A DNA stretch of 61,623 bases, taken from positions 1 through 61,623 of the IMG/VR virus record IMGVR_UViG_3300036795_000110; one strand, 5' to 3'. The notes beneath the pieces were generated by a model, which was not told the origin of the DNA, did no database searches, and was given only the letters and a program-made list of their open reading frames with translations. The stretch comes from a virus. Taxonomy: Duplodnaviria; Caudoviricetes. This document shows positions 1 through 61,623 of the stretch, in pieces. Every line of letters begins with the position of its first letter. Position 1 is the first letter of the stretch. The position numbers and the translations under genes were made by a program.

Positions 1-121
1 TGGCCGGGCTGGTCCTTGGCCCCCTGGGCCAGGACCGGCAGTGTGAGCTGAAGTGACACGGTGACTCCCGGGGTAGATCCTCCACTGGCGGTGGCGCCGT
101 CGCCACCAGAAACCGTACCGG
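1..121. repeat. Exact 121-bp terminal direct repeat (copy 1; copy 2 at 61503..61623), indicating a circular/complete assembly
   Basis: tggccgggct...aaccgtaccgg is identical at both ends, and the endolysin reading frame runs through it. Confidence 0.97.
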
Positions 122-638
122 TCCACGCGTCCCAGAAGGGGAGCGTGGGAACGGCCAGGTCCTCGTCATACGCGGCAAAGTTGACGTACTGGGTCATCTC
201 GTCGCCCCGGGCCAGGTGCTGGGACCCGGTCCAGTCCGCTCCCCAGTACAGGCCGTCCGGGTTGTGCTCCCCCATAACCACGGACTGGCTCCCGTAAACG
301 ATGAGGACGTATCCCGCGGCCCGGAGTAGGGTGTACACTTGCGAGATATATCCGGAGTCGACGGCGACCTCCATGTCCCAGGCGACCAAGCAGCCTTTTG
401 GGGCTCCGATCGCCTTCAGCTGCCGCACGCAGCTGGCCACGTCGGACCCGGCGCCGGGGCCGGGCGGGTTGGACCGGACGAAGATGGGCAGGACGTACCG
501 GGCCGTCCTGGTCGCAGCGCGGATCTCGGCCAGCGTCCACACGTGGGGGGTATCGCCCCCAATGTAGACGCACACGCCGTTGGCTTGCGGCGGGGTCCGG
601 GGCGGGGTGGCCGCGTCGTAGAACAGCAGGTTTGACAT
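1..638 (-). CDS. Endolysin, 5' part (GH25/DUF1906-like glycoside hydrolase domain); continues across the junction into 61292..61502
   Basis: Absent from the ORF track because it runs off the end. Manual translation from ATG 638: MSNLLFYDAATPP...VYIGGDTPHVW...LVAWDMEVAVD...LIVYGS...YWGADWTG...TQY. It has a DxE motif and is in frame with the C-terminal peptidoglycan-binding domain. Confidence 0.8.
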   Translation of the reverse strand, partial: MSNLLFYDAATPPRTPPQANGVCVYIGGDTPHVWTLAEIRAATRTARYVLPIFVRSNPPGPGAGSDVASCVRQLKAIGAPKGCLVAWDMEVAVDSGYISQVYTLLRAAGYVLIVYGSQSVVMGEHNPDGLYWGADWTGSQHLARGDEMTQYVNFAAYDEDLAVPTLPFWDAWTGTVSGGDGATASGGSTPGVTVSLQLTLPVLAQGAKDQPG

Positions 639-648
639 CTGTGCCTCT

Positions 649-1014
649 CTATCCTGGGTGGTTGCTTCCCACGCAGCCCAGCGACTTGTACCGGGCGGTC
701 AGGGCGTCCTCGATCGACCGGCCGTAGCCGGTCTTGGGGGGCGGCGCGTCTCCGGAGTTGATGGTGTGAATCAGCTGGCACCACTGCTGGTCGTCCCGCT
801 GGATAGCCAGCTGGGCCGCCGCGAGCGTAGCGGCCTTGGTTTCGGCCTCGCTGCGGACAGTAGCCGCGATGATCTGATTCTTGGTTTCGGTCTCGGTCCG
901 GGCGTTCCACCACAGGCTGATCCCGGCCAGGACCACGACCAGGCCGACCAGGTACCAGACCCGGCGGGTATGGGCGCTGGGCCAGTGCGGGCGGTAGTTT
1001 CGCAAGGTTATCAT
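649..1014 (-). CDS. Single-TM membrane protein of the lysis cassette
   Basis: Hydrophobic VWYLVGLVVVLAGISLWW followed by a helical region; directly upstream of the endolysin. Confidence 0.65.
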   Translation of the reverse strand: MITLRNYRPHWPSAHTRRVWYLVGLVVVLAGISLWWNARTETETKNQIIAATVRSEAETKAATLAAAQLAIQRDDQQWCQLIHTINSGDAPPPKTGYGRSIEDALTARYKSLGCVGSNHPG

Positions 1015-1021
1015 CGGTTGG

Positions 1022-1279
1022 CTACTCCACAGGCGACGAGCCAGGCTGCGAGGATGGAGACGAGGATGGCGACTCGGTAGGCGGTTTTCCAGACTCGGTG
1101 GGCGGGCTCGGCGGGCTGCTCAGAACCGCCTTGGCGTGGTCGGCCAGGGAAGGGGTAGTCAGCGCTAGGCCAATCACTAGCAGGGTGTCTGAAGGATGCG
1201 GAGAGAGCATCTGCGTAATGATCAGGGCTACGCCTGTTCCTGTTAGCAGAATGTCTTTCAGCAAAGTCCATACGCTCAC
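1022..1279 (-). CDS. Putative holin (two TM helices, Pro/Ser-rich tail)
   Basis: ILLTGTGVALIITQML and LLVIGLALTT segments; lysis-cassette position. Confidence 0.6.
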   Translation of the reverse strand: MSVWTLLKDILLTGTGVALIITQMLSPHPSDTLLVIGLALTTPSLADHAKAVLSSPPSPPTESGKPPTESPSSSPSSQPGSSPVE

Positions 1280-1294
1280 ACCTACCCCGATCCT

Positions 1295-3106
1295 TCACTC
1301 GCTAATCCAGACTACACCAAAGTGACTCTCCTGGCCGGCACCCACGAACGTGGTCCACGTGCCAGAGCCGTCCTGCGGCTGGAACTGGGGCTGTACGGAG
1401 TCTCCCGGCCTGAGGTAGTAAAAGCCGCAGGCGTCGACGCCCGGGGCGAACGTGGAAGACGCGGTCCGGAGGTGCTGGTACCAATCGGGAACGTTGTTCC
1501 CGCCCGGTGACTGGCGGATACCGGCCACCAGGTGCGTGGTTGCGGCGGGCGCGGTCTGGTTGTAGCCGGCGACCACCAGGTACCACCCGGCGACCACGGC
1601 CTGATAGCTGTTGGAGGCCCCCGACACCCACCCGTTGTAGTTGTCGCCCGAGTTCGAGCCCGAGCCGTGGACCCGGCCGCCCAGCGTGTTCATCGTAACA
1701 ATGTTCCATGTACCCCACGTGGAGGACGACTGCTGGGTCGTCTGGTAGGCCATCATGTATGGCCGGTTGATCAGGAAGCCCAGGTCGTTGGCCATGTGCA
1801 GGAAGAACTGGAGGGGGAGCTGGTCGGACTGGGTCCCGGCCTGCCACCGGAAACTGGTATCGGGCGGGTTCCACACCACCTGGGAGCCGGAAGGGGACAG
1901 GGCGCCCAGCCAGATGGCGATCAGCCGGGCCGGCTGCCCGTTGGCCAGGGTAGTCGAGGCCCCGGTGTTCTGCTGGGTGATCAGCTGGAGCGTGTCGCCC
2001 ACCTGCAGATCGAGCAGCCGGGTCATCTGCGGGGCGGTCCCCCCCACGCCCGCGGCCTGGTAGCTGCCCCCCCACAGGTTCAGCGACCCGTTGACCTGGA
2101 CCCCGGCCTGGCGCTGCCCTCCGGTGTTGGCCGCGTAGTTGACCGTGGCGTGGACCAGGTAGACGCCCGAGATCGGGACGGTATAGGTATTGGTGCCGGA
2201 GACGTAGGCTCCGAAGTTGTCGAAGGGCGAGATGCCCTGCGGGTTGCCGGACAGCGCGGGCTTGAACACCGTGTTGGTTGCCACGGTGGCGCCGTCCAGG
2301 TTGGCCAGCCGCAGCATCGGCGGGTTGTTCAGGAACGCCAGCGGCCCGGCGATCCCGCTATTGCCGTTGAGGAACGCGGCGGTTATCGCGGTGCTCGGGC
2401 CGTAGGTTGCCTGCGGCGTCGGCAGCGACGTGGCCGGCGTGGGCAGGGAGGCCACCCCGCACCACATCGAGTAGAACCGGGTGGTCTCGCCCGAGTAGTC
2501 GTTGCCGTTGTGCAGGTAGGTGTACCCGCCCGTCCCGCTGGAGTCCGCGGCGTAGCCCTGCAGGCAGTTGTACGTGTTTGGTCCCCCGGCGATCAGGTCA
2601 ATCACGTAGGAGCAGTTGTCGCGGGTGGTCGAGGCCAGCTGCTTGGCCCCGGCCAGGCCGGGCGTAGGCTCCCCGCCCGACGCTCCGGCGCCGAGCCCGG
2701 CCCCGCACCCGCCAGCCGAGGTCTGCGATCCCCACCCGACAAACCCGATCAGCAGGTACAGGCCGCCCGGGTTCTGGGCCTCGAACCCATACGAGCCCGG
2801 CACGATCGGCAGGAACTGGCCTAGCGCCAGGTTGCCTGGCAGGTCCGCCCCGTTGCCCCACAGGCCCCCGGTGTCCATGAAGTTGCGCCAGGCACCGTTG
2901 GTCACCGAGACGTTGGTGAAGGTCCCCGCGCTGCTAACCTGGGTGTTTGAGGGGATGTTGAGCCCCGCCACGTACAGGGGCCGGTTCGCGTGGTAGTTTA
3001 TCCCGTTCGGCGCGTGGTAGTTGCCGGGGGAGTAGTCGTACAGGTCGGTGATCAGCTGCTTGGCCGTGATCGGCCCGGTTAGCCACGTGGTAGGAGCAAC
3101 GGGCAT
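1295..3106 (-). CDS. Minor tail / receptor-binding protein with C1q-like beta-sandwich modules
   Basis: YTVPISGVYLVHATV and YQAVVAGWYLVVA C1q-like motifs; LQVGDTLQL / LRPGDSVQ ends; follows the large tail protein. Confidence 0.75.
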   Translation of the reverse strand: MPVAPTTWLTGPITAKQLITDLYDYSPGNYHAPNGINYHANRPLYVAGLNIPSNTQVSSAGTFTNVSVTNGAWRNFMDTGGLWGNGADLPGNLALGQFLPIVPGSYGFEAQNPGGLYLLIGFVGWGSQTSAGGCGAGLGAGASGGEPTPGLAGAKQLASTTRDNCSYVIDLIAGGPNTYNCLQGYAADSSGTGGYTYLHNGNDYSGETTRFYSMWCGVASLPTPATSLPTPQATYGPSTAITAAFLNGNSGIAGPLAFLNNPPMLRLANLDGATVATNTVFKPALSGNPQGISPFDNFGAYVSGTNTYTVPISGVYLVHATVNYAANTGGQRQAGVQVNGSLNLWGGSYQAAGVGGTAPQMTRLLDLQVGDTLQLITQQNTGASTTLANGQPARLIAIWLGALSPSGSQVVWNPPDTSFRWQAGTQSDQLPLQFFLHMANDLGFLINRPYMMAYQTTQQSSSTWGTWNIVTMNTLGGRVHGSGSNSGDNYNGWVSGASNSYQAVVAGWYLVVAGYNQTAPAATTHLVAGIRQSPGGNNVPDWYQHLRTASSTFAPGVDACGFYYLRPGDSVQPQFQPQDGSGTWTTFVGAGQESHFGVVWISE

Positions 3107-3110
3107 CGGG

Positions 3111-6100
3111 TCACCACGCCAGGGAGTTGTTACCGAGCTGGTCGAGCCCGGTCTGGGTCACTACGTCGGTACTGCCCATGATCGTACCAGCGTTCGGAGT
3201 AAAGAAGACATTGCGGAACCCGCTGGACAGCGGGCCGACCGAGGTGATAGTGAACACCGTACCGGAGTTCAGCGTGTCGGTGAAGGTCTGGCCGTCCGCC
3301 AGCAGGGCGGCCTGGGCCGCGGTGGCTATAAAGTAGTTGCTGGCTATCGGGGTCCCGTTGGCGGTGAAGGTCCAGCCCGCCAGGAGCACGGCGTTGTCCG
3401 GGACGTAGGGCGACATCTGGTACCCCACCGTGAACACGCCGGGGCCGACCGTCAGCTTGACCTGCTCGACGGTGACCGGCAGGCTGTAGGCCGCCCCGCC
3501 CAGGGGACGGCGGTTAACGATCGCCGGGTCGGCCAGGTCGGTGGTCAGTACCTGGGTTATCGCGTTGGGGTGGCTGGACAGATCGACATCCAGCGACTTA
3601 ACGCGCATCGACGGCTGCTTGTACTTCCTCAGGGACCAGTAGGCCCGGTCGAACGCGTCCTGGGAGGACGAGCCGCTGACCGACTGCTGGAGGGGACCAC
3701 GCGGGAAATACTGGCCGATCGAGGTTAGGTCCTTCTCGATGGGCGAGATCAGCGTGTTGGGACCCTGCTGGAGCGTGGCCTGGACGATCCCGCTTACGTA
3801 GCTGTTGTCGTAGTCGAAGCCCATCTTCGGTGTGAACGGGACCTCGCCCGCGATCACGTTATCGCCAAACGTGACGGAGGGGACCAGGTTGTACTGGGCC
3901 GGGCGGGGCAGCATCACCAGGTTGCCGCTGGGATCGCCGTACCAGCGGGCGCCCGACGACAGCGCGTCGGCGTTCAGGGCGTTGGACAGGGGAGCCCCGC
4001 CGGTCGAGTAGGCCGGGCCTAGCTGCATGTTGTCCACGACCGAGCCCGGCCCGGCCGCCGGGATGGCCGATCCCGCCCACGCCATGTACCGGCCGAACCG
4101 GGTCGACACGCTGTCGCCCTGGAACCCGGTAATCCCGGCTGCGTAGTGGGCCGAGACCCGGTTACCGGTCAGCACGTACGGATAGACGCACCCGTAGGCC
4201 GCCGAATAGTTCCAGTTGTACAGGATGTTGTAGCCCAGGCTGTAGGAGAACGATGCCTGGCCGAACATCACGGCCACGAGCGGGAGCTGCTGGCAGGCGC
4301 AAGTCCCCTGGTTGATGCCGTTCACGTAGAAGTCGAGTACCCCGCCCGTGAGGGTAAGCACCACGTGGATCACCTGGCCGAACTGGACCGGCGTCCCGCC
4401 CACCACGATGGCCGCGATCAGCGGACTCTCCACGTAAACCACGGGCGTGGTCGAGTTGGCCGGCAGGTAGATGCCCGCCCCGGCGATGAACCCGGGCTGG
4501 AGGAACGAGGCCCCGGCCGAGTTGATGAACGGCTGGCCCAGCACCTGGATCAGCTGTACCTGGGTCGTACTGGTCTGCTGAGCGATCGTGGGGACGGTAA
4601 AGAACAGCTCGATCGAGCAGCCGACGCCGCCGGCGCTGGGCAGGCCGGAGTCAGGACCGTAGATCACGCCCGGACCGCGGAACCCGGTCTTGTCCAGCGC
4701 GCTATAGGCCGACACGCCCATCCCGGTACCGGAATCGCCCAGGAACCCCATCGACTGCCCGGACTGGACCGGCTGGTTGCCGCCGTCCTTATAGGAACCG
4801 GGCCGCTGGTTGACCCGGCTGGTATTGGCCGCGATCAGGCCGTCGCATGGGCTGGCCGTCCTGACCACGCCATTTACCGTGTTCGAGCTGGTGCTGTACT
4901 GCTCGCTGAACGGCAGGCTCAAGTACGGGCCGTCGGCCAGGACCTCGCCCTGTACCGCGCTGGGCAGCTGGATCGAGGAAGCCACTCCCACGCTGTCGGT
5001 GGCGACCATGGTGGAGAAACCCCACTGGGCCAGGCCGTCCGGCCAGTCCTGCGGCCATCGCTCGACGAACCCGTACCCGGCCGGGTAGTTGCGGCCCAGC
5101 CAGTAGGCCAGCTCCCGGACCGGGCAGCCCTGCCGGACCAGGCCCGTCTGTACCAGCGAGGGACCGATCACCAGCGCGGCCTCGGCCAGCCAGAACACCA
5201 CCGAGGAGGACGGGGTACCGATCAGCTGCGGGATGACCTGGCCGAGCCCGGCGGTAGCCGGGGGGGTGATGTTGGGCAGGGTAACCTGGGTCCACGCTCC
5301 GGCGGGAATGGCCGAGGCAGTTACGGCCGAGGTGGAGATGTAGGCGCCCACGCTGGTATACCAGTTGATCAGGACCTGGGCGCCGGAGGACCAGCCACCG
5401 GCCACAAAGAACCACGCGCTGGCCGAGTATTTGTAGTTCAGGTTGATCGGGTCGGCCTCCGCGGCGGTCCCGGGGTTGGCCGTCGTCCCGTTTGGAGTAA
5501 CCTGCATCGAGAGCGTGGGGGTGGCGTTGGGGGCCGAGGCGAAAGCATGAGCCGAGGAGGAGGCGATCTTGGCGTTGTTGTTTGGGGTCCAGCTCCAGAC
5601 GCCGGTCTGGAACGACATGTTCTTGTTGATGGCGTTCGAGTAGTACGGGCTACCCGGGTTATTCGGGTTAAACGCGCCGTCGATGTTGTTGAACGCTACC
5701 GTCATCAGCCCGGCCTCGGGCTGGGACAGCTCGTACTGCTGGCCCCGGGTGGCCGTAATCAGCTGGGCCTTGGACGGGCCGTACGAGCGGGCCGAGACGT
5801 CGGCCCACTGATAGTCCTGGATGGCCGTGGTCGGATCGCCCGGGGTAGCGCCGAAGGCCATGGCGGTCTGCATGTTCGGCAGGTTGGGGCTGATCTGGGC
5901 CGGGCTGGTACTGGCCTGGCTGATGCCCAGCAGGCAGGCAGCCGCGAACGAGGCCACCCCCGCTGTCCACGCTGCGGTCACGGCCGAGCCCGCGGTGTAG
6001 GTGTTGTAGATAGCGCCGGCACTGATGCCGTTGGGGTTGGACCCGCCCTCGACCCCCACGCCCAGGGAGGTCCACGGCGATCCGGGCTGGGTGATCGAAG

Positions 6101-6587
6101 TGCCGGTGGTACCGATGCAGCCCACGCCGAACGCGTAGTCGGCCGTGACGGCGGTAGCCGCCGTGGTGAGGCTGGTCGAGCTGGAGCCGTTGAAGACGGT
6201 GAACGGGCCAAAGTCAACTACCGGGTAGTAGTTGGCGGGCAGGCCGGAATACTCGGCCAGCAGGAACTCCACGCCCGAGGCGTACCCGCCCAGCAGGGCG
6301 AACGATAGCCAGCGGGTGACGGCCTGGGCGTTGTGACAGAACCAGATCGCGCACCTGGCCCCGGCGTTCTGGTTGCCCGAGTCGGCGCCTAGCCTCCACC
6401 AGTTCCGGGAGCTGTCGGCTACGCAGGACGCGGGGATCGGTGCCGAGGTCGACGCGGTGTTGCTGGCGTCCCACGCCGCGAACAGGACCAGGAGGTTGCC
6501 CGCGGAGCTGTTGGGGTTGATGGAGACCGGGCCGGGCTGGTTGTAGACCCCGACCCACCCGCTGTTGTTTACAAGCGCTAGTGTCAT
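3111..6587 (-). CDS. Large minor tail protein (1158 aa) with carbohydrate-binding-like and LamG/ConA-like regions
   Basis: Directly after the tape measure; WADVS...TRGQQYEL...AG...FNNIDGAFNP hub-like motif; SIELFF...HVVLT...FYVNG LamG-like pattern. Confidence 0.8.
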   Translation of the reverse strand: MTLALVNNSGWVGVYNQPGPVSINPNSSAGNLLVLFAAWDASNTASTSAPIPASCVADSSRNWWRLGADSGNQNAGARCAIWFCHNAQAVTRWLSFALLGGYASGVEFLLAEYSGLPANYYPVVDFGPFTVFNGSSSTSLTTAATAVTADYAFGVGCIGTTGTSITQPGSPWTSLGVGVEGGSNPNGISAGAIYNTYTAGSAVTAAWTAGVASFAAACLLGISQASTSPAQISPNLPNMQTAMAFGATPGDPTTAIQDYQWADVSARSYGPSKAQLITATRGQQYELSQPEAGLMTVAFNNIDGAFNPNNPGSPYYSNAINKNMSFQTGVWSWTPNNNAKIASSSAHAFASAPNATPTLSMQVTPNGTTANPGTAAEADPINLNYKYSASAWFFVAGGWSSGAQVLINWYTSVGAYISTSAVTASAIPAGAWTQVTLPNITPPATAGLGQVIPQLIGTPSSSVVFWLAEAALVIGPSLVQTGLVRQGCPVRELAYWLGRNYPAGYGFVERWPQDWPDGLAQWGFSTMVATDSVGVASSIQLPSAVQGEVLADGPYLSLPFSEQYSTSSNTVNGVVRTASPCDGLIAANTSRVNQRPGSYKDGGNQPVQSGQSMGFLGDSGTGMGVSAYSALDKTGFRGPGVIYGPDSGLPSAGGVGCSIELFFTVPTIAQQTSTTQVQLIQVLGQPFINSAGASFLQPGFIAGAGIYLPANSTTPVVYVESPLIAAIVVGGTPVQFGQVIHVVLTLTGGVLDFYVNGINQGTCACQQLPLVAVMFGQASFSYSLGYNILYNWNYSAAYGCVYPYVLTGNRVSAHYAAGITGFQGDSVSTRFGRYMAWAGSAIPAAGPGSVVDNMQLGPAYSTGGAPLSNALNADALSSGARWYGDPSGNLVMLPRPAQYNLVPSVTFGDNVIAGEVPFTPKMGFDYDNSYVSGIVQATLQQGPNTLISPIEKDLTSIGQYFPRGPLQQSVSGSSSQDAFDRAYWSLRKYKQPSMRVKSLDVDLSSHPNAITQVLTTDLADPAIVNRRPLGGAAYSLPVTVEQVKLTVGPGVFTVGYQMSPYVPDNAVLLAGWTFTANGTPIASNYFIATAAQAALLADGQTFTDTLNSGTVFTITSVGPLSSGFRNVFFTPNAGTIMGSTDVVTQTGLDQLGNNSLAW

Positions 6588-9163
6588 TAGCTCGGCTTTG
6601 CCACTCCGGTAACCTGCCCGCTGTTCCTGATATTGTACTGGTACAGCTGGCTCTTGGCTATCTCGAAGAGGGTCTGGCCGTTCACCTGGACGATCAGGTT
6701 ACCGCCGGGGGCCGCCGCTCCGGCGGTAGCTCCGCCGAAGCCCCCGCCCGCGCCTCCCGTCGCCCCTCCGTAAGCTACAGAGGACGTGGCCAGGGGCTGG
6801 GATGCCAGCGCATTCGCCACAGACGCCATGGCCGCGTGGACGGCGGGTGCCCCGGCCATGATGCCGTTTATCAGGCCCTGCATGATCATCATGCCGTGGT
6901 TGTGGAACACCTGGGACGGCGAGAACATGTGCAGGATCGAGGAGAACGCGTTGCTGACCATGCTGCCGATGTGGCTGATGGTGCCGAGCAGGCCGCCGAC
7001 CGCGCCTTCCACGCCGTTGATCAGGCCCTGGATCAGGTTTACTCCGGCGTTCCACAGGAGGTGGCCGAACCCGGATACCACGCCCAGGATCCAGCCCGGC
7101 AGCCGGCGGAACCAGCCGACGACGTCCGAGACCATCCGGGAGACACCGTTGGTGATCTGGGACCAGTACGTGATCAGCAGGGCCGCGATCAGCGCGATGG
7201 GGCCGAGGAGGATACCGACCAGCAGCATCCAGTGGCCCTTGATAAAGTTTACCACGTCCGTCACGGCGGTCTTGAGGAACGAGACCACGGCGTTGAACGC
7301 CTTGATCACGCCCTCGCGCGCCGCATCGGTTATGTTCTCGATGTCGTGCCACAGGCTCTTCCAGAACGCGCGGAAGGCCGCGCACTTAAGCCACAGGACG
7401 ACAAAGATCGCGGCCAGCGCCACCAGGGCGATGATGATCAGCGTGATGGGGTTGGCGTCCATGGCCGCGTCGAGCAGCCACTGGGCCGCAGCGTACAGCC
7501 TGGCCGCTACCGCGGACTCCCGCAGGACCTGCGGCAGCAGGGTCAGCTTGGTAACGAACGTAAATGCGGTATTGAACCCGGACAGGACGCCCTGTACCGC
7601 CTTGAACGCCACGTAGGCGGACAGCGCGTCGACCGCCACATGGGCAAAGAACGGGTTGGACAGGATCGAGGCCAGGTGGGTGAACAGCGGCAGGATGAAG
7701 TTTAGTATGGGCGGGAGCATCCGGAGCGCCGACATGAACGGGCTGTTGGGCTCCAGCGCGTTGGCGAACACCGGCTCCAGGTCCATCAGGATCTTGAGCA
7801 GTGCCCCGCCCAGCAGTGCCACCACCTGGGCGATGATCGGGATGAACTCCTGGAACGACGAGCCGATGTCGTTGATCAGCAGCGTGGCCAGCTTGGACAG
7901 GCCGGGCAGCAGCGGGACGATGGCGCCGGCCAGCCCGAGGAACAGCGAGATCACCACGTGCAGGACGGCGCCCAGGGGGCCGGACAGCGCGTTTACGATG
8001 GCGGTCAGGACGTTGATGAAGGGTACCGCCATCGGGGCCAGCGAAACCAGGGCGTGGCCGAGCAGGCCCAGGAGCGCGCCGGACAGCCGGCCGATCGCGG
8101 CCATCGCGGGCACGACCAGCGCAGTCATGGTCCGCATGAAGTCCAGGAACCCCTGCGACTTGAACGCCGCCTGCATCGCGGTCAGCATGTGGTTGATCGC
8201 CACGGCGCCCTGCTGGGCCAGCGGGACGATGACCGGCAGCAGCTCCCGGATCAGGCCAATCGCCTTGCCGATATCGTTGAAGACATCGGTGGTGATGCCG
8301 CTGGACTTGGCCAGGCTGGTGAATTCGTTCTTTAGGCTGGTGATCTCCCGCAGGACGTTGGCGACCGGGGCCGACAGGCCGTCCATGTCGTGCTTGAGCT
8401 GGGCCAGGGCCGTGCTCTTGGCCGCCGCGGTGGTGGCCGCTGCCACGGCCTGCTGGTCGGCGCTGATCCTCTGGTAAGCCGAGCTGATCTGGGTCAGCGC
8501 CGGGATGGCCATCACGCCGAACGCGCCCACGCCCAGGCCGGCCGCAGCAGCCGCGGGGGCGACCGCGGCAGCAGCCACGCCCAGCGCGGCCATCAGGGGT
8601 ACCATCTGGGCCAGCGGGCCGAGTGCAGAGACACCGGACAGGCCCATCAGGTCCAGCTTGGCCGCAGTCTCCTCCGAGGACTGGCCCAGGTTCTTTACCT
8701 CGTGGCTGGCCCCGGCCGCCTCATCCCGCAGGTGGCCCAGTGCGGTGGCCGCCTCGACGGACTTATCGCGTAGCTTGTCCTCCTCGGCCCCGGCCTCGGC
8801 CGCGTGGTCGCGCAGGTCCGAGAGGGCGATACCCTCCTCGACCGTCCGGTCCCGGGTCTCGTTGATCGCCGCCGCGGCCTCGGCATTTTTCAGGCCGAAG
8901 TCGCGGATAGCGTCCCCGGCCTCGGTGGCCCCGTCCCGCTCCCGCTGGAGGGCCGCCACGTCCTCGGCCAGGCTGTCGCGCAGGCTGCGCAGGACCGAGG
9001 TATTCTCGCGTACCACGTCGGCCAGCCGGTTCAGGGCCTCGTCGTCCTGGCGGCTGGCATCCGCGAACTGCCGGGCTACCTCGATCCCGCGCTTGAACTC
9101 TTCGACGTAGGGGCTGAGGTCGGCCTCGACCTCTTGGTTGATCGGTTCCAGTTCGTCGGCCAT
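6587..9163 (-). CDS. Tape measure protein
   Basis: 858 aa, Ala/Leu-rich helical; AAMDANPITLIIIALVALAA motif; C-terminal SPSQVF; downstream of the chaperones. Confidence 0.92.
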   Translation of the reverse strand: MADELEPINQEVEADLSPYVEEFKRGIEVARQFADASRQDDEALNRLADVVRENTSVLRSLRDSLAEDVAALQRERDGATEAGDAIRDFGLKNAEAAAAINETRDRTVEEGIALSDLRDHAAEAGAEEDKLRDKSVEAATALGHLRDEAAGASHEVKNLGQSSEETAAKLDLMGLSGVSALGPLAQMVPLMAALGVAAAAVAPAAAAAGLGVGAFGVMAIPALTQISSAYQRISADQQAVAAATTAAAKSTALAQLKHDMDGLSAPVANVLREITSLKNEFTSLAKSSGITTDVFNDIGKAIGLIRELLPVIVPLAQQGAVAINHMLTAMQAAFKSQGFLDFMRTMTALVVPAMAAIGRLSGALLGLLGHALVSLAPMAVPFINVLTAIVNALSGPLGAVLHVVISLFLGLAGAIVPLLPGLSKLATLLINDIGSSFQEFIPIIAQVVALLGGALLKILMDLEPVFANALEPNSPFMSALRMLPPILNFILPLFTHLASILSNPFFAHVAVDALSAYVAFKAVQGVLSGFNTAFTFVTKLTLLPQVLRESAVAARLYAAAQWLLDAAMDANPITLIIIALVALAAIFVVLWLKCAAFRAFWKSLWHDIENITDAAREGVIKAFNAVVSFLKTAVTDVVNFIKGHWMLLVGILLGPIALIAALLITYWSQITNGVSRMVSDVVGWFRRLPGWILGVVSGFGHLLWNAGVNLIQGLINGVEGAVGGLLGTISHIGSMVSNAFSSILHMFSPSQVFHNHGMMIMQGLINGIMAGAPAVHAAMASVANALASQPLATSSVAYGGATGGAGGGFGGATAGAAAPGGNLIVQVNGQTLFEIAKSQLYQYNIRNSGQVTGVAKPS

Positions 9164-9678
9164 CAGGGGATCAGTCCCCGGAGGGCCTTTATCGCCGCGT
9201 TCCGGAGCCGGCCGTCCTCGACGGTCTTGCGGTGGGTGGGCCGCATGTAGGGCCGGGGCGGTATCCGCACCCGCTTAGCGAAATGCACGCTGTCGCCGGA
9301 ACCCCACCGCAGGAACCCCTGCTGTACCCGGCCGTGCCGGTCCACGTAGGTATGCAGGGCCTGGACCACCCCGCCCATCTCCTGGATACGGGCGTACTTG
9401 ATCAGCGGGGCCACCCGTGACTTGGCCTTGTATGCGCCGGAGCTGACCGCGGGGAACAGCCGGGCGGAGCGCCGCAGGGCGCCGGAGACCAGTGCGGGGG
9501 GCTCCCCGGGGGCCGCGGAGGTCGGCGTACCACGTGGGTGGGAGGACTGCACCAGGGTCTCATCGGTAAGGACGGAGTGGTACTCCCGGGCCATCGCGTA
9601 GGCTACCTTTTTCGGCCCCTCCTCGGCCAGCTTGGTCTGCAGCCTCTGCAGGTAGGCGGGCAGCTCCTCCGGCCTCAT
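9163..9678 (-). CDS. HK97 gp10-like / tail-completion protein
   Basis: SAAPGEPPALVSGALRRS, KYARIQEMGG and IPPRPYMRP motifs. Confidence 0.7.
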   Translation of the reverse strand: MRPEELPAYLQRLQTKLAEEGPKKVAYAMAREYHSVLTDETLVQSSHPRGTPTSAAPGEPPALVSGALRRSARLFPAVSSGAYKAKSRVAPLIKYARIQEMGGVVQALHTYVDRHGRVQQGFLRWGSGDSVHFAKRVRIPPRPYMRPTHRKTVEDGRLRNAAIKALRGLIP

Positions 9679-9918
9679 TTAACCAGCCTTCTTGTTCGCT
9701 TGCTCTTCGCTGATCTTGTTCAGGCAAAGCTGCGTGGGAAACAACCACGTTCCCACGCCGACCGGAAGGTCCGCCCACCCCCCTCCATCGCCCGGCAGTA
9801 TCCCGTAGTTTATGATCAGCATGCAGTCGAACAGGTCGTGCCTGGTCATGCCCTCCGGGAGGCGCCGGCCTTTGCCTTCGATGTACCGTTTGAGCCGTCC
9901 GTAGTCGTCCCTTTTGGG
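9679..9918 (-). CDS. -1 frameshift extension of the tail assembly chaperone (gpGT)
   Basis: The -1 frame after C CCA AAA reads ...DPKRDDYGRLKRYIEG... Confidence 0.8.
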   Translation of the reverse strand, partial: PKRDDYGRLKRYIEGKGRRLPEGMTRHDLFDCMLIINYGILPGDGGGWADLPVGVGTWLFPTQLCLNKISEEQANKKAG

Positions 9919-10304
9919 TCCGGCTTCCGGTCGCACTTGGTGATGTAGGGAGCCATCAGCTCCCAGATCTCGTCGCCGTCGTCGATCGGCAGGTCACCGA
10001 TGGAGTCCTCGTTCTCCACGCCGGCATCGTCGCTGATCCAGCGCGGGACCGGCAGCGGGGTGATGTCGTCGTCCGCGGTGAATGACCACGCCACGACCAG
10101 GCGGGCGAACAGGGCGTTCCGCCGGACCTTCTGGATGGACATCGACAGCGGCATCCGGGACATGTCCGGCTTGCCCTCGTCGTCGAAGTCCACGTACAGC
10201 TTGATCGCGCCGTCGTAAACGTCCTTGTCGCGCTGCTTAAGCGTCTGGATGGGCCGCAGCTCGATCCAGTTGCCTGAGCTGAGTTCGTGCCTGAAACCTG
10301 CCAT
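9846..10304 (-). CDS. Tail assembly chaperone (gpG equivalent)
   Basis: ATG 10304 with GAGG RBS (MAGFRHELSSGNW...); lies between the major tail gene and TMP; slippery site near its 3' end. Confidence 0.85.
   Translation of the reverse strand: MAGFRHELSSGNWIELRPIQTLKQRDKDVYDGAIKLYVDFDDEGKPDMSRMPLSMSIQKVRRNALFARLVVAWSFTADDDITPLPVPRWISDDAGVENEDSIGDLPIDDGDEIWELMAPYITKCDRKPDPKGTTTDGSNGTSKAKAGASRRA
9912..9918 (-). other. Programmed -1 ribosomal frameshift heptamer C CCA AAA
   Basis: X XXY YYZ pattern in the correct frame (GAC CCA AAA GGG); an open -1 frame follows. Confidence 0.82.
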
Positions 10305-10324
10305 CTCTGTGCCTCTTCTGTGCC

Positions 10325-11623
10325 CTAGAAAATGGGAATTGCGTTGGACAGGGTGACCTTGAGCGGGCTGTAGGCCCCGGACCAGCCGGTGGCCGTGACC
10401 GAGTTCCGGGTACTGGCGGTAGCCGTGGTCTTGAACCCGACCTCGTAGCCGAACAGCGACCGGCCCGGCTGGATCTTCGAGGTGTCGAAGTCGCAGAACG
10501 GGATATCGAACTGGACCGCCTGGTACAGCGGGCTGGAGGTAGCCAGGCCGTTCGAGGCGATGATCTGCAGCTGCGGCTGGGTGTTCTGGAGCATGTACAG
10601 CAGCGCGGTCTCGTCGGTGGCCGGGGAGAAGGTCAGTTTCCCGGTGACGCCCAGCTTGCCCCGGCCGATGACGAACGGGTTCTGGGACCCGTCGTTGGTG
10701 AAGAACGGCTCGACCTGCCGGTTGATCGTCACCGCCCACTCACTGATGTTGAAGATCTGGGCCAGCGATCCGGTAGTGGCGATGTTGACGATCGAGTTGA
10801 AGTCCGGGTAGGCGTGGACGCCGGATATGCTGGCCGTGGGCGGGGAGGCCGCGATCGAGCCCACGAAGCTGGTCAGGTTGCCGTTCCACTCCAGCAGCTT
10901 CTCACTGTTACCGGTGAAGGTCAGCGCCGAGTGGCACCCGTAGGCGTACTGCCGGGCCAGGCCCGTCGCCGGGACCTGGGTCCGGTCCGTCCAGCAGTGG
11001 GTGGGGGGCTGGCCGAAGTTGGTGTAGTTGCCCGCCCCGACGAACGAGCTGTTCAGCAGCGAGAAAACGTGGCTGTAGGTCCCGGCCGCCACCGTCGTGT
11101 TGGTCACCGCGGCGGCCGAAGCGTGGGCGATCCGGATCGGGGTAGCGGCGTTCAGCGTGATCGAGGTCGAGGCCCCGGACAGGACGGTAACGATCTCCTG
11201 GGACCCGGCCGCCCCCACGAGGATCTGCATGCCGACCGTGAACGAGGTGCCGGCCGCTACAGTGAGCGTGGTCGCGCCGGGAATAACCGGGGCGGTGAGC
11301 GTGGTCGATGGGGTGGCCGAGGGCGCAAACTGGGTATAGTCGCCCAGGATGTTGTAAACCGAGTGGCCCACCATGTCCACGTAGACGGGGCCGCCCACCG
11401 TCGTGTCCGCGATCAGCGGACCCTGGAGGAAGTCGTACATCTCGGCCATCGAGCCGCGCAGCGAGCTGTCCGGCAGCCAGATCGGCTTGTCCTCGGGCTC
11501 GAAGTTGACCACCGGGAACGTGGTACCGGTGGTACCCGGGACGGTACCGGGGACGGCCTCGCGGATGACGTTTACAAACCGCTCTTCGGTGGGGAAGATC
11601 GTGCTCGGCACTGCGGGCGGCAT
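10325..11623 (-). CDS. Major tail (tube) protein
   Basis: 432 aa, beta-rich, upstream of the chaperone; includes an inserted TTLTAPVIPGATTLTVAAG...HA domain. Confidence 0.82.
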   Translation of the reverse strand: MPPAVPSTIFPTEERFVNVIREAVPGTVPGTTGTTFPVVNFEPEDKPIWLPDSSLRGSMAEMYDFLQGPLIADTTVGGPVYVDMVGHSVYNILGDYTQFAPSATPSTTLTAPVIPGATTLTVAAGTSFTVGMQILVGAAGSQEIVTVLSGASTSITLNAATPIRIAHASAAAVTNTTVAAGTYSHVFSLLNSSFVGAGNYTNFGQPPTHCWTDRTQVPATGLARQYAYGCHSALTFTGNSEKLLEWNGNLTSFVGSIAASPPTASISGVHAYPDFNSIVNIATTGSLAQIFNISEWAVTINRQVEPFFTNDGSQNPFVIGRGKLGVTGKLTFSPATDETALLYMLQNTQPQLQIIASNGLATSSPLYQAVQFDIPFCDFDTSKIQPGRSLFGYEVGFKTTATASTRNSVTATGWSGAYSPLKVTLSNAIPIF

Positions 11624-11874
11624 TAGCTAGCCTCCTCCTGGCTGCCGTCCCCTGTGCCTGGGAGCGGTGGAACTGAAGGTATGTCCGGCGGGGTGTGGCC
11701 CTCGCCGTTACCGTAAGGGTACCAGAACCCGTCGTCGGGGGGCGACTCTTCCCCGAAGTCGATAACCTCGCCCGGGTCGGCCTGGAGTACGCCCGGCCCC
11801 TCGGGGTGCTGGCGATGGGGATAGGTCCGGGTACTGCCGAACCCCTCATAGATGAACTTCATGCCTGTATCCAC
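11623..11874 (-). CDS. Hypothetical virion-module protein
   Basis: Fills the operon and is coupled to its neighbours. Confidence 0.6.
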   Translation of the reverse strand: MDTGMKFIYEGFGSTRTYPHRQHPEGPGVLQADPGEVIDFGEESPPDDGFWYPYGNGEGHTPPDIPSVPPLPGTGDGSQEEAS

Positions 11875-12383
11875 TCCTCCACTGGGGCCGTGATCTGGGC
11901 GTCGTACCGGTTGTACCGCTGGCTGGCGGTTGACCGCAGCGGGGCATATTCATAGTCCATGTTCTTGCCCAGGTCTACCAGCTGGCTGGCCTGGGCCGAG
12001 GCCGGGTTCTCGATCGTCATCGGCATCTGCGTGGTCCTGAGGATGTTCATCACCGCGTCGATTACCAGCGGGAAAGACACGTCCTGCTCGGGGTCCATGT
12101 TGTCGTCGAACCAGGTGAGCCAGATCGACACGCTATGAGACTGCAGCTTCCAGCCGGCCGGGGCCGCAGCGGAGTACGGAGTCATCCCGGCCGGGGGCTT
12201 CGATCGCGGGCCGCTGTTGCGGCGCTCGCTGCCACGCGAGGTCCAGATGTAGGCGTGGGGGCGGTCGTTCTGTAGCTCGGGGTTGGGCGGGCTGACCAGG
12301 GCCACCAGGTTACCGGCGTTGCCGGGAACGGACTGGCCGTCTAGGACCTGCTTGACGTAGGCCAGCGTGGACGACAGCGGCAT
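11859..12383 (-). CDS. Putative tail terminator / neck protein
   Basis: ATG 12383 overlaps the adaptor stop (MPLSSTLAYVKQVL...); position just before the major tail gene. Confidence 0.6.
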   Translation of the reverse strand: MPLSSTLAYVKQVLDGQSVPGNAGNLVALVSPPNPELQNDRPHAYIWTSRGSERRNSGPRSKPPAGMTPYSAAAPAGWKLQSHSVSIWLTWFDDNMDPEQDVSFPLVIDAVMNILRTTQMPMTIENPASAQASQLVDLGKNMDYEYAPLRSTASQRYNRYDAQITAPVEEWIQA

Positions 12384-13336
12384 CAGATCACCCGCGCGTA
12401 GGTCTTGACGGCATCGAAGGCCCACTGCCGCAGCTTGTCCGGGGTAACCGGTCCGCCGTCCCCTCCCCCGCCCCCCGACATGGACTGGACCGTCGTAGCC
12501 GTGGCACCGCGCTCCAGGGCCATCGCGGAGCACAGGTCGATGCACGCGTTTATCACGCTGGTCGGCAGCGTGGTAACCAGGGTCCCGGCGTCGTGCGGCC
12601 AGGACAGCGGGGAGCTGAGAGTTAGCGTACCCGGGCCGGTGGTCACGCTGGAGGCCACGCAGTTTACGACCTCCTGCTGCATCCCGTCGTAGACGATACC
12701 GGTAGCCCCTCCGCCCGGGTCCTCCGGGTCGTACAGGGAAGGCGCCCAGCCGGTGCAATCGTCCACGCTGATGGTAGTGGCGCCCTCGTCCGCCGCGGCG
12801 GTAATGGAGGTGTGCGGCCAGCCGTTGATGTAGACGATCTGGATACGCCAGCCGTTGCGGCCCTGCCACCAGTTGATTACGCCCGGGGCCAGCAGGACGG
12901 CCTGGCCGCCCTCGGCCGCATCCGCGGCCTGGCTGGCGCCGAACAGGCCCAGCGGGGGCTTCTCGATGTCCAGCTGGCTGGCGGCAATGGTGGTCCACTG
13001 CCGGGGGAACTGGAACGCCGGGCTGACCTTGGCCGAGATAACCTGCAGGATCGGCCAGCGGGAGCACATCACCCGTCCCACGCCGGTCTGGTTCTGGACG
13101 GTAACGAGCCAGTCCGGGCCGTTGAAGAACTCGACGTCCTGGGTCGCCCGGAGGGGCTGGTTGGCTGCGCCGTTGATCAGGCTGGTAGCGCGCAGGCACA
13201 TATTCGCCTGCTCGGCCTGCTGCTCGATCGGGCTGGACCGGTTGTTGGGAATCGTGGTCCAGTCGATACCGGTCGGCGCCCGGCGGAGCAGATCAGGGGT
13301 TAGGTACGCCGTGCCCGGACCCGTGAGTGCGGCCAA
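12383..13336 (-). CDS. Head-to-tail adaptor-like protein
   Basis: YLTPDLL at the N-terminus, RATSLINGAANQPL, YINGW, LPTSVINACIDL; typical position. Confidence 0.72.
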   Translation of the reverse strand: MAALTGPGTAYLTPDLLRRAPTGIDWTTIPNNRSSPIEQQAEQANMCLRATSLINGAANQPLRATQDVEFFNGPDWLVTVQNQTGVGRVMCSRWPILQVISAKVSPAFQFPRQWTTIAASQLDIEKPPLGLFGASQAADAAEGGQAVLLAPGVINWWQGRNGWRIQIVYINGWPHTSITAAADEGATTISVDDCTGWAPSLYDPEDPGGGATGIVYDGMQQEVVNCVASSVTTGPGTLTLSSPLSWPHDAGTLVTTLPTSVINACIDLCSAMALERGATATTVQSMSGGGGGDGGPVTPDKLRQWAFDAVKTYARVI

Positions 13337-13369
13337 CGTTTATCACCCCTGATCTGCTCCTGGCCCGGA

Positions 13370-13588
13370 CTACTTGACGATATTGCCGGCCGCGTCTTCC
13401 ACGTCCTTGATGACGGTCTGCTCGACGGACTGGACGGCGCCGGCGGGCAGGTACTTCTCCAGATCCGCCTGCGCCTCGTGGGCCAGAGCGGCCAGCTTGC
13501 CGTACCAGCCGTGGGCCACCGTCGCGGCAGTCGCCAGCGGGTTCTCCGTCGCGGCGGGGGCCGGGTCCGGGGTGGTGGGAGTGCTCAT
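13370..13588 (-). CDS. Hypothetical protein
   Basis: RBS (AAAGGCACAG) plus ATG; operon context. Confidence 0.65.
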   Translation of the reverse strand: MSTPTTPDPAPAATENPLATAATVAHGWYGKLAALAHEAQADLEKYLPAGAVQSVEQTVIKDVEDAAGNIVK

Positions 13589-13600
13589 ATCTGTGCCTTT

Positions 13601-14146
13601 CTACTGGTGGTCTACCTCGTGCTCGGCGTGCCTGGCCACGAGGTCCTCTTTGGTACCGCCGACCGATAGGCCGCGGTCTCTTGCCAGGTCCTTCAGTTCC
13701 GGCTTGCCCAGGGCCGAATAGTTGCCCTTGGCCGCCTGCACCAGGGCGTCCCGGTCCCGTGCCCCGTCCCCGGCTCCCGGTGACACGGGGGCGGTCTCGG
13801 AGCCCGTGATCGCTATGTCGGTAGGGTCGATGTCCGGACGGGCGTCCAGGACCGCTCCCTGGCGTGCGCGGACTGCCTCCTGCGCCATCTGGATCTCGGC
13901 CTGGCGCTGGGCCGCCTGGGCAATCTCCAGGGTCTCCCGGTCCGCCTCTTCCTCGTCCGGAGTGCGGGGGATCCGGTAGCGGCTGGCGCTCCAGCGGTGG
14001 TCGCCCGCCAGCGCAGCCACGCAAGGTTCGCAGTCGATGCCCCAGATGGGGATCGGGCTGCCATCTACCTTGGTCGGCCGGCGGTGGGTCGGGCCGCCAC
14101 CGTGGCAGGTCTGTGCCTGAATGTCGTTCCTTGCGTAGAGGACCAT
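13601..14146 (-). CDS. Protein with an N-terminal Cys/His cluster and a C-terminal SAP/HeH DNA-binding motif
   Basis: C-x-H...CEPC; YSALGKPELKDLARDRGLSVGGTKEDLVAR fits the SAP consensus. Confidence 0.75.
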   Translation of the reverse strand: MVLYARNDIQAQTCHGGGPTHRRPTKVDGSPIPIWGIDCEPCVAALAGDHRWSASRYRIPRTPDEEEADRETLEIAQAAQRQAEIQMAQEAVRARQGAVLDARPDIDPTDIAITGSETAPVSPGAGDGARDRDALVQAAKGNYSALGKPELKDLARDRGLSVGGTKEDLVARHAEHEVDHQ

Positions 14147-14156
14147 ACGGCTTCCC

Positions 14157-14444
14157 TCACTGTGCTTGCTGCGTGGGGCCGGTGCACTTTGGGCAGCGGT
14201 CGCTCCACGCCTGCGCCAGGAACCTGCAGGCCGCACACCAGCGGCCCTTGCGGGTGCCTAGGTTGAACCCCCGCCGGGTGGTGATCGTACCGGCCTTAGC
14301 GGCGGTGCTGTTCTCCACAAACGGGATGTACTCGTCCGGGACATCGACCCGGCCGCCGGGCCTGGAGTTGATGTCCTTGCCGCCCGGCATCTGCAGGCCG
14401 TAGCAGCCGTCCGGCATCTGGATCGTAGTCTCGCCCTGTGCCAT
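14157..14444 (-). CDS. Small zinc-ribbon protein
   Basis: CAAC...CPKC. Confidence 0.65.
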   Translation of the reverse strand: MAQGETTIQMPDGCYGLQMPGGKDINSRPGGRVDVPDEYIPFVENSTAAKAGTITTRRGFNLGTRKGRWCAACRFLAQAWSDRCPKCTGPTQQAQ

Positions 14445-14454
14445 GGCGGACCCC

Positions 14455-14802
14455 CTAGACCGTCACCAGGGCGGTGGCCTTGCCACCGGCCACTGGGGTG
14501 GTCACGATCGCGCGGGCGTGGGTAGCGCCCACCACGCCGGTAGCTGCGGTCAAAGTAGCCCCCCCGCCCGCGGCCACGTTCACCGGAGTTGCGCTGGCCG
14601 ACCAGGTGATGCCGTTCACTCCGGCCACGCCCAGCTGGAGCGCGACAGCGCCGGCGGTGATCCCGGCCTCCCCGGCGACTGCTCCATGGACAGTGGGGGT
14701 GATGGCCGGTCCGGTAGCGATGCCCAGCTGGGCCGCCAGGTCCACGGTCTGGCCGATGCCGTTCACGGCGTTGTCCAGGTCGTCGACGATGATCGTACTC
14801 AT
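14455..14802 (-). CDS. Hypothetical Ala/Gly/Thr-rich virion protein
   Basis: Operon position after the MCP. Confidence 0.6.
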   Translation of the reverse strand: MSTIIVDDLDNAVNGIGQTVDLAAQLGIATGPAITPTVHGAVAGEAGITAGAVALQLGVAGVNGITWSASATPVNVAAGGGATLTAATGVVGATHARAIVTTPVAGGKATALVTV

Positions 14803-14823
14803 GACTTTATGCTCCGCTCTGGC

Positions 14824-15186
14824 TCATGGCGCGGCGTCCACCCACGCGCTTACGGTGCCCCCGACAAACGCCGTGCTGACCGAGGCCCGGACGTACCGGG
14901 CCGGGACCGGCGGGCTGGCCGAGGGAAGTGGCGACGTGCCCGGGGCGGAAAAGGTCACCGGAGCGCCGATCGCGTACCACGTCACGCCGTCGAGGCTGCC
15001 CTGGAGCTGGACCGCACCAGCGGTAACGCCGGTTCCGGCCGTGGCCACCCCGCACGGGTAGGCGCGCGGCATGGGCGAGGTCCCGGGAACCGGGCTGGCC
15101 ACCAGCGAGAACGGCTCGACGATGCCGAAGTCGGCCGCGGCGCCGTTGGCGCCGAGGGCAGACGCGTTGCTCAGGGACTGGATCAC
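14824..15186 (-). CDS. Putative capsid decoration / beta-sandwich protein
   Basis: VQLQGSLDGVTWY...ARYVRA pattern. Confidence 0.6.
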   Translation of the reverse strand: MIQSLSNASALGANGAAADFGIVEPFSLVASPVPGTSPMPRAYPCGVATAGTGVTAGAVQLQGSLDGVTWYAIGAPVTFSAPGTSPLPSASPPVPARYVRASVSTAFVGGTVSAWVDAAP

Positions 15187-15452
15187 GTGGCCTGGACTCC
15201 GGCGCTGATCTGGGCCGTGGCCACGGTACCGGTGCCAGCGATCGCGTAGAGGGGAGCGCCGTTCTTGAAGGTCTTGAGTTCGGACCCGGGCGGGAACGGT
15301 GCCCCGGTACTGGCGGTAACGCCGCTGGTCTGGCCCAGGTACATCGTGCCCGGCCCGGCGTTGTTGATCTCCTGGTTCTCCAGCGTCGAGGAGGGCAGGC
15401 GCAGCGCGACAGCCGCTCCCGCAACTACCTCGACGACGAACTTGTCAGCCAC
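15183..15452 (-). CDS. Putative capsid decoration protein
   Basis: INNAGPGTMYLG...VTASTGAPFPPG...LYAIA; immediately after the MCP. Confidence 0.6.
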   Translation of the reverse strand: MADKFVVEVVAGAAVALRLPSSTLENQEINNAGPGTMYLGQTSGVTASTGAPFPPGSELKTFKNGAPLYAIAGTGTVATAQISAGVQAT

Positions 15453-15522
15453 GCTGGGCTCCTCTCTAGCGGGGCCGGACCGGGGGACCAGCCGGCACAG
15501 TGGCCAGTCCCCCGGGGCTCCG

Positions 15523-17445
15523 TTAGCTGTACGGGGTGGTGTCGTGCGCCTGCAGGCCCGTGAGGATCCCGCAGTACATCGGAGCGTTGCAGAGCATCGC
15601 CCCGTACATGAACATCGAGTAGCGGAACGTCGGGTCGATGACCGGCCAGGACACCGACAGGTAGTCCTGGACCATGACCATTTCCCAGATGTTGGAAACG
15701 TTGGACCAGGAGTACGGGACGGTGTACGACATCGCTGCGGCAGTACCCTGCGGCCACCACGGGTGGACCAGCAGCTTGAGGATGTCGCGGGAGAACGGGT
15801 TTACGTACTGCGAGACGGCTGCGCCCGCAATGACGTTGTTGACCTGGTTCTGGTCGATCTTGATCTGGTAGTTGTTGGCCTGGCCCGACTGAACGATATC
15901 GTTCGACAGGTTCATGATGTCGGTGGAGTTGCCGACCAGCTCGGCCGGGGACGCCTTGAAGGCGCCGAACCCGGTACCGTACTGGGCCGACCCGTTCCAC
16001 AGGCCGTTGAGCATGTTGTTCAGGGCCGGGATCGACAGGTGCGAGCCAACCTGCGCCTGGTAGTACCCCGCCTGCCAGCCCACCCCGGTCGGGTAGTTGC
16101 TGCCGCCGGTCGAGGCGGCCCCGGTAAGCGTGGGGATGATGCCCAGCATCCGGTTGGCCCCGGAGGTCCCGGAGTCGGCCGTGGGCGGGAGGATGCCCGC
16201 GTTGGGGACCGTGGGACCCTGCAGGGTCAGCAAGTTGCCGCCCAGACCACTGTAGAACCGGTACATTGTGGTCCGGGTCGGCAGGGTGGATGCCTGGTTG
16301 TTGACGTAGACGTTGAACCACTCGGCGCCCGGCGGGAGCGCCTGCGGGATCTTGACATCGACGACCTGCGCCGAGGTGACGGTGCCAGCATCGGCGGAGA
16401 CCGCCGAGATGATCGTCTCGCCGTACTCGTTCGCGGCGGTGACGGCAACCCAGAGATGGGACGACGCCGGAAGTGCGACCTCGTTGGTGCCGGCCGTGCG
16501 GACGGTGAGCGTGGGGGCCGTGGTCGGAGCGGTGAGGGCAATCGTGTTGCCCGCGATCATCTGGAACTCCTCGTTCAGCATGAACTCCTGAAGGAGGATC
16601 AGATTCGCCAGCGCCGAGATGTCCTCGTAGCCCTGGCCCGCGAACTGGGCCAGCCAGGACAGCGCCTCGGACATCCCGAAGAACTGGTAGGGGATGTTGA
16701 GGGGGACCGCAGACTGCAGGCCGGTGACGGGCATGTTCGTCGGGAACGTACCGCCCGGCATCTGCATCGAGCTGTTGGAGACGTCGGCCAGCGAGATGTC
16801 CACCACGCTGCCATTGCCGCCACCCGTGCCGCCACCGGTCTTCGAGCCGGAGACGCCAGTGATCACGTTGACCCGGCGGCTGGTGCCCTGGCCGGTCACG
16901 CGCGGCATCTTGTTGCGGAAGGGAGTGTAGACGGGGTAGATCAGCCGCGACGGGTTGACCAGGTCGTAGGGGACCAGGCCCTGGGTCGTGGCGGTCAGGG
17001 GTACCGACAGGTTGACGTTCTTGCCCAGCTCGCCCAGGGCCTGCTCGACCTGCTGGAGGAGGTTGGACATCCACGCGCTGGAGCCCGTGCCGGGAGCGTC
17101 CATCGCGGCCATGAAGCTGTTGAACTGTCCCAGGAAGTTGGGATTCAGTCCCTTCATGACCTTCTTGGGGTTCTTGAACGACGTGCGCACGGACTTACGC
17201 AGCGCCTTGGTGGCCTGGTAGGCCAGCATGAACGTGTCCGGGTCGTCGTCGGCCAGCGGCTCCACGCCACGAACCTTGGCGTAGCCGTAGCCCTTGACGG
17301 CCTGGGGCATGTTCTGGGCGAGTGCATCGGAGCCCCGGGTGAACCGGGTGAAGTCCTGGATCTCCAGGTCAGCGTCCGCGGTACTCGTGCCCTTGGGACG
17401 GTCGAACGTGTCCGTAGTATTCGGACGATCAAGCACAGCGACCAA
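15523..17445 (-). CDS. Major capsid protein (HK97 fold) with N-terminal delta region and Ig-like insertion
   Basis: Follows the protease/scaffold; GLVPYDL...YPVYTPFRNKMPRV, HPWWPQGT; insertion TAPTTAPTL...VAVTAANEYGET...FNVYV. Confidence 0.88.
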   Translation of the reverse strand: MVAVLDRPNTTDTFDRPKGTSTADADLEIQDFTRFTRGSDALAQNMPQAVKGYGYAKVRGVEPLADDDPDTFMLAYQATKALRKSVRTSFKNPKKVMKGLNPNFLGQFNSFMAAMDAPGTGSSAWMSNLLQQVEQALGELGKNVNLSVPLTATTQGLVPYDLVNPSRLIYPVYTPFRNKMPRVTGQGTSRRVNVITGVSGSKTGGGTGGGNGSVVDISLADVSNSSMQMPGGTFPTNMPVTGLQSAVPLNIPYQFFGMSEALSWLAQFAGQGYEDISALANLILLQEFMLNEEFQMIAGNTIALTAPTTAPTLTVRTAGTNEVALPASSHLWVAVTAANEYGETIISAVSADAGTVTSAQVVDVKIPQALPPGAEWFNVYVNNQASTLPTRTTMYRFYSGLGGNLLTLQGPTVPNAGILPPTADSGTSGANRMLGIIPTLTGAASTGGSNYPTGVGWQAGYYQAQVGSHLSIPALNNMLNGLWNGSAQYGTGFGAFKASPAELVGNSTDIMNLSNDIVQSGQANNYQIKIDQNQVNNVIAGAAVSQYVNPFSRDILKLLVHPWWPQGTAAAMSYTVPYSWSNVSNIWEMVMVQDYLSVSWPVIDPTFRYSMFMYGAMLCNAPMYCGILTGLQAHDTTPYS

Positions 17446-17448
17446 AGG

Positions 17449-19848
17449 TCAGCCCTCCTTACCGGCTGCGAGCAGGCCCTTTAGCACCTTGCGCGCGTTC
17501 TGGCGCATGGTGGGGTCTCCTCCATTGGCGAATGATCCAACAAACCGCAGATATTCATCGGTTTCAAGATCGTCGGAGCTACCAGCCCCGGCCGCCTTGT
17601 CGATGTAGCTGTGCCGGTCCACCGGACCGCCTAGCTCGGGGAGCCCGCGGTAGGGCGCCTCTAGCGGATCGGGCATCGCGCCCAGGCGCGACACCTCCTC
17701 CTCCAGGTCCCGGATCTTCCGCTGTGCCTTAGCCAGGATGCGCCGCACCTCTGGCTCCTCGGCCGCGTCCTTCCGGACCTGGTGACCCGGCTCTCCTGGA
17801 GCCGGAAGCAGATTGCCGCCCTCGCTGGCGGAGCCCATCGGTGACGGCCGGAGTCCCGTACCGCCGTCGCCCTGGGTGTAGTTGTGGCGTTCCACGTTCA
17901 TAGTGCACAGGTCCGGCCAGCCCGAGGCGACCTGCTCGTGCAGGCGCTGCATCGTGGTCATGGCCTGGCCCATCACCGCGGTGGAGGAGGTGGCCTGGCG
18001 GCCCTCGCCTGGCGACGGAGACTGGTGCCCCGCCCCGACGTACCCCCTCGTAAAGTCTGCCGCGTCCACGTGGTGCACCGGGGCACCCGGCAGCCCGCTG
18101 CCGCCCCCCGCGCTTGCGGAGAGCGACGGGTGGCCGGCCGAGACGTATCCTCGGGTAAACATGCCCGGGTCCACGTCCTGATGGGCGGCGGGACGGTCGT
18201 CGATCCCGGCCTGGAACAGGCTGGGGAACAGCTCGGGGTACGCCTTGCGGGCGTGCATCAGGATCCCCCGGTCGATCCGCTTGATGGCGCTGGCGCTCTG
18301 GGCCATATCAAGGAAGTAGTTGGCCGCGCTCAGATTGCCGTCGTTGATCGCCGCGACAGCAGCCCCCTGCAGCTCCTCGACCGGCATCGCATCCCCCACG
18401 CTCTTTAGGGCGTGGGTGCGGCGGACCTGCTTCTCCCGCAGCGCCGGGCAGACCGCGTCGTGCAGACGCTGCATGGTAGCCATCGCCGGGTCGCCCTCGG
18501 CCTTGTCCACGTGCATCCCGGCGTCGTGCTCGAAGCCCTCGGTCACTGCGCCGTCTGGCTCCCGGTGCTTGCCGGCCGGAACCGAGGTCTTGTCCTTGGC
18601 CCCGCCGGCCACCTGCGAGGGGTCCCGGCCGCCGCTGTCCCCGCGGTGAGCCCCGCCGGGGTTCGCCTTGATCGAGCGGACCAGTTCCTTGCGCTGTGCC
18701 TTGAGCAGGGCCTTGAGTGCTTTGTTCTTGGCCTTGGTGTCCGGCGGGCCGTCGTCGTCCGAGTCCGGGTCGTCGCTGGAGCTGGAGTCCGGGCCGCTGG
18801 AGTCGTCGTACTCGTCGTCGTCATCCTCGGAATCGGCGTTCTCCGCGCCGTCCTGGGCCGCGTCGGCCTTGATGACCATACCCAGCTTCTTGCCGCAGCC
18901 CTTGCACCGCTTGGCGCCGGAGTCGTTCTTGGTCTTGCACTTGAGGCAGGTCTTCATGCCATCGGCGGCGTCGGACTTGTTTGGGGTGCCGTCGTCGTCC
19001 GCGTCGGCGTCGTTTCCTGCCTTGTTTTCGCGCAGACTCTCCGGCATATCAGCGTCTCCCATACCGAACTTTCGATGGGCAATCGATCGGATGCTTGAGC
19101 GGACCTGTGCCGGGTCGTCCGCGTGGTGGGCCAGGCCAGCCGCGTCTCCCACGTCGGCCCGGTTCTTGATGGGGAACGTCTTGCCGGGGCCAGCGAAGTC
19201 GGCGTCGTCCAGGTCCGAGACGTCCCGGCCGCCGGAGTCGACGACCTTGCCGTCCTTCAGCTGGCGCTTGAACACGTTGTGGCGCAGGTAGTCGTCACGG
19301 CGCAGGTCGGCCGGGGTCGGCGGGGGAGCGCCGAACACCTTGTTAACGATCTCGGCCGGGCCGTCCTTGGCCGCCTTCACCAGCTGGAACGTGGTGTTCT
19401 TGTTGGATCCCCGGTCGACCAGGGATACCTCCCCGATCCGGCCGCCGACGATCGTCCCGCCGGGAGCCGTGGGGTCGGTGAAGGTGATCACGGGGTCCAG
19501 GATGCCGACTGAGAAGTCGCGCAAGACGCCCTTCTCGACCAGGCGCTTGGCCGTGTCCTCGACCACCAGGGCCTTGAGCCAGTGCTGGCCGCGCGCCTTG
19601 TCGACCTCCAGCGCCATCCCCTTACCCGCTGGGTACAGGAATGGGGAGTGCTGGACCCGGACGTTACCGCCGGTCTCGATCCAGTCTTGCAGGGCCTTGC
19701 CCGACCACCCGGGCTTAACCCGCTGATGGTCGGCGTCGACCGAGCCATCGGTGCACGGGCCATACACGACCAGGTCACCATCGTCTGTCCGGTCAAACTT
19801 CTCGATAGGGAAGCTGAGATGGACCTCACCCACGGCAGCAGTGGCCAC
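17449..19848 (-). CDS. HK97-type prohead protease fused to accessory and scaffold domains (799 aa)
   Basis: VYGPCT...VDADHQ, VRVQH (His), FSVG (Ser), EVSLVDRGSN; then a DUF6582-like segment, a zinc ribbon, an acidic tract and a coiled coil. Confidence 0.9.
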   Translation of the reverse strand: MATAAVGEVHLSFPIEKFDRTDDGDLVVYGPCTDGSVDADHQRVKPGWSGKALQDWIETGGNVRVQHSPFLYPAGKGMALEVDKARGQHWLKALVVEDTAKRLVEKGVLRDFSVGILDPVITFTDPTAPGGTIVGGRIGEVSLVDRGSNKNTTFQLVKAAKDGPAEIVNKVFGAPPPTPADLRRDDYLRHNVFKRQLKDGKVVDSGGRDVSDLDDADFAGPGKTFPIKNRADVGDAAGLAHHADDPAQVRSSIRSIAHRKFGMGDADMPESLRENKAGNDADADDDGTPNKSDAADGMKTCLKCKTKNDSGAKRCKGCGKKLGMVIKADAAQDGAENADSEDDDDEYDDSSGPDSSSSDDPDSDDDGPPDTKAKNKALKALLKAQRKELVRSIKANPGGAHRGDSGGRDPSQVAGGAKDKTSVPAGKHREPDGAVTEGFEHDAGMHVDKAEGDPAMATMQRLHDAVCPALREKQVRRTHALKSVGDAMPVEELQGAAVAAINDGNLSAANYFLDMAQSASAIKRIDRGILMHARKAYPELFPSLFQAGIDDRPAAHQDVDPGMFTRGYVSAGHPSLSASAGGGSGLPGAPVHHVDAADFTRGYVGAGHQSPSPGEGRQATSSTAVMGQAMTTMQRLHEQVASGWPDLCTMNVERHNYTQGDGGTGLRPSPMGSASEGGNLLPAPGEPGHQVRKDAAEEPEVRRILAKAQRKIRDLEEEVSRLGAMPDPLEAPYRGLPELGGPVDRHSYIDKAAGAGSSDDLETDEYLRFVGSFANGGDPTMRQNARKVLKGLLAAGKEG

Positions 19849-19882
19849 GGATCACCTCCAGGACCGGCCATTCATAGCCGGA

Positions 19883-19912
19883 GTATATCGGCATCGTTTG
19901 GGTTACGGCAAG
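19883..19912 (-). promoter_or_regulatory. Housekeeping-sigma promoter for the protease/MCP operon (TTGCCG-N18-TATACT)
   Basis: Minus strand TTGCCG taacccaaacgatgccga TATACT upstream of GGAGG and the GTG start. Confidence 0.6.
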
Positions 19913-20034
19913 CGGATATTCATCGTGGGCGTGCCTACCGAGATCGCCAGCGTGTTCACCCGGCCATCGACCAGGGCCAGCGCGATGGGCGGAGTAGGGT
20001 TGCTGTTCAGGACGGGCTGGCCCGCGTTAGCCAC
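19903..20034 (-). CDS. 43-aa hypothetical protein
   Basis: Manual translation VANAGQPVLNSNPTPPIALALVDGRVNTLAISVGTPTMNIRLP; fills the operon gap. Confidence 0.45.
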   Translation of the reverse strand: MANAGQPVLNSNPTPPIALALVDGRVNTLAISVGTPTMNIRLP

Positions 20035-20239
20035 TGCGCATCCAATCCGGTACAAATGCCTCGGCAATCGAGTGCCGGCCGTCCTGCGGGATATCCGAGC
20101 AGCAGGCCGGGCACGGCATCCCGGCCCCGCCGCACGGGCAGCAGGCCGGGGGCGGGGTGGCGCCCTCCCACGGCCGGTCCGGGTGATTCTCGCAGACCAC
20201 GCCGGTATCGAGGCAGCCCAGGCAGTGCAGCCCGGTCAC
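20027..20239 (-). CDS. Cys-rich zinc-finger protein
   Basis: CLGCLDTGVVCENHPDRPW...CPCGGAGMPCPACC; start overlaps the upstream stop. Confidence 0.65.
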   Translation of the reverse strand: MTGLHCLGCLDTGVVCENHPDRPWEGATPPPACCPCGGAGMPCPACCSDIPQDGRHSIAEAFVPDWMRSG

Positions 20240-20643
20240 GGCTGGATCGCCGGGTCGAGCATCCACTGGCCCCAGAACAGGTTGGTTGCGAACTCGGGGT
20301 CGGCGTAGTCCATCCACAGGGCGTGGAACCACGTTCCGGGCGGGGTAAGCGCCTGGCTGGCCGGCGGGTACAGCGCCAGGGTCAGCGTGGTCAGCAGCGA
20401 GTTGCCAGCGATCGTGATCTCGCCTGCCCCGGCCGGAGTCGGGCTACCCGCGTGGTCGCTGGTGATCTTGATGATGGGGCTGGTATCGGCGGGGGCCGCC
20501 TTGACCACGTATTCGAACGTATGCGACCCGGGCGGGAACGGGTCGGTTCCGTCGTCGCCGGTCCACAGCTGGATGTCCCACGTGGTGTTGCCGCCCCACG
20601 GCAGCCGCAGATCCCACTGGTTGGAGCTGCTGCCCAGCGCCAT
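20236..20643 (-). CDS. Ig-fold (BppU-like) structural protein
   Basis: Beta-strand pattern WDIQLW...FEYVVK...GEITI...LTLAL...GQWML. Confidence 0.6.
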   Translation of the reverse strand: MALGSSSNQWDLRLPWGGNTTWDIQLWTGDDGTDPFPPGSHTFEYVVKAAPADTSPIIKITSDHAGSPTPAGAGEITIAGNSLLTTLTLALYPPASQALTPPGTWFHALWMDYADPEFATNLFWGQWMLDPAIQP

Positions 20644-21752
20644 CAGTAGACCCCACGCGCGGGCAGGGAGTTCATCGAGGCCGCCCACTCCTCGGCCGAG
20701 TCCCGCGGTGTGGCCTGGCCCGCCCCGGTGTTCATGAAGTTCCCGGAACTGCGCCGGGCCAGCTCGTTCTCGATGTTACCGGCCAGGGCAGCCGACTGCC
20801 CGGCGTGGGGCACGATCTCCCCGGCCTTGTGGCGCTGGACGTCGGCCACCAGGTCCCCGTGGGCCGCCTTCAGATCGCCCGGGTGGGCCTGCCGGATCAT
20901 CTCCGCCGACTTGCCCTTGTCGTCGGCCGCCCGCAGCGACTCGGCCGACACCTTGATCCAGCCGTGCTCGTACCCGTGCGGGCCGACCTTGCCTACCGCC
21001 GGAGGCATTCCGTGGGTGTGGGCCAGGCCGTAGGCTACCCCGAACCCGCCCTGCGCCATAACGTTGTGGATGTGCTCGTGCTGGTCGATCAGCTGCTGGC
21101 GATTGAGTTTCTTCGGACCTACCCGCTGGCCGATCACCGGATTGCCCGAGTGCTCGTTCTCCAGATGCCTCCGTAGCTCGCCAACCGGCATCTTATCGGC
21201 GGTCTTGCGGTCGTTGGACGGGGTACCCTCGGGCACCGCGCGGACCCAGCCGTGGGTGAACCCGTGCGGGCCGGCCTTACCGATGCCCGCGCGCAGATAC
21301 TTGACCAGGTCAGGGACGACGGTCCGGTTCTCGTGGGCGGTAACCAGCGAGGCCGCATCCCGGGGGCGGCCCTCCCGGATCGCCGCGGCCAGCTCGTCGC
21401 CGTCGCCGTTGCGGGGCCGGTACCGGCCGGTCGGGCTGTGCCTCAGGTCGTGGCGTTCCTTGGTCAGCTGGTAGATCGCCGGGCCGAGGTCCATCTTTCC
21501 ACGCTCCATCCGCGCGTGCTGCGCGGGGTAGTAGCCCAGGGCCTCGTGGTGGCGCAGGTTGCAGTACCCCTTGGCCTGGTCGGGGGTCATGTGGCCGTGC
21601 TCGGTTACCTGCGCTACGCACCGGTCGAAGTCGCCCGGCGTGCCCCACGCGATCGCATCCGAGAAGGCGTGGTGCGTGGGGCCGCCGTGGCCGTGCCCGG
21701 TCCAGTAGTCCCGTAGGGTCTGAGCGTTCCCGTCCTTACTTGGACTGGGCAT
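20643..21752 (-). CDS. Head-locus polyprotein: N-terminal LRxYW/WGTPGDFxRC/GYCNLRH domain plus two GPxGYxHGW-tagged modules
   Basis: ATG 21752 (MPSPSKDGNAQTLRDYW); tags at 21246..21278 and 20958..20990. Confidence 0.8.
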   Translation of the reverse strand: MPSPSKDGNAQTLRDYWTGHGHGGPTHHAFSDAIAWGTPGDFDRCVAQVTEHGHMTPDQAKGYCNLRHHEALGYYPAQHARMERGKMDLGPAIYQLTKERHDLRHSPTGRYRPRNGDGDELAAAIREGRPRDAASLVTAHENRTVVPDLVKYLRAGIGKAGPHGFTHGWVRAVPEGTPSNDRKTADKMPVGELRRHLENEHSGNPVIGQRVGPKKLNRQQLIDQHEHIHNVMAQGGFGVAYGLAHTHGMPPAVGKVGPHGYEHGWIKVSAESLRAADDKGKSAEMIRQAHPGDLKAAHGDLVADVQRHKAGEIVPHAGQSAALAGNIENELARRSSGNFMNTGAGQATPRDSAEEWAASMNSLPARGVY

Positions 21753-22116
21753 CCCCGGCGGTCTCCTCGGCTGGCTCCGCCGCGTCCTCCGGGACCGTCT
21801 CCTCGTCCGCGGTGGGCTCGGTGCCGGTGACGGCACCCGTCGCGTTAACCACGGCAGCCGGGGGCGGCCCGGCGATCTCGGTGACCGCCGTATGCAGGGC
21901 GTCGTGCGCCTCGACGAGCTGGGAGTGGGCGTGCTCCAGACCGGCCTTGGCCGGGTCGTTGCTACGTGCGCCGAGCTGGTTCCGCAGGTTGGCGCGCGCC
22001 TGGCCCACGTGGAATACGGCATCCCACAGCTTGGTGAACAGTCCGGCGAACGCGCCGGGGACGGGCGCGGGGGTCTCCGCCGCTGGGTCCACGTTCTCGG
22101 GTGCGGTATCGGTCAT
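21736..22116 (-). CDS. Hypothetical helical protein
   Basis: ATG 22116 preceded by a TACAAT -10 element and RBS. Confidence 0.65.
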   Translation of the reverse strand: MTDTAPENVDPAAETPAPVPGAFAGLFTKLWDAVFHVGQARANLRNQLGARSNDPAKAGLEHAHSQLVEAHDALHTAVTEIAGPPPAAVVNATGAVTGTEPTADEETVPEDAAEPAEETAGDAQSK

Positions 22117-22156
22117 GGCGCGTTCCCATCCTCGTCGAGTAGGTGAATCGATGGGG

Positions 22157-22336
22157 TCATTGTACCGGCACGAGCCGGGACAGGACCAGCGCGTCATCCT
22201 GCAAATGGGCCAGGTCGGCCTCGTTGGCCGGGTCGGCGGCCAGCTCGTTTACCCGCTCCAGCGCCACCCGCGCGCTGCCCTTGTCCTCGAACGCCTCGTC
22301 GACCAGCCGGTCGGCCTCGTCCGTAGCTGTACTCAC
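22157..22336 (-). CDS. 59-aa acidic protein translationally coupled to the MuF polyprotein (candidate immunity/inhibitor)
   Basis: GTGA overlap with the MuF stop codon. Confidence 0.55.
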   Translation of the reverse strand: MSTATDEADRLVDEAFEDKGSARVALERVNELAADPANEADLAHLQDDALVLSRLVPVQ

Positions 22337-25300
22337 TTCTCCTCCTCCGAGTACCTGCTCACGTACTGCATCGCGGATTCCCACGCCTCGATGGTCTCGC
22401 CCTCGCCGCCCAGGCTCTTGGTCGTGGCGGTCCAGGACCGGGTGATCGCGCCGGCGATGACCCGCTGGGCCTGAGCGTCGTCCGGGTTGTTCATCCCGGC
22501 GGCCCGCATGATCTGCTTGGCCATCGTCGGGGCCTTGCCCGCCGGTCCCTCCCGGTTGATCTCGTCGGCTAGCTCGCGCATCCGGGTAGTTGTGTTGTTG
22601 CCCTCGGCCGAAGCCACCTTAGAAACCCAGCTCATGGCGGCCTGGGTAGCCCCGGTGTAGTGGCCCCACGACAGGCCCGAATCGATCGCATGGAGCGTAC
22701 TCCGGCCGCGGGCATACTCCTCGGCTGTCATGCTCGGGGCATTACCGAACCCAAGGTAGTGGTCTCCGATGCCGATCTTCTGGAAGAACTCCGGCGCGTG
22801 GTAGGTGGCGCCTAGCTCGGTGAACCCCTCCTCGATCGCGGCCCCGGCCGGGTTCTGGTACGCCTCCGTGTTGTCGTTCTGCCCGTCACTGCCCCAGTCC
22901 TTGAAGCCCTGGGCATGGATCAACTCGTGCAGGATGGTAACCGGGCCGCGCAGGTCCGAGCTGGCCACCCGCCCTTGTCGGGTTCCGCCTCCGGTCCCGC
23001 TGACCGCCCGGACCAGGTGCTTGGCCACGTCCTCCCGGACCTGCATCACGTTGTCCCAGCCCATCCGGGCCAGGATCGCCGCGTTGCCCTTCTCCGGTAT
23101 GACCCGGACCGACTTTATCCCGGGCGCGTCCCGCGCGCCCAGCAGGCCGGGAACGATGTCCTGGGCCTTGGCCACCAGATCGGACAGCGTGCCCGCCGTA
23201 GTGCCCTTGCGCTCGGCCTCGTGCTTGGCCTGGGCCTCCAGCGCCATGGGCTTTAGCGCGTCCCACGCCTTGGCGTAGTCGCCCTCCGGGTCGCGCTCCA
23301 CCACCGAGGGCATCATCGCCACCGGCAGCGGGTGCATGTCCATCGAGGTGTCGTCGGAGTCGGTGTAGGTGGCCATGATCTGGGGCTCGTGACCTGGCCT
23401 GGTGATCAGGCTGAACCGGGACTCGTCGTGCTTGCTGTCCGCGCTGATCCACAGGTTTACGCCGTAGAACGCCTTCGGATCGGTGGTAAGGGCAGCCTGG
23501 CGCCCGTCCGGCAGCTTGTACAGGTGATGGGTCTGCGGCAGCCTGCGCTGGAACGGCGACCCGTAGCCGCTACCGACCGGCTTACTGGTGACCTCGAAGC
23601 TGTGCTCGGACCCGGTCCTGAACCGGACCGTTGCCCGGGTGCCCTCGTTGTTGATCCCGGTGACCTCGCCCTTGCCGTTGCCCTTGGCCGGGTGGCTGAC
23701 CGCCTGGCCGATCGTGGGGATGCCGACGAAGATCCACCCGTGAATGTAGCCCTTGGGGCCGACCTTGACCAGGCTGGGCTGCACCACTTTAGCCACGGTG
23801 GCCTGCTGCCTGGCCTCCGCAAAGTTAGCCATCAGCGCCTGGTACCACTCGGACCGCTTGCTCTGGGCGAACTCGGGCTCCAGCGCCCGCAGGCCCTGCT
23901 CCCACTTGGCCCACTGGGCCGCGCTCCATCGGGCGCCGGACCGCTCAAGTTCCTTGCGGAACGGGCCGGTAGAAGATAGTGGGGGAGCGGTATACCGGGC
24001 GTGGCTGTGATCGATCGGCACCGGCTGGCCGTCCTCGGCAACCATCCAGTTACCATCGGCCCGGTCGGTGTTGCGGGTTAGTTTGTCCAGCAGTCCGATT
24101 CTTTCCCCGGCCGCCGATTTGGTGTACTTTTGCAGCCCTGGCTCGTTGATCTTGTAGCTATCGACCCCCAGGTCCACATTCGACTTGCCACGGACCACGG
24201 GCTGCCACAGCTTACCGCCCTTGACTAGGACGTGAGGAGCGCCGGCGCCGATCACGTCGGACACCCGGGAGGCCAGAACCTCCGCGTCGCGGTTGGTCTT
24301 GTCGCCGCTCTTGCGAATCCACTCGCTGCCGTCGTTGAACTTTACCCGGGCGGTGGCGTGGGTGGTCTTGCCGCCGGCCTCCTCGCTGGCGATCCCCGAC
24401 TTGTGGGCCGCGTCCAGGACGTGAGCAGCGTTCCCTCCGGGCGCACCCACGAAGACCCACCCGTGGATGTAGCCGTGCGGGCCGACCTTGGTCACCATAC
24501 CACCAGTCAACCCGGCAGTTGTCTCCTTGTCAACGCGGGCCGCCGCGGTCGAGGCCGGGTCGGAGCTGGTCCGCTGGTAGACGTGGGTCTGCAGCACGGC
24601 AGGAACGTCGGCATAGGCCACCTTGCCCACCCACGCGGGCAGCGGGACCCCGGCATCCCGGGCGGCCAGAGCACGGTGGTGCCCGTCCACGTCCAGGAGC
24701 TGCTCGCCCGGCCCGCCCTTGGTCGGCAGGTCGGCCAGTACCGCGGGCTTGACCTTCTCGCCGTCCCGGAACTTGTCCGCGAACCGGCCGACCTTGCCGG
24801 GCTGGTGGCTGGCCGCCCACGAGTCCATATCGTCGTGGTCGATCTCGTCCCACGTCACGCCGCGCGGGCCGCTCCACTCCGCCCGCAGCACCCACTCGAT
24901 CGATCCGGGCGGGTAGTTCTCCAGCAGTTGCTCGTAGACCTTCTGGGCGGTCTTGTCGGACTTGAACATGCTCGGTCGTTGCAGTGCGGCAACTACGCGC
25001 GGTAGGTCGGTGGCCAGCTCGGGCCGCAGGGGCTCCTGGTGGGCGATCTCGTCCGGCAGCACCCACGCCAGGGCCTCGTGGTGGGTACCGTCCGGATCGT
25101 CCACCTCATCCCTATCGCCGGTCGACATGCAGTGCTCGTTCGCCACGTCCATGATGAACGCCCGGTAAACGCCGTTGGAGCTGGTCCAGCCCGGCCGCGG
25201 GATACCGCCCGGCAGCAGCTTACCGACCTCCTCCTGCCATTCGCGGACGGCAGCCACGATGACCAGTTCCCCGGGCTCCAGGGTCCCGCCGGGGAACTCC

Positions 25301-26280
25301 CAGCAGCCGGGCGCCTTGTCGCCGTCCTCCTCGGACCGCTTGATCATCAGCACCCGGCCCGTGTCGGCCGCGCGCAGCACGACACCGGCCGCCACCACGC
25401 CGGCCTTCTGGATACTGGTAAGACGCATCGGCGGGATACCGGATTCCGGCAGGTCGTCCGGCAGGACCGCACAGCGGCAGGGGCCGGGGTGGGCCGGGGG
25501 GGCTACCACGCCGGAATCGAACAGTCCGCCGATGGGGATGATGCCCTGCTCCTGGTTGGCCATACAGACCGGGCACACCCGCTCGTCGTGGGCGGTACTC
25601 CAGCGCTTGCCCTCCTGGTTGGCCTCCCGGTACGCACCGAGGGCGGCCAGCGAGGTCGCACGGTTCAGCTCGGTCGAGGCGATCATGTAGTCGCGGGACG
25701 GGTTGTCCAGGATGGGCCGGATATTCTCCGCGATCTCGTCGGCCGACGAGCCGCTGTCAAACCCGGCCGCCAGCTGGTCGGCCAGCTGCCGCATCCGGGT
25801 ATCCGCGATCGACTTGATGGTCTGGATACCGTAGGTGTCGAGCATCTGCTGGAGGCCGTCGCCCGCCACCAGGCGGGCCGCGTCCACGTCGCCGGGCTGC
25901 CAGTGGTCCCAGAACGTGGAGTCGTAGGCCGAATCGACCATCTCCTTACCCGCCTCGCGGCCGACCGCAAACCCCTCGGTCCACAGGTTGGCCAGGATGC
26001 GGTGCAGGGCCTGGGTTACCACGTTGGCGATGCCGCGCGCCACCAGCCAGCCCCACGCAGCCGGGTTCGGCATGGCCGACTTCTCGACCGCCCCGGACGG
26101 GACCGACTCCAGCCACAGGCGGGCCAGGTCGAGCGGCTCGACCTGGGCCAGCGAGCGGGTCAGCTGCTCGCCGTAGATCCGGGCTAGCTGCTGGTCGTGC
26201 CGCCACCCGGACCAGGGCCGCGCAGAGGAGCCGTCGCTGCTGTGCTGCCACTGGTCCAGGGCCTCGGCCAGCGCGATCAT
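22333..26280 (-). CDS. MuF (SPP1 gp7-like) minor head protein fused to Nudix, ParB-like, HipA/PI3K-like kinase, SH3/Tudor-like and HExxH metallopeptidase domains
   Basis: IASTELNRA...KRWSTAHDERVCPVC...PPAHPGPCRC (MuF); GGTLEPGELVIVAAVREWQEEVG (Nudix box); DGHHR; K...EVLAS...NTDRADGNWM...IDH; HELIH...EEGFTE. Confidence 0.88.
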   Translation of the reverse strand: MIALAEALDQWQHSSDGSSARPWSGWRHDQQLARIYGEQLTRSLAQVEPLDLARLWLESVPSGAVEKSAMPNPAAWGWLVARGIANVVTQALHRILANLWTEGFAVGREAGKEMVDSAYDSTFWDHWQPGDVDAARLVAGDGLQQMLDTYGIQTIKSIADTRMRQLADQLAAGFDSGSSADEIAENIRPILDNPSRDYMIASTELNRATSLAALGAYREANQEGKRWSTAHDERVCPVCMANQEQGIIPIGGLFDSGVVAPPAHPGPCRCAVLPDDLPESGIPPMRLTSIQKAGVVAAGVVLRAADTGRVLMIKRSEEDGDKAPGCWEFPGGTLEPGELVIVAAVREWQEEVGKLLPGGIPRPGWTSSNGVYRAFIMDVANEHCMSTGDRDEVDDPDGTHHEALAWVLPDEIAHQEPLRPELATDLPRVVAALQRPSMFKSDKTAQKVYEQLLENYPPGSIEWVLRAEWSGPRGVTWDEIDHDDMDSWAASHQPGKVGRFADKFRDGEKVKPAVLADLPTKGGPGEQLLDVDGHHRALAARDAGVPLPAWVGKVAYADVPAVLQTHVYQRTSSDPASTAAARVDKETTAGLTGGMVTKVGPHGYIHGWVFVGAPGGNAAHVLDAAHKSGIASEEAGGKTTHATARVKFNDGSEWIRKSGDKTNRDAEVLASRVSDVIGAGAPHVLVKGGKLWQPVVRGKSNVDLGVDSYKINEPGLQKYTKSAAGERIGLLDKLTRNTDRADGNWMVAEDGQPVPIDHSHARYTAPPLSSTGPFRKELERSGARWSAAQWAKWEQGLRALEPEFAQSKRSEWYQALMANFAEARQQATVAKVVQPSLVKVGPKGYIHGWIFVGIPTIGQAVSHPAKGNGKGEVTGINNEGTRATVRFRTGSEHSFEVTSKPVGSGYGSPFQRRLPQTHHLYKLPDGRQAALTTDPKAFYGVNLWISADSKHDESRFSLITRPGHEPQIMATYTDSDDTSMDMHPLPVAMMPSVVERDPEGDYAKAWDALKPMALEAQAKHEAERKGTTAGTLSDLVAKAQDIVPGLLGARDAPGIKSVRVIPEKGNAAILARMGWDNVMQVREDVAKHLVRAVSGTGGGTRQGRVASSDLRGPVTILHELIHAQGFKDWGSDGQNDNTEAYQNPAGAAIEEGFTELGATYHAPEFFQKIGIGDHYLGFGNAPSMTAEEYARGRSTLHAIDSGLSWGHYTGATQAAMSWVSKVASAEGNNTTTRMRELADEINREGPAGKAPTMAKQIMRAAGMNNPDDAQAQRVIAGAITRSWTATTKSLGGEGETIEAWESAMQYVSRYSEEEK

Positions 26281-29200
26281 GCGGGGACTACTTCCACGTG
26301 AGTAGTGCCGTCCGGCTCTACCCGGACGGAGGCTATTTTGTATTTGCCCCGGGATACGTACTCGTCATCGTCGGAGTTTGGTCCATGGTTGTACCGGGCC
26401 AGCGATACGGCCGGTACTCCGGACCCGTGCATGACCACCTGGTGTGCTCTCGGCTGCCAGCCTTCGACTCCTTCTCCCCGGGCGTACCGGCCGGCTGATG
26501 CCGGATCGCCGGACCACGACAGGGCGTCGTGCTCGAACGTAGCCCCGGGCTTGAAGATCGACGTATCGTCTACCGACATTCCACGATACAGATGGTCCTG
26601 CGGCGTACTGTCGTAGTCGATCAGTTCGTTCATGGCAGAGGCTGCACCGACCAGCTCGCGATCCCAGTCACTCTGGTCGAACAGGACCTTATCGCCCTTG
26701 GCGTTGGTAATGTCAGGAAACCTGGCCCGGTCAATCCGGCCCTCCGGCCGGTCTGTGTACGGGTGCTGGCCGTTGCGCAGGTTCCTCATGACATGCCGGA
26801 CAGCCAGCATATCGCCATAGGAACTGCTCCAGAGGGTCACCGCCCGGTCCGTGCTGACCCGTTCCCGTAGCCCGGCGTAGCGCCTGCTCGCGTCGGTGTA
26901 CTGACCCGGTACCCGATATTTCTGGGCGATCTGCTTTACCGGTCCGCTGTAGTCGATCTGGCGGCTGGCAGGATCGCCCGCATGGACCCACCCGTGGGAG
27001 TAGCCCTTAGGGCCAACTTTGGAGACCATCGTAGTCGTCCCACGCGCTTTTGGGCCAGCATCACCTGCCTTGGTCACCTGGTGGATCTGGGCTCCCTCGG
27101 GCTGGTCGCAGAACGTACAGGCGCCGTATCCGCCCCCGGCAAAGCGGTGGGGCCTGCCGCTGGCCTCCAGGTCGTACGGGGCCAGGCCCTGCTGCCCGCC
27201 CTGCTCGTTCAGCGGGGCCGAGGTCGACATCACCTTGGCCACCTGGCCGTGCAGGATACCGGTAACCGCGTCGTCCGGCAGGAACTCGGGCTCCCACGGC
27301 TGGCGGCCCGAGGCCATCGCCGCGATGGCCGCCTGGACCACGTGGGTGGCGATGTGGCGGGCCAGGCCCGGGTCCACCCCGGCGGCCATCAGTTCCCGGA
27401 TCAGGTGGCCGGTCACCGCGGCGGCTGCCGCGTCGTCGGCCTTCTCGCCCGGCTTGAGCGGGGTAATCGGCAGCTCAGTGTGCTGACGCCGGACCTGGTA
27501 GTATTCGGCCAGCTCTCGGCCCACCTCGGGCATCTTGTCCAGCAGCAGCGGCCCGAGGGCCACCAGCGACAGGCCGCCGGTAAAGAACGCCATGGCGATC
27601 GAGGCCGCCACGCTGACCAGGCGGATAGCGGCAGCGGCCTTGGCCTCCTTGTGCTTCTCGGCGTGCAGCTCGGCCCGTAGCGCGTTGATCTGCTTCTGCA
27701 GGTCCTGGACCTGGGCGTCGGTGTACACCCGGGCCTGGTTGTTGGCCGTGGCCACCGTTCGCATGTGGGTAGGCGGCTTCGCTGCGCCGGTCCCCAGGTC
27801 GCTGGTACCAGCTCCGGGGTCCTTGGACCACCGGCCGCGGGCGTCGCGTAGCTCGCCCTCCCACCCGGACTTGCGGACCTGCTCGACCTGGCCCGTGATC
27901 GTGGGCGGGCCGAACGCGCTAATCACGAACTCGCGAGTAACCGCTGCCGCGTCGTCCGGGTCCAGGTGCTTGAGCAGGGATCCCACGTGGTCCATCACCA
28001 GGCCGGGCAGGTACCGGGTCTCCCACGTCCTCAGCTGGCGGCCCTTGTTCAGGTGGCGCCGGAGGGCGTCCAGCTCCGACAGCATCGCCTTGGAGGAGGA
28101 GCTGGCGTGCTCCTCGTCGGCGCCGGCGGTCAGCGGGGGCCGCACCGGAGGCTCGAGTGGTTTACCGGCAGCGAAGTCCTCGTGCATCTGCTGCTGGACA
28201 CCCGCGTGGGCCTCGGCCGCGTCCTGCCGGGACTGGCCGACCTTGTCGCCCGGAGCCGGTCCCACGTGGGGCGGGGGAGCGCCGGGAGGGCCGCCGGGGG
28301 GCGGGGTCTGGCCGGGAGGGGCTCCCGGCGGCTTCGGGGCGGCTCCGGGCGGGCTCGGGGACCCGGCCGGGGGCTTCTGCCCGGGTGGCAGCGCCGGGGG
28401 GCTCCCCGGGCCGCCCGGAGCCGGGGGGGCACCGCCAGGCGGGGGCGGGGCACCGATCGGCTGCGGGGGAGGCGTGCCCATCGGCCTACCGGAGGTCGGG
28501 TCGATCGAGCCCAGCGGGACCATGCCCGCGGTAGCGCTCACGAACACCGGGTCGGAGGTGATCGGCAGGCCCCACGGGGCCTTGTCCAGGGCGATCCGGC
28601 ACTCGTCGATCGAGCTGAACCCGAAGGACACCATCTGGACCAGGCGCTCCACCAGGGCGTTTTCGTCCTCGTCCTCCTCCAGCCCCTCGAAGACGAACCT
28701 CATATCCTCCTGGTGCCAGACCTCCTGGATGATCACGTTGAATACGTCGGTGAGGAAGGCCAGGGTCGGCTTAAGGGACTTGCGCTGGTTGGTGCTCTGC
28801 GACGCCTTGGCCATCTGATTCGCGGCGCCGGGGGACTGGGTGGTCGAGACCTTGGGGCTGACACCTAGCTCCATCGGCATCACATCGAACGCCATGCACA
28901 CCTGGGTCATCACGATCTCGTCGAACTGGTCGGCCAGGGCCACCGGCCGCATCGGGAACACCTTGGAGCCCGGCGGCAGGGCGATCGACTTGTGCTTCCA
29001 CGCCGGGTCGCCGGCCAGGGCGTTCTGCTGGTTCTGCCAGATCTCCAGCTGGTTGGGCGTCCAGCCTAGCTGCTCGCCGGGGCTGATGTAGTTGCCCGGG
29101 ATCGTGCCCTCGTCGAAGAAATCCATCTGGAACTGCTGCTTACGAAGGCCGGTGATCACCGGGATGATCGACCGTTCGATCGGCGGGAACCCGTAGGGCG

Positions 29201-30119
29201 TCCACGCCCTGGCCGTGTAGGGCAGGTACATCAGCTGGTCGCCCCGGTACTGCTTGACCGGGTTCTCGCCGTCCATCTCCTTCACGTCGTCGCCGCGCAG
29301 GATCTCCATCAGGTCGCTGCGCGGTACTCCGTAAAGGTACTGCTGGTACCCGGGCGACGGCGGGCTGACCCGGCCGCCCCGCACGTTCACCAGGGGCCGG
29401 ATCGTGTTACCGGAGATCAGCTCCAGCGCGGCCACGCTGCTACCGAACGGTCCCTTGCCCGCCAGCTTGGTCGGGTGAAGGTACAGGCTCAGGGCGTCGA
29501 CCGACAGCATCTCCTCGATCACCGCGTCGATGTACGATCCGAACTTGATGTAGTCGGGGTCGGGCTTGCGGAAGAACTTTACCGCGATGGCCTTTCGCTC
29601 CGCGAACTCCTTGTGGGCCTTCTTGTCGCCGCGCATGGCACGCTCGGCCTCGGCCGTGGGCATGATGTCCCACTCCAGGCCGCGGATCTCGGACTTGCGC
29701 ACCTGCAGGGCAGCTCGGGCCACCGAGTACAGGTCGGCGTACATCCGCAAGGTGCCGAAGGAGGCCAGCTTGAACCCCTCGGACCCGGGCACACCGATTG
29801 GCATGTTCCAGCCCACCGGCATCTCCCGCTGGCGGGGGCCGGGCCGCTCCAGGTCGCCATCGGGGACGTTCACCGCGGTGGTCTGGATCGGGCTTAGCGG
29901 GGTGAACGTCCCGGCCAGGAACTCCATCGGATCGCGGGGCAGCGCCTGGCCCGTGCTGTGCCCATAGATCGTCTCCTGGTACTGGGCCACCAGGGGCGAG
30001 ATGTCCTTGCGGACCTCGTGCCGGCGCTTGGCCCGGTTGATTGCCCTAACTACGCGTGCCGGGTCAGTGGCCAATGCCGTTGTCCTTAATGGTCTGGACG
30101 ATCCGGTCGTGGTGGGCAT
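26277..30119 (-). CDS. Portal protein with a long C-terminal extension ending in an ADP-ribosyltransferase-like domain (start may be TTG 30074)
   Basis: Portal core of about 530 aa (PYGFPPIE, FFDEGTIP, FDVMPMELG, SIDECR), a Pro-rich linker, a hydrophobic helix, a tag at 26988..27020, then LYRG / LSWS / DDEYV. Confidence 0.88.
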   Translation of the reverse strand: MPTTTGSSRPLRTTALATDPARVVRAINRAKRRHEVRKDISPLVAQYQETIYGHSTGQALPRDPMEFLAGTFTPLSPIQTTAVNVPDGDLERPGPRQREMPVGWNMPIGVPGSEGFKLASFGTLRMYADLYSVARAALQVRKSEIRGLEWDIMPTAEAERAMRGDKKAHKEFAERKAIAVKFFRKPDPDYIKFGSYIDAVIEEMLSVDALSLYLHPTKLAGKGPFGSSVAALELISGNTIRPLVNVRGGRVSPPSPGYQQYLYGVPRSDLMEILRGDDVKEMDGENPVKQYRGDQLMYLPYTARAWTPYGFPPIERSIIPVITGLRKQQFQMDFFDEGTIPGNYISPGEQLGWTPNQLEIWQNQQNALAGDPAWKHKSIALPPGSKVFPMRPVALADQFDEIVMTQVCMAFDVMPMELGVSPKVSTTQSPGAANQMAKASQSTNQRKSLKPTLAFLTDVFNVIIQEVWHQEDMRFVFEGLEEDEDENALVERLVQMVSFGFSSIDECRIALDKAPWGLPITSDPVFVSATAGMVPLGSIDPTSGRPMGTPPPQPIGAPPPPGGAPPAPGGPGSPPALPPGQKPPAGSPSPPGAAPKPPGAPPGQTPPPGGPPGAPPPHVGPAPGDKVGQSRQDAAEAHAGVQQQMHEDFAAGKPLEPPVRPPLTAGADEEHASSSSKAMLSELDALRRHLNKGRQLRTWETRYLPGLVMDHVGSLLKHLDPDDAAAVTREFVISAFGPPTITGQVEQVRKSGWEGELRDARGRWSKDPGAGTSDLGTGAAKPPTHMRTVATANNQARVYTDAQVQDLQKQINALRAELHAEKHKEAKAAAAIRLVSVAASIAMAFFTGGLSLVALGPLLLDKMPEVGRELAEYYQVRRQHTELPITPLKPGEKADDAAAAAVTGHLIRELMAAGVDPGLARHIATHVVQAAIAAMASGRQPWEPEFLPDDAVTGILHGQVAKVMSTSAPLNEQGGQQGLAPYDLEASGRPHRFAGGGYGACTFCDQPEGAQIHQVTKAGDAGPKARGTTTMVSKVGPKGYSHGWVHAGDPASRQIDYSGPVKQIAQKYRVPGQYTDASRRYAGLRERVSTDRAVTLWSSSYGDMLAVRHVMRNLRNGQHPYTDRPEGRIDRARFPDITNAKGDKVLFDQSDWDRELVGAASAMNELIDYDSTPQDHLYRGMSVDDTSIFKPGATFEHDALSWSGDPASAGRYARGEGVEGWQPRAHQVVMHGSGVPAVSLARYNHGPNSDDDEYVSRGKYKIASVRVEPDGTTHVEVVPA

Positions 30120-30381
30120 CGAGCTGCGCCTGGAGGTGCGGGCCGTGGTGCTTGTGCCACCAGGCAGCCAGGCGCCTACCTACGTGATCCCTAAAGTACC
30201 ACAGGAAGAACAGCGCCAGGCCGCCGTCCTCAAGCCAGGCGAACGTGTTGGACCAGGTCCCGCCCACCGGCCAGCCGAAGAACAGCCGGAACGTAGCGAA
30301 CTGGAAGCCCAGGGCGAACAATGCAGCCACGACCAGGATCAGGCCGAGGGCCAGCAGATCGTCCCTATGTTTCCGCGCCAT
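30064..30381 (-). CDS. Two-TM membrane protein, leaderless
   Basis: TACAAT 6 nt before the ATG; hydrophobic segments. Confidence 0.65.
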   Translation of the reverse strand: MARKHRDDLLALGLILVVAALFALGFQFATFRLFFGWPVGGTWSNTFAWLEDGGLALFFLWYFRDHVGRRLAAWWHKHHGPHLQAQLDAHHDRIVQTIKDNGIGH

Positions 30382-30820
30382 GATCGGATTGTACCGCCGC
30401 GCGCTGTCCCGCGTCCAGCGCATTCAGTAGGTGGCGCAGCCGCTCCGCGGTGTCGATCACGGGCGTGTTGCCCGGGTGGGCCTGGATCAGCGCCTGCAGC
30501 AGGTCGTCCAGCGTGGGGGGCGGGCCGTCGTCGCCCTGGTCCTCGAAGACCACCGCGTCCCAGTCCACGTCCTGGCTGGGCCAATATTCGACCTCGGCCA
30601 GCTTGCCCTGCGGGTGCCAGGCGATCCGCTTAACGCGGGGGCAGGACCGCGAATGGTGCCCGCCGCAGTGCATGCATGGCTGCTGCTCCTCCAGCGTGGT
30701 CAGTTCCTCGTCGGTGAGGGGGCGGCGCAGCTCGCGCTGGCGGTCGGCAGCCAGCCGGCCGAGACGGGTTAGCGCCTCGGCCGGGCTGGCGTTGCGGACG
30801 CCGGGAACGGGCTGGGTCAC
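30365..30820 (-). CDS. Zinc-knuckle-like protein
   Basis: CMHCGGHHSRSCP; GTG overlaps the upstream stop. Confidence 0.6.
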   Translation of the reverse strand: MTQPVPGVRNASPAEALTRLGRLAADRQRELRRPLTDEELTTLEEQQPCMHCGGHHSRSCPRVKRIAWHPQGKLAEVEYWPSQDVDWDAVVFEDQGDDGPPPTLDDLLQALIQAHPGNTPVIDTAERLRHLLNALDAGQRAAVQSDHGAET

Positions 30821-31086
30821 AGCACGCCCATCAGCCGCAGACTGACCGCGAAAATGGCCACGGCAAAGGCGCAGCCGCCCAGGGCCAGCAGGCCGATCCC
30901 CACGTTCATCAGCAGGCGGACGGCCGGGTGCAGGACGGGCCGGGGACGCTGGGCGGGCCAGACCGGCAGGGATGCGTACGGGCGCAGGCCCGGTTCGTCG
31001 GAGCCAAACTCCGGCCCGATCATCCAGGGGACGTTGTCGCTGAACCGCAGGGGGCGGACTGCCTCGGTACTCTCGTCGTTGTGCAT
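30817..31086 (-). CDS. Small protein with a C-terminal TM helix
   Basis: LLMNVGIGLLALGGCAFAVAIFAV. Confidence 0.5.
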   Translation of the reverse strand: MHNDESTEAVRPLRFSDNVPWMIGPEFGSDEPGLRPYASLPVWPAQRPRPVLHPAVRLLMNVGIGLLALGGCAFAVAIFAVSLRLMGVL

Positions 31087-31360
31087 AGGGCAACTCTCGG
31101 ACTGGCAGGGGCGGAGGAGGGGGCGGGAAGCGCCCGCCCGTCTTCCCCGGACCCGCTGGCCACCGGGGGGGTGGCGACCAGAAGGCCCAGCGAGCGGACG
31201 CTCCCCGTGCGATGGGGGGACACCGGTAGTGTGGTCCAGCATGGCCCGGACCGACGCGCCAGGCGGTTTTAGACCTTCACGGCTAGCTCGTTTGGTACGC
31301 CAGGCGGCTCACACGGCCGGACGGGCCTTCGCTTCACCAGCGTTGTCCCCCCACCACTCC
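31087..31360 (-). ncRNA. Candidate structured RNA / long leader
   Basis: Gene-free stretch behind the operator at 31378; crossing complementary pairs 31181-31188/31323-31330 and 31213-31222/31344-31353. Confidence 0.35.
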
Positions 31361-31423
31361 GTATACAACCAGGCCCCTTGTCCCGGTGTCAAGGCCGGGC
31401 AAGGGGCCGGTGGGCTGGGACGG

Positions 31424-31708
31424 TTACGGCATCTCCGCCGAGATCCGGTAGCCGCGCTGCTCCAGGTCGATATAGCCCTGGCGCTCCAGCACCGCGATCT
31501 CGGCGGGCCGGAACTCCACGTTCCACACGAACTCCAGCGGCTCGACCTCGCGGCCCTCGCCCAGGACCACGTCCACGGCCTGCCGGGCGTCCTCGGTGCG
31601 GGTCACGTCGCGCCAGTTCGGACCGGCGCCGTCCGGGTTGGGGTGCGCCGTCGCGGACTCCGCGCGCCGCTCGATCATGACCTGGACGAACTGGTTGCCC
31701 TCTTGCAT
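31424..31708 (-). CDS. Hypothetical early protein
   Basis: Own promoter and GGAGGAGGCACAG RBS. Confidence 0.75.
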   Translation of the reverse strand: MQEGNQFVQVMIERRAESATAHPNPDGAGPNWRDVTRTEDARQAVDVVLGEGREVEPLEFVWNVEFRPAEIAVLERQGYIDLEQRGYRISAEMP

Positions 31709-31754
31709 TTCCCTGTGCCTCCTCCGGGCCGCGTCCCGGCCCTACGGTAGTTTC

Positions 31755-31780
31755 AACATTGCCACGGTGTCAACCATTCC
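31755..31780 (-). promoter_or_regulatory. GGAAT-N18-GTT (SigR/SigH-type) promoter with nested operator; overlapping TTGACA-N18-TACCGT
   Basis: GGAAT GGTTGACACCGTGGCAAT GTT. Confidence 0.7.
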
Positions 31781-31827
31781 CCGGGTACAGGGCGGCCCCC
31801 GCCGTGGTGGCGGGGGCCGCTGCCGGT

Positions 31828-32757
31828 TTAGCCCAGCTCGGGCCGCTGGGTCCGGCCGACCTCGGGAGAGGTGGAGCCGATGTCGGCCCGCTTGCCGTCG
31901 CTGTAGCCCTCTCCGTAGTAGGCGCCCTTGCGCTCGTAGATCTTGGGCGCGCGGCCCCGGCTGTACTTGGGGGGCTCGATCTCGCCCGCGTCCACCTTGC
32001 GCTGGTACTCCCGGGCCTCCTCGGCCCACCGGACCCGGTCCTCGACCGTGATGCCGTAGGCCAGGTCCATCGCGATCTCGACGGCCTTCGAGCGGTCCGC
32101 CAGCACCAGCTCCACCGAGGGGCCGGAGGTGCGGCCCTCCAGCAGCGCCACGTCCCGCTGGGCCTCGATCTCGGCTTCGCGCGCCTGGCGGGCCTCCCGC
32201 TCCGCCTTGGCCAGCCGGCCATAGATCGCGCTGGTGAAGCCCTCCAGGTACGACTGCCGGTGGGCCTTCTGGTCCTGGCCGAACCTCTGCTCGCCCTTGA
32301 TCTGGCTGGCGCCGGCCAGCGCCTGGTTGCGCAGGCTCACGTACAGCATCTTCACCCGGGCCAGGTCACTTTCGTAGGCGAACACCCGCAGACCGTAATC
32401 CCAGCCACCGCGCGGAACCCCGCCCTTGGCCTTGGGGCCGGACTGGGCGTTCCAGCGCTTGATGTACCGGACCTTGGCCCGCAGCGGGTAGGCGACGCTG
32501 GCCAGGAGCGTGGTCATCTCCTCCGCGAACGGCCGGTCGGTGATGATCCACTCGTCGACGATCGCGTCGCCCTGGGTGCCATCGGCCGCCAGCATCGCCC
32601 GGTCGATCCCGTACTGGGCGATCAGGTCGGCCGCGCGCTCGTTCAGCGCCTCGGCCTCGGGTGCGGAGTCGGTCGACTCGGCCTTGGCCAGCAGCTTGCG
32701 GACCAGCTCCAGCTTGCTGGCGGGAGCGCCCGCGGCCTCGATGATTGGCTCGGTCAT
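31828..32757 (-). CDS. DUF2786-domain protein
   Basis: LELVRKLLAKAEST...EAEALNERAADLIAQYGID N-terminus; RQSYLEGF...I.GRL; GYSDGKRADIG. Confidence 0.8.
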   Translation of the reverse strand: MTEPIIEAAGAPASKLELVRKLLAKAESTDSAPEAEALNERAADLIAQYGIDRAMLAADGTQGDAIVDEWIITDRPFAEEMTTLLASVAYPLRAKVRYIKRWNAQSGPKAKGGVPRGGWDYGLRVFAYESDLARVKMLYVSLRNQALAGASQIKGEQRFGQDQKAHRQSYLEGFTSAIYGRLAKAEREARQAREAEIEAQRDVALLEGRTSGPSVELVLADRSKAVEIAMDLAYGITVEDRVRWAEEAREYQRKVDAGEIEPPKYSRGRAPKIYERKGAYYGEGYSDGKRADIGSTSPEVGRTQRPELG

Positions 32758-32806
32758 TTCCTGTGCCTCCTGGGTGCCGGCCCCGGCGGGGCCGTTCGCA
32801 CGTTTC

Positions 32807-32832
32807 AACATTGACAAGGTGTCAACTATTCC
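32807..32832 (-). promoter_or_regulatory. GGAAT-N18-GTT promoter with nested operator
   Basis: GGAAT AGTTGACACCTTGTCAAT GTT. Confidence 0.7.
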
Positions 32833-33079
32833 CGAGGACGACCCCCCGCCGGCGGGAGAACTCGCGGACCCGGCTGACATTCCGCACGTGGGCCACGCCC
32901 TGGCTGTCCCGGTAGTACCCGGCCGTCCCGATTCCGAACTGGGACGTCCCGCCACCGACTATCTCGATCGGGACGGTAAACTGCCAGACCCGGTCGCCCA
33001 GCGGCTCTACGGTCCCACCTGCGGCCTCGACATCCGCGATCAGGCTGGTGATCAGTCCCGGGTGCTTGATTTCGCTCAT
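32822..33079 (-). CDS. Hypothetical early protein, probably leaderless
   Basis: ATG lies 9 nt after the GTT element; no SD sequence. Confidence 0.7.
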   Translation of the reverse strand: MSEIKHPGLITSLIADVEAAGGTVEPLGDRVWQFTVPIEIVGGGTSQFGIGTAGYYRDSQGVAHVRNVSRVREFSRRRGVVLGNS

Positions 33080-33088
33080 GTCGGTTTC

Positions 33089-33114
33089 AACATTGACAGG
33101 GGGTCAACTATTCC
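33089..33114 (-). promoter_or_regulatory. GGAAT-N18-GTT promoter with nested operator
   Basis: GGAAT AGTTGACCCCCTGTCAAT GTT. Confidence 0.7.
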
Positions 33115-33170
33115 GTAAACGCCGAGGCCCCCGGTCTCCCACGTGGGGAGCGGGGGCCTGTGCGGCGCGT

Positions 33171-33773
33171 TCACTTGATCCGGCGCTTGATCTGCTCCGC
33201 CAGCTTGGCCTGCAGCCGGGGCGAGTGCTCCAGCTCGGCCAGCGCGTCGTCCACATCGCCGCCGGCCACGACCTTGGCCAGTAGCTGCTTCACGTGCCGG
33301 GCGTCGTGACCCTGCCGGTAGACCTTGCCGCGTCCGACCGCCACGCCACAACCGTCGCGGCAGGTGGCCCTGGCGGTCTGGGTGTCGCTGCCCGAGGGCC
33401 GCTTGCTGGCCTTCGGCCGGGTCCCCACGGCGATCGCATCGCCGTCGCTGGAGTGCCGGACCTCCTCGAAGGTCTCGGTGCCCTCCTCGGTCACCGGGTC
33501 GACCTCGACGAACTCCTTGTCCGCCTGGCGCTCCACGGCCGGGACCGCCCAGAACCGGGTGGCTCCGCCGCGGGCCAGCTTCAGGCCGTCGCCGTAGGTG
33601 CCGATCCGCTCGCCGGTAAGGCTGGTGATCTCGATGCCGCCCCGGCCATCGGACTGGACCGAACTGCGGATGCCCTCCTTGGCCGGGAAGGTCCGGTCGT
33701 CGCCGTAGAACTGCACCTCCGCCGCGTGACCGTGAGTCTTCCAGGTGCCCCACTGCGGCTTGGTTCCGGTCAT
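33171..33773 (-). CDS. Early protein with a C-terminal Cys..QGHDAR motif
   Basis: TCRDGCGVAVGRGKVYRQGHDARHVKQL; RBS AGGAGGCACAG. Confidence 0.75.
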   Translation of the reverse strand: MTGTKPQWGTWKTHGHAAEVQFYGDDRTFPAKEGIRSSVQSDGRGGIEITSLTGERIGTYGDGLKLARGGATRFWAVPAVERQADKEFVEVDPVTEEGTETFEEVRHSSDGDAIAVGTRPKASKRPSGSDTQTARATCRDGCGVAVGRGKVYRQGHDARHVKQLLAKVVAGGDVDDALAELEHSPRLQAKLAEQIKRRIK

Positions 33774-33822
33774 GTCCTGTGCCTCCTGCTCGGGGGGCCG
33801 CTCCGGCCCCTGCGGACGTTTA

Positions 33823-33848
33823 AACATTGTCACGCCGTCAAGTATTCC
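33823..33848 (-). promoter_or_regulatory. GGAAT-N18-GTT promoter with nested operator
   Basis: GGAAT ACTTGACGGCGTGACAAT GTT. Confidence 0.7.
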
Positions 33849-34246
33849 CAAACCTCATCACACCGGTTGACCCGGTGTCAATCTCCGTGGTCCGCTGGCC
33901 GGGTGGACGAGCCGGAGCAACTGGAGCAGCTTATCGCACGGCAGCTTGCCGATATAAGGCTTGTACTGGACCGGATCGCGGTCCTGGTAGACTACCCGGA
34001 TTCCCCCGTCCGCCTCCGTGGTAGTCAATCCAGCCCACAAAGTGGCATAGCGCGGGTAGCGGGGAGCCGGGGCAACGACACGGGCGCGGTCCCGGCACCC
34101 GCACTTGACACGCGAGCAAACGGTGCCGTCCCGTGGATTGTGGCGGGGCTGGGCTGGCCCCCGGCGCCGGAGCTGAGTACCGGCCCCGCTGGGTAGGGGG
34201 GTCACACCGTGGCCTGGTCCCAAAGCGCTCTGGGTGCTCGACCGGA

Positions 34247-35797
34247 CTAGGCCGCGGCTGTGGCCATGACCCCAGGCTCGATCGGCTCCTGGCAGTGCGG
34301 GCACTGCGGCCGGTCCTTGAGCAGGATCGACATCCGGTCGCAGCGCGGGCAGGTATAGGACTGCCCGTACATCGAACTCCAGTCCATGTTGGCCGTTAGC
34401 TCGTGGATGCCCCAGACCAGGGCGTCCAGGCGGTCGGGCGATTCGCGGTCCAGCGGGGTCCAGGTGCACAGCTGGTCCTCCAGCTTGGGAAACGCTCCCA
34501 CGTGGTGGGCGCGGCCCTGCTCGTACATCGACGATGCCGGCTCCGCCCGGACCTGCTTGCCCCGGCTGGCGGTGACCTTGCGGTACGGGACGTTCTCGTC
34601 GTAGGTGCGGACCAGCTCCTCGATGAAGTCGCCGCCGTTGTTGGCCTCAGCGACCAGGCGGTCGGCCTCGAACTCGTAGTAAGCCCCGATCGCGCGCTTC
34701 ATGCCCTGGCCGGGCGTCATCCGGCCGGATAGGTCGGCCAGCACGTACACGTCGCCATCGGTGCCCAGGCCCACCACCATGATGCCGAACTCGGCCGAGG
34801 TGGACTTGCTCGTGGTGGCCGGGTCGACCGCGACGACGATCCGCCGCATGGGAACGTCGGGCAGCTCGATCTGGCCGTCCTCGCCCCGGGCCGCCACCAG
34901 CCGGTCCCGCTCCAGCCACGCGCGCTTCCACAGGGCGCCCTCGACATCCGCGATCAGCTCGCCCTCAAGTTCCTGGCGGCCGATCCGCGTCCCGCCGTAC
35001 CGGCGGTACAGCTCCTGCAGGGCGATGTCCGAAAGGTTCTGCTGGTTCTCCAGGGTCGAGCCCTGGGTTATGTGGACCGTCCCGTCAGTGCGCCCGGCCA
35101 GCTCCCGCAGCAGGGCCGTCCCACGCGGCGTCGTGGTCACCAGCATACGGGGACGTTCACCGATGCGCAGCGCGGGCATCAGGCCCTCGTGCCAGGTGGC
35201 CTCGTACCGCCACGAGCCCAGCTCGTCGGCCCACCCGCCCGACAGGTTCGAGCCGCGGACCCGGTCGGGGCGGTCGGCCGAGAAACCGTAGATGATCGAG
35301 CCGTTGGCCAGCTCCAGCTCCAGATCGTTCCGCCGGTAGTTGGCGATCTCCTCCTTGCGCAGGGCCTTGAGCAGGCCGCTCGACCCCTCAATGCAGATCC
35401 GCCGGGTGTCGGAGAACGTGGGGGCGATGCAGCACCAGGCCGACCCGGGGATGGCCAGGGCCTGCTCGGCCAGCCACGAGGCGCCCACCCACGTCTTGCC
35501 GAACCCGCGGCCCGACATCAGCAGCCAGACCAGCCAGTCCGTGTCGGGGACGGGCGGGCCGTCCTTGTGGCACTGGCAGGCCGACAGCTCCTGCACCTTG
35601 CCGTCGCGGCCGGTGATGGTCTGGGCGTAGCCGTGCCGGGGGTCGTCCGGCGGGAGCTGCTTGTACCGGGCGAACCGGCGCCACTCCCGCATCCGCTGCC
35701 GGGCGCGCTCCGCGGCCAGCTTGCGCCGCAGCGCCCGCTTCCGGGGGAGCGACCACGACTGCCAGCCCTCGGGCAGGATGAAGTCCGGTTGTGCCAT
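34247..35797 (-). CDS. terL: Terminase large subunit with a C-terminal zinc ribbon
   Basis: SGRGFGKT Walker A, GWADE Walker B, VTTTP, VAVDPA nuclease, SPDRLDALVW; leaderless after TATACT. Confidence 0.95.
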   Translation of the reverse strand: MAQPDFILPEGWQSWSLPRKRALRRKLAAERARQRMREWRRFARYKQLPPDDPRHGYAQTITGRDGKVQELSACQCHKDGPPVPDTDWLVWLLMSGRGFGKTWVGASWLAEQALAIPGSAWCCIAPTFSDTRRICIEGSSGLLKALRKEEIANYRRNDLELELANGSIIYGFSADRPDRVRGSNLSGGWADELGSWRYEATWHEGLMPALRIGERPRMLVTTTPRGTALLRELAGRTDGTVHITQGSTLENQQNLSDIALQELYRRYGGTRIGRQELEGELIADVEGALWKRAWLERDRLVAARGEDGQIELPDVPMRRIVVAVDPATTSKSTSAEFGIMVVGLGTDGDVYVLADLSGRMTPGQGMKRAIGAYYEFEADRLVAEANNGGDFIEELVRTYDENVPYRKVTASRGKQVRAEPASSMYEQGRAHHVGAFPKLEDQLCTWTPLDRESPDRLDALVWGIHELTANMDWSSMYGQSYTCPRCDRMSILLKDRPQCPHCQEPIEPGVMATAAA

Positions 35798-36121
35798 AAG
35801 GGTCAGTATAGGCGACAGCCCCGGCCGAGGGAAACTCGGCCGGGGCTGCCCGGTCCCGGTCAGGGGCTACGCGGCCCGCCGAAGCGGACTATAGCTTACG
35901 CGGTGCCACCCGCTGCCGCACTTGCTTACTTTCCCTGGCCGGCCTAGTCGATGTCCGTCGAGTGGATCTGCGTCCCATCGGACAGAACGAACACCATCTC
36001 ACACCGCCCGGAAAGGCGGACCTCGACGACATCGCCGGGGACGACGAACTCGTCGGCGGCCTCGATCGGGTCCGTCCACTGGCCGCCCTTCTCGGCCACG
36101 ACTACGACCTTGAGGCTCATC

Positions 36122-36604
36122 TCAGACCGCCCCGGCCTTGTCGGAGAACTGCCTGCGGATCTCGTCCGCGATCGGCCGGTCATCGCCGGTCAGGTGGCCC
36201 AGGATCGTGGTCAGCGAACTAGCCTTCAGGCGGATCGTGATCTGATCGTCGGGGACCAGCTCCAGGACGCCCTCGGCCTGGCCGGGGAACCATTCGATCC
36301 GGCCGTCGTCCATGGTCACCAGCGGACCCTCGCCGTCGATCAGGCACTCGTAGTCGTCCGAGACCAGGTTGCGGCCGGAATCGTGCGCTGCCTCCTTGTT
36401 GGCCTCGAACTGGGCGTGCGCCTTCTGGCCCCGGGCGTAGCCGGTCACCGTTCCCTCGTCGCCCTCGTTCAGGCCCCACGCGATCCGGACACGGGTGCCC
36501 GGCCGGGCGTAGCGGTCGGCCGCCAGCAGCTCGGCGGTCGGCGTGATCGGGATGTAAGTCGGGTTATCTCCCACGACTCGCTCCGTTCGATTGGGCGGCC
36601 CCAC
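36122..36604 (-). CDS. Hypothetical protein (start uncertain)
   Basis: Downstream of the operator/promoter at 36638. Confidence 0.6.
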   Translation of the reverse strand: MGPPNRTERVVGDNPTYIPITPTAELLAADRYARPGTRVRIAWGLNEGDEGTVTGYARGQKAHAQFEANKEAAHDSGRNLVSDDYECLIDGEGPLVTMDDGRIEWFPGQAEGVLELVPDDQITIRLKASSLTTILGHLTGDDRPIADEIRRQFSDKAGAV

Positions 36605-36707
36605 GGCGGGGCCGCACAGGACCAGTCAATCATGGGGTTGTCACCGTGTCAAGACATGAGGCGGCCCGGCCAGGGGAGGCGCCCGGCCGGGCCGCGGTCT
36701 GTGGGGG

Positions 36708-36962
36708 TTACTGGGTGTAGGCCAGCGTGGCGGACACCGGCCGGCTCCCGGTCCGCGCGGCGCCGATGAATATGGTGCCCGCCGGGTCGTCGGGGTCGGT
36801 CATCACGTCCACTTCCCAGCCGTACTCGCGCAGGGTGGCGGCCAGTGCCTCGCCCATCTGGGCGGGGGTGTCCAGCGGGCTGGCGGGCTCGATCTCGTCC
36901 GCCGTCCGGTGGGCCAGGTCGTTGGGCGGTAGCTGGGCGTGCGCCCGGGTGTCGTCGGTCAC
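36708..36962 (-). CDS. Hypothetical protein
   Basis: GGAAGGA RBS; downstream of the operator at 37026. Confidence 0.65.
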   Translation of the reverse strand: MTDDTRAHAQLPPNDLAHRTADEIEPASPLDTPAQMGEALAATLREYGWEVDVMTDPDDPAGTIFIGAARTGSRPVSATLAYTQ

Positions 36963-37040
36963 GGTCTGTTCCTTCCGCCGCGCGGCCCCGGAGCGGGACC
37001 GCTACAAGCCAGTAAACCAGTGGGGTTGTCACCGTGTCAA

Positions 37041-37481
37041 TCAGTGGGAGGCGTGGTTCACGGTCACGCTGATCGACTTGCCGTCGCGGTCGGCGGTGAG
37101 CATCACCCCCTCTGGATCGCTGGGGTGGGCGTGCCAGCCGATCGACCAGCCGTGGGCCTGCATCACCCGGGTCAGCACGATCGCCAGGTCCTTGGGGACG
37201 TCTACCGCGTGGTGCGGCTCGATAACCACGCTGCGGATGCCGCGATGGGCGGGCTCGGGGTCGGTCCGGGCCGCCCCCATCGTGGGGGCTCCGATCTGGT
37301 TCGCCTCCGGATCGTCGCTGGCCAGCCGGACCCCGGTTATGCCGGGCATCTGCCCGATCACGTTCATGTGCTCCGCGGCCAGCTCCTCGGTCGCGTAGGT
37401 CCGGCCGCCCTCGTGGGTGCCGTCTTCCTTGGTGTACTTCCACAGGACGGTACGCCTGGCCATCTCGGTCGGTTCGGTCAT
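37041..37481 (-). CDS. Hypothetical protein
   Basis: CAGGAG RBS; diverges from the operator at 37530. Confidence 0.7.
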   Translation of the reverse strand: MTEPTEMARRTVLWKYTKEDGTHEGGRTYATEELAAEHMNVIGQMPGITGVRLASDDPEANQIGAPTMGAARTDPEPAHRGIRSVVIEPHHAVDVPKDLAIVLTRVMQAHGWSIGWHAHPSDPEGVMLTADRDGKSISVTVNHASH

Positions 37482-37565
37482 GTGCTCTCCTGGGTTGCCT
37501 CTGGTAGTTGGGCCAGGCTATCACCGGCCTTGACACCGTGGCAACTGCGTGATTGGCTTGTTACT

Positions 37566-37670
37566 ATGACGCAAATAGTGACGATTGGCGGCGTGGCAGC
37601 GATGTATGTGGGGCTGCGATGGACGCTGCATTCCCTGCGCCTGTGGCCCACGCAGTGGCTGGGCCGGTGA
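37566..37670 (+). CDS. 34-aa hydrophobic peptide
   Basis: MTQIVTIGGVAAMYVGLRWTLHSLRLWPTQWLGR; stop overlaps the HNH gene ATG. Confidence 0.5.
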   Translation: MTQIVTIGGVAAMYVGLRWTLHSLRLWPTQWLGR

Positions 37671-38179
37671 TGCGGCGCCAGGCAAACAGGTACGCACTGC
37701 GCCAGGCCGGGGTGACCGTGCTGGGCGGAGTAACCGCGCTAGCCTTTATCGCGGGGGGCTGGGACTACGGCGTGACCATGACCATCCTGTCGGGGATGCT
37801 GGTGCTCGAAGCCGCCCGCGGCTGGCCCGGCGTGAGGCGCCACCGGCTCCGGCACGAGATCCGGTACTGGAACCGGCACGGGCGGCCTCCCACGCCCAGC
37901 GGGCTACGGCTGCAGGTGTTCCGCCGGGACGGGTTCAGGTGCGTGGCGTGCGGACGGCGCCGCTGGCTGCAGGCCGACCACATCCGGCCCTGGCACTACG
38001 GCGGGCAGACCACGCTGGCCAACCTGGCGACGCTGTGCGTGGTCTGTAACCGGATCAAGAGCGATTACTGGCCGATGCACGGGTACCACCCGTGGCCGCG
38101 ATACAACCACAAGGGAGCGGCCCGGAAGATCCTGGCCGCCGAGCAGCACCATATGGCGAAACTGAGGCAGGCAGCATGA
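37670..38179 (+). CDS. HNH endonuclease with two N-terminal hydrophobic (TM-like) helices
   Basis: LRLQVFRRDGFRCVACG...DHIRPWHYGGQTTLANLATLCVVCNRIKSD. Confidence 0.88.
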   Translation: MRRQANRYALRQAGVTVLGGVTALAFIAGGWDYGVTMTILSGMLVLEAARGWPGVRRHRLRHEIRYWNRHGRPPTPSGLRLQVFRRDGFRCVACGRRRWLQADHIRPWHYGGQTTLANLATLCVVCNRIKSDYWPMHGYHPWPRYNHKGAARKILAAEQHHMAKLRQAA

Positions 38180-38268
38180 AGGAGAAGATCCAGCTCCAGC
38201 TACTCGGCGCCCTGCTGGGCGCCCTCGGCCTGCTGCTGATCGTGATGACAGTAAAGGTGACGATATGA
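38176..38268 (+). CDS. 30-aa single-TM peptide
   Basis: MKEKIQLQLLGALLGALGLLLIVMTVKVTI; ATGA overlaps at both ends. Confidence 0.6.
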   Translation: MKEKIQLQLLGALLGALGLLLIVMTVKVTI

Positions 38269-38627
38269 CGGAGGCACCGAAGTTCATGGACCTGGCCGAC
38301 CACGAGCGGACGCCCGAGGGCCAGCAGCACGGGCCGCACAACTGCCCGCGCTGCCGCACAGAAACCAGCCCGGCTGACCGGCAGTTCCGGACGATGATGA
38401 CCAACCGGTGGACCGTCAGCACGACGGTAACCGCGGAGGAGATCGCCGCGTGGCTGAACGAGGGCGAGGACGACCCGCGGTTTATCCGGGCGCCAGATAC
38501 GGTCGGGCCGGTCGACGTGCTCGACTACCTAGCCGCCGTCGACCAGGGCAACCACGTCCGGCCGCCTGCCAGCCCCCGGAACCTGACCCGGGTCGCGTCG
38601 CCCCTGGGCTACGTCACTGTCGTCTGA
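38265..38627 (+). CDS. Hypothetical protein (H/C cluster)
   Basis: HGPHNCPRC; translationally coupled start. Confidence 0.65.
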   Translation: MTEAPKFMDLADHERTPEGQQHGPHNCPRCRTETSPADRQFRTMMTNRWTVSTTVTAEEIAAWLNEGEDDPRFIRAPDTVGPVDVLDYLAAVDQGNHVRPPASPRNLTRVASPLGYVTVV

Positions 38628-38630
38628 CCC

Positions 38631-38660
38631 TTGTCACGTTGTCAAGGCCCGTGATATGCT
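38631..38660 (+). promoter_or_regulatory. Promoter TTGTCA-N18-TATGCT with the operator over the -35
   Basis: Read directly from the sequence. Confidence 0.7.
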
Positions 38661-38692
38661 GGTGGTTTGGCATCGAGGCAACGGAGGTTGCG

Positions 38693-39016
38693 ATGGCAAA
38701 GCACCCGAGACCGTCCGACGTTCCCAGGGGGGAGCGGCGCGCGGTCCGTGACCAGGCCAAGATCAACCGGGCCGAGCGGGGCGGGGTCGCTGGCATCCTA
38801 AAAGGCCACGCCCGGTCGGAGAAACAAGAGCCGGGCGACGACAGGGACATCAAGTAGCCGGTGAGCAAGAAGAGCGAACCGGGCAAGGGGAAGTATCCGG
38901 GGAAGAACCGGAGCAAGGAGGAGGACGAGGCCGACTACGAGAAGGCGACGGACCAGCCCGAGGACAAGCGGACGGGACCCGACGCCAGCCGCCAGAAGCC
39001 AGGTAACGGCAAGTAA
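38693..39016 (+). CDS. Two small highly charged proteins (38693..38857 and 38861..39016)
   Basis: GGAGG RBS; MAKHPRPSDVP... and VSKKSEPGKGKYPG...; followed by a hairpin. Confidence 0.55.
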
Positions 39017-39022
39017 CCGAAC

Positions 39023-39051
39023 GCGGCCCGGTCCCACGCGGACCGGGCCGC
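39023..39051 (+). terminator. GC-rich hairpin terminator
   Basis: gcggcccggtcc-cacgc-ggaccgggccgc. Confidence 0.65.
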
Positions 39052-39069
39052 CGTCTGTCTGGAGCTACA

Positions 39070-39234
39070 GTGGTCTACCAGCTAAAGTTGTACCGATCGC
39101 ACAGCGACTTCAACGCCAACCAGGAGGAGATGTCTGCGGACGGGTGGACGATCAAGAGCAGCGCCATCCTGCCCGCTGGCGGACCCTCGGGTCCGTACTA
39201 CGCCGTCCACGTGATGTGGGAGCGGTCGCGATGA
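39070..39234 (+). CDS. 54-aa hypothetical protein (DUF4177-like pattern)
   Basis: Manual translation VVYQLKLY...EEMSADGWTIKS...VMWER; GGAG RBS. Confidence 0.55.
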   Translation: MVYQLKLYRSHSDFNANQEEMSADGWTIKSSAILPAGGPSGPYYAVHVMWERSR

Positions 39235-39764
39235 AGTTCGAGGTCAGCACCGGCTACCTGGACCCGATCGACCTGGGCCGTAACGAGTGGGTCAGCGTCC
39301 GGCTGCCGGGCGGGCGCGTGGTAACCGTCTACCACGACTCCATCCACGTGCAGACCGAGCAGGAGGTCCTGGATCGCAAGTCGGGCCAGAAGGTCTGGAC
39401 CGGCACGCCGAACTTGGTGGCCTGGCCGCACGGGCGGACCTACGAGCAGCACTCCGCGGACGACGCGCCCGAGGAGGAGCTGCCCGATCCGCGCGTCCAG
39501 ATCGAAGCGGCCTGCCGCAGGTGCATCTGGCGCCAGCGCGGTCCGTACAACCGGACCTGGAGCCGGATGGTCCAGCACGCGGCCGAGTCCGGCCACATCA
39601 TCGAGTGGAACGAGGTCCGCGGGCCGCTGGGCGACTTCGTGATCAGCCGGGCCGACCGCCTGGCCGAGAACGCCGAGATCAGCCGCCTGCTGTCGGCGTC
39701 GCAGGAACCAGAGTTGGGATCAGGGTCGGGGTCACCGTCACAGACGGAGAAGGGACAACCGTAA
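39231..39764 (+). CDS. Hypothetical protein with a CxxC...H...H zinc finger
   Basis: CRRC...HAAESGH; ATGA coupling. Confidence 0.65.
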   Translation: MKFEVSTGYLDPIDLGRNEWVSVRLPGGRVVTVYHDSIHVQTEQEVLDRKSGQKVWTGTPNLVAWPHGRTYEQHSADDAPEEELPDPRVQIEAACRRCIWRQRGPYNRTWSRMVQHAAESGHIIEWNEVRGPLGDFVISRADRLAENAEISRLLSASQEPELGSGSGSPSQTEKGQP

Positions 39765-40242
39765 TAGTGCTCGTCGGGCTCTCCGTGACCGAGGGAGACA
39801 CTGGGACGCCGGACAGGTCCGTCGAGCCCGGCGTACCGGTCGGAAAGACGGAGACGGTCACGGAGGGCCGCGGGGACGGTGCCGGGCCAGGTGCCGTCCC
39901 CGTCAGCGTGGTCCCATGCTCCTGGCGGCCCGTTACGATCGAGGTCAGCGGCTTAGCTGCTGCCGCCTCGACTGCCGTCAGGCCCACCGGTAGCCCCACC
40001 GCCGCGATACCGGCGATCGCCCCCGCCTTCCTCACGTGGTCGGGTAGCCGGCTGGCGTGGCGCCGTCCACGTTCCGCAAGGAGCGTGTACGCCTCGGAGG
40101 ACAGGCCGCTGACCACCGCCCCGCTAAAGGTACCGGCGATCGTCCCGCTGGTGCCGAACGTTGACCCAACTACCATCGAGGTAACCGCGGTCACCCCGCC
40201 GATGGCCAGTTTCATGGTCTTGTCGAAGGTCTCTTGCTTCAA
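39679..40242 (-). CDS. Membrane protein with a Pro/Thr/Ser-rich tail
   Basis: Hydrophobic Gly-rich helices then PSPSVTVTPT repeats. Confidence 0.65.
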   Translation of the reverse strand: MKQETFDKTMKLAIGGVTAVTSMVVGSTFGTSGTIAGTFSGAVVSGLSSEAYTLLAERGRRHASRLPDHVRKAGAIAGIAAVGLPVGLTAVEAAAAKPLTSIVTGRQEHGTTLTGTAPGPAPSPRPSVTVSVFPTGTPGSTDLSGVPVSPSVTESPTSTITVVPSPSVTVTPTLIPTLVPATPTAGG

Positions 40243-40251
40243 GGTCTGTGC

Positions 40252-41164
40252 CTAAAGGTTGTTGATGAATGCGTCCAGGTCCCACGCGCCGGACGGGTGG
40301 CGGTCGCCCCCGCGGACCATGCGCTCCTGCGGCCGGTCGCGCCGGGGGAAGCAGCGGAAGCAGTGGGCATCCTCGTCCGGCGGGGCGATGGCCAGCCTGG
40401 GCCAGGCCGCGGTATCGGTTTTGTTCTTGGCCGAGCACAGCGGCAGGCCGTCGCTGCTCAGTCTGTGCCACAGGGGACGGTGCCCGTTCCCCCCGGGCGA
40501 ACGGGCGTACGACATCAGCAGTCGCACTCCCGCCCGCAGGTCTTACCGGCGGTTACGTTGTGCACCGGGATGTCCGGCAGGCGCTCCAGCTCGTAGGTAA
40601 ACGAGCCGTCCTCGTTGTCCGTGACCTCGATCACGCGATACATCTCAGTGCCGTTGATCTGGACCGTCTGGCCCCGGACCAGCTCGGGAGCGTCTGGCCC
40701 GTCCAGCCGCAGCTCGTAGCTCGACCTGGCCAGCGGGGCCACGGCGCCGACGATCGTGAAGCGGGTTCCGTCTGTGTGTACCACGCTCATCACCTCCGCG
40801 GGGCCAGCTCGTCGGACGGATCGAGCCGCGACTCCAGGTCGCGAATGTAGCGAACGATGATGGACTCGGCCGCCTCGTCGCCGTCGTACCGGTCCGGAGC
40901 GTTCACCAGGCACTCCCCGATGAAGTCGTGATAGGCCGCGGTACTGACCGGGAAGTCCGCCGGAGCGTCCGTCACGTCCTGGCCGTGGCCGACCACCTCG
41001 AACACCTGGTCGAACAGTACCCGGCTGACCCGGACCCGGCCGTCCTCCACGTCCCCCACTACCTCGAAGGAGCTGCGCCCGAGGACCACCGACTGCGGCA
41101 GCCCCCGGGACAGCGCCAGGACCTTGGCCTCAGGTGCGAAGACCAGCTTGCCCGGACCCTTCAC
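40252..41164 (-). CDS. Three small hypothetical genes (40790..41164, about 40515..40790, 40252..about 40527)
   Basis: Coupled ORFs downstream of terS. Confidence 0.55.
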
Positions 41165-41754
41165 GTCACGGCCTCGTTACTGCCCTCGGGTACCGAGGGC
41201 AGGCCGTTCACGTTCAGCTCGTCGACCAGCCCGGCGATCTCCGCATCCAGCTCGCTGTTCTCCTGCTCCAGCTTGATCGTCACCGGCATGTCCAGGCCGT
41301 TCAGCTTGGCCCGCCGCTCCGCGATCTTGATCAGCGCCTGGACGGCGGCCAGCTCCGGCCCGTCGTCCCGCAGCGGCTCGTACAGCGGGATCGGCTTGCC
41401 GTTGTCGTCGTGGAATATCTCGTCCGTTTCCGGATCCCTGGCGAACCCGGTGAACGGACCGACGATCTTGCCGTGCTGCACGGTAATGTGGAACCGCTCC
41501 AGGACGGTCCGGGCGTGACGTTCGAGGTCGTTAAGCTTGAGGGTTTCTATTTGCCTCAGCTGGTCGGCCTCGGGTGACGGGTTTTCCTTCAGGTAGATGC
41601 TCACGGCCTGGTGGGCCGCCCCGGTACTGGTGTACCCGGCGATCGCCGCCACCTCGGCCCAGTTGTGGCCCTCGACCAGTGCCCGGATCGCCTTCTCGCG
41701 CTTCATCCGTGCCGTGGCCCGGCCCCGGGTGTTGGCGCTGTTCCGGTTTGGCAT
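41161..41754 (-). CDS. terS: Putative terminase small subunit
   Basis: N-terminal HTH (GHNWAEVAAIAGY...AAHQAV), ELAAVQALIKIAERRAKLNGLDMP, typical of actinophage TerS-like proteins. Confidence 0.68.
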   Translation of the reverse strand: MPNRNSANTRGRATARMKREKAIRALVEGHNWAEVAAIAGYTSTGAAHQAVSIYLKENPSPEADQLRQIETLKLNDLERHARTVLERFHITVQHGKIVGPFTGFARDPETDEIFHDDNGKPIPLYEPLRDDGPELAAVQALIKIAERRAKLNGLDMPVTIKLEQENSELDAEIAGLVDELNVNGLPSVPEGSNEAVT

Positions 41755-41886
41755 CAGCGCCTGCTCCTCTTCCGGCCCCTGTGCTGCAGGCGCCTAAGGT
41801 ACCGGCGCTCCTCCCGCAAGGTCATCGGCCGGCAGTTGTGCGCCTGGTCCTGGCACGGGCGGCCGATGTCCGTCAGGTACGTCTTG

Positions 41887-42534
41887 CTAGCCGACGATGA
41901 GGCCACTGGCGCTCCGTCCCGGGATGCCCGGCATGGCCGGCATCTGCTGTCCGTTCGAATCTGGCGGCTCCGGCGCTGCCTGGAAGCACCCGACACAGCA
42001 GCCAGTTCCTCCGATCAGCATATCGGCTGGCTTTACCGGTGGCAACGCTCCCTCCGGCAGGTCCTTGCCCTCCTGGTACGCCTGCTGCCCGGCCAGCGTC
42101 GCGGCGTGCAGCTCCCCCATCCACTCCGGCGATCCTTCCTTCAGCCCTCTCTCGACCAGCACCACCGACAGCTTCATCGCGGCCAGCTTGTTGGCGTGGA
42201 CGCACGGGGTGCACGCGGGCCGCCAGCTCATTGCCTGGTGCCGGGCCGCCGCGATCTCCTGGGCCATCGCCCGGACCTGCTCGGGCGTGGGCTCCCCGTC
42301 CCGCTCGTCCTGGCGCTCCCTGAACTTCTCCTCCGCGGTCTTGAGGAATCCGGGCTTGCCGCCCGCCCCGCGCAGGATCTCGGTCACCGAGGCCCCCTCC
42401 GGCGCCCTGGACCCGGCCAGCTCGTCCATCGCCACCTGCGTGGGCTGCCTGCCTGCGATCGGCTGCCTGGCCGGCCGCCCCGTGCGCCGTCCGCCCCTCG
42501 GCTGCTTGCCCCGGTTGCCGCTCACCTGGTCCAC
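41887..42534 (-). CDS. Hypothetical protein with CxxC pairs (start approximate)
   Basis: CTPC...CCVGC. Confidence 0.55.
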   Translation of the reverse strand: MDQVSGNRGKQPRGGRRTGRPARQPIAGRQPTQVAMDELAGSRAPEGASVTEILRGAGGKPGFLKTAEEKFRERQDERDGEPTPEQVRAMAQEIAAARHQAMSWRPACTPCVHANKLAAMKLSVVLVERGLKEGSPEWMGELHAATLAGQQAYQEGKDLPEGALPPVKPADMLIGGTGCCVGCFQAAPEPPDSNGQQMPAMPGIPGRSASGLIVG

Positions 42535-42601
42535 CTCTCGTACAGGGTCCCGCAGTGGACCAGTGCCACCGCCAGGCACACGAATACCGCTAGTGTTATC
42601 A

Positions 42602-43477
42602 TCAGCCGCTGCTCCCGAATCCGCTTGTCCCACGCTCGCTATAGGGCAGGTCCTCCACCTTGTCCACCTGCTCGATCCGGATCTGGCCCAGCATGTTCGG
42701 CAGCACGATCATCTGCGCTATCCGCGTTCCCGCCGGGATGTGCAGGCAGTCCCCGTCGACCCGGGCTCCGCCCGCCACCTCGGGCACGCCGGACTGATCA
42801 GGCCGGTATACCATCGCCCGCAGTTCACCGCGCCAGCCCTCGTCGATGATGCCCGGCATCACCCACAGGCCCAGCCTGCTCCACGCTGAGGACCGGCCGG
42901 TGATCCAGCCGAACGTGCCCGGTGGCAGCGCCACCGTCACCCCGCACGGCACGTCCTTGCTCTGGCCCGGCCAGATATTCAGGTCCTTCGTGGTGGCCAG
43001 GTCCAGACCGCAGTCCCCCGGGAACGGGGCGGGCGGGAACGCCACCTTGTCCGGGTCGTCCAGCCGGACCGCCTGCAGCACGTTACCGTCCGCTACCCGG
43101 CGGTACTCCCGCCACCATTCCCACGCCCGGTCGCGCCGCACCGCCTCGTCGGCCAGGTCCCGGTCCGTCCGGCTCAGCTTGCGGTTGTCGGTGACCCTGG
43201 GCGGTACGTGGTTGCCGTCGCTGGCCGTCTGCGCCTGGCGCACCGACTCGGAGAACGGGCGGTCGCCCGTGATAGCGGTGGCCAGGTTCCGGATCTGATC
43301 TATCATCGAGCCGGACTTGTAGTGGGTCGCCTCGCGCAGCGACGCGATCAGGCCCCGGGCCAGCCGTTTGTTGTCCGGGGCCACCATCTCCAGCCACTCG
43401 ATCAGCTCCGGGACCAGCTCCGGGCCGCCGTCGAGGGTAACCTGCCAGTGGCCCTGGCCCGTGTCAGTCTTCGTCAT
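42602..43477 (-). CDS. dut: Trimeric dUTPase-family protein with a long N-terminal extension
   Basis: GDCGLDL, GRSS, GIIDEGWRGE, GTRIAQ, RGTSGFGSSG. Confidence 0.88.
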   Translation of the reverse strand: MTKTDTGQGHWQVTLDGGPELVPELIEWLEMVAPDNKRLARGLIASLREATHYKSGSMIDQIRNLATAITGDRPFSESVRQAQTASDGNHVPPRVTDNRKLSRTDRDLADEAVRRDRAWEWWREYRRVADGNVLQAVRLDDPDKVAFPPAPFPGDCGLDLATTKDLNIWPGQSKDVPCGVTVALPPGTFGWITGRSSAWSRLGLWVMPGIIDEGWRGELRAMVYRPDQSGVPEVAGGARVDGDCLHIPAGTRIAQMIVLPNMLGQIRIEQVDKVEDLPYSERGTSGFGSSG

Positions 43478-43742
43478 CGTTGTCCTCAGCACCGTTGGCC
43501 AGCTGCGGGAACATCTGGGCCAGCGGGTGGTCTGCCGGGACCTGGATCGAGCCCAGCACGCCCGGCATCGGCATACCCATTCCTGGCATCAGGCCGGGGC
43601 CGGCGATCTTGGGCGTGGGCACGATACCGGCCCGCTGGCCCAGCCAGAACCATACCCGCTTACGAGCCTCAGGGTCCAGCGTCTCCAGCGTGCTGGCCAT
43701 ATCGAACATGGCCCGGGTCTCGGTCTCGACGGTCGTCTTCAC
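43464..43742 (-). CDS. Hypothetical protein
   Basis: Fills the operon; LETLDPEARKRVWFWL. Confidence 0.55.
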   Translation of the reverse strand: MKTTVETETRAMFDMASTLETLDPEARKRVWFWLGQRAGIVPTPKIAGPGLMPGMGMPMPGVLGSIQVPADHPLAQMFPQLANGAEDNDDED

Positions 43743-44236
43743 TACATCCACCTTCCGTTGTCCCGGATAAACCGGGCCATCCATGAATATATCCCCAGAT
43801 CGTGCCAGGTATCCTCGCTGGGCTCCCGCCCCTTCTCCCACGCTCCGTACAGGCGCGCGGCCTTGCCCATCGCGTAGAACCCGCACGCCATCTCCAGCCC
43901 GGCCCGTTCGCGCGACTGGTGGTCCAGGTCCGACCCTTCCGGCAGCAGTGCCTCCATCGCCCGGCCCATGATCTTCAGGTCGCTGGCGCCGTACTCGATC
44001 GCCTTCGGCTTGAGCCGGGCCAGGTCCTCCTCGAACTTGGCCCGCAGCCACTTCTCGATCACCGCCCACCGCTCCTCGGCCGGGCTGGCCGCATCCGTCT
44101 TGGCTAGCCGGTGGTCGCAGCGGTTCTCCGGCCCCCATTCGCCGTATTCGACACCGCACCGGATGCACCGATCGTTGTTGGCCGGCTTCTTGTTGGTCCA
44201 GAGATGGCCTTGCATATCGAACCACTCGTCGCTCAC
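43742..44236 (-). CDS. All-alpha MazG-like/Nmad1(DUF1599)-like protein with an N-terminal zinc ribbon
   Basis: KAIEYG...GKAARL...EDTWHDLGIYS pattern; GTG overlaps the purZ stop. Confidence 0.65.
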   Translation of the reverse strand: MSDEWFDMQGHLWTNKKPANNDRCIRCGVEYGEWGPENRCDHRLAKTDAASPAEERWAVIEKWLRAKFEEDLARLKPKAIEYGASDLKIMGRAMEALLPEGSDLDHQSRERAGLEMACGFYAMGKAARLYGAWEKGREPSEDTWHDLGIYSWMARFIRDNGRWM

Positions 44237-45390
44237 TGGTGCCTCAGATCGATGAAGGAGGACGGGCCGGTACCGACGATGCCGATGGAGCAGCCCAGGT
44301 CGTACTCGGTCCGGGTGACCAGCTGGGTGAACCGGTCCCGGGTCTCCCCGCTGAGGTGGTCCAGGCTGGTCGCCCCGGCCGCCATCGGGACCGCGTGGTC
44401 GGCCATCGTAAGCGCGGCGCGGACCGGGCTGGCCGCCGGATCCCCGTAGCGGGGTCCGCCGTTCGCCAGGATGGCCTCGCGGGCCAGCGGGGCCTCCCAG
44501 TGGCCGACCCTCCGCACCTTGCGGGTAACGGTGGTCAGTTCCTGCGGCAGGCCCAGCTCCTCCCACGTCGTCTCGTCCATCAGCGGGCCGCTGTTCCCGG
44601 CTACGCGGATCGGGTAGGCACGGAATACCACCCACACCTCCAGCCGGGCTCCGCTGGTCCACGGGCTGATTCCGGCCATCGACAGCATGTCGATCGCGGT
44701 ACAGTCCGAGGAGGTGCACTGGGGATACTGCCCGGCATGGATGCCCAGGCCGTAGCCCTGGGTGCCCTCGACCAGGACCGCCCGCTGCCCGTCGATATAC
44801 GACCTGATGTGCATCATGGTGTCGGTGACGGTGAACCGGGCACCGATCCAGTTGTGATCGCGGGCCAGCCGGGCATCGCGCATCGTCCGGGCCGCGCGGG
44901 CCGCTCCCACGCCCTTACCGGTAGAGCCGATCCGCTCGGTGAGGCCGGGCAGGCCGGCCGGGTTCTCCCGGACCACGTGGATGGGCTCGATTATGGTGGC
45001 CTGCCGGTCGACGATCAGCCGCTCGCTGGCGTTGTAGCCCGCCTTGTCGAGCTGGTCGCACTCGCGCATCAGCAGGTCGGGCTCGATCTCGCTGCCCTGG
45101 GCGATGACCAGGGACTCGTCCGGGCTGCTGACCGCAGCCACGGGCACCTGCTGCAGGCGCCACGGGTGCTGGTGCGACGGGTGGACCTCGCCCTTGAAGT
45201 CTGCCAGCATTTCCGCCGGCTGGAGGCTGGCGCAGTCGGGATGGCACCTGCCCAGGACGGTGTGGCCCGCGTTGGGGCCGGCCACCCGGATGGACATCCC
45301 ACGCTGGTGCTCCGCGGCCAGGTAGCTGGCCACCGCCCCCTTGCCCTCGGACCCGTACTGGCCGCCGACCACTACCTGGAGTCTGCCCAC
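44233..45390 (-). CDS. purZ: PurZ-family (PurZ0-like) 2-aminodeoxyadenylosuccinate synthetase (ORF is open to 45528)
   Basis: GGQYGSEGKG (Ser replaces the PurA catalytic Asp), GPNAGHT, IGSTGKG, EGTQG, YPQCTS, YPIRVAGNSGP, TTVTRKVRRV, LTMAD. Confidence 0.85.
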   Translation of the reverse strand: MGRLQVVVGGQYGSEGKGAVASYLAAEHQRGMSIRVAGPNAGHTVLGRCHPDCASLQPAEMLADFKGEVHPSHQHPWRLQQVPVAAVSSPDESLVIAQGSEIEPDLLMRECDQLDKAGYNASERLIVDRQATIIEPIHVVRENPAGLPGLTERIGSTGKGVGAARAARTMRDARLARDHNWIGARFTVTDTMMHIRSYIDGQRAVLVEGTQGYGLGIHAGQYPQCTSSDCTAIDMLSMAGISPWTSGARLEVWVVFRAYPIRVAGNSGPLMDETTWEELGLPQELTTVTRKVRRVGHWEAPLAREAILANGGPRYGDPAASPVRAALTMADHAVPMAAGATSLDHLSGETRDRFTQLVTRTEYDLGCSIGIVGTGPSSFIDLRHQ

Positions 45391-45560
45391 TGGCCCATCC
45401 TCGATCCCTAGGTACTCGAACCGCATACCGTCCGGTAGCGGCATCAGCCTGTTCAGCCGGTCATTCACTGAGGCCACGCGCAGGGGGAGCACGTAGCGCT
45501 CCCAGAAACGCTGCTCGCTTGCCGTCATGGGGGGAGCCTAGCGGGGTCCTTGTCCGGGTG

Positions 45561-45776
45561 TCAATCCAGGGGGCGGAACGCCAGGATGACGATCATCCCG
45601 CCGCAGTGGGTGCACATCGCCAGCCTGGCCCGGACGTACTCTATAACCCGCGGGCGGCATTCGGCACAGATCGGCTTGACGTCCGCGCAGTAGCAGCGCA
45701 GGCACTGGCTGTCCATATAGAAGTCGGCCAGGTTATCGCACTCGACCAGGCCCCGGTCCCCGACCAGCCACTTCAT
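45561..45776 (-). CDS. Small Cys-rich protein (start uncertain)
   Basis: CLRCYC...CAEC...CTHCGG. Confidence 0.5.
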   Translation of the reverse strand: MKWLVGDRGLVECDNLADFYMDSQCLRCYCADVKPICAECRPRVIEYVRARLAMCTHCGGMIVILAFRPLD

Positions 45777-46311
45777 CTCGCAGAAGCGGGGATCGCCGGT
45801 CGAGGGTTGCGAACCGTACACCATGTGCCGAAGCATCTCGTCGGTGGGGTTTTCCTGGGAGATCGAAGTCTGGTCCTCGGTAAGCGAACCGGCCACTTCC
45901 CAGCCTCCTATCCTTCATCCGGAACCCTATTTTAGCCGCCTGAGCGCGGCCCTCTTTAAGGTTACCCTTGGGGTCCTGCAGGTAGACGGGCACGTCGACC
46001 CGGGAGGCGATGTACTTCACGACTCCCACGCACTGGGCGGTGGGGAACTCGCTGAACCCCTGCTCCCGGGCCATCCACGGGTAGAGCGCAAACCTCTCGA
46101 GTATTATCGCGCTGAGGTCCCGGGCGTGGTGCTCCAGCCACCCGTACAGGTCGGAGGGGTGGACCGTCATGGCCGCCATCAGCTGGATCTTGCCCAGCCG
46201 GGAGCAGTCGATCGCATCCGAGTAGCGGATACGCGGGAAGTCGTTTAGTTTGAACTCCGCCAGGCCGCACCACACGTCGCCCGGGTCGATGGCCGCGATC
46301 CGCCAGCTCAC
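45733..46311 (-). CDS. RuvC-like Holliday junction resolvase
   Basis: IAAIDPG...CGLA, IILERF, HRRDASAHG. Confidence 0.75.
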   Translation of the reverse strand: MSWRIAAIDPGDVWCGLAEFKLNDFPRIRYSDAIDCSRLGKIQLMAAMTVHPSDLYGWLEHHARDLSAIILERFALYPWMAREQGFSEFPTAQCVGVVKYIASRVDVPVYLQDPKGNLKEGRAQAAKIGFRMKDRRLGSGRFAYRGPDFDLPGKPHRRDASAHGVRFATLDRRSPLLRDEVAGRGPGPGRVR

Positions 46312-46447
46312 GGGTACTCCCACTTGCGCCAGCCGGTGTGGCGGAACCCGGCGCGCTTAAGACGGCGGACCTCGATCGGCCAGGTAACGAAGTCCAGGAG
46401 GCGCCAGTACCACTCGCAGCCCGGACCGGGGGGCATCGCCCTGTCCA

Positions 46448-48451
46448 TCAGGCGGCCAGCCTGGCCGCGGTGGCGCCGAACGGCTTGACGTCGGCCTTGA
46501 ACGGGACGGGGCGGAACATCCGCTCGAAGGTACGGACCAGGATGGCCCGCATCGCCGCGGTAACCTGTTCCACGTCCTCGATGGGGATGCGGGCAACCAG
46601 GGAGTCGTGGATCTGCAGCATCAGGAGGCCGGGGTAGGCCCGGTCGAAGGTGTTCATGGCCTCCTTCATCGCCTCGGCCACGTCGCCCTGGACGCGCTGG
46701 TTGAACGCCTTGTGGACCGGCTCGTAGTCCGAGAACCGGCGCACCCGGCCGGTGGTGAGGCGGACAAAGCCCTGGGTGGTGGCCATGTCGGCATAGTCGT
46801 ACAGGGCCTGCTTGAACCGGGGGAAGACGCCCTTCCAGTCGTCGATCCAGCCCCGGGTCTGGTCCTGGGAGACCTCCCGGCCGGTGAACTTGAGGATCTG
46901 GGTGCGCAGGCCGCCGGCGCCGATGCCGTACAGGATGCCGAGATTGCACCGCTTGGCGACCTGGCGGTACTCCTCCCACGCCGGGTCGGATTTCAGGGCG
47001 GCAATGTCGGTCTCCCCGTCGTAGAACATCAGGGCGCAGGCCGCGTCGTGCGAGTCGGTGCCGGACTTCAGGGCGCGCAGCATGGCGGACTCGCGGGCCA
47101 CGGCAGTGGCTACGCGGATCTCGGCCTGGGAAACGTCGGCCTCCCAGTCCTGGAACCCGGAATCGGGCGGCTCCCCGATGAAGTTGCGGATCGGCTCCAG
47201 GCCGGAGGGTATCTGGTAATCGTGCGGCAGGGCCTGGGCCTGCCAGCGCTCGACCGACAGCCGGCCGCTTACCACGTGGGCCTGGCGGTGGACGGTACGT
47301 ATCCGGCCATCGGTCCCGGTGAGGGCCTGGTAGGGGGCATACCACTTGGAGCGGGCAGACTGGAGTTCGGCGTAGTCGGCATACTCCTGGGCTCCGGCGA
47401 CCCCACGCTTGACCAGGCGGGCGATTACCTCCTCGTCGACCTGCGGGCGCTTGGTGGCGGTTAGCTTGTCGTTGTAGGGCAGGAGCCCCTGGCCGCCCTC
47501 CGAGGGCGGGCCGAAGAAATACTTGACCGCGCCAGGAGGGGTGGGCTTGCCGTTGCCGCCCTTGAAGGGCACCGCGTGGGCGGCCTCGGTGATCAGCTTG
47601 ACCAGCTTGCGCTCCTCGTCGCGGCAGCCCGCGACATCGAAGCCGACCGCGCGCAGCTCCATGTAATAGAGAGTCTGGGCCAGGCGCAGCTCGTCCTGGA
47701 TGTGCTTCCATGTGGGGGAGGACTGGTCCAGGCGGGCATGGTTGTGCTCGGCCAGGAGGAGGGTAAGGACCGCGTCGGTGCGGGAGTACGGGCCGAGGAT
47801 GGACCAGGGGATCAGGTCGAACCGGGGGTCGGTGCGGGGACCCTTCCAGGGGGCCAGGGCCTCGGCCTCGTCGGCCTCGGCGCCGTCCTCGATCCCGATC
47901 TGGGCACCGAGGTGCAGACGGACAGAAGTGGGCTTGAGGGAGGTCGGTTCGCCCGGGTCCAGGACCGATTGGGCCAGCTGGGTGTCCCAGTGGGTGATGG
48001 GCATCAGGTCGATCGCCCCGCCGTCCCAGGGCTGGGTTCCCACGTCGGTGGTGTAGCGAGCGTCCGGGCGGCCACGCTGGCCGGCGCAGAACATCAGGCA
48101 ATCGTATTTCTTGTGGTGCATCGTGAGGTACTGGCGGGACAGCCAGCGGAGGAGATGGTCCCACGCTGCGGGGGAGCGGTTGGGGGCGGTGAGGTGGGCG
48201 GCCTCCCACTTGGTAATTCGCTTATGGTGGGAGACCGGGAGGACCTTGGGGCCGAGGGGGAGGGGAGCAGCGGGCTGGCCGACTGCGCCACAGATGCCCT
48301 GGTCGAAGGGGGTGGCAAAGGACTGGATGTCGCCATCGGAGTCGCGCCAGGCGCAGGAGACCGCGGAGATTCTGGCGCCGTCGTCGGCGTACAGGCCGGA
48401 ACCTTCGGTGTCGCAGGCTACGGAGAGGCCGGAAACGTCAGGCAGTCGCAC
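46448..48451 (-). CDS. polA: Family A DNA polymerase with 3'-5' exonuclease
   Basis: VACDTEG (ExoI), HHKKYD, YSRTDA; motif A EADVSQAEIRV, motif B RQVAKRCNLGILYG, motif C IHDS. Confidence 0.93.
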   Translation of the reverse strand: MRLPDVSGLSVACDTEGSGLYADDGARISAVSCAWRDSDGDIQSFATPFDQGICGAVGQPAAPLPLGPKVLPVSHHKRITKWEAAHLTAPNRSPAAWDHLLRWLSRQYLTMHHKKYDCLMFCAGQRGRPDARYTTDVGTQPWDGGAIDLMPITHWDTQLAQSVLDPGEPTSLKPTSVRLHLGAQIGIEDGAEADEAEALAPWKGPRTDPRFDLIPWSILGPYSRTDAVLTLLLAEHNHARLDQSSPTWKHIQDELRLAQTLYYMELRAVGFDVAGCRDEERKLVKLITEAAHAVPFKGGNGKPTPPGAVKYFFGPPSEGGQGLLPYNDKLTATKRPQVDEEVIARLVKRGVAGAQEYADYAELQSARSKWYAPYQALTGTDGRIRTVHRQAHVVSGRLSVERWQAQALPHDYQIPSGLEPIRNFIGEPPDSGFQDWEADVSQAEIRVATAVARESAMLRALKSGTDSHDAACALMFYDGETDIAALKSDPAWEEYRQVAKRCNLGILYGIGAGGLRTQILKFTGREVSQDQTRGWIDDWKGVFPRFKQALYDYADMATTQGFVRLTTGRVRRFSDYEPVHKAFNQRVQGDVAEAMKEAMNTFDRAYPGLLMLQIHDSLVARIPIEDVEQVTAAMRAILVRTFERMFRPVPFKADVKPFGATAARLAA

Positions 48452-48881
48452 GGCGGGGGACCTCCTGGCCGGGGAAGGGGACATTCCAGCCGTCCGGGTC
48501 GGTGGCCAGGAGATCGACCAGGCCGAGGGTCTCGGACCAGTGGTTGATGCCGTAGCGGTGGTGGATGGCGCGGTCGTCGATGTAGGCGACGGCAGCAATC
48601 TTGCGGTTGGTGAGGAGGATGGTGCGGCCATCGGGTCCGCCGTCCCAGAACGAGCGGGAGCAGTCCGAGTCGACCAGGATGGGGAAGTGGCACTCGTCCA
48701 GGGCCTCGTGGACCGGGCCGAGGGGGCGGGTGGTGACGATGGCTACCGCGTAGCCCTTGTCGTGCAGGCCGCGGATGCCGGAGGTATCGATCGAGCCGTA
48801 GATCAGGCCGCCGTTCCAGCCCTTCTCGTACGAATGAACCACGCCGTCGAAGTCGACGGAGACGCAGGGGCGGTAGGTCAA
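48438..48881 (-). CDS. HAD-superfamily phosphatase
   Basis: VDFDGVV, IVTTR, K, YIDDRA. Confidence 0.85.
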   Translation of the reverse strand: MTYRPCVSVDFDGVVHSYEKGWNGGLIYGSIDTSGIRGLHDKGYAVAIVTTRPLGPVHEALDECHFPILVDSDCSRSFWDGGPDGRTILLTNRKIAAVAYIDDRAIHHRYGINHWSETLGLVDLLATDPDGWNVPFPGQEVPRRATA

Positions 48882-49140
48882 CTCAGGGGTCCTCTCTGGG
48901 CGGACTGCTGTATATGGGGGCGGCCTCCCGCCCTAGGGCGCTTCCGGCACCAAGGAGGGTGCGGCTCCAGGCCGGAACGGGCGGGGGCCGCCCCCCACTG
49001 GCCGTTCGCCCGGCCAGGGGAGGACCCGGCCGCCCGAGGTTCCGGGAGCGATCCCCACTGGGCCAGGCGCGCGCCAGCGGATCTATGGTTGCCCGGCCCC
49101 GGGAGAGCCCCCAACGACGTAGCCCGCCGGGGCCGGACCA
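48882..49140 (-). ncRNA. Candidate structured RNA / leader of the HAD-polA-purZ operon
   Basis: Follows promoter TTGACG-N18-TAGGCT; long stem 48915-48997, stems 48999-49016 and 49093-49136. Confidence 0.35.
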
Positions 49141-49144
49141 GGAT

Positions 49145-49174
49145 AGCCTAGCAGAGCCGTTGACCGGACGTCAA
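49145..49174 (-). promoter_or_regulatory. Promoter TTGACG-N18-TAGGCT with the operator over the -35
   Basis: Read directly from the sequence. Confidence 0.72.
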
Positions 49175-49179
49175 CGAGG

Positions 49180-49515
49180 CTAGAGGGGCTGGCAGCGCCA
49201 CAGGGTACCGTCCTCCCGGCGGGCCACGATCGTACCGTCCTGGGAGCGGCCGACGATCTCCATCATCTGGCCGGACAGGTCCTCGGGAGCGGGCTCGGCG
49301 GGCTTCGATCCGTTCTTGCCCATACAAATGTAGGTGCCACGCAGGCCGGAGTGCTGGACCATTCCCTCGTTGGCCAGCTTGGTGAGGGCGCCGTTGGCCT
49401 GGGTCTTGACCAGGCCGAGGGCCTCGGCCACGTCGGTCACATGAACGGGCTGGCCCAGGTGCTGGGTCATGTACTTGTAAACGCGGGAGCTGTTGGGCTG
49501 GGGCTTGCTGGTCAT
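49180..49515 (-). CDS. Winged-HTH DNA-binding protein
   Basis: VHVTDVAEALGLVKTQANGALTKLANEGMV...RGTY; AGGAGG RBS; two operators upstream. Confidence 0.78.
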   Translation of the reverse strand: MTSKPQPNSSRVYKYMTQHLGQPVHVTDVAEALGLVKTQANGALTKLANEGMVQHSGLRGTYICMGKNGSKPAEPAPEDLSGQMMEIVGRSQDGTIVARREDGTLWRCQPL

Positions 49516-49628
49516 CGGGGGCCTCCTTGACGGGCTGTCAAAAGAAGGGTAACAGAGGAGTTGACCGGGTGTCAACAACAGGAAGCCCCGGCCCCCCACG
49601 CTGGGGAGGCCGGGGCAGAGGAGGGGAA

Positions 49629-49838
49629 CTAATGGAGGACCGGCATCCCGCGGATGACCCAGGTGCAGCGGCCCGCGTCGGCGGTAAGGACGACGGTCAG
49701 GTCCTGGTCGACGTCGCGGGTCCAGTCCAGGAGGCGGCCCTCCTGGGACTCGCACCACTGGCGGGCTAGCTGGTCGGTGGCCCAGACGCCGTCGATCTCG
49801 TAGACCTCGTCCATGGTGATGATCCAGACCGTGTCCAT
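49629..49838 (-). CDS. Hypothetical protein
   Basis: Coupled to the helicase stop; strong RBS. Confidence 0.65.
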   Translation of the reverse strand: MDTVWIITMDEVYEIDGVWATDQLARQWCESQEGRLLDWTRDVDQDLTVVLTADAGRCTWVIRGMPVLH

Positions 49839-51365
49839 TTAGGCCACCTCCTCTTCCACGTCCGGGAGGGCGCCGATCCAGGAAAGGGAACCGCGGGAGA
49901 GGGTGGTCTTCGCGCGAGTGACGGCGACGTAGGCCAGGCGCATCTCCTCGCGCTGGACGGGGGGATCGTCGGGAGAACGGTCCTCCTTGGGCTGCGGGAA
50001 GTCGTCCCCGATCTGCAGGGTTTCCCACTCCCGGCCCTTGGCCTTGTGGGCCGTGGAGACGGTGAGGTCGGGTCCGTGCTTCTCGTCGGTCAGGCGGGAG
50101 GTCATGTCCAGGATGACATCGGGGCCGTAGCCGTCCACGGCGCGGACCAGGGGTCCGAGCTGGCCGGCCTCCTCGGGCTCCTCCTTGACGTAGCGCTGGA
50201 CCTCGGCCCAGTCGCTGAAGGCGAGGAGGTCGGGGTGGTCGGTGGGGCGGCCGGTCATCAGATCGGAGGCAGCGCGGGCCAGACTTGCTATCTCGGCCCC
50301 GCCCCCGACGATGGCGACGCGATGGCCCGCGGCAAGGCCGGACATGGCCCCGGAAATGCACCCGGCGTTGGTCCGGTACAGGCAGGCATCCGGACTTTCC
50401 GCGGGATCGTCCGTAACCACGCTGTTAAGGCGCTTCCAGCCCTTGAGGGTGAGATCGGAGCCGAGCAGGGAGAGCCAGCGGTTGGCCTCGTCCGCGACTT
50501 TGGGGCCGAAGCGGTAGGAGCCGGAGAGCTGGAGGTGGTGGCGGGCGGAGAAGGCGGCCATGGCATCGGTGGCGCCGCGCCACTCGTAGATGGCCTGGTT
50601 GGGGTCACCGACGAGGATGACCTGCTTGCCCGCCGACTGCTGGGAAAGGACGATGTCCGCCACGCAAGGGTTGGTGTCCTGGGCCTCGTCGAGGAGGATG
50701 GTCGCCTGAGGAAGACGAGGGGAGCGCAGCTGGAACAGCTTGAGGTAGACATCGTGGGTGAAGCCGAGGCGGCCATCCTGGGCGGTGAGGTCGCGCCAGG
50801 CGTCGCGGGCCACGGGAGCAACCACGTCGCGGAGCTGGCCGACCAGGCGGGGGTCCAGGCCCTTGACGAAGGGAACGTGGGAGGTGTCGATGTCGCGGTC
50901 GGCGGTGTAGCAGAACCGGGAAACGGTACGGAGGGCGAGGGAAGCAACGCGCTTGCCGTCCAGGTGCTCGGCCATCACGCGGCAGGTCTCGTGCCCGGAC
51001 TGGGCTGGGGAGTTGTGGTCGAGGCAGTAGGCCAGGCGGACCGGGCCGGCGCCGAGGATCTGGGCCGCCTTCCAGGAGGGGACCCGGCCCGCGTTCATGC
51101 GGTGGGTGAACTGGCGGCCGGTGGTAGCGAAGGCCAGGCCGTGGGAGGTGGCGCATTTCACGTTGGAGGGGAAGCGGGTGGCGGCCTCGTCCTTGATCGA
51201 GCGGTTGTAGGCCAGGTAGAGCATCCGGCGGGCGGGGGTAGCCTCGGCCAGCATCTCCAGGGTAGAGGTCTTGCCGGTACCGGCGCCGGCCTCGATGATC
51301 ATCGAGCCGCCGGAGCGGTAGGCGCGGATGATCGCCTTCTGCTCGGCGTTGGGGGTCTTGCTCAT
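49839..51365 (-). CDS. UvrD/Rep-like SF1 helicase
   Basis: EAGAGTGKT, LAYN, LLDEAQD, VGDPNQAIYEWRGA, SYRF, STAHKAKGREW, YVAVTRAK. Confidence 0.95.
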   Translation of the reverse strand: MSKTPNAEQKAIIRAYRSGGSMIIEAGAGTGKTSTLEMLAEATPARRMLYLAYNRSIKDEAATRFPSNVKCATSHGLAFATTGRQFTHRMNAGRVPSWKAAQILGAGPVRLAYCLDHNSPAQSGHETCRVMAEHLDGKRVASLALRTVSRFCYTADRDIDTSHVPFVKGLDPRLVGQLRDVVAPVARDAWRDLTAQDGRLGFTHDVYLKLFQLRSPRLPQATILLDEAQDTNPCVADIVLSQQSAGKQVILVGDPNQAIYEWRGATDAMAAFSARHHLQLSGSYRFGPKVADEANRWLSLLGSDLTLKGWKRLNSVVTDDPAESPDACLYRTNAGCISGAMSGLAAGHRVAIVGGGAEIASLARAASDLMTGRPTDHPDLLAFSDWAEVQRYVKEEPEEAGQLGPLVRAVDGYGPDVILDMTSRLTDEKHGPDLTVSTAHKAKGREWETLQIGDDFPQPKEDRSPDDPPVQREEMRLAYVAVTRAKTTLSRGSLSWIGALPDVEEEVA

Positions 51366-51429
51366 TGGAGGCTCCTGTTTCGTCTGCGGAGTGGTCTCCC
51401 GGACCAGGCCGGGGGCTTCACCCAATCAC

Positions 51430-51456
51430 AACCGTTGACGGGGTGTCAACTATTCC
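51430..51456 (-). promoter_or_regulatory. GGAAT-N19-GTT promoter with nested operator (helicase)
   Basis: TTTACGGAATAGTTGAC is shared with the 33.1-kb promoter. Confidence 0.6.
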
Positions 51457-51495
51457 GTAAAGGGGCGGGACGCAATTGCGTCTGTATGTAGTCGA

Positions 51496-53805
51496 CTATA
51501 GACCTCTCTCCACGAGTGCGCGGGCCGGCGCGTGTCGGCGCGGACTGGCGTGCGCCCGCGCGTCGCGCGCACGCGGGACCAGAAGAACGCGCGCGCGTGG
51601 GGGGGGTTTTTTAGGCGACCGCATACACGGAGCAGATGCATACGAGCAATGGAGCAGTAACAGGATGTCATTGAAGCTATCTTGGATGACCTTGGCGACC
51701 AGCTCGCCCCGCGCTCCGGCCAGGCACCACTGCATGACCCGGCGGTCGGCCTCGTCGGCGCCCTCGGGGTCGGGCGTGACCTCGGCCGCCCCGCTGCGCA
51801 TCTCGTGCTTGCTGCGGGCCGACGCCTCCCCCTGGACGACGCCGATCAGGTCGAGGTCGTCCAGGACCACGCGGGCCGTGCGCCAGTTGATCCGTCCGGA
51901 CAGCCGGGCCACAGACGCCGTGGTCGGCCCGCGGAAGGGGTCCCCGGTGTCGCACCGGGATAGGATCGTAAGGACGCGACGGCGCAGGGCGGGCATCGAG
52001 TCCAGGGCGGTTTTCCGCAGCATCGCGGAGATTCGCCCACGCGTCTGGCCCAGCGCCAGCAGGCCGCGTCCCAGCGTGGTTAGCTCGGACACCACCCGGC
52101 CGGGGTCCTCGATCTCCGGTATGCCGGAAACGTCGCGGCTGCGGTTGGCCCGGGGGACGCTGGCCCGGCCGAAGCAGGTCACCTCGGACACCTCCCGGGC
52201 CAGGCCGACCAGCCAGGCCGGGGCCTCCTCCAGTTGCTCGCGGGCCAGGCCCAGGATGCGGACGGCCATCTCCGCCGACTCGGACTTCATGGCCTCCCGG
52301 CCCGGCATCATGACCAGGGCGGACATCTCCCGGCGCCCGGCGTCGTCGTGGACCGGCATCCGGTAGTACAGCCAGCGGGGGCCGAGTTCGTTGTTCGATA
52401 GGTACTGGTCGATCTCCCCGGTAACCGCGCCTACCACGGTCAGCCGGCCGTGCCACTCCAGGCGGGGGACGCTGCCCTGGCGCCCGCCGGGCGGGTTTAC
52501 GTCCCGGAAGTAGTGGCCGTCGTAGATCCGGCGCATGGCCGACCACAGGTCCGATGACCGGTTCGAGCGGTCCTGCCGCATGAGCGTGGACAGGTCCGCG
52601 ATCGTGACCAGCGATTTCTTGCCGTTGCCGATCTCGGCCAGGATGCCGCCCGGCACGGCGGGCTGGTCCTTTTTGGGCGGGATCTGCCAGCCCAGCAGCC
52701 CGGACTCGCTGGCGTAGTCGATCTGGTGGGATACCCCGCCGAGCAGGTTGGTCGCGCTGGTCTTGCCGGAGCTGGGCGGGCCGACCAGCAGCAGCCACAC
52801 CGCGTCGTGGTCCAGGCCACTGGTCACCGCGGCGCCGAGGGTGGCCAGCACGTGGGAGGGGTCGGGCAGGTATTCATACCGGCGGATCGACATCACCAGG
52901 TTGTCCACCAGCTGGCGGATATCGCCGGGCTCGGGGGGGTCGGGCCGCGGGCACTTGGCGCGGGCGTAGGCCAGGACCCGGCCGAACTCGGCCGGCCACC
53001 AGCGGGGAGACCGGCGCTTGGCCTCGGCCCGCCGGGCCTGGGTGACCAGGTCCGATTCCAGGAGCGTGAGGATCTGCCCGTCTGTCAGCCCGTATTCCGC
53101 CCCCACGTAGGCCACATACTGGGTGTGAGCAGATCGGTCCAGCCCGTCATTGGCCAGGGCCTTGGCCAGCTCGGGCGGCAGCGGATTGGGCAGGGCCTCC
53201 TGGTCAGGCAGGTCCAGTACCGGCTCCGCGGCCTCCCGTGACCTTCCGGCGGCCCCGGACAGCCATCCCGGTGCGTGGGCCGGGTGGCGCCAGCTCGTGA
53301 CCTCGTAGCGGTTACCGGAGGCCGCGGGACTGGGTGGCAGGACGATATAGTCCCGTGAGGTACCAGCCCTTACGTCGATCGTCTTATTCTTGCCCAGCTT
53401 GGTGGACCGGAACTCACCCCGGGGATCCAGGTAGACCAGGTGGCGCCCACGCGTTCCATTCTGTCCAGGTGTCGAATATTCTCGCGTCGCCGGGAGATCC
53501 CCGAGGCCCGCCAGGTCCTCCCGGTGGCCCGGCTTGTACGCGTCGAAGTCCAGGACCACGAGCCCATCGCAACGCCCTCCGATCATCGCCTCAGGCCATT
53601 CACCCCACCACGCGCGGATCACACGTGGATCGGTGGTGGCGGCCAGCTTGCCCTCCTCGACCATCGGCGCCTTGGTCGCTGGATCGCACGGGAGGACCGG
53701 GATCCCAAACCTCTGGGACCAGATCATCGCCCAGGCCAGCATCTCCGGCACCTCCGCAACGCGGCGGGCCAGGTCTGCCGGTAGCCTGCACGACTGTGAT
53801 ATCAT
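51496..53805 (-). CDS. Bifunctional primase-polymerase fused to an AAA+ helicase-like domain
   Basis: VLPC...KAP...ATTD...WW, LVVLDFD, TP..GRHLVY, IDVRAG...YIVLPPS; GPPSSGKT Walker A. Confidence 0.9.
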   Translation of the reverse strand: MISQSCRLPADLARRVAEVPEMLAWAMIWSQRFGIPVLPCDPATKAPMVEEGKLAATTDPRVIRAWWGEWPEAMIGGRCDGLVVLDFDAYKPGHREDLAGLGDLPATREYSTPGQNGTRGRHLVYLDPRGEFRSTKLGKNKTIDVRAGTSRDYIVLPPSPAASGNRYEVTSWRHPAHAPGWLSGAAGRSREAAEPVLDLPDQEALPNPLPPELAKALANDGLDRSAHTQYVAYVGAEYGLTDGQILTLLESDLVTQARRAEAKRRSPRWWPAEFGRVLAYARAKCPRPDPPEPGDIRQLVDNLVMSIRRYEYLPDPSHVLATLGAAVTSGLDHDAVWLLLVGPPSSGKTSATNLLGGVSHQIDYASESGLLGWQIPPKKDQPAVPGGILAEIGNGKKSLVTIADLSTLMRQDRSNRSSDLWSAMRRIYDGHYFRDVNPPGGRQGSVPRLEWHGRLTVVGAVTGEIDQYLSNNELGPRWLYYRMPVHDDAGRREMSALVMMPGREAMKSESAEMAVRILGLAREQLEEAPAWLVGLAREVSEVTCFGRASVPRANRSRDVSGIPEIEDPGRVVSELTTLGRGLLALGQTRGRISAMLRKTALDSMPALRRRVLTILSRCDTGDPFRGPTTASVARLSGRINWRTARVVLDDLDLIGVVQGEASARSKHEMRSGAAEVTPDPEGADEADRRVMQWCLAGARGELVAKVIQDSFNDILLLLHCSYASAPCMRSPKKPPPRARVLLVPRARDARAHASPRRHAPARALVERGL

Positions 53806-53986
53806 GGAACCGCCCTATCGTTAGTCGCCGCTTCTTGTCATCGCCAGCGGGGGGGCCGGTTTCCCATTGCCCGGGGGACAACCGGCCCCCCCTTGGTGTA
53901 CCTCGGATTACAGCACCAGGCTGCCCAGGCATGGCAGGACCCCCTGGCCAGAAAACCAGAGGGTCCTTACCGTGAGATGCTCCGGG

Positions 53987-54466
53987 TCAGAAGTCCGGGT
54001 CGTCCTTCGACCCCTCGTCATCGTTCCAGTCGTCGTCATCGTCCGCGGTGGCCGACACGGGCATCATCGAGCTGATGTCGTTGGACATCTGGCCCTTGCG
54101 GGACCCGGCCGCGATCTCCCGCTGGGTGACGACGGCCTTGATCTCCTTGCCCACCAGCGTGTCCGTGTCCACGTTCGGCTTGACCTCGAACGCGTCGAAC
54201 ATCTGCTTGAGGAACCAGTGGGAGTCCTCCGACAGCCAGGTGTTCGTGCGGATCGGCTTGCTCTTGAACTTGTCGCCGGTCTCGGTCCCGCTGGAGACCT
54301 CGAACTGCCAGACCCAGCCGAGGTCGCCGTTCCGGTTGGGCTTGTTGGTGACCTTGCAGCTCACCAGCTTCAGGACGTACTCGTCCTCGTCCAGCAGCGT
54401 GAAGCCGCCCCCGCCGGTATCGGCCGAGTTGACGGCCTTGGCGGTCTTGGTGTCGAGCTTTGGCAT
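53987..54466 (-). CDS. ssDNA-binding protein (DUF669-like)
   Basis: GFTLLDEDEYVL..., LVGKEIKAVV, acidic tail ending DDPDF; promoter TTGACA-N18-TAGGCT upstream. Confidence 0.82.
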   Translation of the reverse strand: MPKLDTKTAKAVNSADTGGGGFTLLDEDEYVLKLVSCKVTNKPNRNGDLGWVWQFEVSSGTETGDKFKSKPIRTNTWLSEDSHWFLKQMFDAFEVKPNVDTDTLVGKEIKAVVTQREIAAGSRKGQMSNDISSMMPVSATADDDDDWNDDEGSKDDPDF

Positions 54467-54657
54467 TGCGTTCCTCCTTGGAGTGTTCTGCGCAGACCCG
54501 GAGCCTACCGGGCCTCTTGCCACGGTGTCAAGGCATCCGGGCCTGTGGCCGAACCGGCCCCTGGCCAGCATCCCGCACGTGGGACAGGTGTGGGCCTGCG
54601 GGGTCCGCGCGTGGCAGTCCCAGCATTTCCACGTGGGCCAGTCGGCCGGCTTACTCG

Positions 54658-55936
54658 TCATGTTCCGGGCTTTACCTGAGTGCCGGGCAGCAGATAGCGA
54701 TTGGCTACCAGGAGCAGTACCGTGCCCTTGGCCTCAGCGTAGCTGCTGGCGTCGCGTCCCAGGGCACGCTGTGCCAGCAGATAGATTTGCTTGTTGGACC
54801 GGCCGTCGCCGCCTGACCGTGCGTGGTCCCACGTCTTGATCAGCTCGTCGACCTCATCCCGCAGGTTTCCCAGCAGCACGTCTGGATCGCCCCGCAGCTG
54901 ATCATTCCGATAGGCCATCAGATGTCGTCGCTGTCTTGCGGAGGCCAGCCGGCGGAGGACTCACCAGCATAATCCTCGTGCATGGGGCGGCGTACGTCGT
55001 CGTAGTCCCCGGCCTCGTGGTAACCGTGCGGGTGGTCCGGATCGCCCCCGGTGTTGCCGGTTACCCGGGCACGAGCGGCCTCGTCCCGCTGGGCTGCGGC
55101 GCCGGACTCCATGGCGTCCCAGACGGGAGTGTCGGCCGAGTAGCCGCGGGCCAGCAGCTCCACGTGGTTGGCGGGGATGCCGTCCTCCAGGAAATCGACC
55201 AGGGCGTCGTCCGAGAACCGGGTGCCGGTGTGGATGCGCCCGGTCAGGTGCCAGCGCCCGGCCGCCCGGACCGCCGCGTAGGTATAGAACCGGCCGTGCT
55301 GGTGCTCCTTGATGAAGCGGATCACCGACCCGTCCGGCAGCCCGAGGATCTCGCCGTACTGCTCGTGCAGCTCCTCGTGGCGGGCCAGCTCCCGGGCGGC
55401 CAGCCTGGCCATAGCCAGGGCCTCCTCCCGGGACATCCGGTCCTGGTTCAGGTAGTTGTGTCTATTCATCCTCGCATCTCCTTCTGGGTCCGGTCCCACA
55501 TGTCCATGATGTGCTCCCGGTGGAACAGGCGCAGGCGCTCCCGGGCGTCGTTGAACTTGGCGTTCAGCCGCTCCAGGCTGGCCATGTCCTCCGGTGTCAG
55601 CTCCGGCATCAGGTCGTCCATCGCGAACCGCTTACTGATGGTGCCGGCGGCGCCGTTGCTGTACCGGACCAGCAGCTCCCGGCCGTTGGCGTGTACCCCG
55701 GTGATGACGCCGGTCGCCAGTGTGTTGCCGGCCGCACGCGTATTGGTCATCTCGGTAAACGGCACGGAAGTACGTACCCGGGGCAGCTTGGACAGCTGCT
55801 CCCGCAGCCCGGCCACCGATCCGGCGCGCAGGGTCTCACCGGGCCGGGACTGGACCACGAACTCCTGGCGGCCGGAGTCCAGCTGGACCGGGAACTCGGA
55901 CCCCCGGTCGTGGATTACTATATCGGTGTCGATCAC
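54658..55936 (-). CDS. Three hypothetical genes (55466..55936, 54918..55469, 54658..54918)
   Basis: Overlapping start/stop codons within the operon. Confidence 0.6.
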
Positions 55937-56775
55937 TCGTCCTCTCCGTTCTTTTTGCCCTTGGGCTTCCTGGCCCGCAGGTGCTCCCGGTATAGCTCCT
56001 GTACCGGGTCGGTCCTGGACTCCAGCTCCCCGCGCACGTAAGCGACCACGCGATCGAACGTGGGGTTGACCAGGATGCGCGGCAGGGCCATGAACCGGTC
56101 TTTGCCCAGGTACTTCCCGGAGGGCCGGGGATGGCCCAGGTAAAGATCGTCGCGCCCGTCCACGGCCTCGGTGCGGACCACCAGGTCCGAGTACCCCATC
56201 AGGTCGCCCTGGAGCGCGGGGTTGACGTCCGGCCCGTACTTCACCGACATGTCGTCCTCGTCGATGTCGCGCCGCGTCTGGCAGGCAAGCGCCACGTGGC
56301 AGGGCAGGTCGTTGATCCGCCGGACCAGGCGCCGGACCTCCTGGGAGACCACGTTGTAGTATTCCCGGTCGGACCAGTAGCGCAGGGAATCGTCGGGGTC
56401 CTCGTGGCGCTTGGCCGCGTCCTTCTGTACCCGCCCCCACCCCAGGTCCACCTGCACCTCGATCCGCCGCTTGACGTACTCGGTCATGGTGTCGAAGCAG
56501 ACACCCGCGATCGAGCCGGGCTGCTCCTCCAGGGCCTCGCCCCACTCCCACGTCATCTTGAGCAGGACCTCGGGGTCGAGCGTGTCGATCGGGCTGATGC
56601 GATCGGTGGGGACGCCCAGCTCGCGCAGGCGCCTGGCCTTGATCCCGCGGTCCGGCCGGACGTAGATCACGTCGCCCAGCTTGGCCATGAAGGCCAGGTC
56701 GGTGGTCTTGCCCGACCCGTAGGGGCCGTAGTACAGCGCCCGTACCCATTCTTGCTCATCGTCCAGCGTCGGCAT
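55933..56775 (-). CDS. AAA_24 / Sak4-like (RecA-fold) recombinase
   Basis: LYYGPYGSGKTT, CFDT, LGKDR; next to the Cas4-like exonuclease and SSB. Confidence 0.85.
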   Translation of the reverse strand: MPTLDDEQEWVRALYYGPYGSGKTTDLAFMAKLGDVIYVRPDRGIKARRLRELGVPTDRISPIDTLDPEVLLKMTWEWGEALEEQPGSIAGVCFDTMTEYVKRRIEVQVDLGWGRVQKDAAKRHEDPDDSLRYWSDREYYNVVSQEVRRLVRRINDLPCHVALACQTRRDIDEDDMSVKYGPDVNPALQGDLMGYSDLVVRTEAVDGRDDLYLGHPRPSGKYLGKDRFMALPRILVNPTFDRVVAYVRGELESRTDPVQELYREHLRARKPKGKKNGEDE

Positions 56776-56965
56776 GTCACTCCTCGTTCAGCATGCTGGT
56801 TGCGTTCTGTGCGATCCGGTCGAGCGACTCGGACAGCCGCAGGTCGGGGATCAGCCCCGTCCGCTTCAGGTGGTCCCGCTCGTCTCTGATGGCCTCAAGC
56901 AAGGCCCGCGCTAGCTCCATACTGACAGCCAACCACCGGGTTTGACCGTCTGTCAACAAACCGCG

Positions 56966-57235
56966 CTATTTCCACGCCCATTCACGGGTCGTCGTCGTCT
57001 GATCGCCCGCGCGTGCCCGGCTGGTGGCCTCGCCCGCGGTGACCAGCTCGGTTAGGATCGTCCTGACCGTGCCCGTCCCGCCGTTGGTGGGCTGCGACTC
57101 CTGGATGTACCGCAGGCTGATCACCCGGGCCAGCTCGTTCACGGTAAACCATTGGCCTGGGTGGTTGCGCAGGTGCAGGACCACATAGCAGACCATCGCA
57201 TCGTGCAGCGCCACCTGCACCCGGTCCCGGGCCAT
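56966..57235 (-). CDS. Winged-HTH protein
   Basis: WFTVNELARVI...TVRTILTELVTAGEA. Confidence 0.65.
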   Translation of the reverse strand: MARDRVQVALHDAMVCYVVLHLRNHPGQWFTVNELARVISLRYIQESQPTNGGTGTVRTILTELVTAGEATSRARAGDQTTTTREWAWK

Positions 57236-58140
57236 CAGTGCCTCGTGAAGTCGGCGGCAAACCCCTTGTCGTGCAGGAACTGCCGGATATTGATGCCCTT
57301 GCGCCCGGCCATGCACGGCTCGAAAAAGTCGCACTGCCACTGGCAGTTGACCGGATCGGTATGCCGCGGGGAGTCCACGCCCATCCGGGTCACCCGGGCC
57401 TGTTCCGCATAGCGCGTGGACGCGGTCAGGTACGCCTCCCGGGCCACGATATCCAGCTCCTTGTCCGTGCGGTGCAGGCGCAGCCGGGCGAATCGCTTGT
57501 CGAGCGGCGTGGTACCGGGCGCCTTGATGTCCTCCTGGAGCCGGAGCGTGCGGGCCGCGTTCCACTCCTGGCCGAACACCCGCCGGCCGAGCTGGCGCAG
57601 GCCCCACACGTACAGGCCGAACTGGTCGTCCAGCTCCATCGCCCGGTTGTTGGGCAGGTCCTTACCGCTCTTGTGGTCGATCACCTTGACGTTACGCGTG
57701 CGGCGCTCGCGCGCGATCAGGTCAATCTTCATCTTCAGGTAGAAACCGCTGGGCGTACCGCGCGGAGTGGGCAGCCGGACCTGGGCCGGGAACTCGACGG
57801 CCAGGATCTCCCACCCGGGATCGGTACCGTGGCACTCGACGTAGCCCTTGTACATCCACTCGATCAGCGTGGCCAGGTCGGGCGGCATCTGCTCCAGCAG
57901 CGGATCGACCGCCCCCGAGCAGAAGGCCAGGATCTTGGCCTCGTCGGTCTCCCCGGCCTTCTGTAGCCGCATCAGCTCGATATAGTGGCCCTCCATCACG
58001 GTGTGCCAGGCCGAGCCCTTGCCCAGCGCCGACATCGGATCGCCCGCCTTGGTCCAGCGCTCCACGTAGGCCAGCTGGTGCTTTAGCGGGCAGCGCCGGG
58101 CCGTTACCAGCTCGGAATAGCTAACAACCTTAAGTCCCAT
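57235..58140 (-). CDS. Cas4/RecB-like PD-(D/E)xK exonuclease
   Basis: SYS...CP, GSAWH, IDL, IDHKSG, QFGLY, CQWQCDFFEPC. Confidence 0.9.
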   Translation of the reverse strand: MGLKVVSYSELVTARRCPLKHQLAYVERWTKAGDPMSALGKGSAWHTVMEGHYIELMRLQKAGETDEAKILAFCSGAVDPLLEQMPPDLATLIEWMYKGYVECHGTDPGWEILAVEFPAQVRLPTPRGTPSGFYLKMKIDLIARERRTRNVKVIDHKSGKDLPNNRAMELDDQFGLYVWGLRQLGRRVFGQEWNAARTLRLQEDIKAPGTTPLDKRFARLRLHRTDKELDIVAREAYLTASTRYAEQARVTRMGVDSPRHTDPVNCQWQCDFFEPCMAGRKGINIRQFLHDKGFAADFTRH

Positions 58141-58143
58141 GTC

Positions 58144-58473
58144 CTAGATCAGCGGCGCCTTGCCGCGCTCCTTCCGGGTGAGAATAGCAGCCATCGCCGC
58201 TATCTCGAACTTTACCAGCCCTAGCTCGGCCTTCCAGGGCGCGGACCCCTTGCTCTCCCCGTCCTCGTCGGCCTGGGCGTTGTTCACAGCCATGCCCAGG
58301 CGCGAGTCTATCTCCAGGAGGAACCTGGCCATCGATACCGGCGGGTAGGCGTACCGGTCGAGCATCTGAATAACCTGCCCGATCATGTCCGCGTGGTTGA
58401 ACGCCGCCCACTCCTCGGTGGATTCGACCCAGTCCAGGTAGGTCCGCTGCTCCTGTGTCAATCGTCGGCTCAT
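58144..58473 (-). CDS. Hypothetical protein (first gene of the leftward replication operon)
   Basis: ATG 58473 just beyond the operator at 58495. Confidence 0.6.
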   Translation of the reverse strand: MSRRLTQEQRTYLDWVESTEEWAAFNHADMIGQVIQMLDRYAYPPVSMARFLLEIDSRLGMAVNNAQADEDGESKGSAPWKAELGLVKFEIAAMAAILTRKERGKAPLI

Positions 58474-58494
58474 CCCCGTAGCGAACCACCCGCG

Positions 58495-58524
58495 TTGACG
58501 TGGTGTCAACGAGCCCGGTATACT
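58495..58524 (+). promoter_or_regulatory. Repressor promoter TTGACG-N18-TATACT with the operator over the -35
   Basis: Read directly from the sequence. Confidence 0.8.
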
Positions 58525-58558
58525 GGCGGTTGCCCCCACGCCGATTACTAGGAGAGTC

Positions 58559-58828
58559 ATGGCACTGTCACTGCACGAGTTCGGCCAGAGGGCAGACTGC
58601 GACTATACGACGGTATCGCGGCTGCTGTCCGGCGATCGCGCGCCGTCCACGCGCCTGCTCGGCCGGATCTGTAGGGCGTTCGACCTGGACGAGGGCGAGG
58701 CCCTGCGGATACTGGGCCAGGACCAGGCCCGCAACGACGGGAAGACGACCGAGTTCGCCAAATACCTACGCGAGCGCGTGATCGAGGCCCCGGACGACCC
58801 GCCAGCGGAGCAGCGCAAGGCGGTTTGA
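58559..58828 (+). CDS. XRE-family HTH regulator (candidate operator-binding repressor)
   Basis: LSLHEFGQRADCDYTTVSRLLSGDRAPSTRLLGRICRAFDL; flanked by operators at 58495 and 58825. Confidence 0.88.
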   Translation: MALSLHEFGQRADCDYTTVSRLLSGDRAPSTRLLGRICRAFDLDEGEALRILGQDQARNDGKTTEFAKYLRERVIEAPDDPPAEQRKAV

Positions 58829-58860
58829 CACGCGGGCAAAGCCGTGATTTAATTGACAGT

Positions 58861-59355
58861 ATGACAACGAAGCAGGGGACAGCGACCCCCACCACAGGAT
58901 CCCACGTCTGCAACTGCCAGACCGGCCTGCCGGTCCAGTGCACCGCACGCACCCGCAAGTCGTTCGCCCAGGGCCACGACGCCCGGATGGCCAGCCGCCT
59001 GGCAACCGCGGTGGCCGAGGGCGCCATGGATGCCGAGAAGGCCGTCGAGCTGATCCGCCGGGCAGGCGGCAGCGAGCTGCTGATCGGCAAGATGGTCCGG
59101 TCGGCGCAGCTGCGCAAGAACGGCCAGGGCCAGCCCAAGAAGGCCAAAGCCGAGAAGGCCGAGAAGGCGGCCGAGCCGGAGGCCGCACCGACCGAGCCCG
59201 GACCGCAGGTCAACCAGGAGGTGCCGGTGAAGCACGGCGCCCGCGCATTCAAGGCCGTGGTCGTCCGGAACGCCAGCCAGCAACTGGTGGCCCGCCACCG
59301 CCTGACCGGCCAGAACTGCGACCACGACGTGGCGACCGGTGAGAAGGTCAACTAG
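58861..59355 (+). CDS. Leaderless early protein with an N-terminal Cys..QGHDAR motif
   Basis: TTGACA-N17-TTTAAT 7 nt before the ATG; CNC...CTARTRKSFAQGHDARM. Confidence 0.78.
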   Translation: MTTKQGTATPTTGSHVCNCQTGLPVQCTARTRKSFAQGHDARMASRLATAVAEGAMDAEKAVELIRRAGGSELLIGKMVRSAQLRKNGQGQPKKAKAEKAEKAAEPEAAPTEPGPQVNQEVPVKHGARAFKAVVVRNASQQLVARHRLTGQNCDHDVATGEKVN

Positions 59356-59370
59356 CAGCAACCCATCCAC

Positions 59371-59407
59371 GCGAGGCCCGGCCCACCCCATCGGGGCCGG
59401 GCCTCGC
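59371..59407 (+). terminator. Hairpin terminator
   Basis: gcgaggcccggccc...gggccgggcctcgc. Confidence 0.65.
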
Positions 59408-59414
59408 CCGTTCC

Positions 59415-59444
59415 TTGACACCGGGGCAAGTACCCTGGTATCGT
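59415..59444 (+). promoter_or_regulatory. Promoter TTGACA-N18-TATCGT with operator
   Basis: Read directly from the sequence. Confidence 0.75.
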
Positions 59445-59483
59445 CCGTCCTGCACCCCCCCTCCCCAACGACAGGAGCAGCAG

Positions 59484-60575
59484 ATGTCCTCCCACGCCTT
59501 CGAGCGCGGCTCCGGCGGGCGCCGGGCCATCCGGACCCCGTGGTACCAGGCCACGTTCCCGAGGACCACCCGGGCCGTCCGGAGGCTGCTGCGGCGGGTC
59601 CGGCCCGCCCGCCCCCCGGCCGACGTGTACGCGGGCTGGGAGCGGATGGCCCGCCCGGCGGCCCTGGTTCCGAATCCGCGGTTCTCCGCCCCGCCCAGCA
59701 ACGTGATAGTCAGTTACGATCCGGACTACTCGCGGCGGAACGCGCTGGCCGATCTGGTCCTGGCGCTGGAGGCCCGGCAGCCCGCCCGCCCGGAGGAGGA
59801 CAGCGCCACCCGGACCGACATCCCGATGCTGGCCGGGGAGGTCCTGGCGCAGGGTCCCGGTCCCACGCTCTGGGCCGTGTTCCAGCGGGAGCACGCCGAT
59901 CTGTTCGCGGCCATGTTCCCCGAGGAGTCCAACAAGCCGAAGGCGATCGCCCAATGACCGAGTTCGATATCCCGGGGGCCATGGAGGAGGGCCTGTACTC
60001 CAAGCTGCGGGAGCAGGGCTGGACGATAAACAACTCGACCAGCCCGGACGAGTGGCTCAAGGGCCAGATCCAGGTCTGGATCATCCACGTGGCGCGGTCG
60101 TGCGAGGTCCGGTGGCGCCGGGACTACAAGCAGTCCAGGGAGTACAAGGTGGCCAAGGAGACCACCCACGCCATATCCGTAACGAACGCGGTCTCCCGGG
60201 CGCAGCCCTGGAGCATGCACGCCCGGCAGTACGGCAGCAGCCGGGCCGAGTTCGTGGAGTGGCTGGGCCGGGTCGCCAGCGACCTGGTCGAGGAGGAGGG
60301 GAAGCACCATGCCCCTTGATCCGGGCCACGTCCTGATCGCCCAGTTTGAGCACATGACGAGCAGGCTGGATCTGTCGTGCCTGTGCCTCCCACGTCCGGG
60401 CGGCCGGCGCGTCCCGTTCGCCCAGGACGTGGACTGGCACGAGATCCGCCAGCTGTTCAGGGAGCACAGGGAAATGACCAGCCGTCCCCACGTCCCGGCC
60501 ACGCCGCCTATCGGCGGGGCCAGCATGGGGGATGGACCCCGCACACACCGAAGGGCAAAACGAAATGCGACTTAA
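59484..60575 (+). CDS. Three hypothetical genes (59484..59957, 59954..60319, 60309..60575)
   Basis: RBS and overlapping start/stop codons. Confidence 0.6.
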
Positions 60576-61167
60576 CCGGGCACTGGCAGCCATCGCGACT
60601 GCCGCCGGATTGTTCGCCGGGGCCATCGCCCTGGCCGTCCCGGCCGGAGCGTCCACGGCCGGCTGTACCGGCCTCGTCACCGGGCCGTATGCGAACAGCT
60701 GCGGCTCCGAGGTCAACATGTACGGCAACGCGTTCGACGTGTTCCAGCAGGGCGCCTGGAAGGGCAACCGGGTCATCGCCTATCCGAACTCGACGACCGA
60801 CCGGGCCACCGACTTCATCGCGCTGAGCACCAACGGAAACCCCGACGAGCGGGTGTTCTTCTACGCGCCGGACGGCAAGATCACGAACCTGGTCATCGTC
60901 GACCCGGCCGGGGGATACCCGGGCGACAGCAGGGATGGGCTGATCCTCAAGCCGTACATCGCGGGCAGCAAGTTCCAGCAGTTCACCGGAGTCAACACCC
61001 AGAACACCGCCGGGACTCAGTGGACCAACATCGCCACCGGCCAGGTCGTCACGCCGATGGGCACCCGTAACCAGATCGTCACCACGCCCGCCGCAACCGC
61101 TGCCCTGTCGCTGGGCTCCTATTGGGGCTGGAACGCCAACGGGGTCGACCCGGTTCCGGCCGGCTAG
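60565..61167 (+). CDS. Secreted protein (Sec signal peptide), possibly a beta-trefoil/ricin-B-like lectin
   Basis: MRLNRALAAIATAAGLFAGAIALAVPAGA with an AxA cleavage site; LILKP...SKFQQF and QWTNIATGQVV. Confidence 0.7.
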   Translation: MRLNRALAAIATAAGLFAGAIALAVPAGASTAGCTGLVTGPYANSCGSEVNMYGNAFDVFQQGAWKGNRVIAYPNSTTDRATDFIALSTNGNPDERVFFYAPDGKITNLVIVDPAGGYPGDSRDGLILKPYIAGSKFQQFTGVNTQNTAGTQWTNIATGQVVTPMGTRNQIVTTPAATAALSLGSYWGWNANGVDPVPAG

Positions 61168-61179
61168 CCCGCCAGGCCC

Positions 61180-61282
61180 CCCTGCTGGGAGAGGACTACC
61201 GGGGAAACTCGGTCCCGTAGGCGCTCCCAGCAGGGCCTCCCCGGCCCCTGCTCCCCCTCCCCTCGCCCGGAGCAGGGGCCGG
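61180..61282. terminator. Paired hairpins between convergent transcription units
   Basis: Stems 61180-61191/61224-61235 and 61241-61254/61269-61282. Confidence 0.6.
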
Positions 61283-61291
61283 CCCATGTCC

Positions 61292-61623
61292 CTAGTAGGT
61301 GAGCGACCGGGTCCAGGTGTTGCCGCCCCAGACCCCGTCGACCTGGGAGCCGGTGAAGCCCCAGAGCTGCTGGGCGCGCTCGACCGCGGCCTTGGTGATC
61401 GGGCCGAACGATCCGTCGATCGACAGGCCGATGAGCTGGGCGATCTTGTTGGCCTCCCCGGCGGCCACCATGATGCCCTGGATGTCGTGCACCGACTGGT
61501 GATGGCCGGGCTGGTCCTTGGCCCCCTGGGCCAGGACCGGCAGTGTGAGCTGAAGTGACACGGTGACTCCCGGGGTAGATCCTCCACTGGCGGTGGCGCC
61601 GTCGCCACCAGAAACCGTACCGG
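61292..61623 (-). CDS. Endolysin, 3' part: peptidoglycan-binding (PG_binding_1-like) domain
   Basis: LPVLAQGA...IQ...LSIDGSFGPITKAAVERAQQLWG...VDGVWGGNTW, the classic DGxFGxxT / DGxxGxxTW repeats. Confidence 0.88.
   Translation of the reverse strand, partial: GTVSGGDGATASGGSTPGVTVSLQLTLPVLAQGAKDQPGHHQSVHDIQGIMVAAGEANKIAQLIGLSIDGSFGPITKAAVERAQQLWGFTGSQVDGVWGGNTWTRSLTY
61503..61623. repeat. Terminal direct repeat copy 2
   Basis: Identical to 1..121. Confidence 0.97.

Follow-up and report, generated by a model that had tools for sequence, protein, structure and literature searches.

A conserved 20-residue tag opens enzyme modules in head proteins of uncultured phages and may join a prohead-protease cut site to a cargo header

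The head module of an uncultured phage carries five copies of a 20-residue peptide tag, each directly ahead of a protein module. From comparison with related loci, we consider it moderately likely that the tag combines a cut site for the prohead protease with a conserved header on the cargo, which would free these modules for delivery to the host. The analysed window, that is, the whole stretch of 61,623 nucleotides, is a complete 61.6-kb siphovirus-like genome, and its host is probably an actinobacterium.

The tag has the consensus [ILV]-x-K/[VA]-G-P-[KH]-G-[YF]-x-H-G-W-[IV]-x-[VA]-G/S, where the slash after Lys marks the predicted cut. One copy lies in the portal fusion protein P0001 (residues 1032-1051, VSK/VGPKGYSHGWVHAGDPA, positions 26967-27026, predicted cut after K1034). 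Two are found in the MuF polyvalent protein P0002 (residues 596-615, VTK/VGPHGYIHGWVFVGAPG, 24436-24495, predicted cut after K598; residues 837-856, LVK/VGPKGYIHGWIFVGIPT, 23713-23772, after K839), and two in gene 20643, or P0003 (residues 247-266, IGK/AGPHGFTHGWVRAVPEG, 21225-21284, after K249; residues 343-362, VGK/VGPHGYEHGWIKVSAES, 20937-20996, after K345). All five are on the minus strand, and no further match occurs in the six frames of the window. Their DNA differs at synonymous sites and their flanks are unrelated, implying that selection acts on the peptide. Across 226 public copies, conservation measured as information content sets in abruptly at P3 and extends to 7 residues past the Trp. 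A His-rich stretch follows a subset of the tags.

Enzyme modules terminate or interrupt each of these three carrier proteins, all encoded on the minus strand. The portal fusion (26277-30119, 1280 aa; the "Portal" of an initial annotation) consists of a portal core, a Pro-rich linker, a conserved extension, the tag and an ADP-ribosyltransferase-like module; residues 95-517 match phrog_2662 (portal, E=6.9e-30), and the match to PF04860 is weak. The 246-aa module behind its tag (26280-27017, minus strand) had no sequence match in Pfam or PDB, but shares 181 features with clusters of ADPrib_exo_Tox in an Atlas feature search (score 0.95). P0002 (22333-26280, 1315 aa; the annotation's "MuF") comprises MuF (residues 165-272; PF04233, E=4.8e-9) and Nudix domains (296-420; PF00293, E=9.4e-17), both above Pfam cut-offs, a DGHHR-bearing region, the two tags, a kinase-like module (PI3_PI4_kinase, E=1.6e-5, under Pfam's cut-off) and a module bearing HELIH at residues 1118-1122. 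Since residues 840-1315, which contain the latter, matched no family in Pfam and nothing among PDB sequences, this module is not confirmed as a peptidase. P0002, with MuF, NUDIX, sub-threshold kinase-like and HELIH regions, and P0001, with its portal and ART-like parts, are both polyvalent proteins in the sense of at least two unrelated enzyme or effector domains joined to a virion domain. Gene 20643 (20643-22022) encodes a phrog_6439 domain (residues 94-174, E=2e-18) followed by two small tag-headed modules (residues 250-345 and 346-459). Translation probably begins at M91 (nt 21752), residues 1-90 being rich in R, P, S and T and without a match; a database gene call starts instead at M145, giving the 315-aa version P0006.

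When 1.84 billion representatives were searched with a tag profile, 472 uncultured-phage protein clusters matched at E<=1e-3, including 64 at E<=1e-10. No true match was detected among cultured phages when one copy of the tag was compared by tblastn with 50,697 records, and no published description of the tag was found in the literature searched. The position of the tag follows a consistent rule: in 151 of 152 tag proteins (241 copies), 85 or more residues follow the last tag, the smallest tag-to-tag spacing in this set is 80 residues, and fewer than 75 residues precede the first tag in 70 of the 152. In stand-alone genes the tag lies 2-45 residues from the start codon, and P3-P1 are kept even where the leader is only 2-6 residues long. 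As with T4 cargo, a short peptide N-terminal to the cargo thus adjoins a predicted prohead-protease site. A scan of 129 post-tag modules gave 11 ADPrib_exo_Tox, five ART, four Arr-ms, four Zeta_toxin, four PI3_PI4_kinase and two NUDIX assignments. The tags share the strand of the protease gene (57/57 and 27/27) and mostly lie upstream of it (47/57 and 27/27).

The initial annotation had listed 24 hydrophobic-x-Lys tetrapeptides in the head proteins, and interpreted them as one protease code that coincides with domain boundaries and cuts the polyproteins into many small products. All 24 are present in the translations of the genes named, and five of them (MVSK/V, MVTK/V, SLVK/V, GIGK/A and AVGK/V) open tags, each continuing with GP[KH]G[YF]xHGW; the 17 conserved residues C-terminal of the cargo-site Lys had been overlooked. 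The five head proteins (4,493 residues) contain 54 [VILM]-x-K sites, 30 of them unlisted, compared with 37.6 +/- 5.4 expected from 2,000 within-protein shuffles (p=0.003), and tag copies supply five of the approximately 16 excess sites. Only P0002 is individually enriched (19 vs 11.6 expected, p=0.0105), and the remaining 51 called proteins have 61 sites against 67.6 +/- 7.3 by shuffling. Lys is indeed scarce genome-wide, although less so in the five head proteins (4.3% vs 2.6% elsewhere). Sites occur once per 83 residues, and about one boundary in five would have a [VILM]-x-K site within +/-10 residues by chance (arithmetic from site density), so closeness to a domain boundary means little; most listed sites fall within chance expectation.

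Conservation among aligned relatives divides these sites. The Lys is kept in MVTK/V (11/15), SLVK/V (31/39) and AVGK/V (6/6), in PIEK/F (25/27) and QLVK/A (28/29) of the protease, in ELGK/N (19/22) and the unlisted propeptide site KVMK/G (18/21) of the capsid protein, and in HLNK/G (12/13), WIRK/S (9/10) and the portal QVRK/S at residue 142 (19/22). By contrast, SIQK/A at the Nudix start (1/7), AVEK/S (1/9) and HVDK/A (4/15), all named as boundary markers, and QVTK/A (0/2) are not kept. About nine conserved sites, rather than 24, are backed by the evidence. The idea of a single protease code survives in narrower form, as a signature shared by the cargo carriers, the capsid protein and the protease itself that leaves out many [VILM]-x-K sites, whereas cutting at every [VILM]-x-K near a domain start, into many small products, is not supported, since most listed sites lie within chance expectation and several are unconserved.

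The same hydrophobic-x-Lys pattern occurs at two further places in the head module. P0005 (15523-17445, minus strand, 640 aa), located between the protease and tail genes, is the major capsid protein by position, an identity derived from gene order and an unannotated PHROG (phrog_13692, residues 131-631, E=2.7e-55); its profile found nothing among PDB sequences. A predicted helical N-terminal propeptide (approximately residues 1-142) precedes a conserved core (143-640), and conservation predicts the maturation cut between them at LGK142/NVN (17011-17028, minus strand). The initial annotation had already pointed to ELGK/N just before the capsid core. All 25 aligned homologues have a basic residue at this position (K in 24, R in one), with L/V/I/M at P3 in 18/25, Ala in 6/25 and Thr in 1/25, and the most conserved block begins immediately after the junction. 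Because the AF2 model of P0005 is poor (pLDDT 44.7, with helices only at 23-137 and at low confidence), the propeptide/core boundary was drawn from conservation and helix prediction; neither the model nor the profile identified an HK97 fold in the core.

P0004 (17449-19848, minus strand, 799 aa) is a prohead protease-scaffold gene, with a core at about residues 5-150, a Zn ribbon at 301-322, an acidic tract and a helical C-terminal part. Its AF2 model (pLDDT 78.8, core above 88) best matched T4 gp21 chains of 5jbl in Foldseek (E=1.4e-5, prob 1.0, TM 0.69), followed by herpesvirus proteases. Residues H67 and S113, the latter in FSVG, are invariant in 29/29 family members and form a candidate catalytic pair; PF04586 (Peptidase_S78) matches 15 of the 29 aligned members (best E=4.2e-5), while the window's own domain gave no match at E<=1. 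By its modelled S78/gp21-assemblin fold and the invariant His and Ser, P0004 is a prohead protease, and comparison predicts both its activity and a specificity for cutting after x-K. Just past the folded core, where pLDDT falls below 50, QLVK158/AA (19369-19386, minus strand) ends the protease domain as a candidate self-cleavage site, with [LI][VA]K in 25/26 orthologues.

The tag exists in two dialects, x-K/ and [ED]-L/, with K and L unmixed within any protein or locus examined. Of 64 de-duplicated viral loci, 34 have multiple copies, 19 of them K-only, 14 L/F-only and one K+E, whereas permutation gave a mean of 20.7 mixed loci and a minimum of 10 in 100,000. In the global set, the proteins with several copies number 68, of which 36 are K-only, 32 L-only and none mixed, against a permutation mean of 36.1 mixed and a minimum of 21 in 20,000. 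Within the partial loci compared (+/-10 kb), the dialect follows the protease family: that of the window occurs in 27/37 K loci and 0/27 L loci, and another family in 0/37 and 17/27, respectively. The latter is probably a Mu-I-like protease, a label drawn from a language-model look-alike (Mu-like_Pro by Atlas features, score 0.96, 19/30 hits), one sub-threshold Pfam match (PF10123 in 1/14 members, E=4.6e-5, 23.6 bits, cut-off 25.2) and architecture; hhalign found no relation between it and the K-type protease.

The capsid protein also splits by dialect (K-type family in 23/37 K loci vs 0/27 L loci), and shared descent of two lineages could by itself produce the link between dialect and protease. 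The only evidence beyond lineage is the set of boundary sites in the head proteins, seven conserved columns in all. In the K lineage, these are the capsid propeptide/core junction (basic in 25/25), the end of the protease domain (25/26) and PI.K (22/26), with no L-dialect columns. In the L-lineage protease, [IVL]-D-L/S or T occurs right after the protease domain in 14/14, [IVLA]-[ED]-L/A or T ahead of the C-terminal domain in 13/14 and a third site in 10/14, with no K-dialect columns. Since the signature is conserved at these places and P1 is L instead of K precisely in the lineage that has the other protease family, a single head protease plausibly reads it in the cargo carriers, in the capsid protein (K142/N143) and in itself (K158/A159).

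We infer cleavage, packaging and delivery of the modules as follows. The portal or MuF parts would build the carriers into the procapsid, where the S78/gp21-fold protease P0004 would cut after the tag Lys. The same rule, a hydrophobic P3 and Lys at P1, may also direct removal of the capsid propeptide and release of P0004 from its scaffold-like tail. Five modules (ADP-ribosyltransferase-like, kinase-like, HExxH and two small ones), each starting with VGP or AGP, would thereby be freed inside the capsid and could enter the host along with the DNA. The 17 post-cut residues do not vary between lineages whose proteases and capsid proteins differ; they probably lie outside protease specificity and point to a second function of the tag, more likely as a docking or retention/ejection header for the cargo. 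A more speculative extension, which we regard as possible but doubtful, is a two-part address label of a large uncultured phage group (hosts probably actinobacteria), in which the resident prohead protease reads P3-P1 in lineage dialects (K, L and perhaps others) and GP-x-GY-x-HGW acts as a protease-independent signal for retention in the capsid or exit via portal and tail.

A plain protease site needs no 17 conserved residues after the cut, so that the tag may be mainly a binding element. It could even remain uncut, as a docking or targeting peptide that binds the protease, part of the scaffold, the capsid interior or the portal, K or L reflecting co-evolution with that partner. The tag is also kept at the extreme N-terminus of stand-alone genes, where there is nothing to separate, and its C-terminal half is identical between lineages. 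Docking without cutting is nevertheless unlikely, because conservation begins exactly three residues before the K or L, these three behave like protease subsites, and their dialect is seen again, with none of the remaining tag, at the capsid propeptide junction and the protease domain ends. T4 combines targeting with cutting (PMC9958956), so that docking may complement cutting rather than compete with it. At the other extreme, cutting at every hydrophobic-x-Lys near domain starts in the five head proteins would agree with the modest overall excess, the few additional conserved sites (HLNK/G, KVMK/G and WIRK/S) and the multiple propeptide cuts that are common for prohead proteases, as in SPN3US (PMC10052503); given the unconserved boundary markers, the 30 equivalent sites left unlisted and the absence of individual enrichment in four of the five proteins, we judge this improbable.

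Processing by a peptidase within the polyvalent protein would assign the cuts to the C-terminal module of P0002, in line with its HELIH and with the zincin-like metallopeptidases proposed as polyvalent-protein processors (Iyer et al. 2017; PMC5512222). However, homologues of this module, itself without a Pfam or PDB sequence match, occur in just 2/37 K and 4/27 L loci (partial loci, +/-10 kb), and the dialect tracks the prohead protease family rather than the HELIH module, making such an origin of the cuts very improbable. Equally hard to credit is a tag with no role in processing that marks a recombination junction or forms the first strand of a single duplicated domain family. The loci with 74%-identical capsid proteins show one copy in the DNA examined, vs five in the window, and this variation between close relatives suggests cassette turnover; the His-rich stretch behind some tags also counts in favour of this rival. 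Yet DNA identity between copies does not exceed what the peptide requires, the flanks are unrelated, conservation stops 7 residues past the Trp, and the modules behind are drawn from families with no relation to one another (ART, zeta toxin, kinase-like and Nudix).

Phages inject proteins alongside their DNA; outside T4 and giant phages, to our knowledge, little has been described of how such proteins are selected, packed into the head and trimmed. Here, one short peptide marks the starts of hundreds of enzyme modules in uncultured phages, many of unknown family. With it as a sequence handle, the injected "first-strike" proteins of a whole phage group can be catalogued from metagenomes. Our favoured reading of a cut site joined to a header also yields a testable specificity rule for prohead proteases, in which the protease family sets whether P1 is Lys or Leu. 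Should the header suffice for loading, it would be a candidate for directing proteins of choice into phage capsids. If the two-part label is true, whatever protein is set behind the header would be taken up, cut and injected, and HK97-type capsids would have a portable cargo-delivery tag for which no counterpart has been described.

In HK97, an S78-family protease removes the N-terminal delta domain of the HK97-fold capsid protein (gp4 and gp5), cutting after Lys, and S78-type removal of the window's capsid propeptide after Lys is predicted likewise; we know of no tagged cargo chains in HK97. The T4 gpAlt protein is an injected ADP-ribosyltransferase, and the T4 protease gp21, whose fold P0004 shares, cuts after Glu, in contrast to the Lys or Leu at P1 here. 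The T4 non-essential core proteins (IPI-III and gpAlt) enter the prohead, where the prohead protease trims a short peptide from their N-termini as well as cutting capsid proteins, and IPI is injected with the DNA (PMC9958956). However, the T4 targeting peptide precedes the cut and is discarded, whereas the conserved part of the tag, unrelated in sequence, comes after the predicted cut site and would remain attached to the cargo. In addition, the window strings its cargo modules together in polyproteins with portal and MuF. In SPN3US and phiKZ, an AXE/ motif of gp245 is common to the capsid protein, portal, ejection proteins and C-terminal self-cleavage of the protease, with propeptides of 20 to 254 residues (PMC10052503). 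One protease motif thus spans head proteins and the protease itself, as in the window, but there it is a three-residue motif with no long header after the cut, and was mapped by mass spectrometry, whereas the window sites are predicted by comparison.

Carriers resembling those of the window are known from cultured phages, with MuF fused to a VIP2-type ADP-ribosyltransferase and portal-MuF and MuF-protease fusions (Jamet 2017; Jacobs-Sera 2020 on Microbacterium phages; PMC5576092, PMC7302621). Very large virion proteins are termed "likely processed" there. No junction motif is described, and Jamet 2017 contains none of six processing or linker terms (PMC5576092). Iyer, Burroughs, Anand, de Souza and Aravind (2017; PMC5512222) described polyvalent proteins that join ART, Nudix, ParB-like and zincin-like domains to virion domains such as MuF, and predicted that they are packaged and delivered early. 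The main text of that paper has no "linker", "HGW" or "GPxG", and "prohead" in a reference only. Like these proteins, the window's carriers combine unrelated enzyme domains with a virion domain in one chain; unlike our reading, Iyer et al. proposed in-built zincin peptidases as the processors (PMC5512222), a picture that the tag would correct, as an ordinary head protease may do the processing instead.

Directly after five of the hydrophobic-x-Lys sites listed in the initial annotation stands a shared motif, GP[KH]G[YF]xHGW, which had no other such match in the six frames of the window: one copy lies in the portal fusion (P0001; 26277-30119, minus strand), two in the MuF polyvalent protein (P0002; 22333-26280, minus) and two in the product of gene 20643-22022 (P0003, minus). 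A sixth, weak match at 43794 (minus strand; E = 0.38) was taken as chance. The five DNA copies differ synonymously and have unrelated flanks, implying that the peptide is the conserved level; the DNA alignment rejects an origin by recent gene conversion or from a DNA repeat. A profile built from 12 copies (A1) and searched against 1.84 billion representative proteins matched 472 proteins at E ≤ 1e-3, 64 of them at E ≤ 1e-10, and many hold two or three copies; a tag profile gave nothing useful against PDB sequences. In 226 copies aligned on the Trp, information begins at P3, counted from a predicted cut after P1, and stops after a 20-residue block with the consensus [ILV]-x-[KL]-V-G-P-[KHE]-G-Y-x-H-G-W-[IV]-x-V-G-x-P. 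At least 85 residues follow the last tag in 151 of 152 proteins, fewer than 75 precede the first in 70 of the 152, and the spacing between tags is never below 80 residues; this rule of position indicates that the tag opens modules. In 56 proteins the tag is no more than 45 residues from the N-terminus, and 49 of them begin with Met; P3-P1 are retained even behind leaders of 2-6 residues.

The tagged genes belong to a minus-strand, siphovirus-like late operon in an entire viral record (61,623 bases; G+C 66-70%), in the order large terminase (34250-35797), portal fusion, polyvalent protein, gene 20643, protease-scaffold (P0004; 17449-19848), capsid protein (P0005; 15523-17445) and tape measure (6590-9163). 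The module after the portal tag is ADP-ribosyltransferase-like (Atlas 0.95). P0002 carries one kinase-like module, with a PI3_PI4_kinase match below cut-off (E = 1.6e-5), and another that bears HELIH, and P0003 has two small tag-headed modules without an assigned family; neither the module of P0001 nor residues 599-1315 of P0002 found anything useful among PDB sequences. Modules were examined in 10 of 150 listed tag proteins and then in 129 cases from de-duplicated viral loci, where Pfam assigned ADPrib_exo_Tox to 11, ART to 5, Arr-ms, Zeta_toxin and PI3_PI4_kinase to 4 each, and NUDIX to 2; as the top listed family matches only 11, most are without a family. Arr-ms, the rifampin ADP-ribosyltransferase family, is an unexpected passenger of a phage capsid.

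Several further features of these genes were observed. The 'ParB-like' region of P0002 holds a DGHHR motif (residues 532-536; 24673-24687) and gave no Pfam or PHROG match, and a true ParB_N domain occurs in the polyvalent protein of a related viral locus, L003. P0001 contains a 100-residue Pro/Gly/Ala-rich linker (residues ~545-640; 28200-28490) and a long hydrophobic, membrane-helix-like stretch (residues ~828-860; 27540-27640), both unusual in a portal protein. The first 90 codons (21753-22022) of the 459-aa reading frame of gene 20643 are rich in Arg, Pro, Ser and Thr and without any match; its true start is probably M91, a public gene call starts at M145, and a 153-aa reading frame (21736-22197), read in a different register of that strand, overlaps it. 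In its homologue from a related viral contig (L001:9587-11449), the phrog_6439 domain is interrupted by ~390 extra residues, which follow '...KGYC', precede 'NLRHH...', have a Cys at their start and look intein-like.

All 24 tetrapeptides of the initial annotation were found in the translations, yet the list is selective, the five head proteins containing 54 [VILM]-x-K sites. This number exceeds that of within-protein shuffles (37.6 +/- 5.4; p = 0.003), with individual enrichment in P0002 alone; the remaining proteome shows no excess (61 sites vs 67.6 by shuffling). Lys is scarce in the genome, as stated, at 2.6% outside the five head proteins, but reaches 4.3% within them. With one site per 83 residues, a site that falls near a domain boundary says little. 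Related loci conserve PIEK/F (25/27), QLVK/A (28/29) and ELGK/N (19/22), as well as the tag sites MVTK/V (11/15), SLVK/V (31/39) and AVGK/V (6/6); SIQK/A (1/7), AVEK/S (1/9) and HVDK/A (4/15) are not conserved, which does not back the claim that every listed site is cut. The observation is confirmed in part, and its interpretation as one protease code supported in part.

A tag scan of IMG/VR yielded 74 loci, 64 after de-duplication, with 132 tags whose P1 residue was K in 81, L in 43, F in 4, R in 3 and E in 1. The tag start takes a K form, [LVI]-x-K, or an L form, [IV]-[ED]-[LF], hereafter the K and L dialects. Among 34 multi-copy loci, 19 were K-only, 14 L/F-only and one K/E/K, and none mixed K with L, where permutation gave 20.7 expected mixed loci and a minimum of 10 in 100,000. 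The global set agreed: 68 multi-copy proteins comprised 36 K-only, 32 L-only and no mixed cases (permutation mean 36.1, minimum 21). The P0004 protease family was present in 27/37 K loci vs 0/27 L loci and another family of ~410-residue proteins in 0/37 vs 17/27; the K-type capsid family occurred in 23/37 vs 0/27 and the L-type capsid family in 0/37 vs 14/27. Since both protease and capsid families split by dialect, lineage is a confound. All tags lie on the strand of the protease, mostly upstream of it.

Evidence beyond lineage is provided by the head proteins themselves: those of each lineage carry its own dialect at boundaries that are conserved, and lack the remainder of the tag there. In the K lineage, all 25 capsid homologues have a basic residue (24 K, 1 R) just ahead of the most conserved capsid block, with L/V/I/M (18), Ala (6) or Thr (1) at P3; the window's version is ELGK142/N in P0005, and a second propeptide site, KVMK98/G, is retained in 16/19. 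The end of the K-lineage protease domain reads [LI]-[VA]-K/[AS] in 25/26, in the window QLVK158/A, which sits in a disordered segment immediately past the P0004 fold, and a PI.K near the N-terminus is retained in 22/26. The L-lineage protease-like protein has [IVL]-D-L/[ST] immediately past its N-domain (14/14), [IVLA]-[ED]-L/[AT] ahead of its C-domain (13/14) and a third L-dialect site (10/14). No conserved L-dialect columns occur in K-lineage head proteins and no K-dialect columns in the L-lineage protease-like protein; four further L-lineage families had neither dialect. An AF2 model of P0005 from a 19-row alignment (pLDDT 44.7) was too poor to use, and the capsid profile gave nothing useful against PDB sequences. 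The capsid homologue is split over two to four separate reading frames, each matching the next portion of the profile, in the K-lineage contigs L028, L029/L031 and L081, which could be due to inteins, introns, frameshifts or assembly errors.

The N-domain of P0004 was modelled by AF2 with a core pLDDT above 88 and values below 50 for residues 152-192; T4 gp21 is the closest match to it in structure (E = 1.4e-5, prob 1.0). H67 and S113 (FSVG) are invariant in 29/29 relatives, 15 of which match Pfam Peptidase_S78. In L loci, the gene of the ~410-residue protein lies directly upstream of those for scaffold and capsid. An N-domain, in which a His and a Ser are invariant, is joined in this protein by an acidic linker to a C-domain of helices, and the protein looks like a Mu gpI-type protease (Atlas features 0.96; Pfam match in 1/14 members, below cut-off). 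The two families showed no relation by hhalign (probability 0.43%); homology between their 'end of protease domain' sites is accordingly unsupported, and these are at most analogous.

Past its protease domain, P0004 shows the motif D-x-D-F-A-G-P-x-x-x-F/Y-P-I ... LAHHADDP (residues ~203-230; 19159-19240), also seen in other K-lineage proteins (e.g., L004 ~10553-10729), a CxxC...CxxC zinc ribbon (residues 301-322; 18883-18948) and, after it, a strongly acidic Asp/Ser tract (residues ~330-375; 18720-18880). A similar ribbon immediately precedes a tag at L003:9007-9900. In L014 (17977-) and L056 (10022-), a full tag lies within the protease polyprotein, shortly past the LVK/A site, and the protease can therefore also carry cargo. 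A leader, F-A-D-P-V-x-x-R-L, precedes the tag in stand-alone cargo genes (P0076, P0080, P0095, P0113, P0144) and recurs in K-lineage protease linkers (L001/L009/L010/L007), perhaps as a second element common to both.

The finding is best described as a conserved header on cargo, in which the first three residues appear to obey a lineage-specific prohead-protease rule. Most likely, the portal or MuF parts of the carriers would bring them into the procapsid. In every tag, and likewise at the capsid propeptide junction and the end of its own domain, the prohead protease would cut behind P1, and the freed modules, starting with VGP or AGP, would remain in the head and enter the host with the DNA; cleavage, loading and delivery are predictions. 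The predicted fragments are residues 1-1034 and 1035-1280 of P0001; 1-598, 599-839 and 840-1315 of P0002; up to 249, 250-345 and 346-459 of P0003; 1-158 and the rest of P0004, by self-cutting; and, after propeptide removal, a mature capsid protein of residues 143-640 of P0005.

Cleavage at all the listed sites is not supported, given their conservation in related loci. A built-in zincin peptidase, as in the model of Iyer, is unlikely to be the general reader of the tags; P0002 has its HELIH module, but homologues of it occur in just 6 of 64 loci. The tag may instead be a pure binding element, a role that could coexist with cutting. When the protease core (residues 1-152, 29-row alignment) was modelled in complex with a 36-residue tag segment (12 rows), the score was 0.01, below the mark of 0.32; run without controls, the prediction counts neither for nor against binding. 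Within the preferred reading of a cut header, the least supported step concerns the invariant half, which would act as a signal of its own for docking, retention or exit; this is suggested by its presence in lineages whose proteases and capsid proteins differ.

Among 50,697 cultured-phage records, the window had no DNA relative, and one tag copy, searched by tblastn, no true match; the capsid protein had only distant matches, in Thermoanaerobacterium and Brevundimonas phages (26-28% identity). In 185,579 species genomes the tag occurred at 6 loci only, all in MAGs (5 actinobacterial, 1 Verrucomicrobiaceae), and host assignment is consequently weak. Searches with tag letter strings returned unrelated papers only, and the tag is described in none of the texts searched, including the portions of Iyer 2017 (PMC5512222) consulted, whose supplementary alignments might contain it; in Jamet 2017, six terms for processing were all absent. 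For MuF systems, Zhang 2012 gives papain-like peptidases only. MuF-VIP2, portal-MuF and MuF-protease fusions occur in cultured Microbacterium phages, which also have giant virion proteins termed 'likely processed' (PMC7302621, in part). In T4, IPI-III and gpAlt are loaded into the core and gp21 removes small N-terminal peptides (PMC9958956, in part), and in SPN3US a single AXE/ motif serves the capsid, portal, ejection proteins and the protease itself (PMC10052503, in part). In module content, the tagged proteins are like the phage 'polyvalent proteins' as presented in those portions of PMC5512222.

Follow-up and report, generated by a model that had tools for sequence, protein, structure and literature searches.

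To our knowledge, how tailed phages choose the proteins that enter their capsids, and how effectors fused to head proteins are released, has been worked out chiefly in T4 and some giant phages. Encapsulin cargo-loading peptides are short and conserved, stand on unrelated cargo proteins, usually at the C terminus, and direct them into an HK97-fold shell by binding the shell protein directly. In picornaviruses and potyviruses, a conserved sequence at each junction of a multi-enzyme polyprotein is cut by the virus's own protease (3C and NIa, respectively). For phage-type polyvalent proteins, the parts of the two sources used here propose that effectors are packaged and injected and that the polypeptides are processed via zincin-like metallopeptidase domains (Iyer, Burroughs, Anand, de Souza, Aravind 2017, PMC5512222; PMC9503650). 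According to the portion of the SPN3US report used here, the prohead protease gp245, which has an assemblin fold, has portal, capsid and ejection proteins as substrates, which it cuts after A-X-E (P3-P2-P1), and also cuts itself (PMC10052503).

The window analysed here is a 61,623-nt stretch, positions 1 to 61,623 of IMGVR_UViG_3300036795_000110. Its head genes follow one another on the minus strand in the order terminase (34250-35866), portal, MuF, a third head-locus gene, protease-scaffold and a probable capsid gene (Table 1). The portal and MuF identities proposed in the initial annotation held, MuF by Pfam matches above the cut-offs and the portal by its PHROG family, but the Pfam portal model PF04860 scored below its cut-off on the portal gene (28.8 versus 39.1 bits). 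The portal protein consists of a portal domain (residues ~95-540), a Pro-rich linker, a long extension, a copy of the tag described below and a C-terminal module. The MuF protein comprises a MuF domain (165-272), a NUDIX domain (296-420), a region with a DGHHR motif, which we read as ParB-like, a tag, a kinase-like module, a second tag, a barrel and an HExxH module, and therefore joins at least two effector-type domains in one polypeptide. In the third gene, the phrog_6439 domain is followed by two short modules, each opened by a tag; the start at MPSPSK chosen in the initial annotation agrees with the phrog_6439 match, and the form given by the gene caller (P0031) is shorter (315 aa). The gene at the end of this series probably encodes the major capsid protein and would complete the head module, judged purely by position and size.

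Table 1. Head-locus features of the window
Feature	Position	Strand	Details
Portal gene	26277..30119	minus	1280 aa; phrog_2662 6.9e-30
Tag copy 1, KVGPKGYSHGW	26988..27020	minus	portal residue 1036; regex core 26988-27014; 48.6 bits versus tag profile A1
Portal cargo module after tag 1	26280..26987	minus	about 245-251 aa; possibly ART-like
MuF polyprotein gene	22333..26280	minus	1315 aa; Phage_Mu_F 37.4 bits and NUDIX 61.7 bits, each above cut-off
Tag copy 2, KVGPHGYIHGW	24457..24489	minus	MuF residue 600; regex core 24457-24483; 53.8 bits (A1)
Kinase-like module between MuF tags	23767..24456	minus	PI3_PI4_kinase 25.4 bits, E 1.6e-5
Tag copy 3, KVGPKGYIHGW	23734..23766	minus	MuF residue 841; regex core 23734-23760; 59.8 bits (A1)
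MuF C-terminal module	22336..23733	minus	small beta-barrel right after tag, then HExxH region
Third head-locus gene	20643..21752	minus	369 aa from MPSPSK; phrog_6439 2e-18
Tag copy 4, KAGPHGFTHGW	21246..21278	minus	third head-locus gene; regex core 21246-21272; 38.9 bits (A1)
Tag copy 5, KVGPHGYEHGW	20958..20990	minus	third head-locus gene; regex core 20958-20984; 51.0 bits (A1)
Prohead protease-scaffold fusion gene	17449..19848	minus	799 aa; phrog_21715
Probable major capsid protein gene	15526..17448	minus	phrog_13692 2.7e-55, family of unknown function

A six-frame search with the regex GP[HK]G[YF].HGW recovered exactly five copies of the tag K-[VA]-G-P-[HK]-G-[YF]-x-H-G-W in the window, all at the positions given for them in the initial annotation. 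The degenerate DNA pattern matched five times in the window and, on average, 0.00 times in 100 dinucleotide-preserving shuffles; thus, the tag copies are not due to chance. In all five, position -4 relative to G-P is hydrophobic and -2 is Lys; -3 can be any residue. In copy 1, the element extends to V-S-K-V-G-P...W-V-H-A-G (~26976-27026). The copies differ in codon use (AAA/AAG, GTT/GTC, CCT/CCG/CCC, GGC/GGG and ATC/ATT), so that the proposed variation at third codon positions is real, if modest, and their nucleotide flanks are unrelated. No long ORF occupies the frame of a partial match at 43777-43794 (GYIHGW), which was taken as a chance match rather than as a sixth copy.

The names given earlier to the cargo modules are less secure than the tag. 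For the portal C-terminal module, neither Pfam (E<=1) nor a sequence comparison with PDB gave a match, and a custom ART profile gave only 5.2 bits; the module's YRG, SxS (SWS) and acidic motifs are in the right order, and it may be ART-like. The kinase-like module scored below the PI3_PI4_kinase cut-off of 27.1 bits. The barrel behind tag 3 was modelled by AlphaFold with a pLDDT of 70-83 and is weakly Tudor/SH3-like by Foldseek (E 0.07, prob 0.99). The HExxH motif is present (HELIH, MuF residue 1118, 22915-22929), in a region without a Pfam or PHROG peptidase match.

The protease domain of the protease-scaffold fusion covers ~19249-19848 and contains an invariant His in VRVQH (19648-19662) and an invariant Ser in DFSVG (19504-19518), corresponding to H67 and S113 in an alignment of 13 sequences of this type. 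The window protein has no Pfam match; in its relatives, PF04586 (Peptidase_S78) matches weakly at the homologous place (15-24.7 bits, one above the cut-off). The domain is closed by EIVNKVF (19333-19353), in which V-N-K-V resembles the flank of the tag.

Beyond the window, the core G-P-x-G-Y-x-H-G-W is present in at least 147 viral-contig loci, with 127 distinct tag contexts among the matches listed, and the tag is present in at least 553 protein-cluster representatives at E<=1e-3 among 1.84 billion. One phage carries 18 copies, the maximum observed. In prokaryote genomes (596 Gb), just 6 of 71 pattern matches had the tag context, all six on Actinomycetota MAG contigs, and no cultured phage that carries the tag was found. 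The carriers are uncultured, high-GC phages of a large group whose hosts are probably actinobacteria. The tag peptide is conserved in records whose GC content ranges over 62-71%, and its Trp, His, Tyr and Pro are invariant, which argues for selection on the protein. The earlier statement that no named family is known for the tag stands: no Pfam family covers it in the window proteins, in 67 viral ORFs or in 106 tag proteins, the best PDB match of the tag profile had an E-value of 0.84, PHROG matches fall outside it and a literature search with the tag string gave nothing relevant.

The tag always precedes a module. None of 311 tags in 203 proteins lies within 60 residues of the C terminus (smallest distance 67), and in 62 of the 203 proteins the tag is in the first 40 residues. 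Similarly, in a set of 280 tags, 42 fall within the first 25 residues of gene-called proteins, the shortest leaders being exactly three residues (MDL-VGP, VIK-VGP), and the remainder are internal. The tag stands after portal, MuF or protease domains or opens free-standing proteins, and the domains behind it include Arr-ms, ADPrib_exo_Tox, NUDIX, 2H and Zeta_toxin as well as modules of no assigned family; any Pfam match was found in 24 of the 67 viral ORFs and in 14 of the 106 tag proteins. Thus, as the initial annotation had anticipated, the tag is enriched in portal, MuF and protease loci directly upstream of variable enzymatic domains, and it respects domain boundaries. Not every module junction carries it: the MuF-NUDIX and NUDIX-ParB-like junctions of the window have no tag, and in one viral locus (L039) an ART is joined to MuF without a tag in between.

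The residue at -2 is uniform in all 31 multi-tag contigs (14 with Lys, 17 with Leu/Phe) and in 71 of 72 multi-tag proteins, and it partitions with the family of the resident prohead protease. The window-type protease is encoded in 12 of 13 Lys records versus none of 18 Leu/Phe records; conversely, a second family is encoded in 16 of the 18 Leu/Phe records versus none of the 13 Lys records. Canonical Peptidase_S78 scored above the cut-off in five of six Arg records, which have neither of the other two families, and we detected no sequence similarity among the three families. One complete record of the Phe dialect (G030) has none of them. The model of the Leu/Phe-linked family, which comprises at least 737 unnamed proteins, some from cultured Streptomyces phages, matches herpesvirus assemblins and T4 gp21, and His-Ser-His is conserved; on this model the family is a previously unannotated one with a predicted assemblin fold.

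The partition is a correlation and provides circumstantial support for cleavage by the protease at this position. Because portal and capsid families, too, vary between the dialect groups, the partition may be a lineage effect, and because several contigs are near-duplicates, the independent events are far fewer than the records. Cutting after Lys, as proposed initially, is not a general rule, since Leu, Phe or Arg takes this place in many relatives. Internal tags dominate both dialects (117/129 for Lys, 117/144 for Leu/Phe), and a division in which one dialect uses free N termini and the other cleavage finds weak support (odds ratio 2.25, p 0.037). Tags of both dialects head the same barrel module. 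On the ART tree, the Leu-dialect modules fail to group as a single clade, with weak support (4 changes versus a shuffled mean of 4.8); the tree is poorly resolved and its starred branches force just one change.

The reading that we favour, to which we give slightly less than an even chance, is that a cut site matched to the protease is fused to a universal cargo tag, and that the tag probably marks cargo freed by the head protease inside the capsid. The 11-residue motif would form the core of a two-part 'cargo header' ~22 residues long, hydrophobic-x-Lys followed by [V/A]-G-P-[K/H]-G-[Y/F]-x-H-G-W-hydrophobic-x-hydrophobic-(G), which would be self-contained, unstructured on its own and mark the N-terminal edge of swappable modules in head-internal proteins (portal, MuF, protease-scaffold and free-standing head-locus proteins). 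Its first part would be a P3-P2-P1 site suited to the assemblin-fold prohead protease that the phage itself encodes; for the type at 17449-19848, which we propose reads the hydrophobic-x-Lys flank, P1 would be Lys. Once the procapsid has assembled, this protease would cut at the flank, and the portal, MuF and third-gene polyproteins would yield five free pieces, each starting with V/A-G-P-x-G-Y. The protease cannot explain the core, because the core is identical across the three protease families; this invariant second part may be read by a partner common to all carrier phages, most likely the procapsid interior or the protease-scaffold core, where it would serve in loading much as the T4 capsid targeting sequence (CTS) does, and less likely during capsid exit or inside the host. 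From the sequences we infer that the flank is cut, where the scissile bond lies, that the pieces are packaged and delivered, and what reads the tag.

A structural role in cis without cleavage, in which the tag is a strand or hairpin that caps or nucleates the next module, or a spacer, and the dialects are deep lineages, is an unlikely alternative that several observations would fit. By our own reading, the alternating hydrophobic residues around the G-P-x-G turn fit a beta-hairpin; a Tudor/SH3-like barrel lies immediately behind about a quarter of the copies, and W-I-F-V-G in these modules could be the first barrel strand. Moreover, the dialect groups differ in many head genes, and lineage alone could give the partition. 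However, AlphaFold leaves the tag unstructured and unpacked against the barrel (pLDDT <50, a low value that the shallow alignment of 21 sequences may explain), which also argues against its belonging to a known folded domain; instead of a fold, many tags have a Pro-rich or Gly-rich linker behind them, often a Pro-rich one; and the modules behind the tag have unrelated folds. A strand by itself gives no reason why three flank residues are uniform within each of the 31 genomes.

It is rather improbable that the tag is purely a long, specific polyprotein cleavage cassette, of which the whole 20 residues including the prime side are recognised, with no role in targeting. Tags do lie at polyprotein junctions, and 4 of the 13 ORFs for the window-type protease have a tag or degenerate tag just behind the protease domain; the flank tracks the protease family, and a long site would presumably shield diverse cargo enzymes from stray cuts. 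On the other hand, a cut would be pointless at the N-terminal tags, some of which follow only three residues, yet their invariant residues are intact, and a protease-read core would not be expected to be identical across families without detectable similarity. Action after ejection, by which the tag would dock injected modules onto a conserved host chaperone, unfoldase or envelope factor that refolds, localises or activates them, appears distinctly improbable. A conserved host reader would more easily account for a core that is invariant while portal, capsid and protease families differ, and the likely hosts are all Actinomycetota; but no host partner was identified, the link between flank and protease is left unexplained, and tags are present on scaffold-like Zn-ribbon proteins and behind the protease domain, that is, in proteins not expected to be injected. 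Finally, a recombination linker acting at the DNA level to promote cassette exchange, with peptide conservation as a by-product, is scarcely credible, and the crossover point suggested earlier finds little support: although modules are clearly shuffled and the tag stands exactly at their boundaries, synonymous sites differ among the five copies, their flanks are unrelated, the peptide persists across the range of GC contents and its invariant residues point to selection on the protein.

Going beyond the protease-matched cut site, we raise as a doubtful possibility that the invariant peptide is a universal, portable capsid-cargo address of actinobacterial phages, with a three-residue adaptor tuned to the maturation protease of each lineage; the peptide would then be the equivalent in phages of the encapsulin cargo-loading peptides. 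Any protein starting with the tag would then be loaded into the procapsid, released in the head and injected; if true, phages could freely trade effector cassettes and arbitrary proteins could be packaged by design. The partition of the -2 residue with the protease family is the new result of this analysis; it offers a specific and cheap test, P1 residue against protease family, and the analysis also assigns a predicted protease fold to an unnamed family of at least 737 proteins. The tag is a widespread, sequence-defined signal at the boundaries where loading and release must be decided. If the favoured reading is true, it provides a rule for finding packaged effectors, ~87% of scanned tagged proteins (92/106) having no Pfam match, and a handle to load proteins into phage heads.

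Among known systems, the T4 CTS, which is carried by the internal proteins and Alt and removed by gp21, is likewise a short N-terminal peptide on unrelated head-internal proteins that is coupled to cleavage by the prohead protease. The CTS is not known to resemble the tag in sequence; moreover, the CTS is cut off and lost, whereas the cut-site-like flank here is upstream, so that the tag would stay on the cargo, and the tag also occurs many times inside polyproteins. Unlike encapsulin peptides, the tag is N-terminal to its cargo and has a putative protease site attached. Unlike 3C and NIa sites, the element is much longer than the site and also opens free-standing proteins that need no cut. 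As with the SPN3US sites described in the consulted part of PMC10052503, a hydrophobic(P3)-x-P1 flank is repeated in several head proteins of one phage; in contrast to these, the putative P1 is Lys, Leu/Phe or Arg depending on the protease family, and joined to the site is an invariant peptide of 15 residues, which the described SPN3US sites lack. There is also a resemblance in content to the polyvalent proteins: as in the portions of PMC5512222 and PMC9503650 used here, ART, NUDIX, 2H, kinase-like and putative zincin-like HExxH modules are strung on portal, MuF and capsid-protease proteins, and the window genes sit among portal-terminase head genes with modules fused to portal and MuF. Those portions describe no shared junction peptide, and a domain that overlaps the tag may figure in the supplementary domain lists of PMC5512222. 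Compared with the polyvalent proteins as described there, the modules of the present phages are headed by one invariant peptide, the flank of which tracks the family of the prohead serine protease.

The tag K-[VA]-G-P-[HK]-G-[YF]-x-H-G-W had been proposed in the initial annotation to head five modules of the window. In a six-frame translation, GP[HK]G[YF].HGW matched exactly five times, at the positions originally assigned to the five copies, and the matching DNA pattern also gave 5 matches compared with 0.00 in 100 shuffles. Moreover, the copies vary at synonymous sites, lie in unrelated flanks and are all preceded by hydrophobic-x-Lys, as had been described.

The 61,623-base window is a complete virus record that carries direct terminal repeats; its GC content is 66-70% and almost all of its genes are on the minus strand. 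Its head module is ordered terminase, portal, MuF, third gene, protease-scaffold and probable capsid gene, and not all junctions in it are tagged, i.e. the MuF-NUDIX-ParB-like stretch of the MuF polyprotein is without a tag. The C-terminal extension of the portal carries, between the portal domain and the tag, a Pro-rich linker and a hydrophobic segment that looks membrane-spanning. In the third gene, for which the ESM Atlas model was uninformative (pLDDT 0.50), the 96-residue module separating the two tags contains HEHIH, which may represent a minimal metal site or have arisen by chance. Two similar copies of the repeat in the scaffold part of the protease-scaffold protein are retained in the close relative L225, and relatives repeatedly have Zn-ribbon domains in their head proteins, both in those with a tag and in neighbouring ones (proteins P0071 and P0094, and L242:9778-10236). 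The window phage may have a Z-genome, in which 2-aminoadenine would replace adenine, because a gene for a relative of PurZ-type adenylosuccinate synthetase adjoins a dUTPase-like gene and a DNA polymerase gene.

Coordinates of features in the window and of members of the Leu-type gene family in other contigs
Feature	Position	Strand	Match or remark
Terminase large subunit	34250-35866	minus	
Portal	26277-30119	minus	phrog_2662 (6.9e-30)
Hydrophobic segment (33 residues) and Pro-rich linker (75 residues) of portal	27540-27638 and 28248-28472	minus	
MuF polyprotein	22333-26280	minus	Phage_Mu_F + NUDIX
Third gene	20643-21752	minus	phrog_6439
HEHIH of third gene	21066-21080	minus	
Protease-scaffold fusion, 799 aa	17449-19848	minus	phrog_21715
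CxxC...CxxC zinc-ribbon motif of protease-scaffold protein	18895-18948	minus	
F-T-R-G-Y-V-x-A-G-H repeat, scaffold part	18130-18159 and 18025-18054	minus	35 residues apart
Probable capsid gene	15526-17448	minus	
PurZ-type gene	44236-45537	minus	phrog_1211 (4e-77)
dUTPase-like gene and DNA polymerase	42605-43588 and 46451-48742		neighbours of PurZ-type gene
Leu-type gene	L242:8015-9217		
Leu-type gene	L243:5468-6799		
Leu-type gene	L244:6017-7627		
Leu-type gene, Araceli gene 14	L270:9989-11095		

Searching viral contigs with the degenerate DNA pattern for G-P-[HKQN]-G-[YF]-x-H-G-W, we identified at least 147 loci, containing at least 171 tag sites in at least 127 distinct contexts; these counts are lower bounds because some variants escape the strict motif. 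Two such variants, G-T-P-D-T-F-T-H-D-W and G-P-E-G-Y-I-H-G-W, lie directly after the protease domain in L231/L232 (the loci of virus records G004 and G012). The same pattern matched 71 times in 596 Gb of prokaryote genomes, and the extended tag context was present in just 6 of these matches, all on Streptosporangiaceae and Mycobacterium MAG contigs. The remaining matches were in short junk frames and, thus, the chance background of the pattern is ~0.1 per Gb. At the protein level, a tag profile (alignment A1, 127 segments) searched against 1.84 billion proteins matched at least 553 cluster representatives at E<=1e-3, including 95 at E<=1e-10, and many matches carry 2-4 copies. When 5.8 billion proteins were searched with a word index, 82 matches were obtained, nearly all of which were called 'hypothetical' or left unnamed by their sources; those named included two SPP1 gp7 head morphogenesis proteins and two MutT/NUDIX proteins. 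Extended beyond the core, the consensus reads hydrophobic-x-[K, L/F or R]-[V/A]-G-P-[K/H]-G-[Y/F]-x-H-G-W-[IV]-x-[VH]-G, with G, P, G, H, G and W invariant. We conclude that the tag is a widespread, phage-restricted element.

In agreement with the initial annotation, which knew of no named family for the tag, no Pfam family covered it in the window proteins, 67 viral ORFs or 106 tag proteins, and the best match in a PDB search with the tag profile had an E-value of 0.84. Searches for tag motif strings in papers and preprints returned irrelevant matches only. Papers on polyvalent proteins describe ART, NUDIX and 2H domains fused to portal, MuF and protease (PMC5512222, PMC9503650); no shared junction peptide is described in their accessible text, and a definition overlapping the tag may be present in the supplementary domain catalogue of PMC5512222. 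Among cultured phages, megablast with the 9.5-kb region gave zero matches, and tblastn with a 40-aa tag segment (E<=1) or an 80-aa tag-plus-barrel segment (E<=10) gave nothing relevant; the bare 13-residue core cannot reach the search thresholds and, therefore, these searches show the absence of the tag from cultured phages weakly. The MuF protein has its closest cultured relatives in Arthrobacter phage Sonali and others, and in these phages the head locus is without the tag.

The 203 fetched proteins contain 311 tags, with one tag in 111, two in 76 and three in 16 proteins. None of the 311 tags lies within 60 residues of the C-terminus, the smallest distance being 67, while the first tag is inside residues 1-40 in 62 of the 203 proteins. 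Gene-called tag proteins frequently start with M-x(0-6)-[IV]-[DE]-L-V-G-P, and the shortest leaders are exactly three residues. The sole near-C-terminal tag-like site observed is a degenerate tag, V-D-L-V-G-P-Q-G-Y-E-H-G-G, which lies ~35 residues before the C-terminus of a 358-aa open frame overlapping the following gene (L242:10197-11270); it may have arisen by decay of a tag copy or by a frameshift at a junction.

Pfam matches were obtained for 24 of the 67 tag-bearing viral ORFs of at least 250 aa, and the architectures agree with the proposal that the tag precedes varied enzymatic modules in portal, MuF and protease contexts: a portal domain is followed by the tag and Arr-ms, a MuF domain by the tag and ADPrib_exo_Tox or NUDIX, free-standing tags precede ART, Zeta_toxin, Arr-ms or 2H, and a tag also lies upstream of Peptidase_S78. 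A second set of 106 tag proteins included 92 without any Pfam family; the remaining 14 had ART (8), zeta toxin (3), Zn ribbon (2) or GNAT (1), with NUDIX also present in one ART protein. Tags are clustered within contigs, spanning at most 8.5 kb in 27 of 31 multi-tag contigs. By profile, the number of tags reaches 18 in G006 (the record behind locus L033), 13 in G004 and 14 in G012, three records of 59-132 kb that each carry these tags on one strand. The tags of G006 cover ~31 kb (61.9-93.3 kb) on one strand in open frames of up to 1918 aa, and this array is a very large tagged-cargo block; open frames in G004 and G012 reach 2317 aa.

Tags differ in the residue two positions before G-P (-2; the presumed P1), which is Lys, Leu/Phe or Arg, and we refer to these forms as dialects. 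The -2 residue was uniform in all 31 contigs with at least two tags (Lys in 14, Leu or Phe in 17) and in 71 of 72 multi-tag proteins. The data weakly back the expectation that Leu/Phe tags are mostly free N-terminal and Lys tags mostly internal; internal tags are the majority in both dialects.

Behind many tags lies a Pro-rich or Gly-rich linker, and about a quarter of tags are followed directly by a small barrel, which is of the same kind behind the Lys and the Leu/Phe dialects. In an AlphaFold2 model based on 21 barrel-type sequences, the pLDDT was 70-83 for the barrel and below 50 for the tag, and the barrel was weakly similar to Tudor/SH3-like domains (TDRD3, E 0.07, prob 0.99). Because the alignment was shallow, this model is soft evidence, suggesting that the tag is separate from the fold behind it; in the barrel class alone, W-I-F-V-G may be a barrel strand.

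A locus-level search with the window protease had given one relative, and we scored protease presence on whole virus records. The window-type protease domain was present in 12 of 13 Lys records, the lone record without it being 24% complete; none of the 18 Leu/Phe records had it, and many of these have a completeness of 95-100%. Relatives of the domain gave weak Peptidase_S78 matches at the same places, one of them over the cut-off. The Leu/Phe records have a conserved 400-540-aa gene immediately upstream of scaffold and capsid, the family of which has at least 737 members and no Pfam domain or name. Profile-profile comparison of the window-type and Leu-type families gave zero similarity, and sequence searches of both families against the PDB gave zero matches; therefore, a fold search was needed. 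An AlphaFold2 model based on 53 Leu-type members had a confident N-domain (pLDDT >90), and 28 of the 29 PDB fold matches listed were herpesvirus assemblins, with EBV 1o6e as the best (E 6.4e-4, prob 1.00) followed by KSHV, HCMV and HSV; T4 gp21 was also present. The family has an invariant His, Ser and His, in that order, and is predicted to combine a prohead protease fold of the assemblin/T4 gp21 type with a coiled-coil scaffold part. Among the virus records, it was detected in 16 of 18 with the Leu/Phe dialect and in none of the 13 with the Lys dialect; it is also present in eleven cultured Streptomyces phages, Araceli among them, where it is annotated 'hypothetical protein'. Canonical Peptidase_S78 was over the cut-off in 5 of 6 Arg-dialect records, from which both other families were absent. 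The complete Phe record G030 had none of the three families.

Araceli, the sole cultured Leu-type carrier scanned, lacks the canonical tag and has degenerate look-alikes only. Its gene 9 'ADP-ribosyltransferase' (1169 aa; L270:4762-8271), an ART polyprotein, has two of these, G-A-T-G-W-K-H-G-W-I-P-V and F-R-Y-K-H-G-W-I-L-I, after an N-terminal domain resembling that of L242:10197-11270, and may serve as a cultured-phage handle for experiments.

The tag flank has the form hydrophobic(P3)-x-P1. The same P3-x-P1 form is seen in the A-X-E site reported for the SPN3US prohead protease, which cuts portal, capsid and ejection proteins (PMC10052503). The window-type protease domain ends in a conserved E-hydrophobic-V-x-K-hydrophobic (EIVNKVF in the window), and a tag or degenerate tag follows the domain in 4 of 13 window-type proteases. 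Hydrophobic-x-Lys-[VA] sites in the scaffold region (4-5 by eye versus ~2 expected by rough estimate) were uninformative, and complex prediction of the window-type protease domain with a Lys-dialect tag, run with no controls, scored 0.00 and counts neither way.

The partition between flank and protease could be a lineage effect, as portal and capsid families also differ between dialect groups and several contigs are near-copies. In a tree of 41 ART domains with weak branch support, the five Leu-dialect rows need 4 changes versus a shuffled mean of 4.8, which hints at ART cargo exchange between dialect groups.

Altogether, the data fit a bipartite header consisting of a three-residue site that would be tuned to the resident maturation protease, and an invariant peptide that would stay on each module as its new N-terminus. 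The protease cannot explain the invariant part because the core is identical across three protease families; moreover, free-standing proteins, from which cutting would take away next to nothing, keep the core intact. The invariant part would therefore require a second reader, i.e. a partner recognising the tag peptide. MuF as a universal reader is not supported (PF04233 is present in 24 of 32 records and absent from 3 of 13 near-complete ones), and the barrel was set aside, as many partial contigs have tags without a barrel module. To our knowledge, known self-cleavage chemistries require a conserved Ser, Thr, Cys, Asn or Asp-Pro, all of which are absent from the tag, arguing against self-cleavage. 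By analogy, we favour the procapsid core as the candidate second reader, for which the T4 targeting sequences provide a model.
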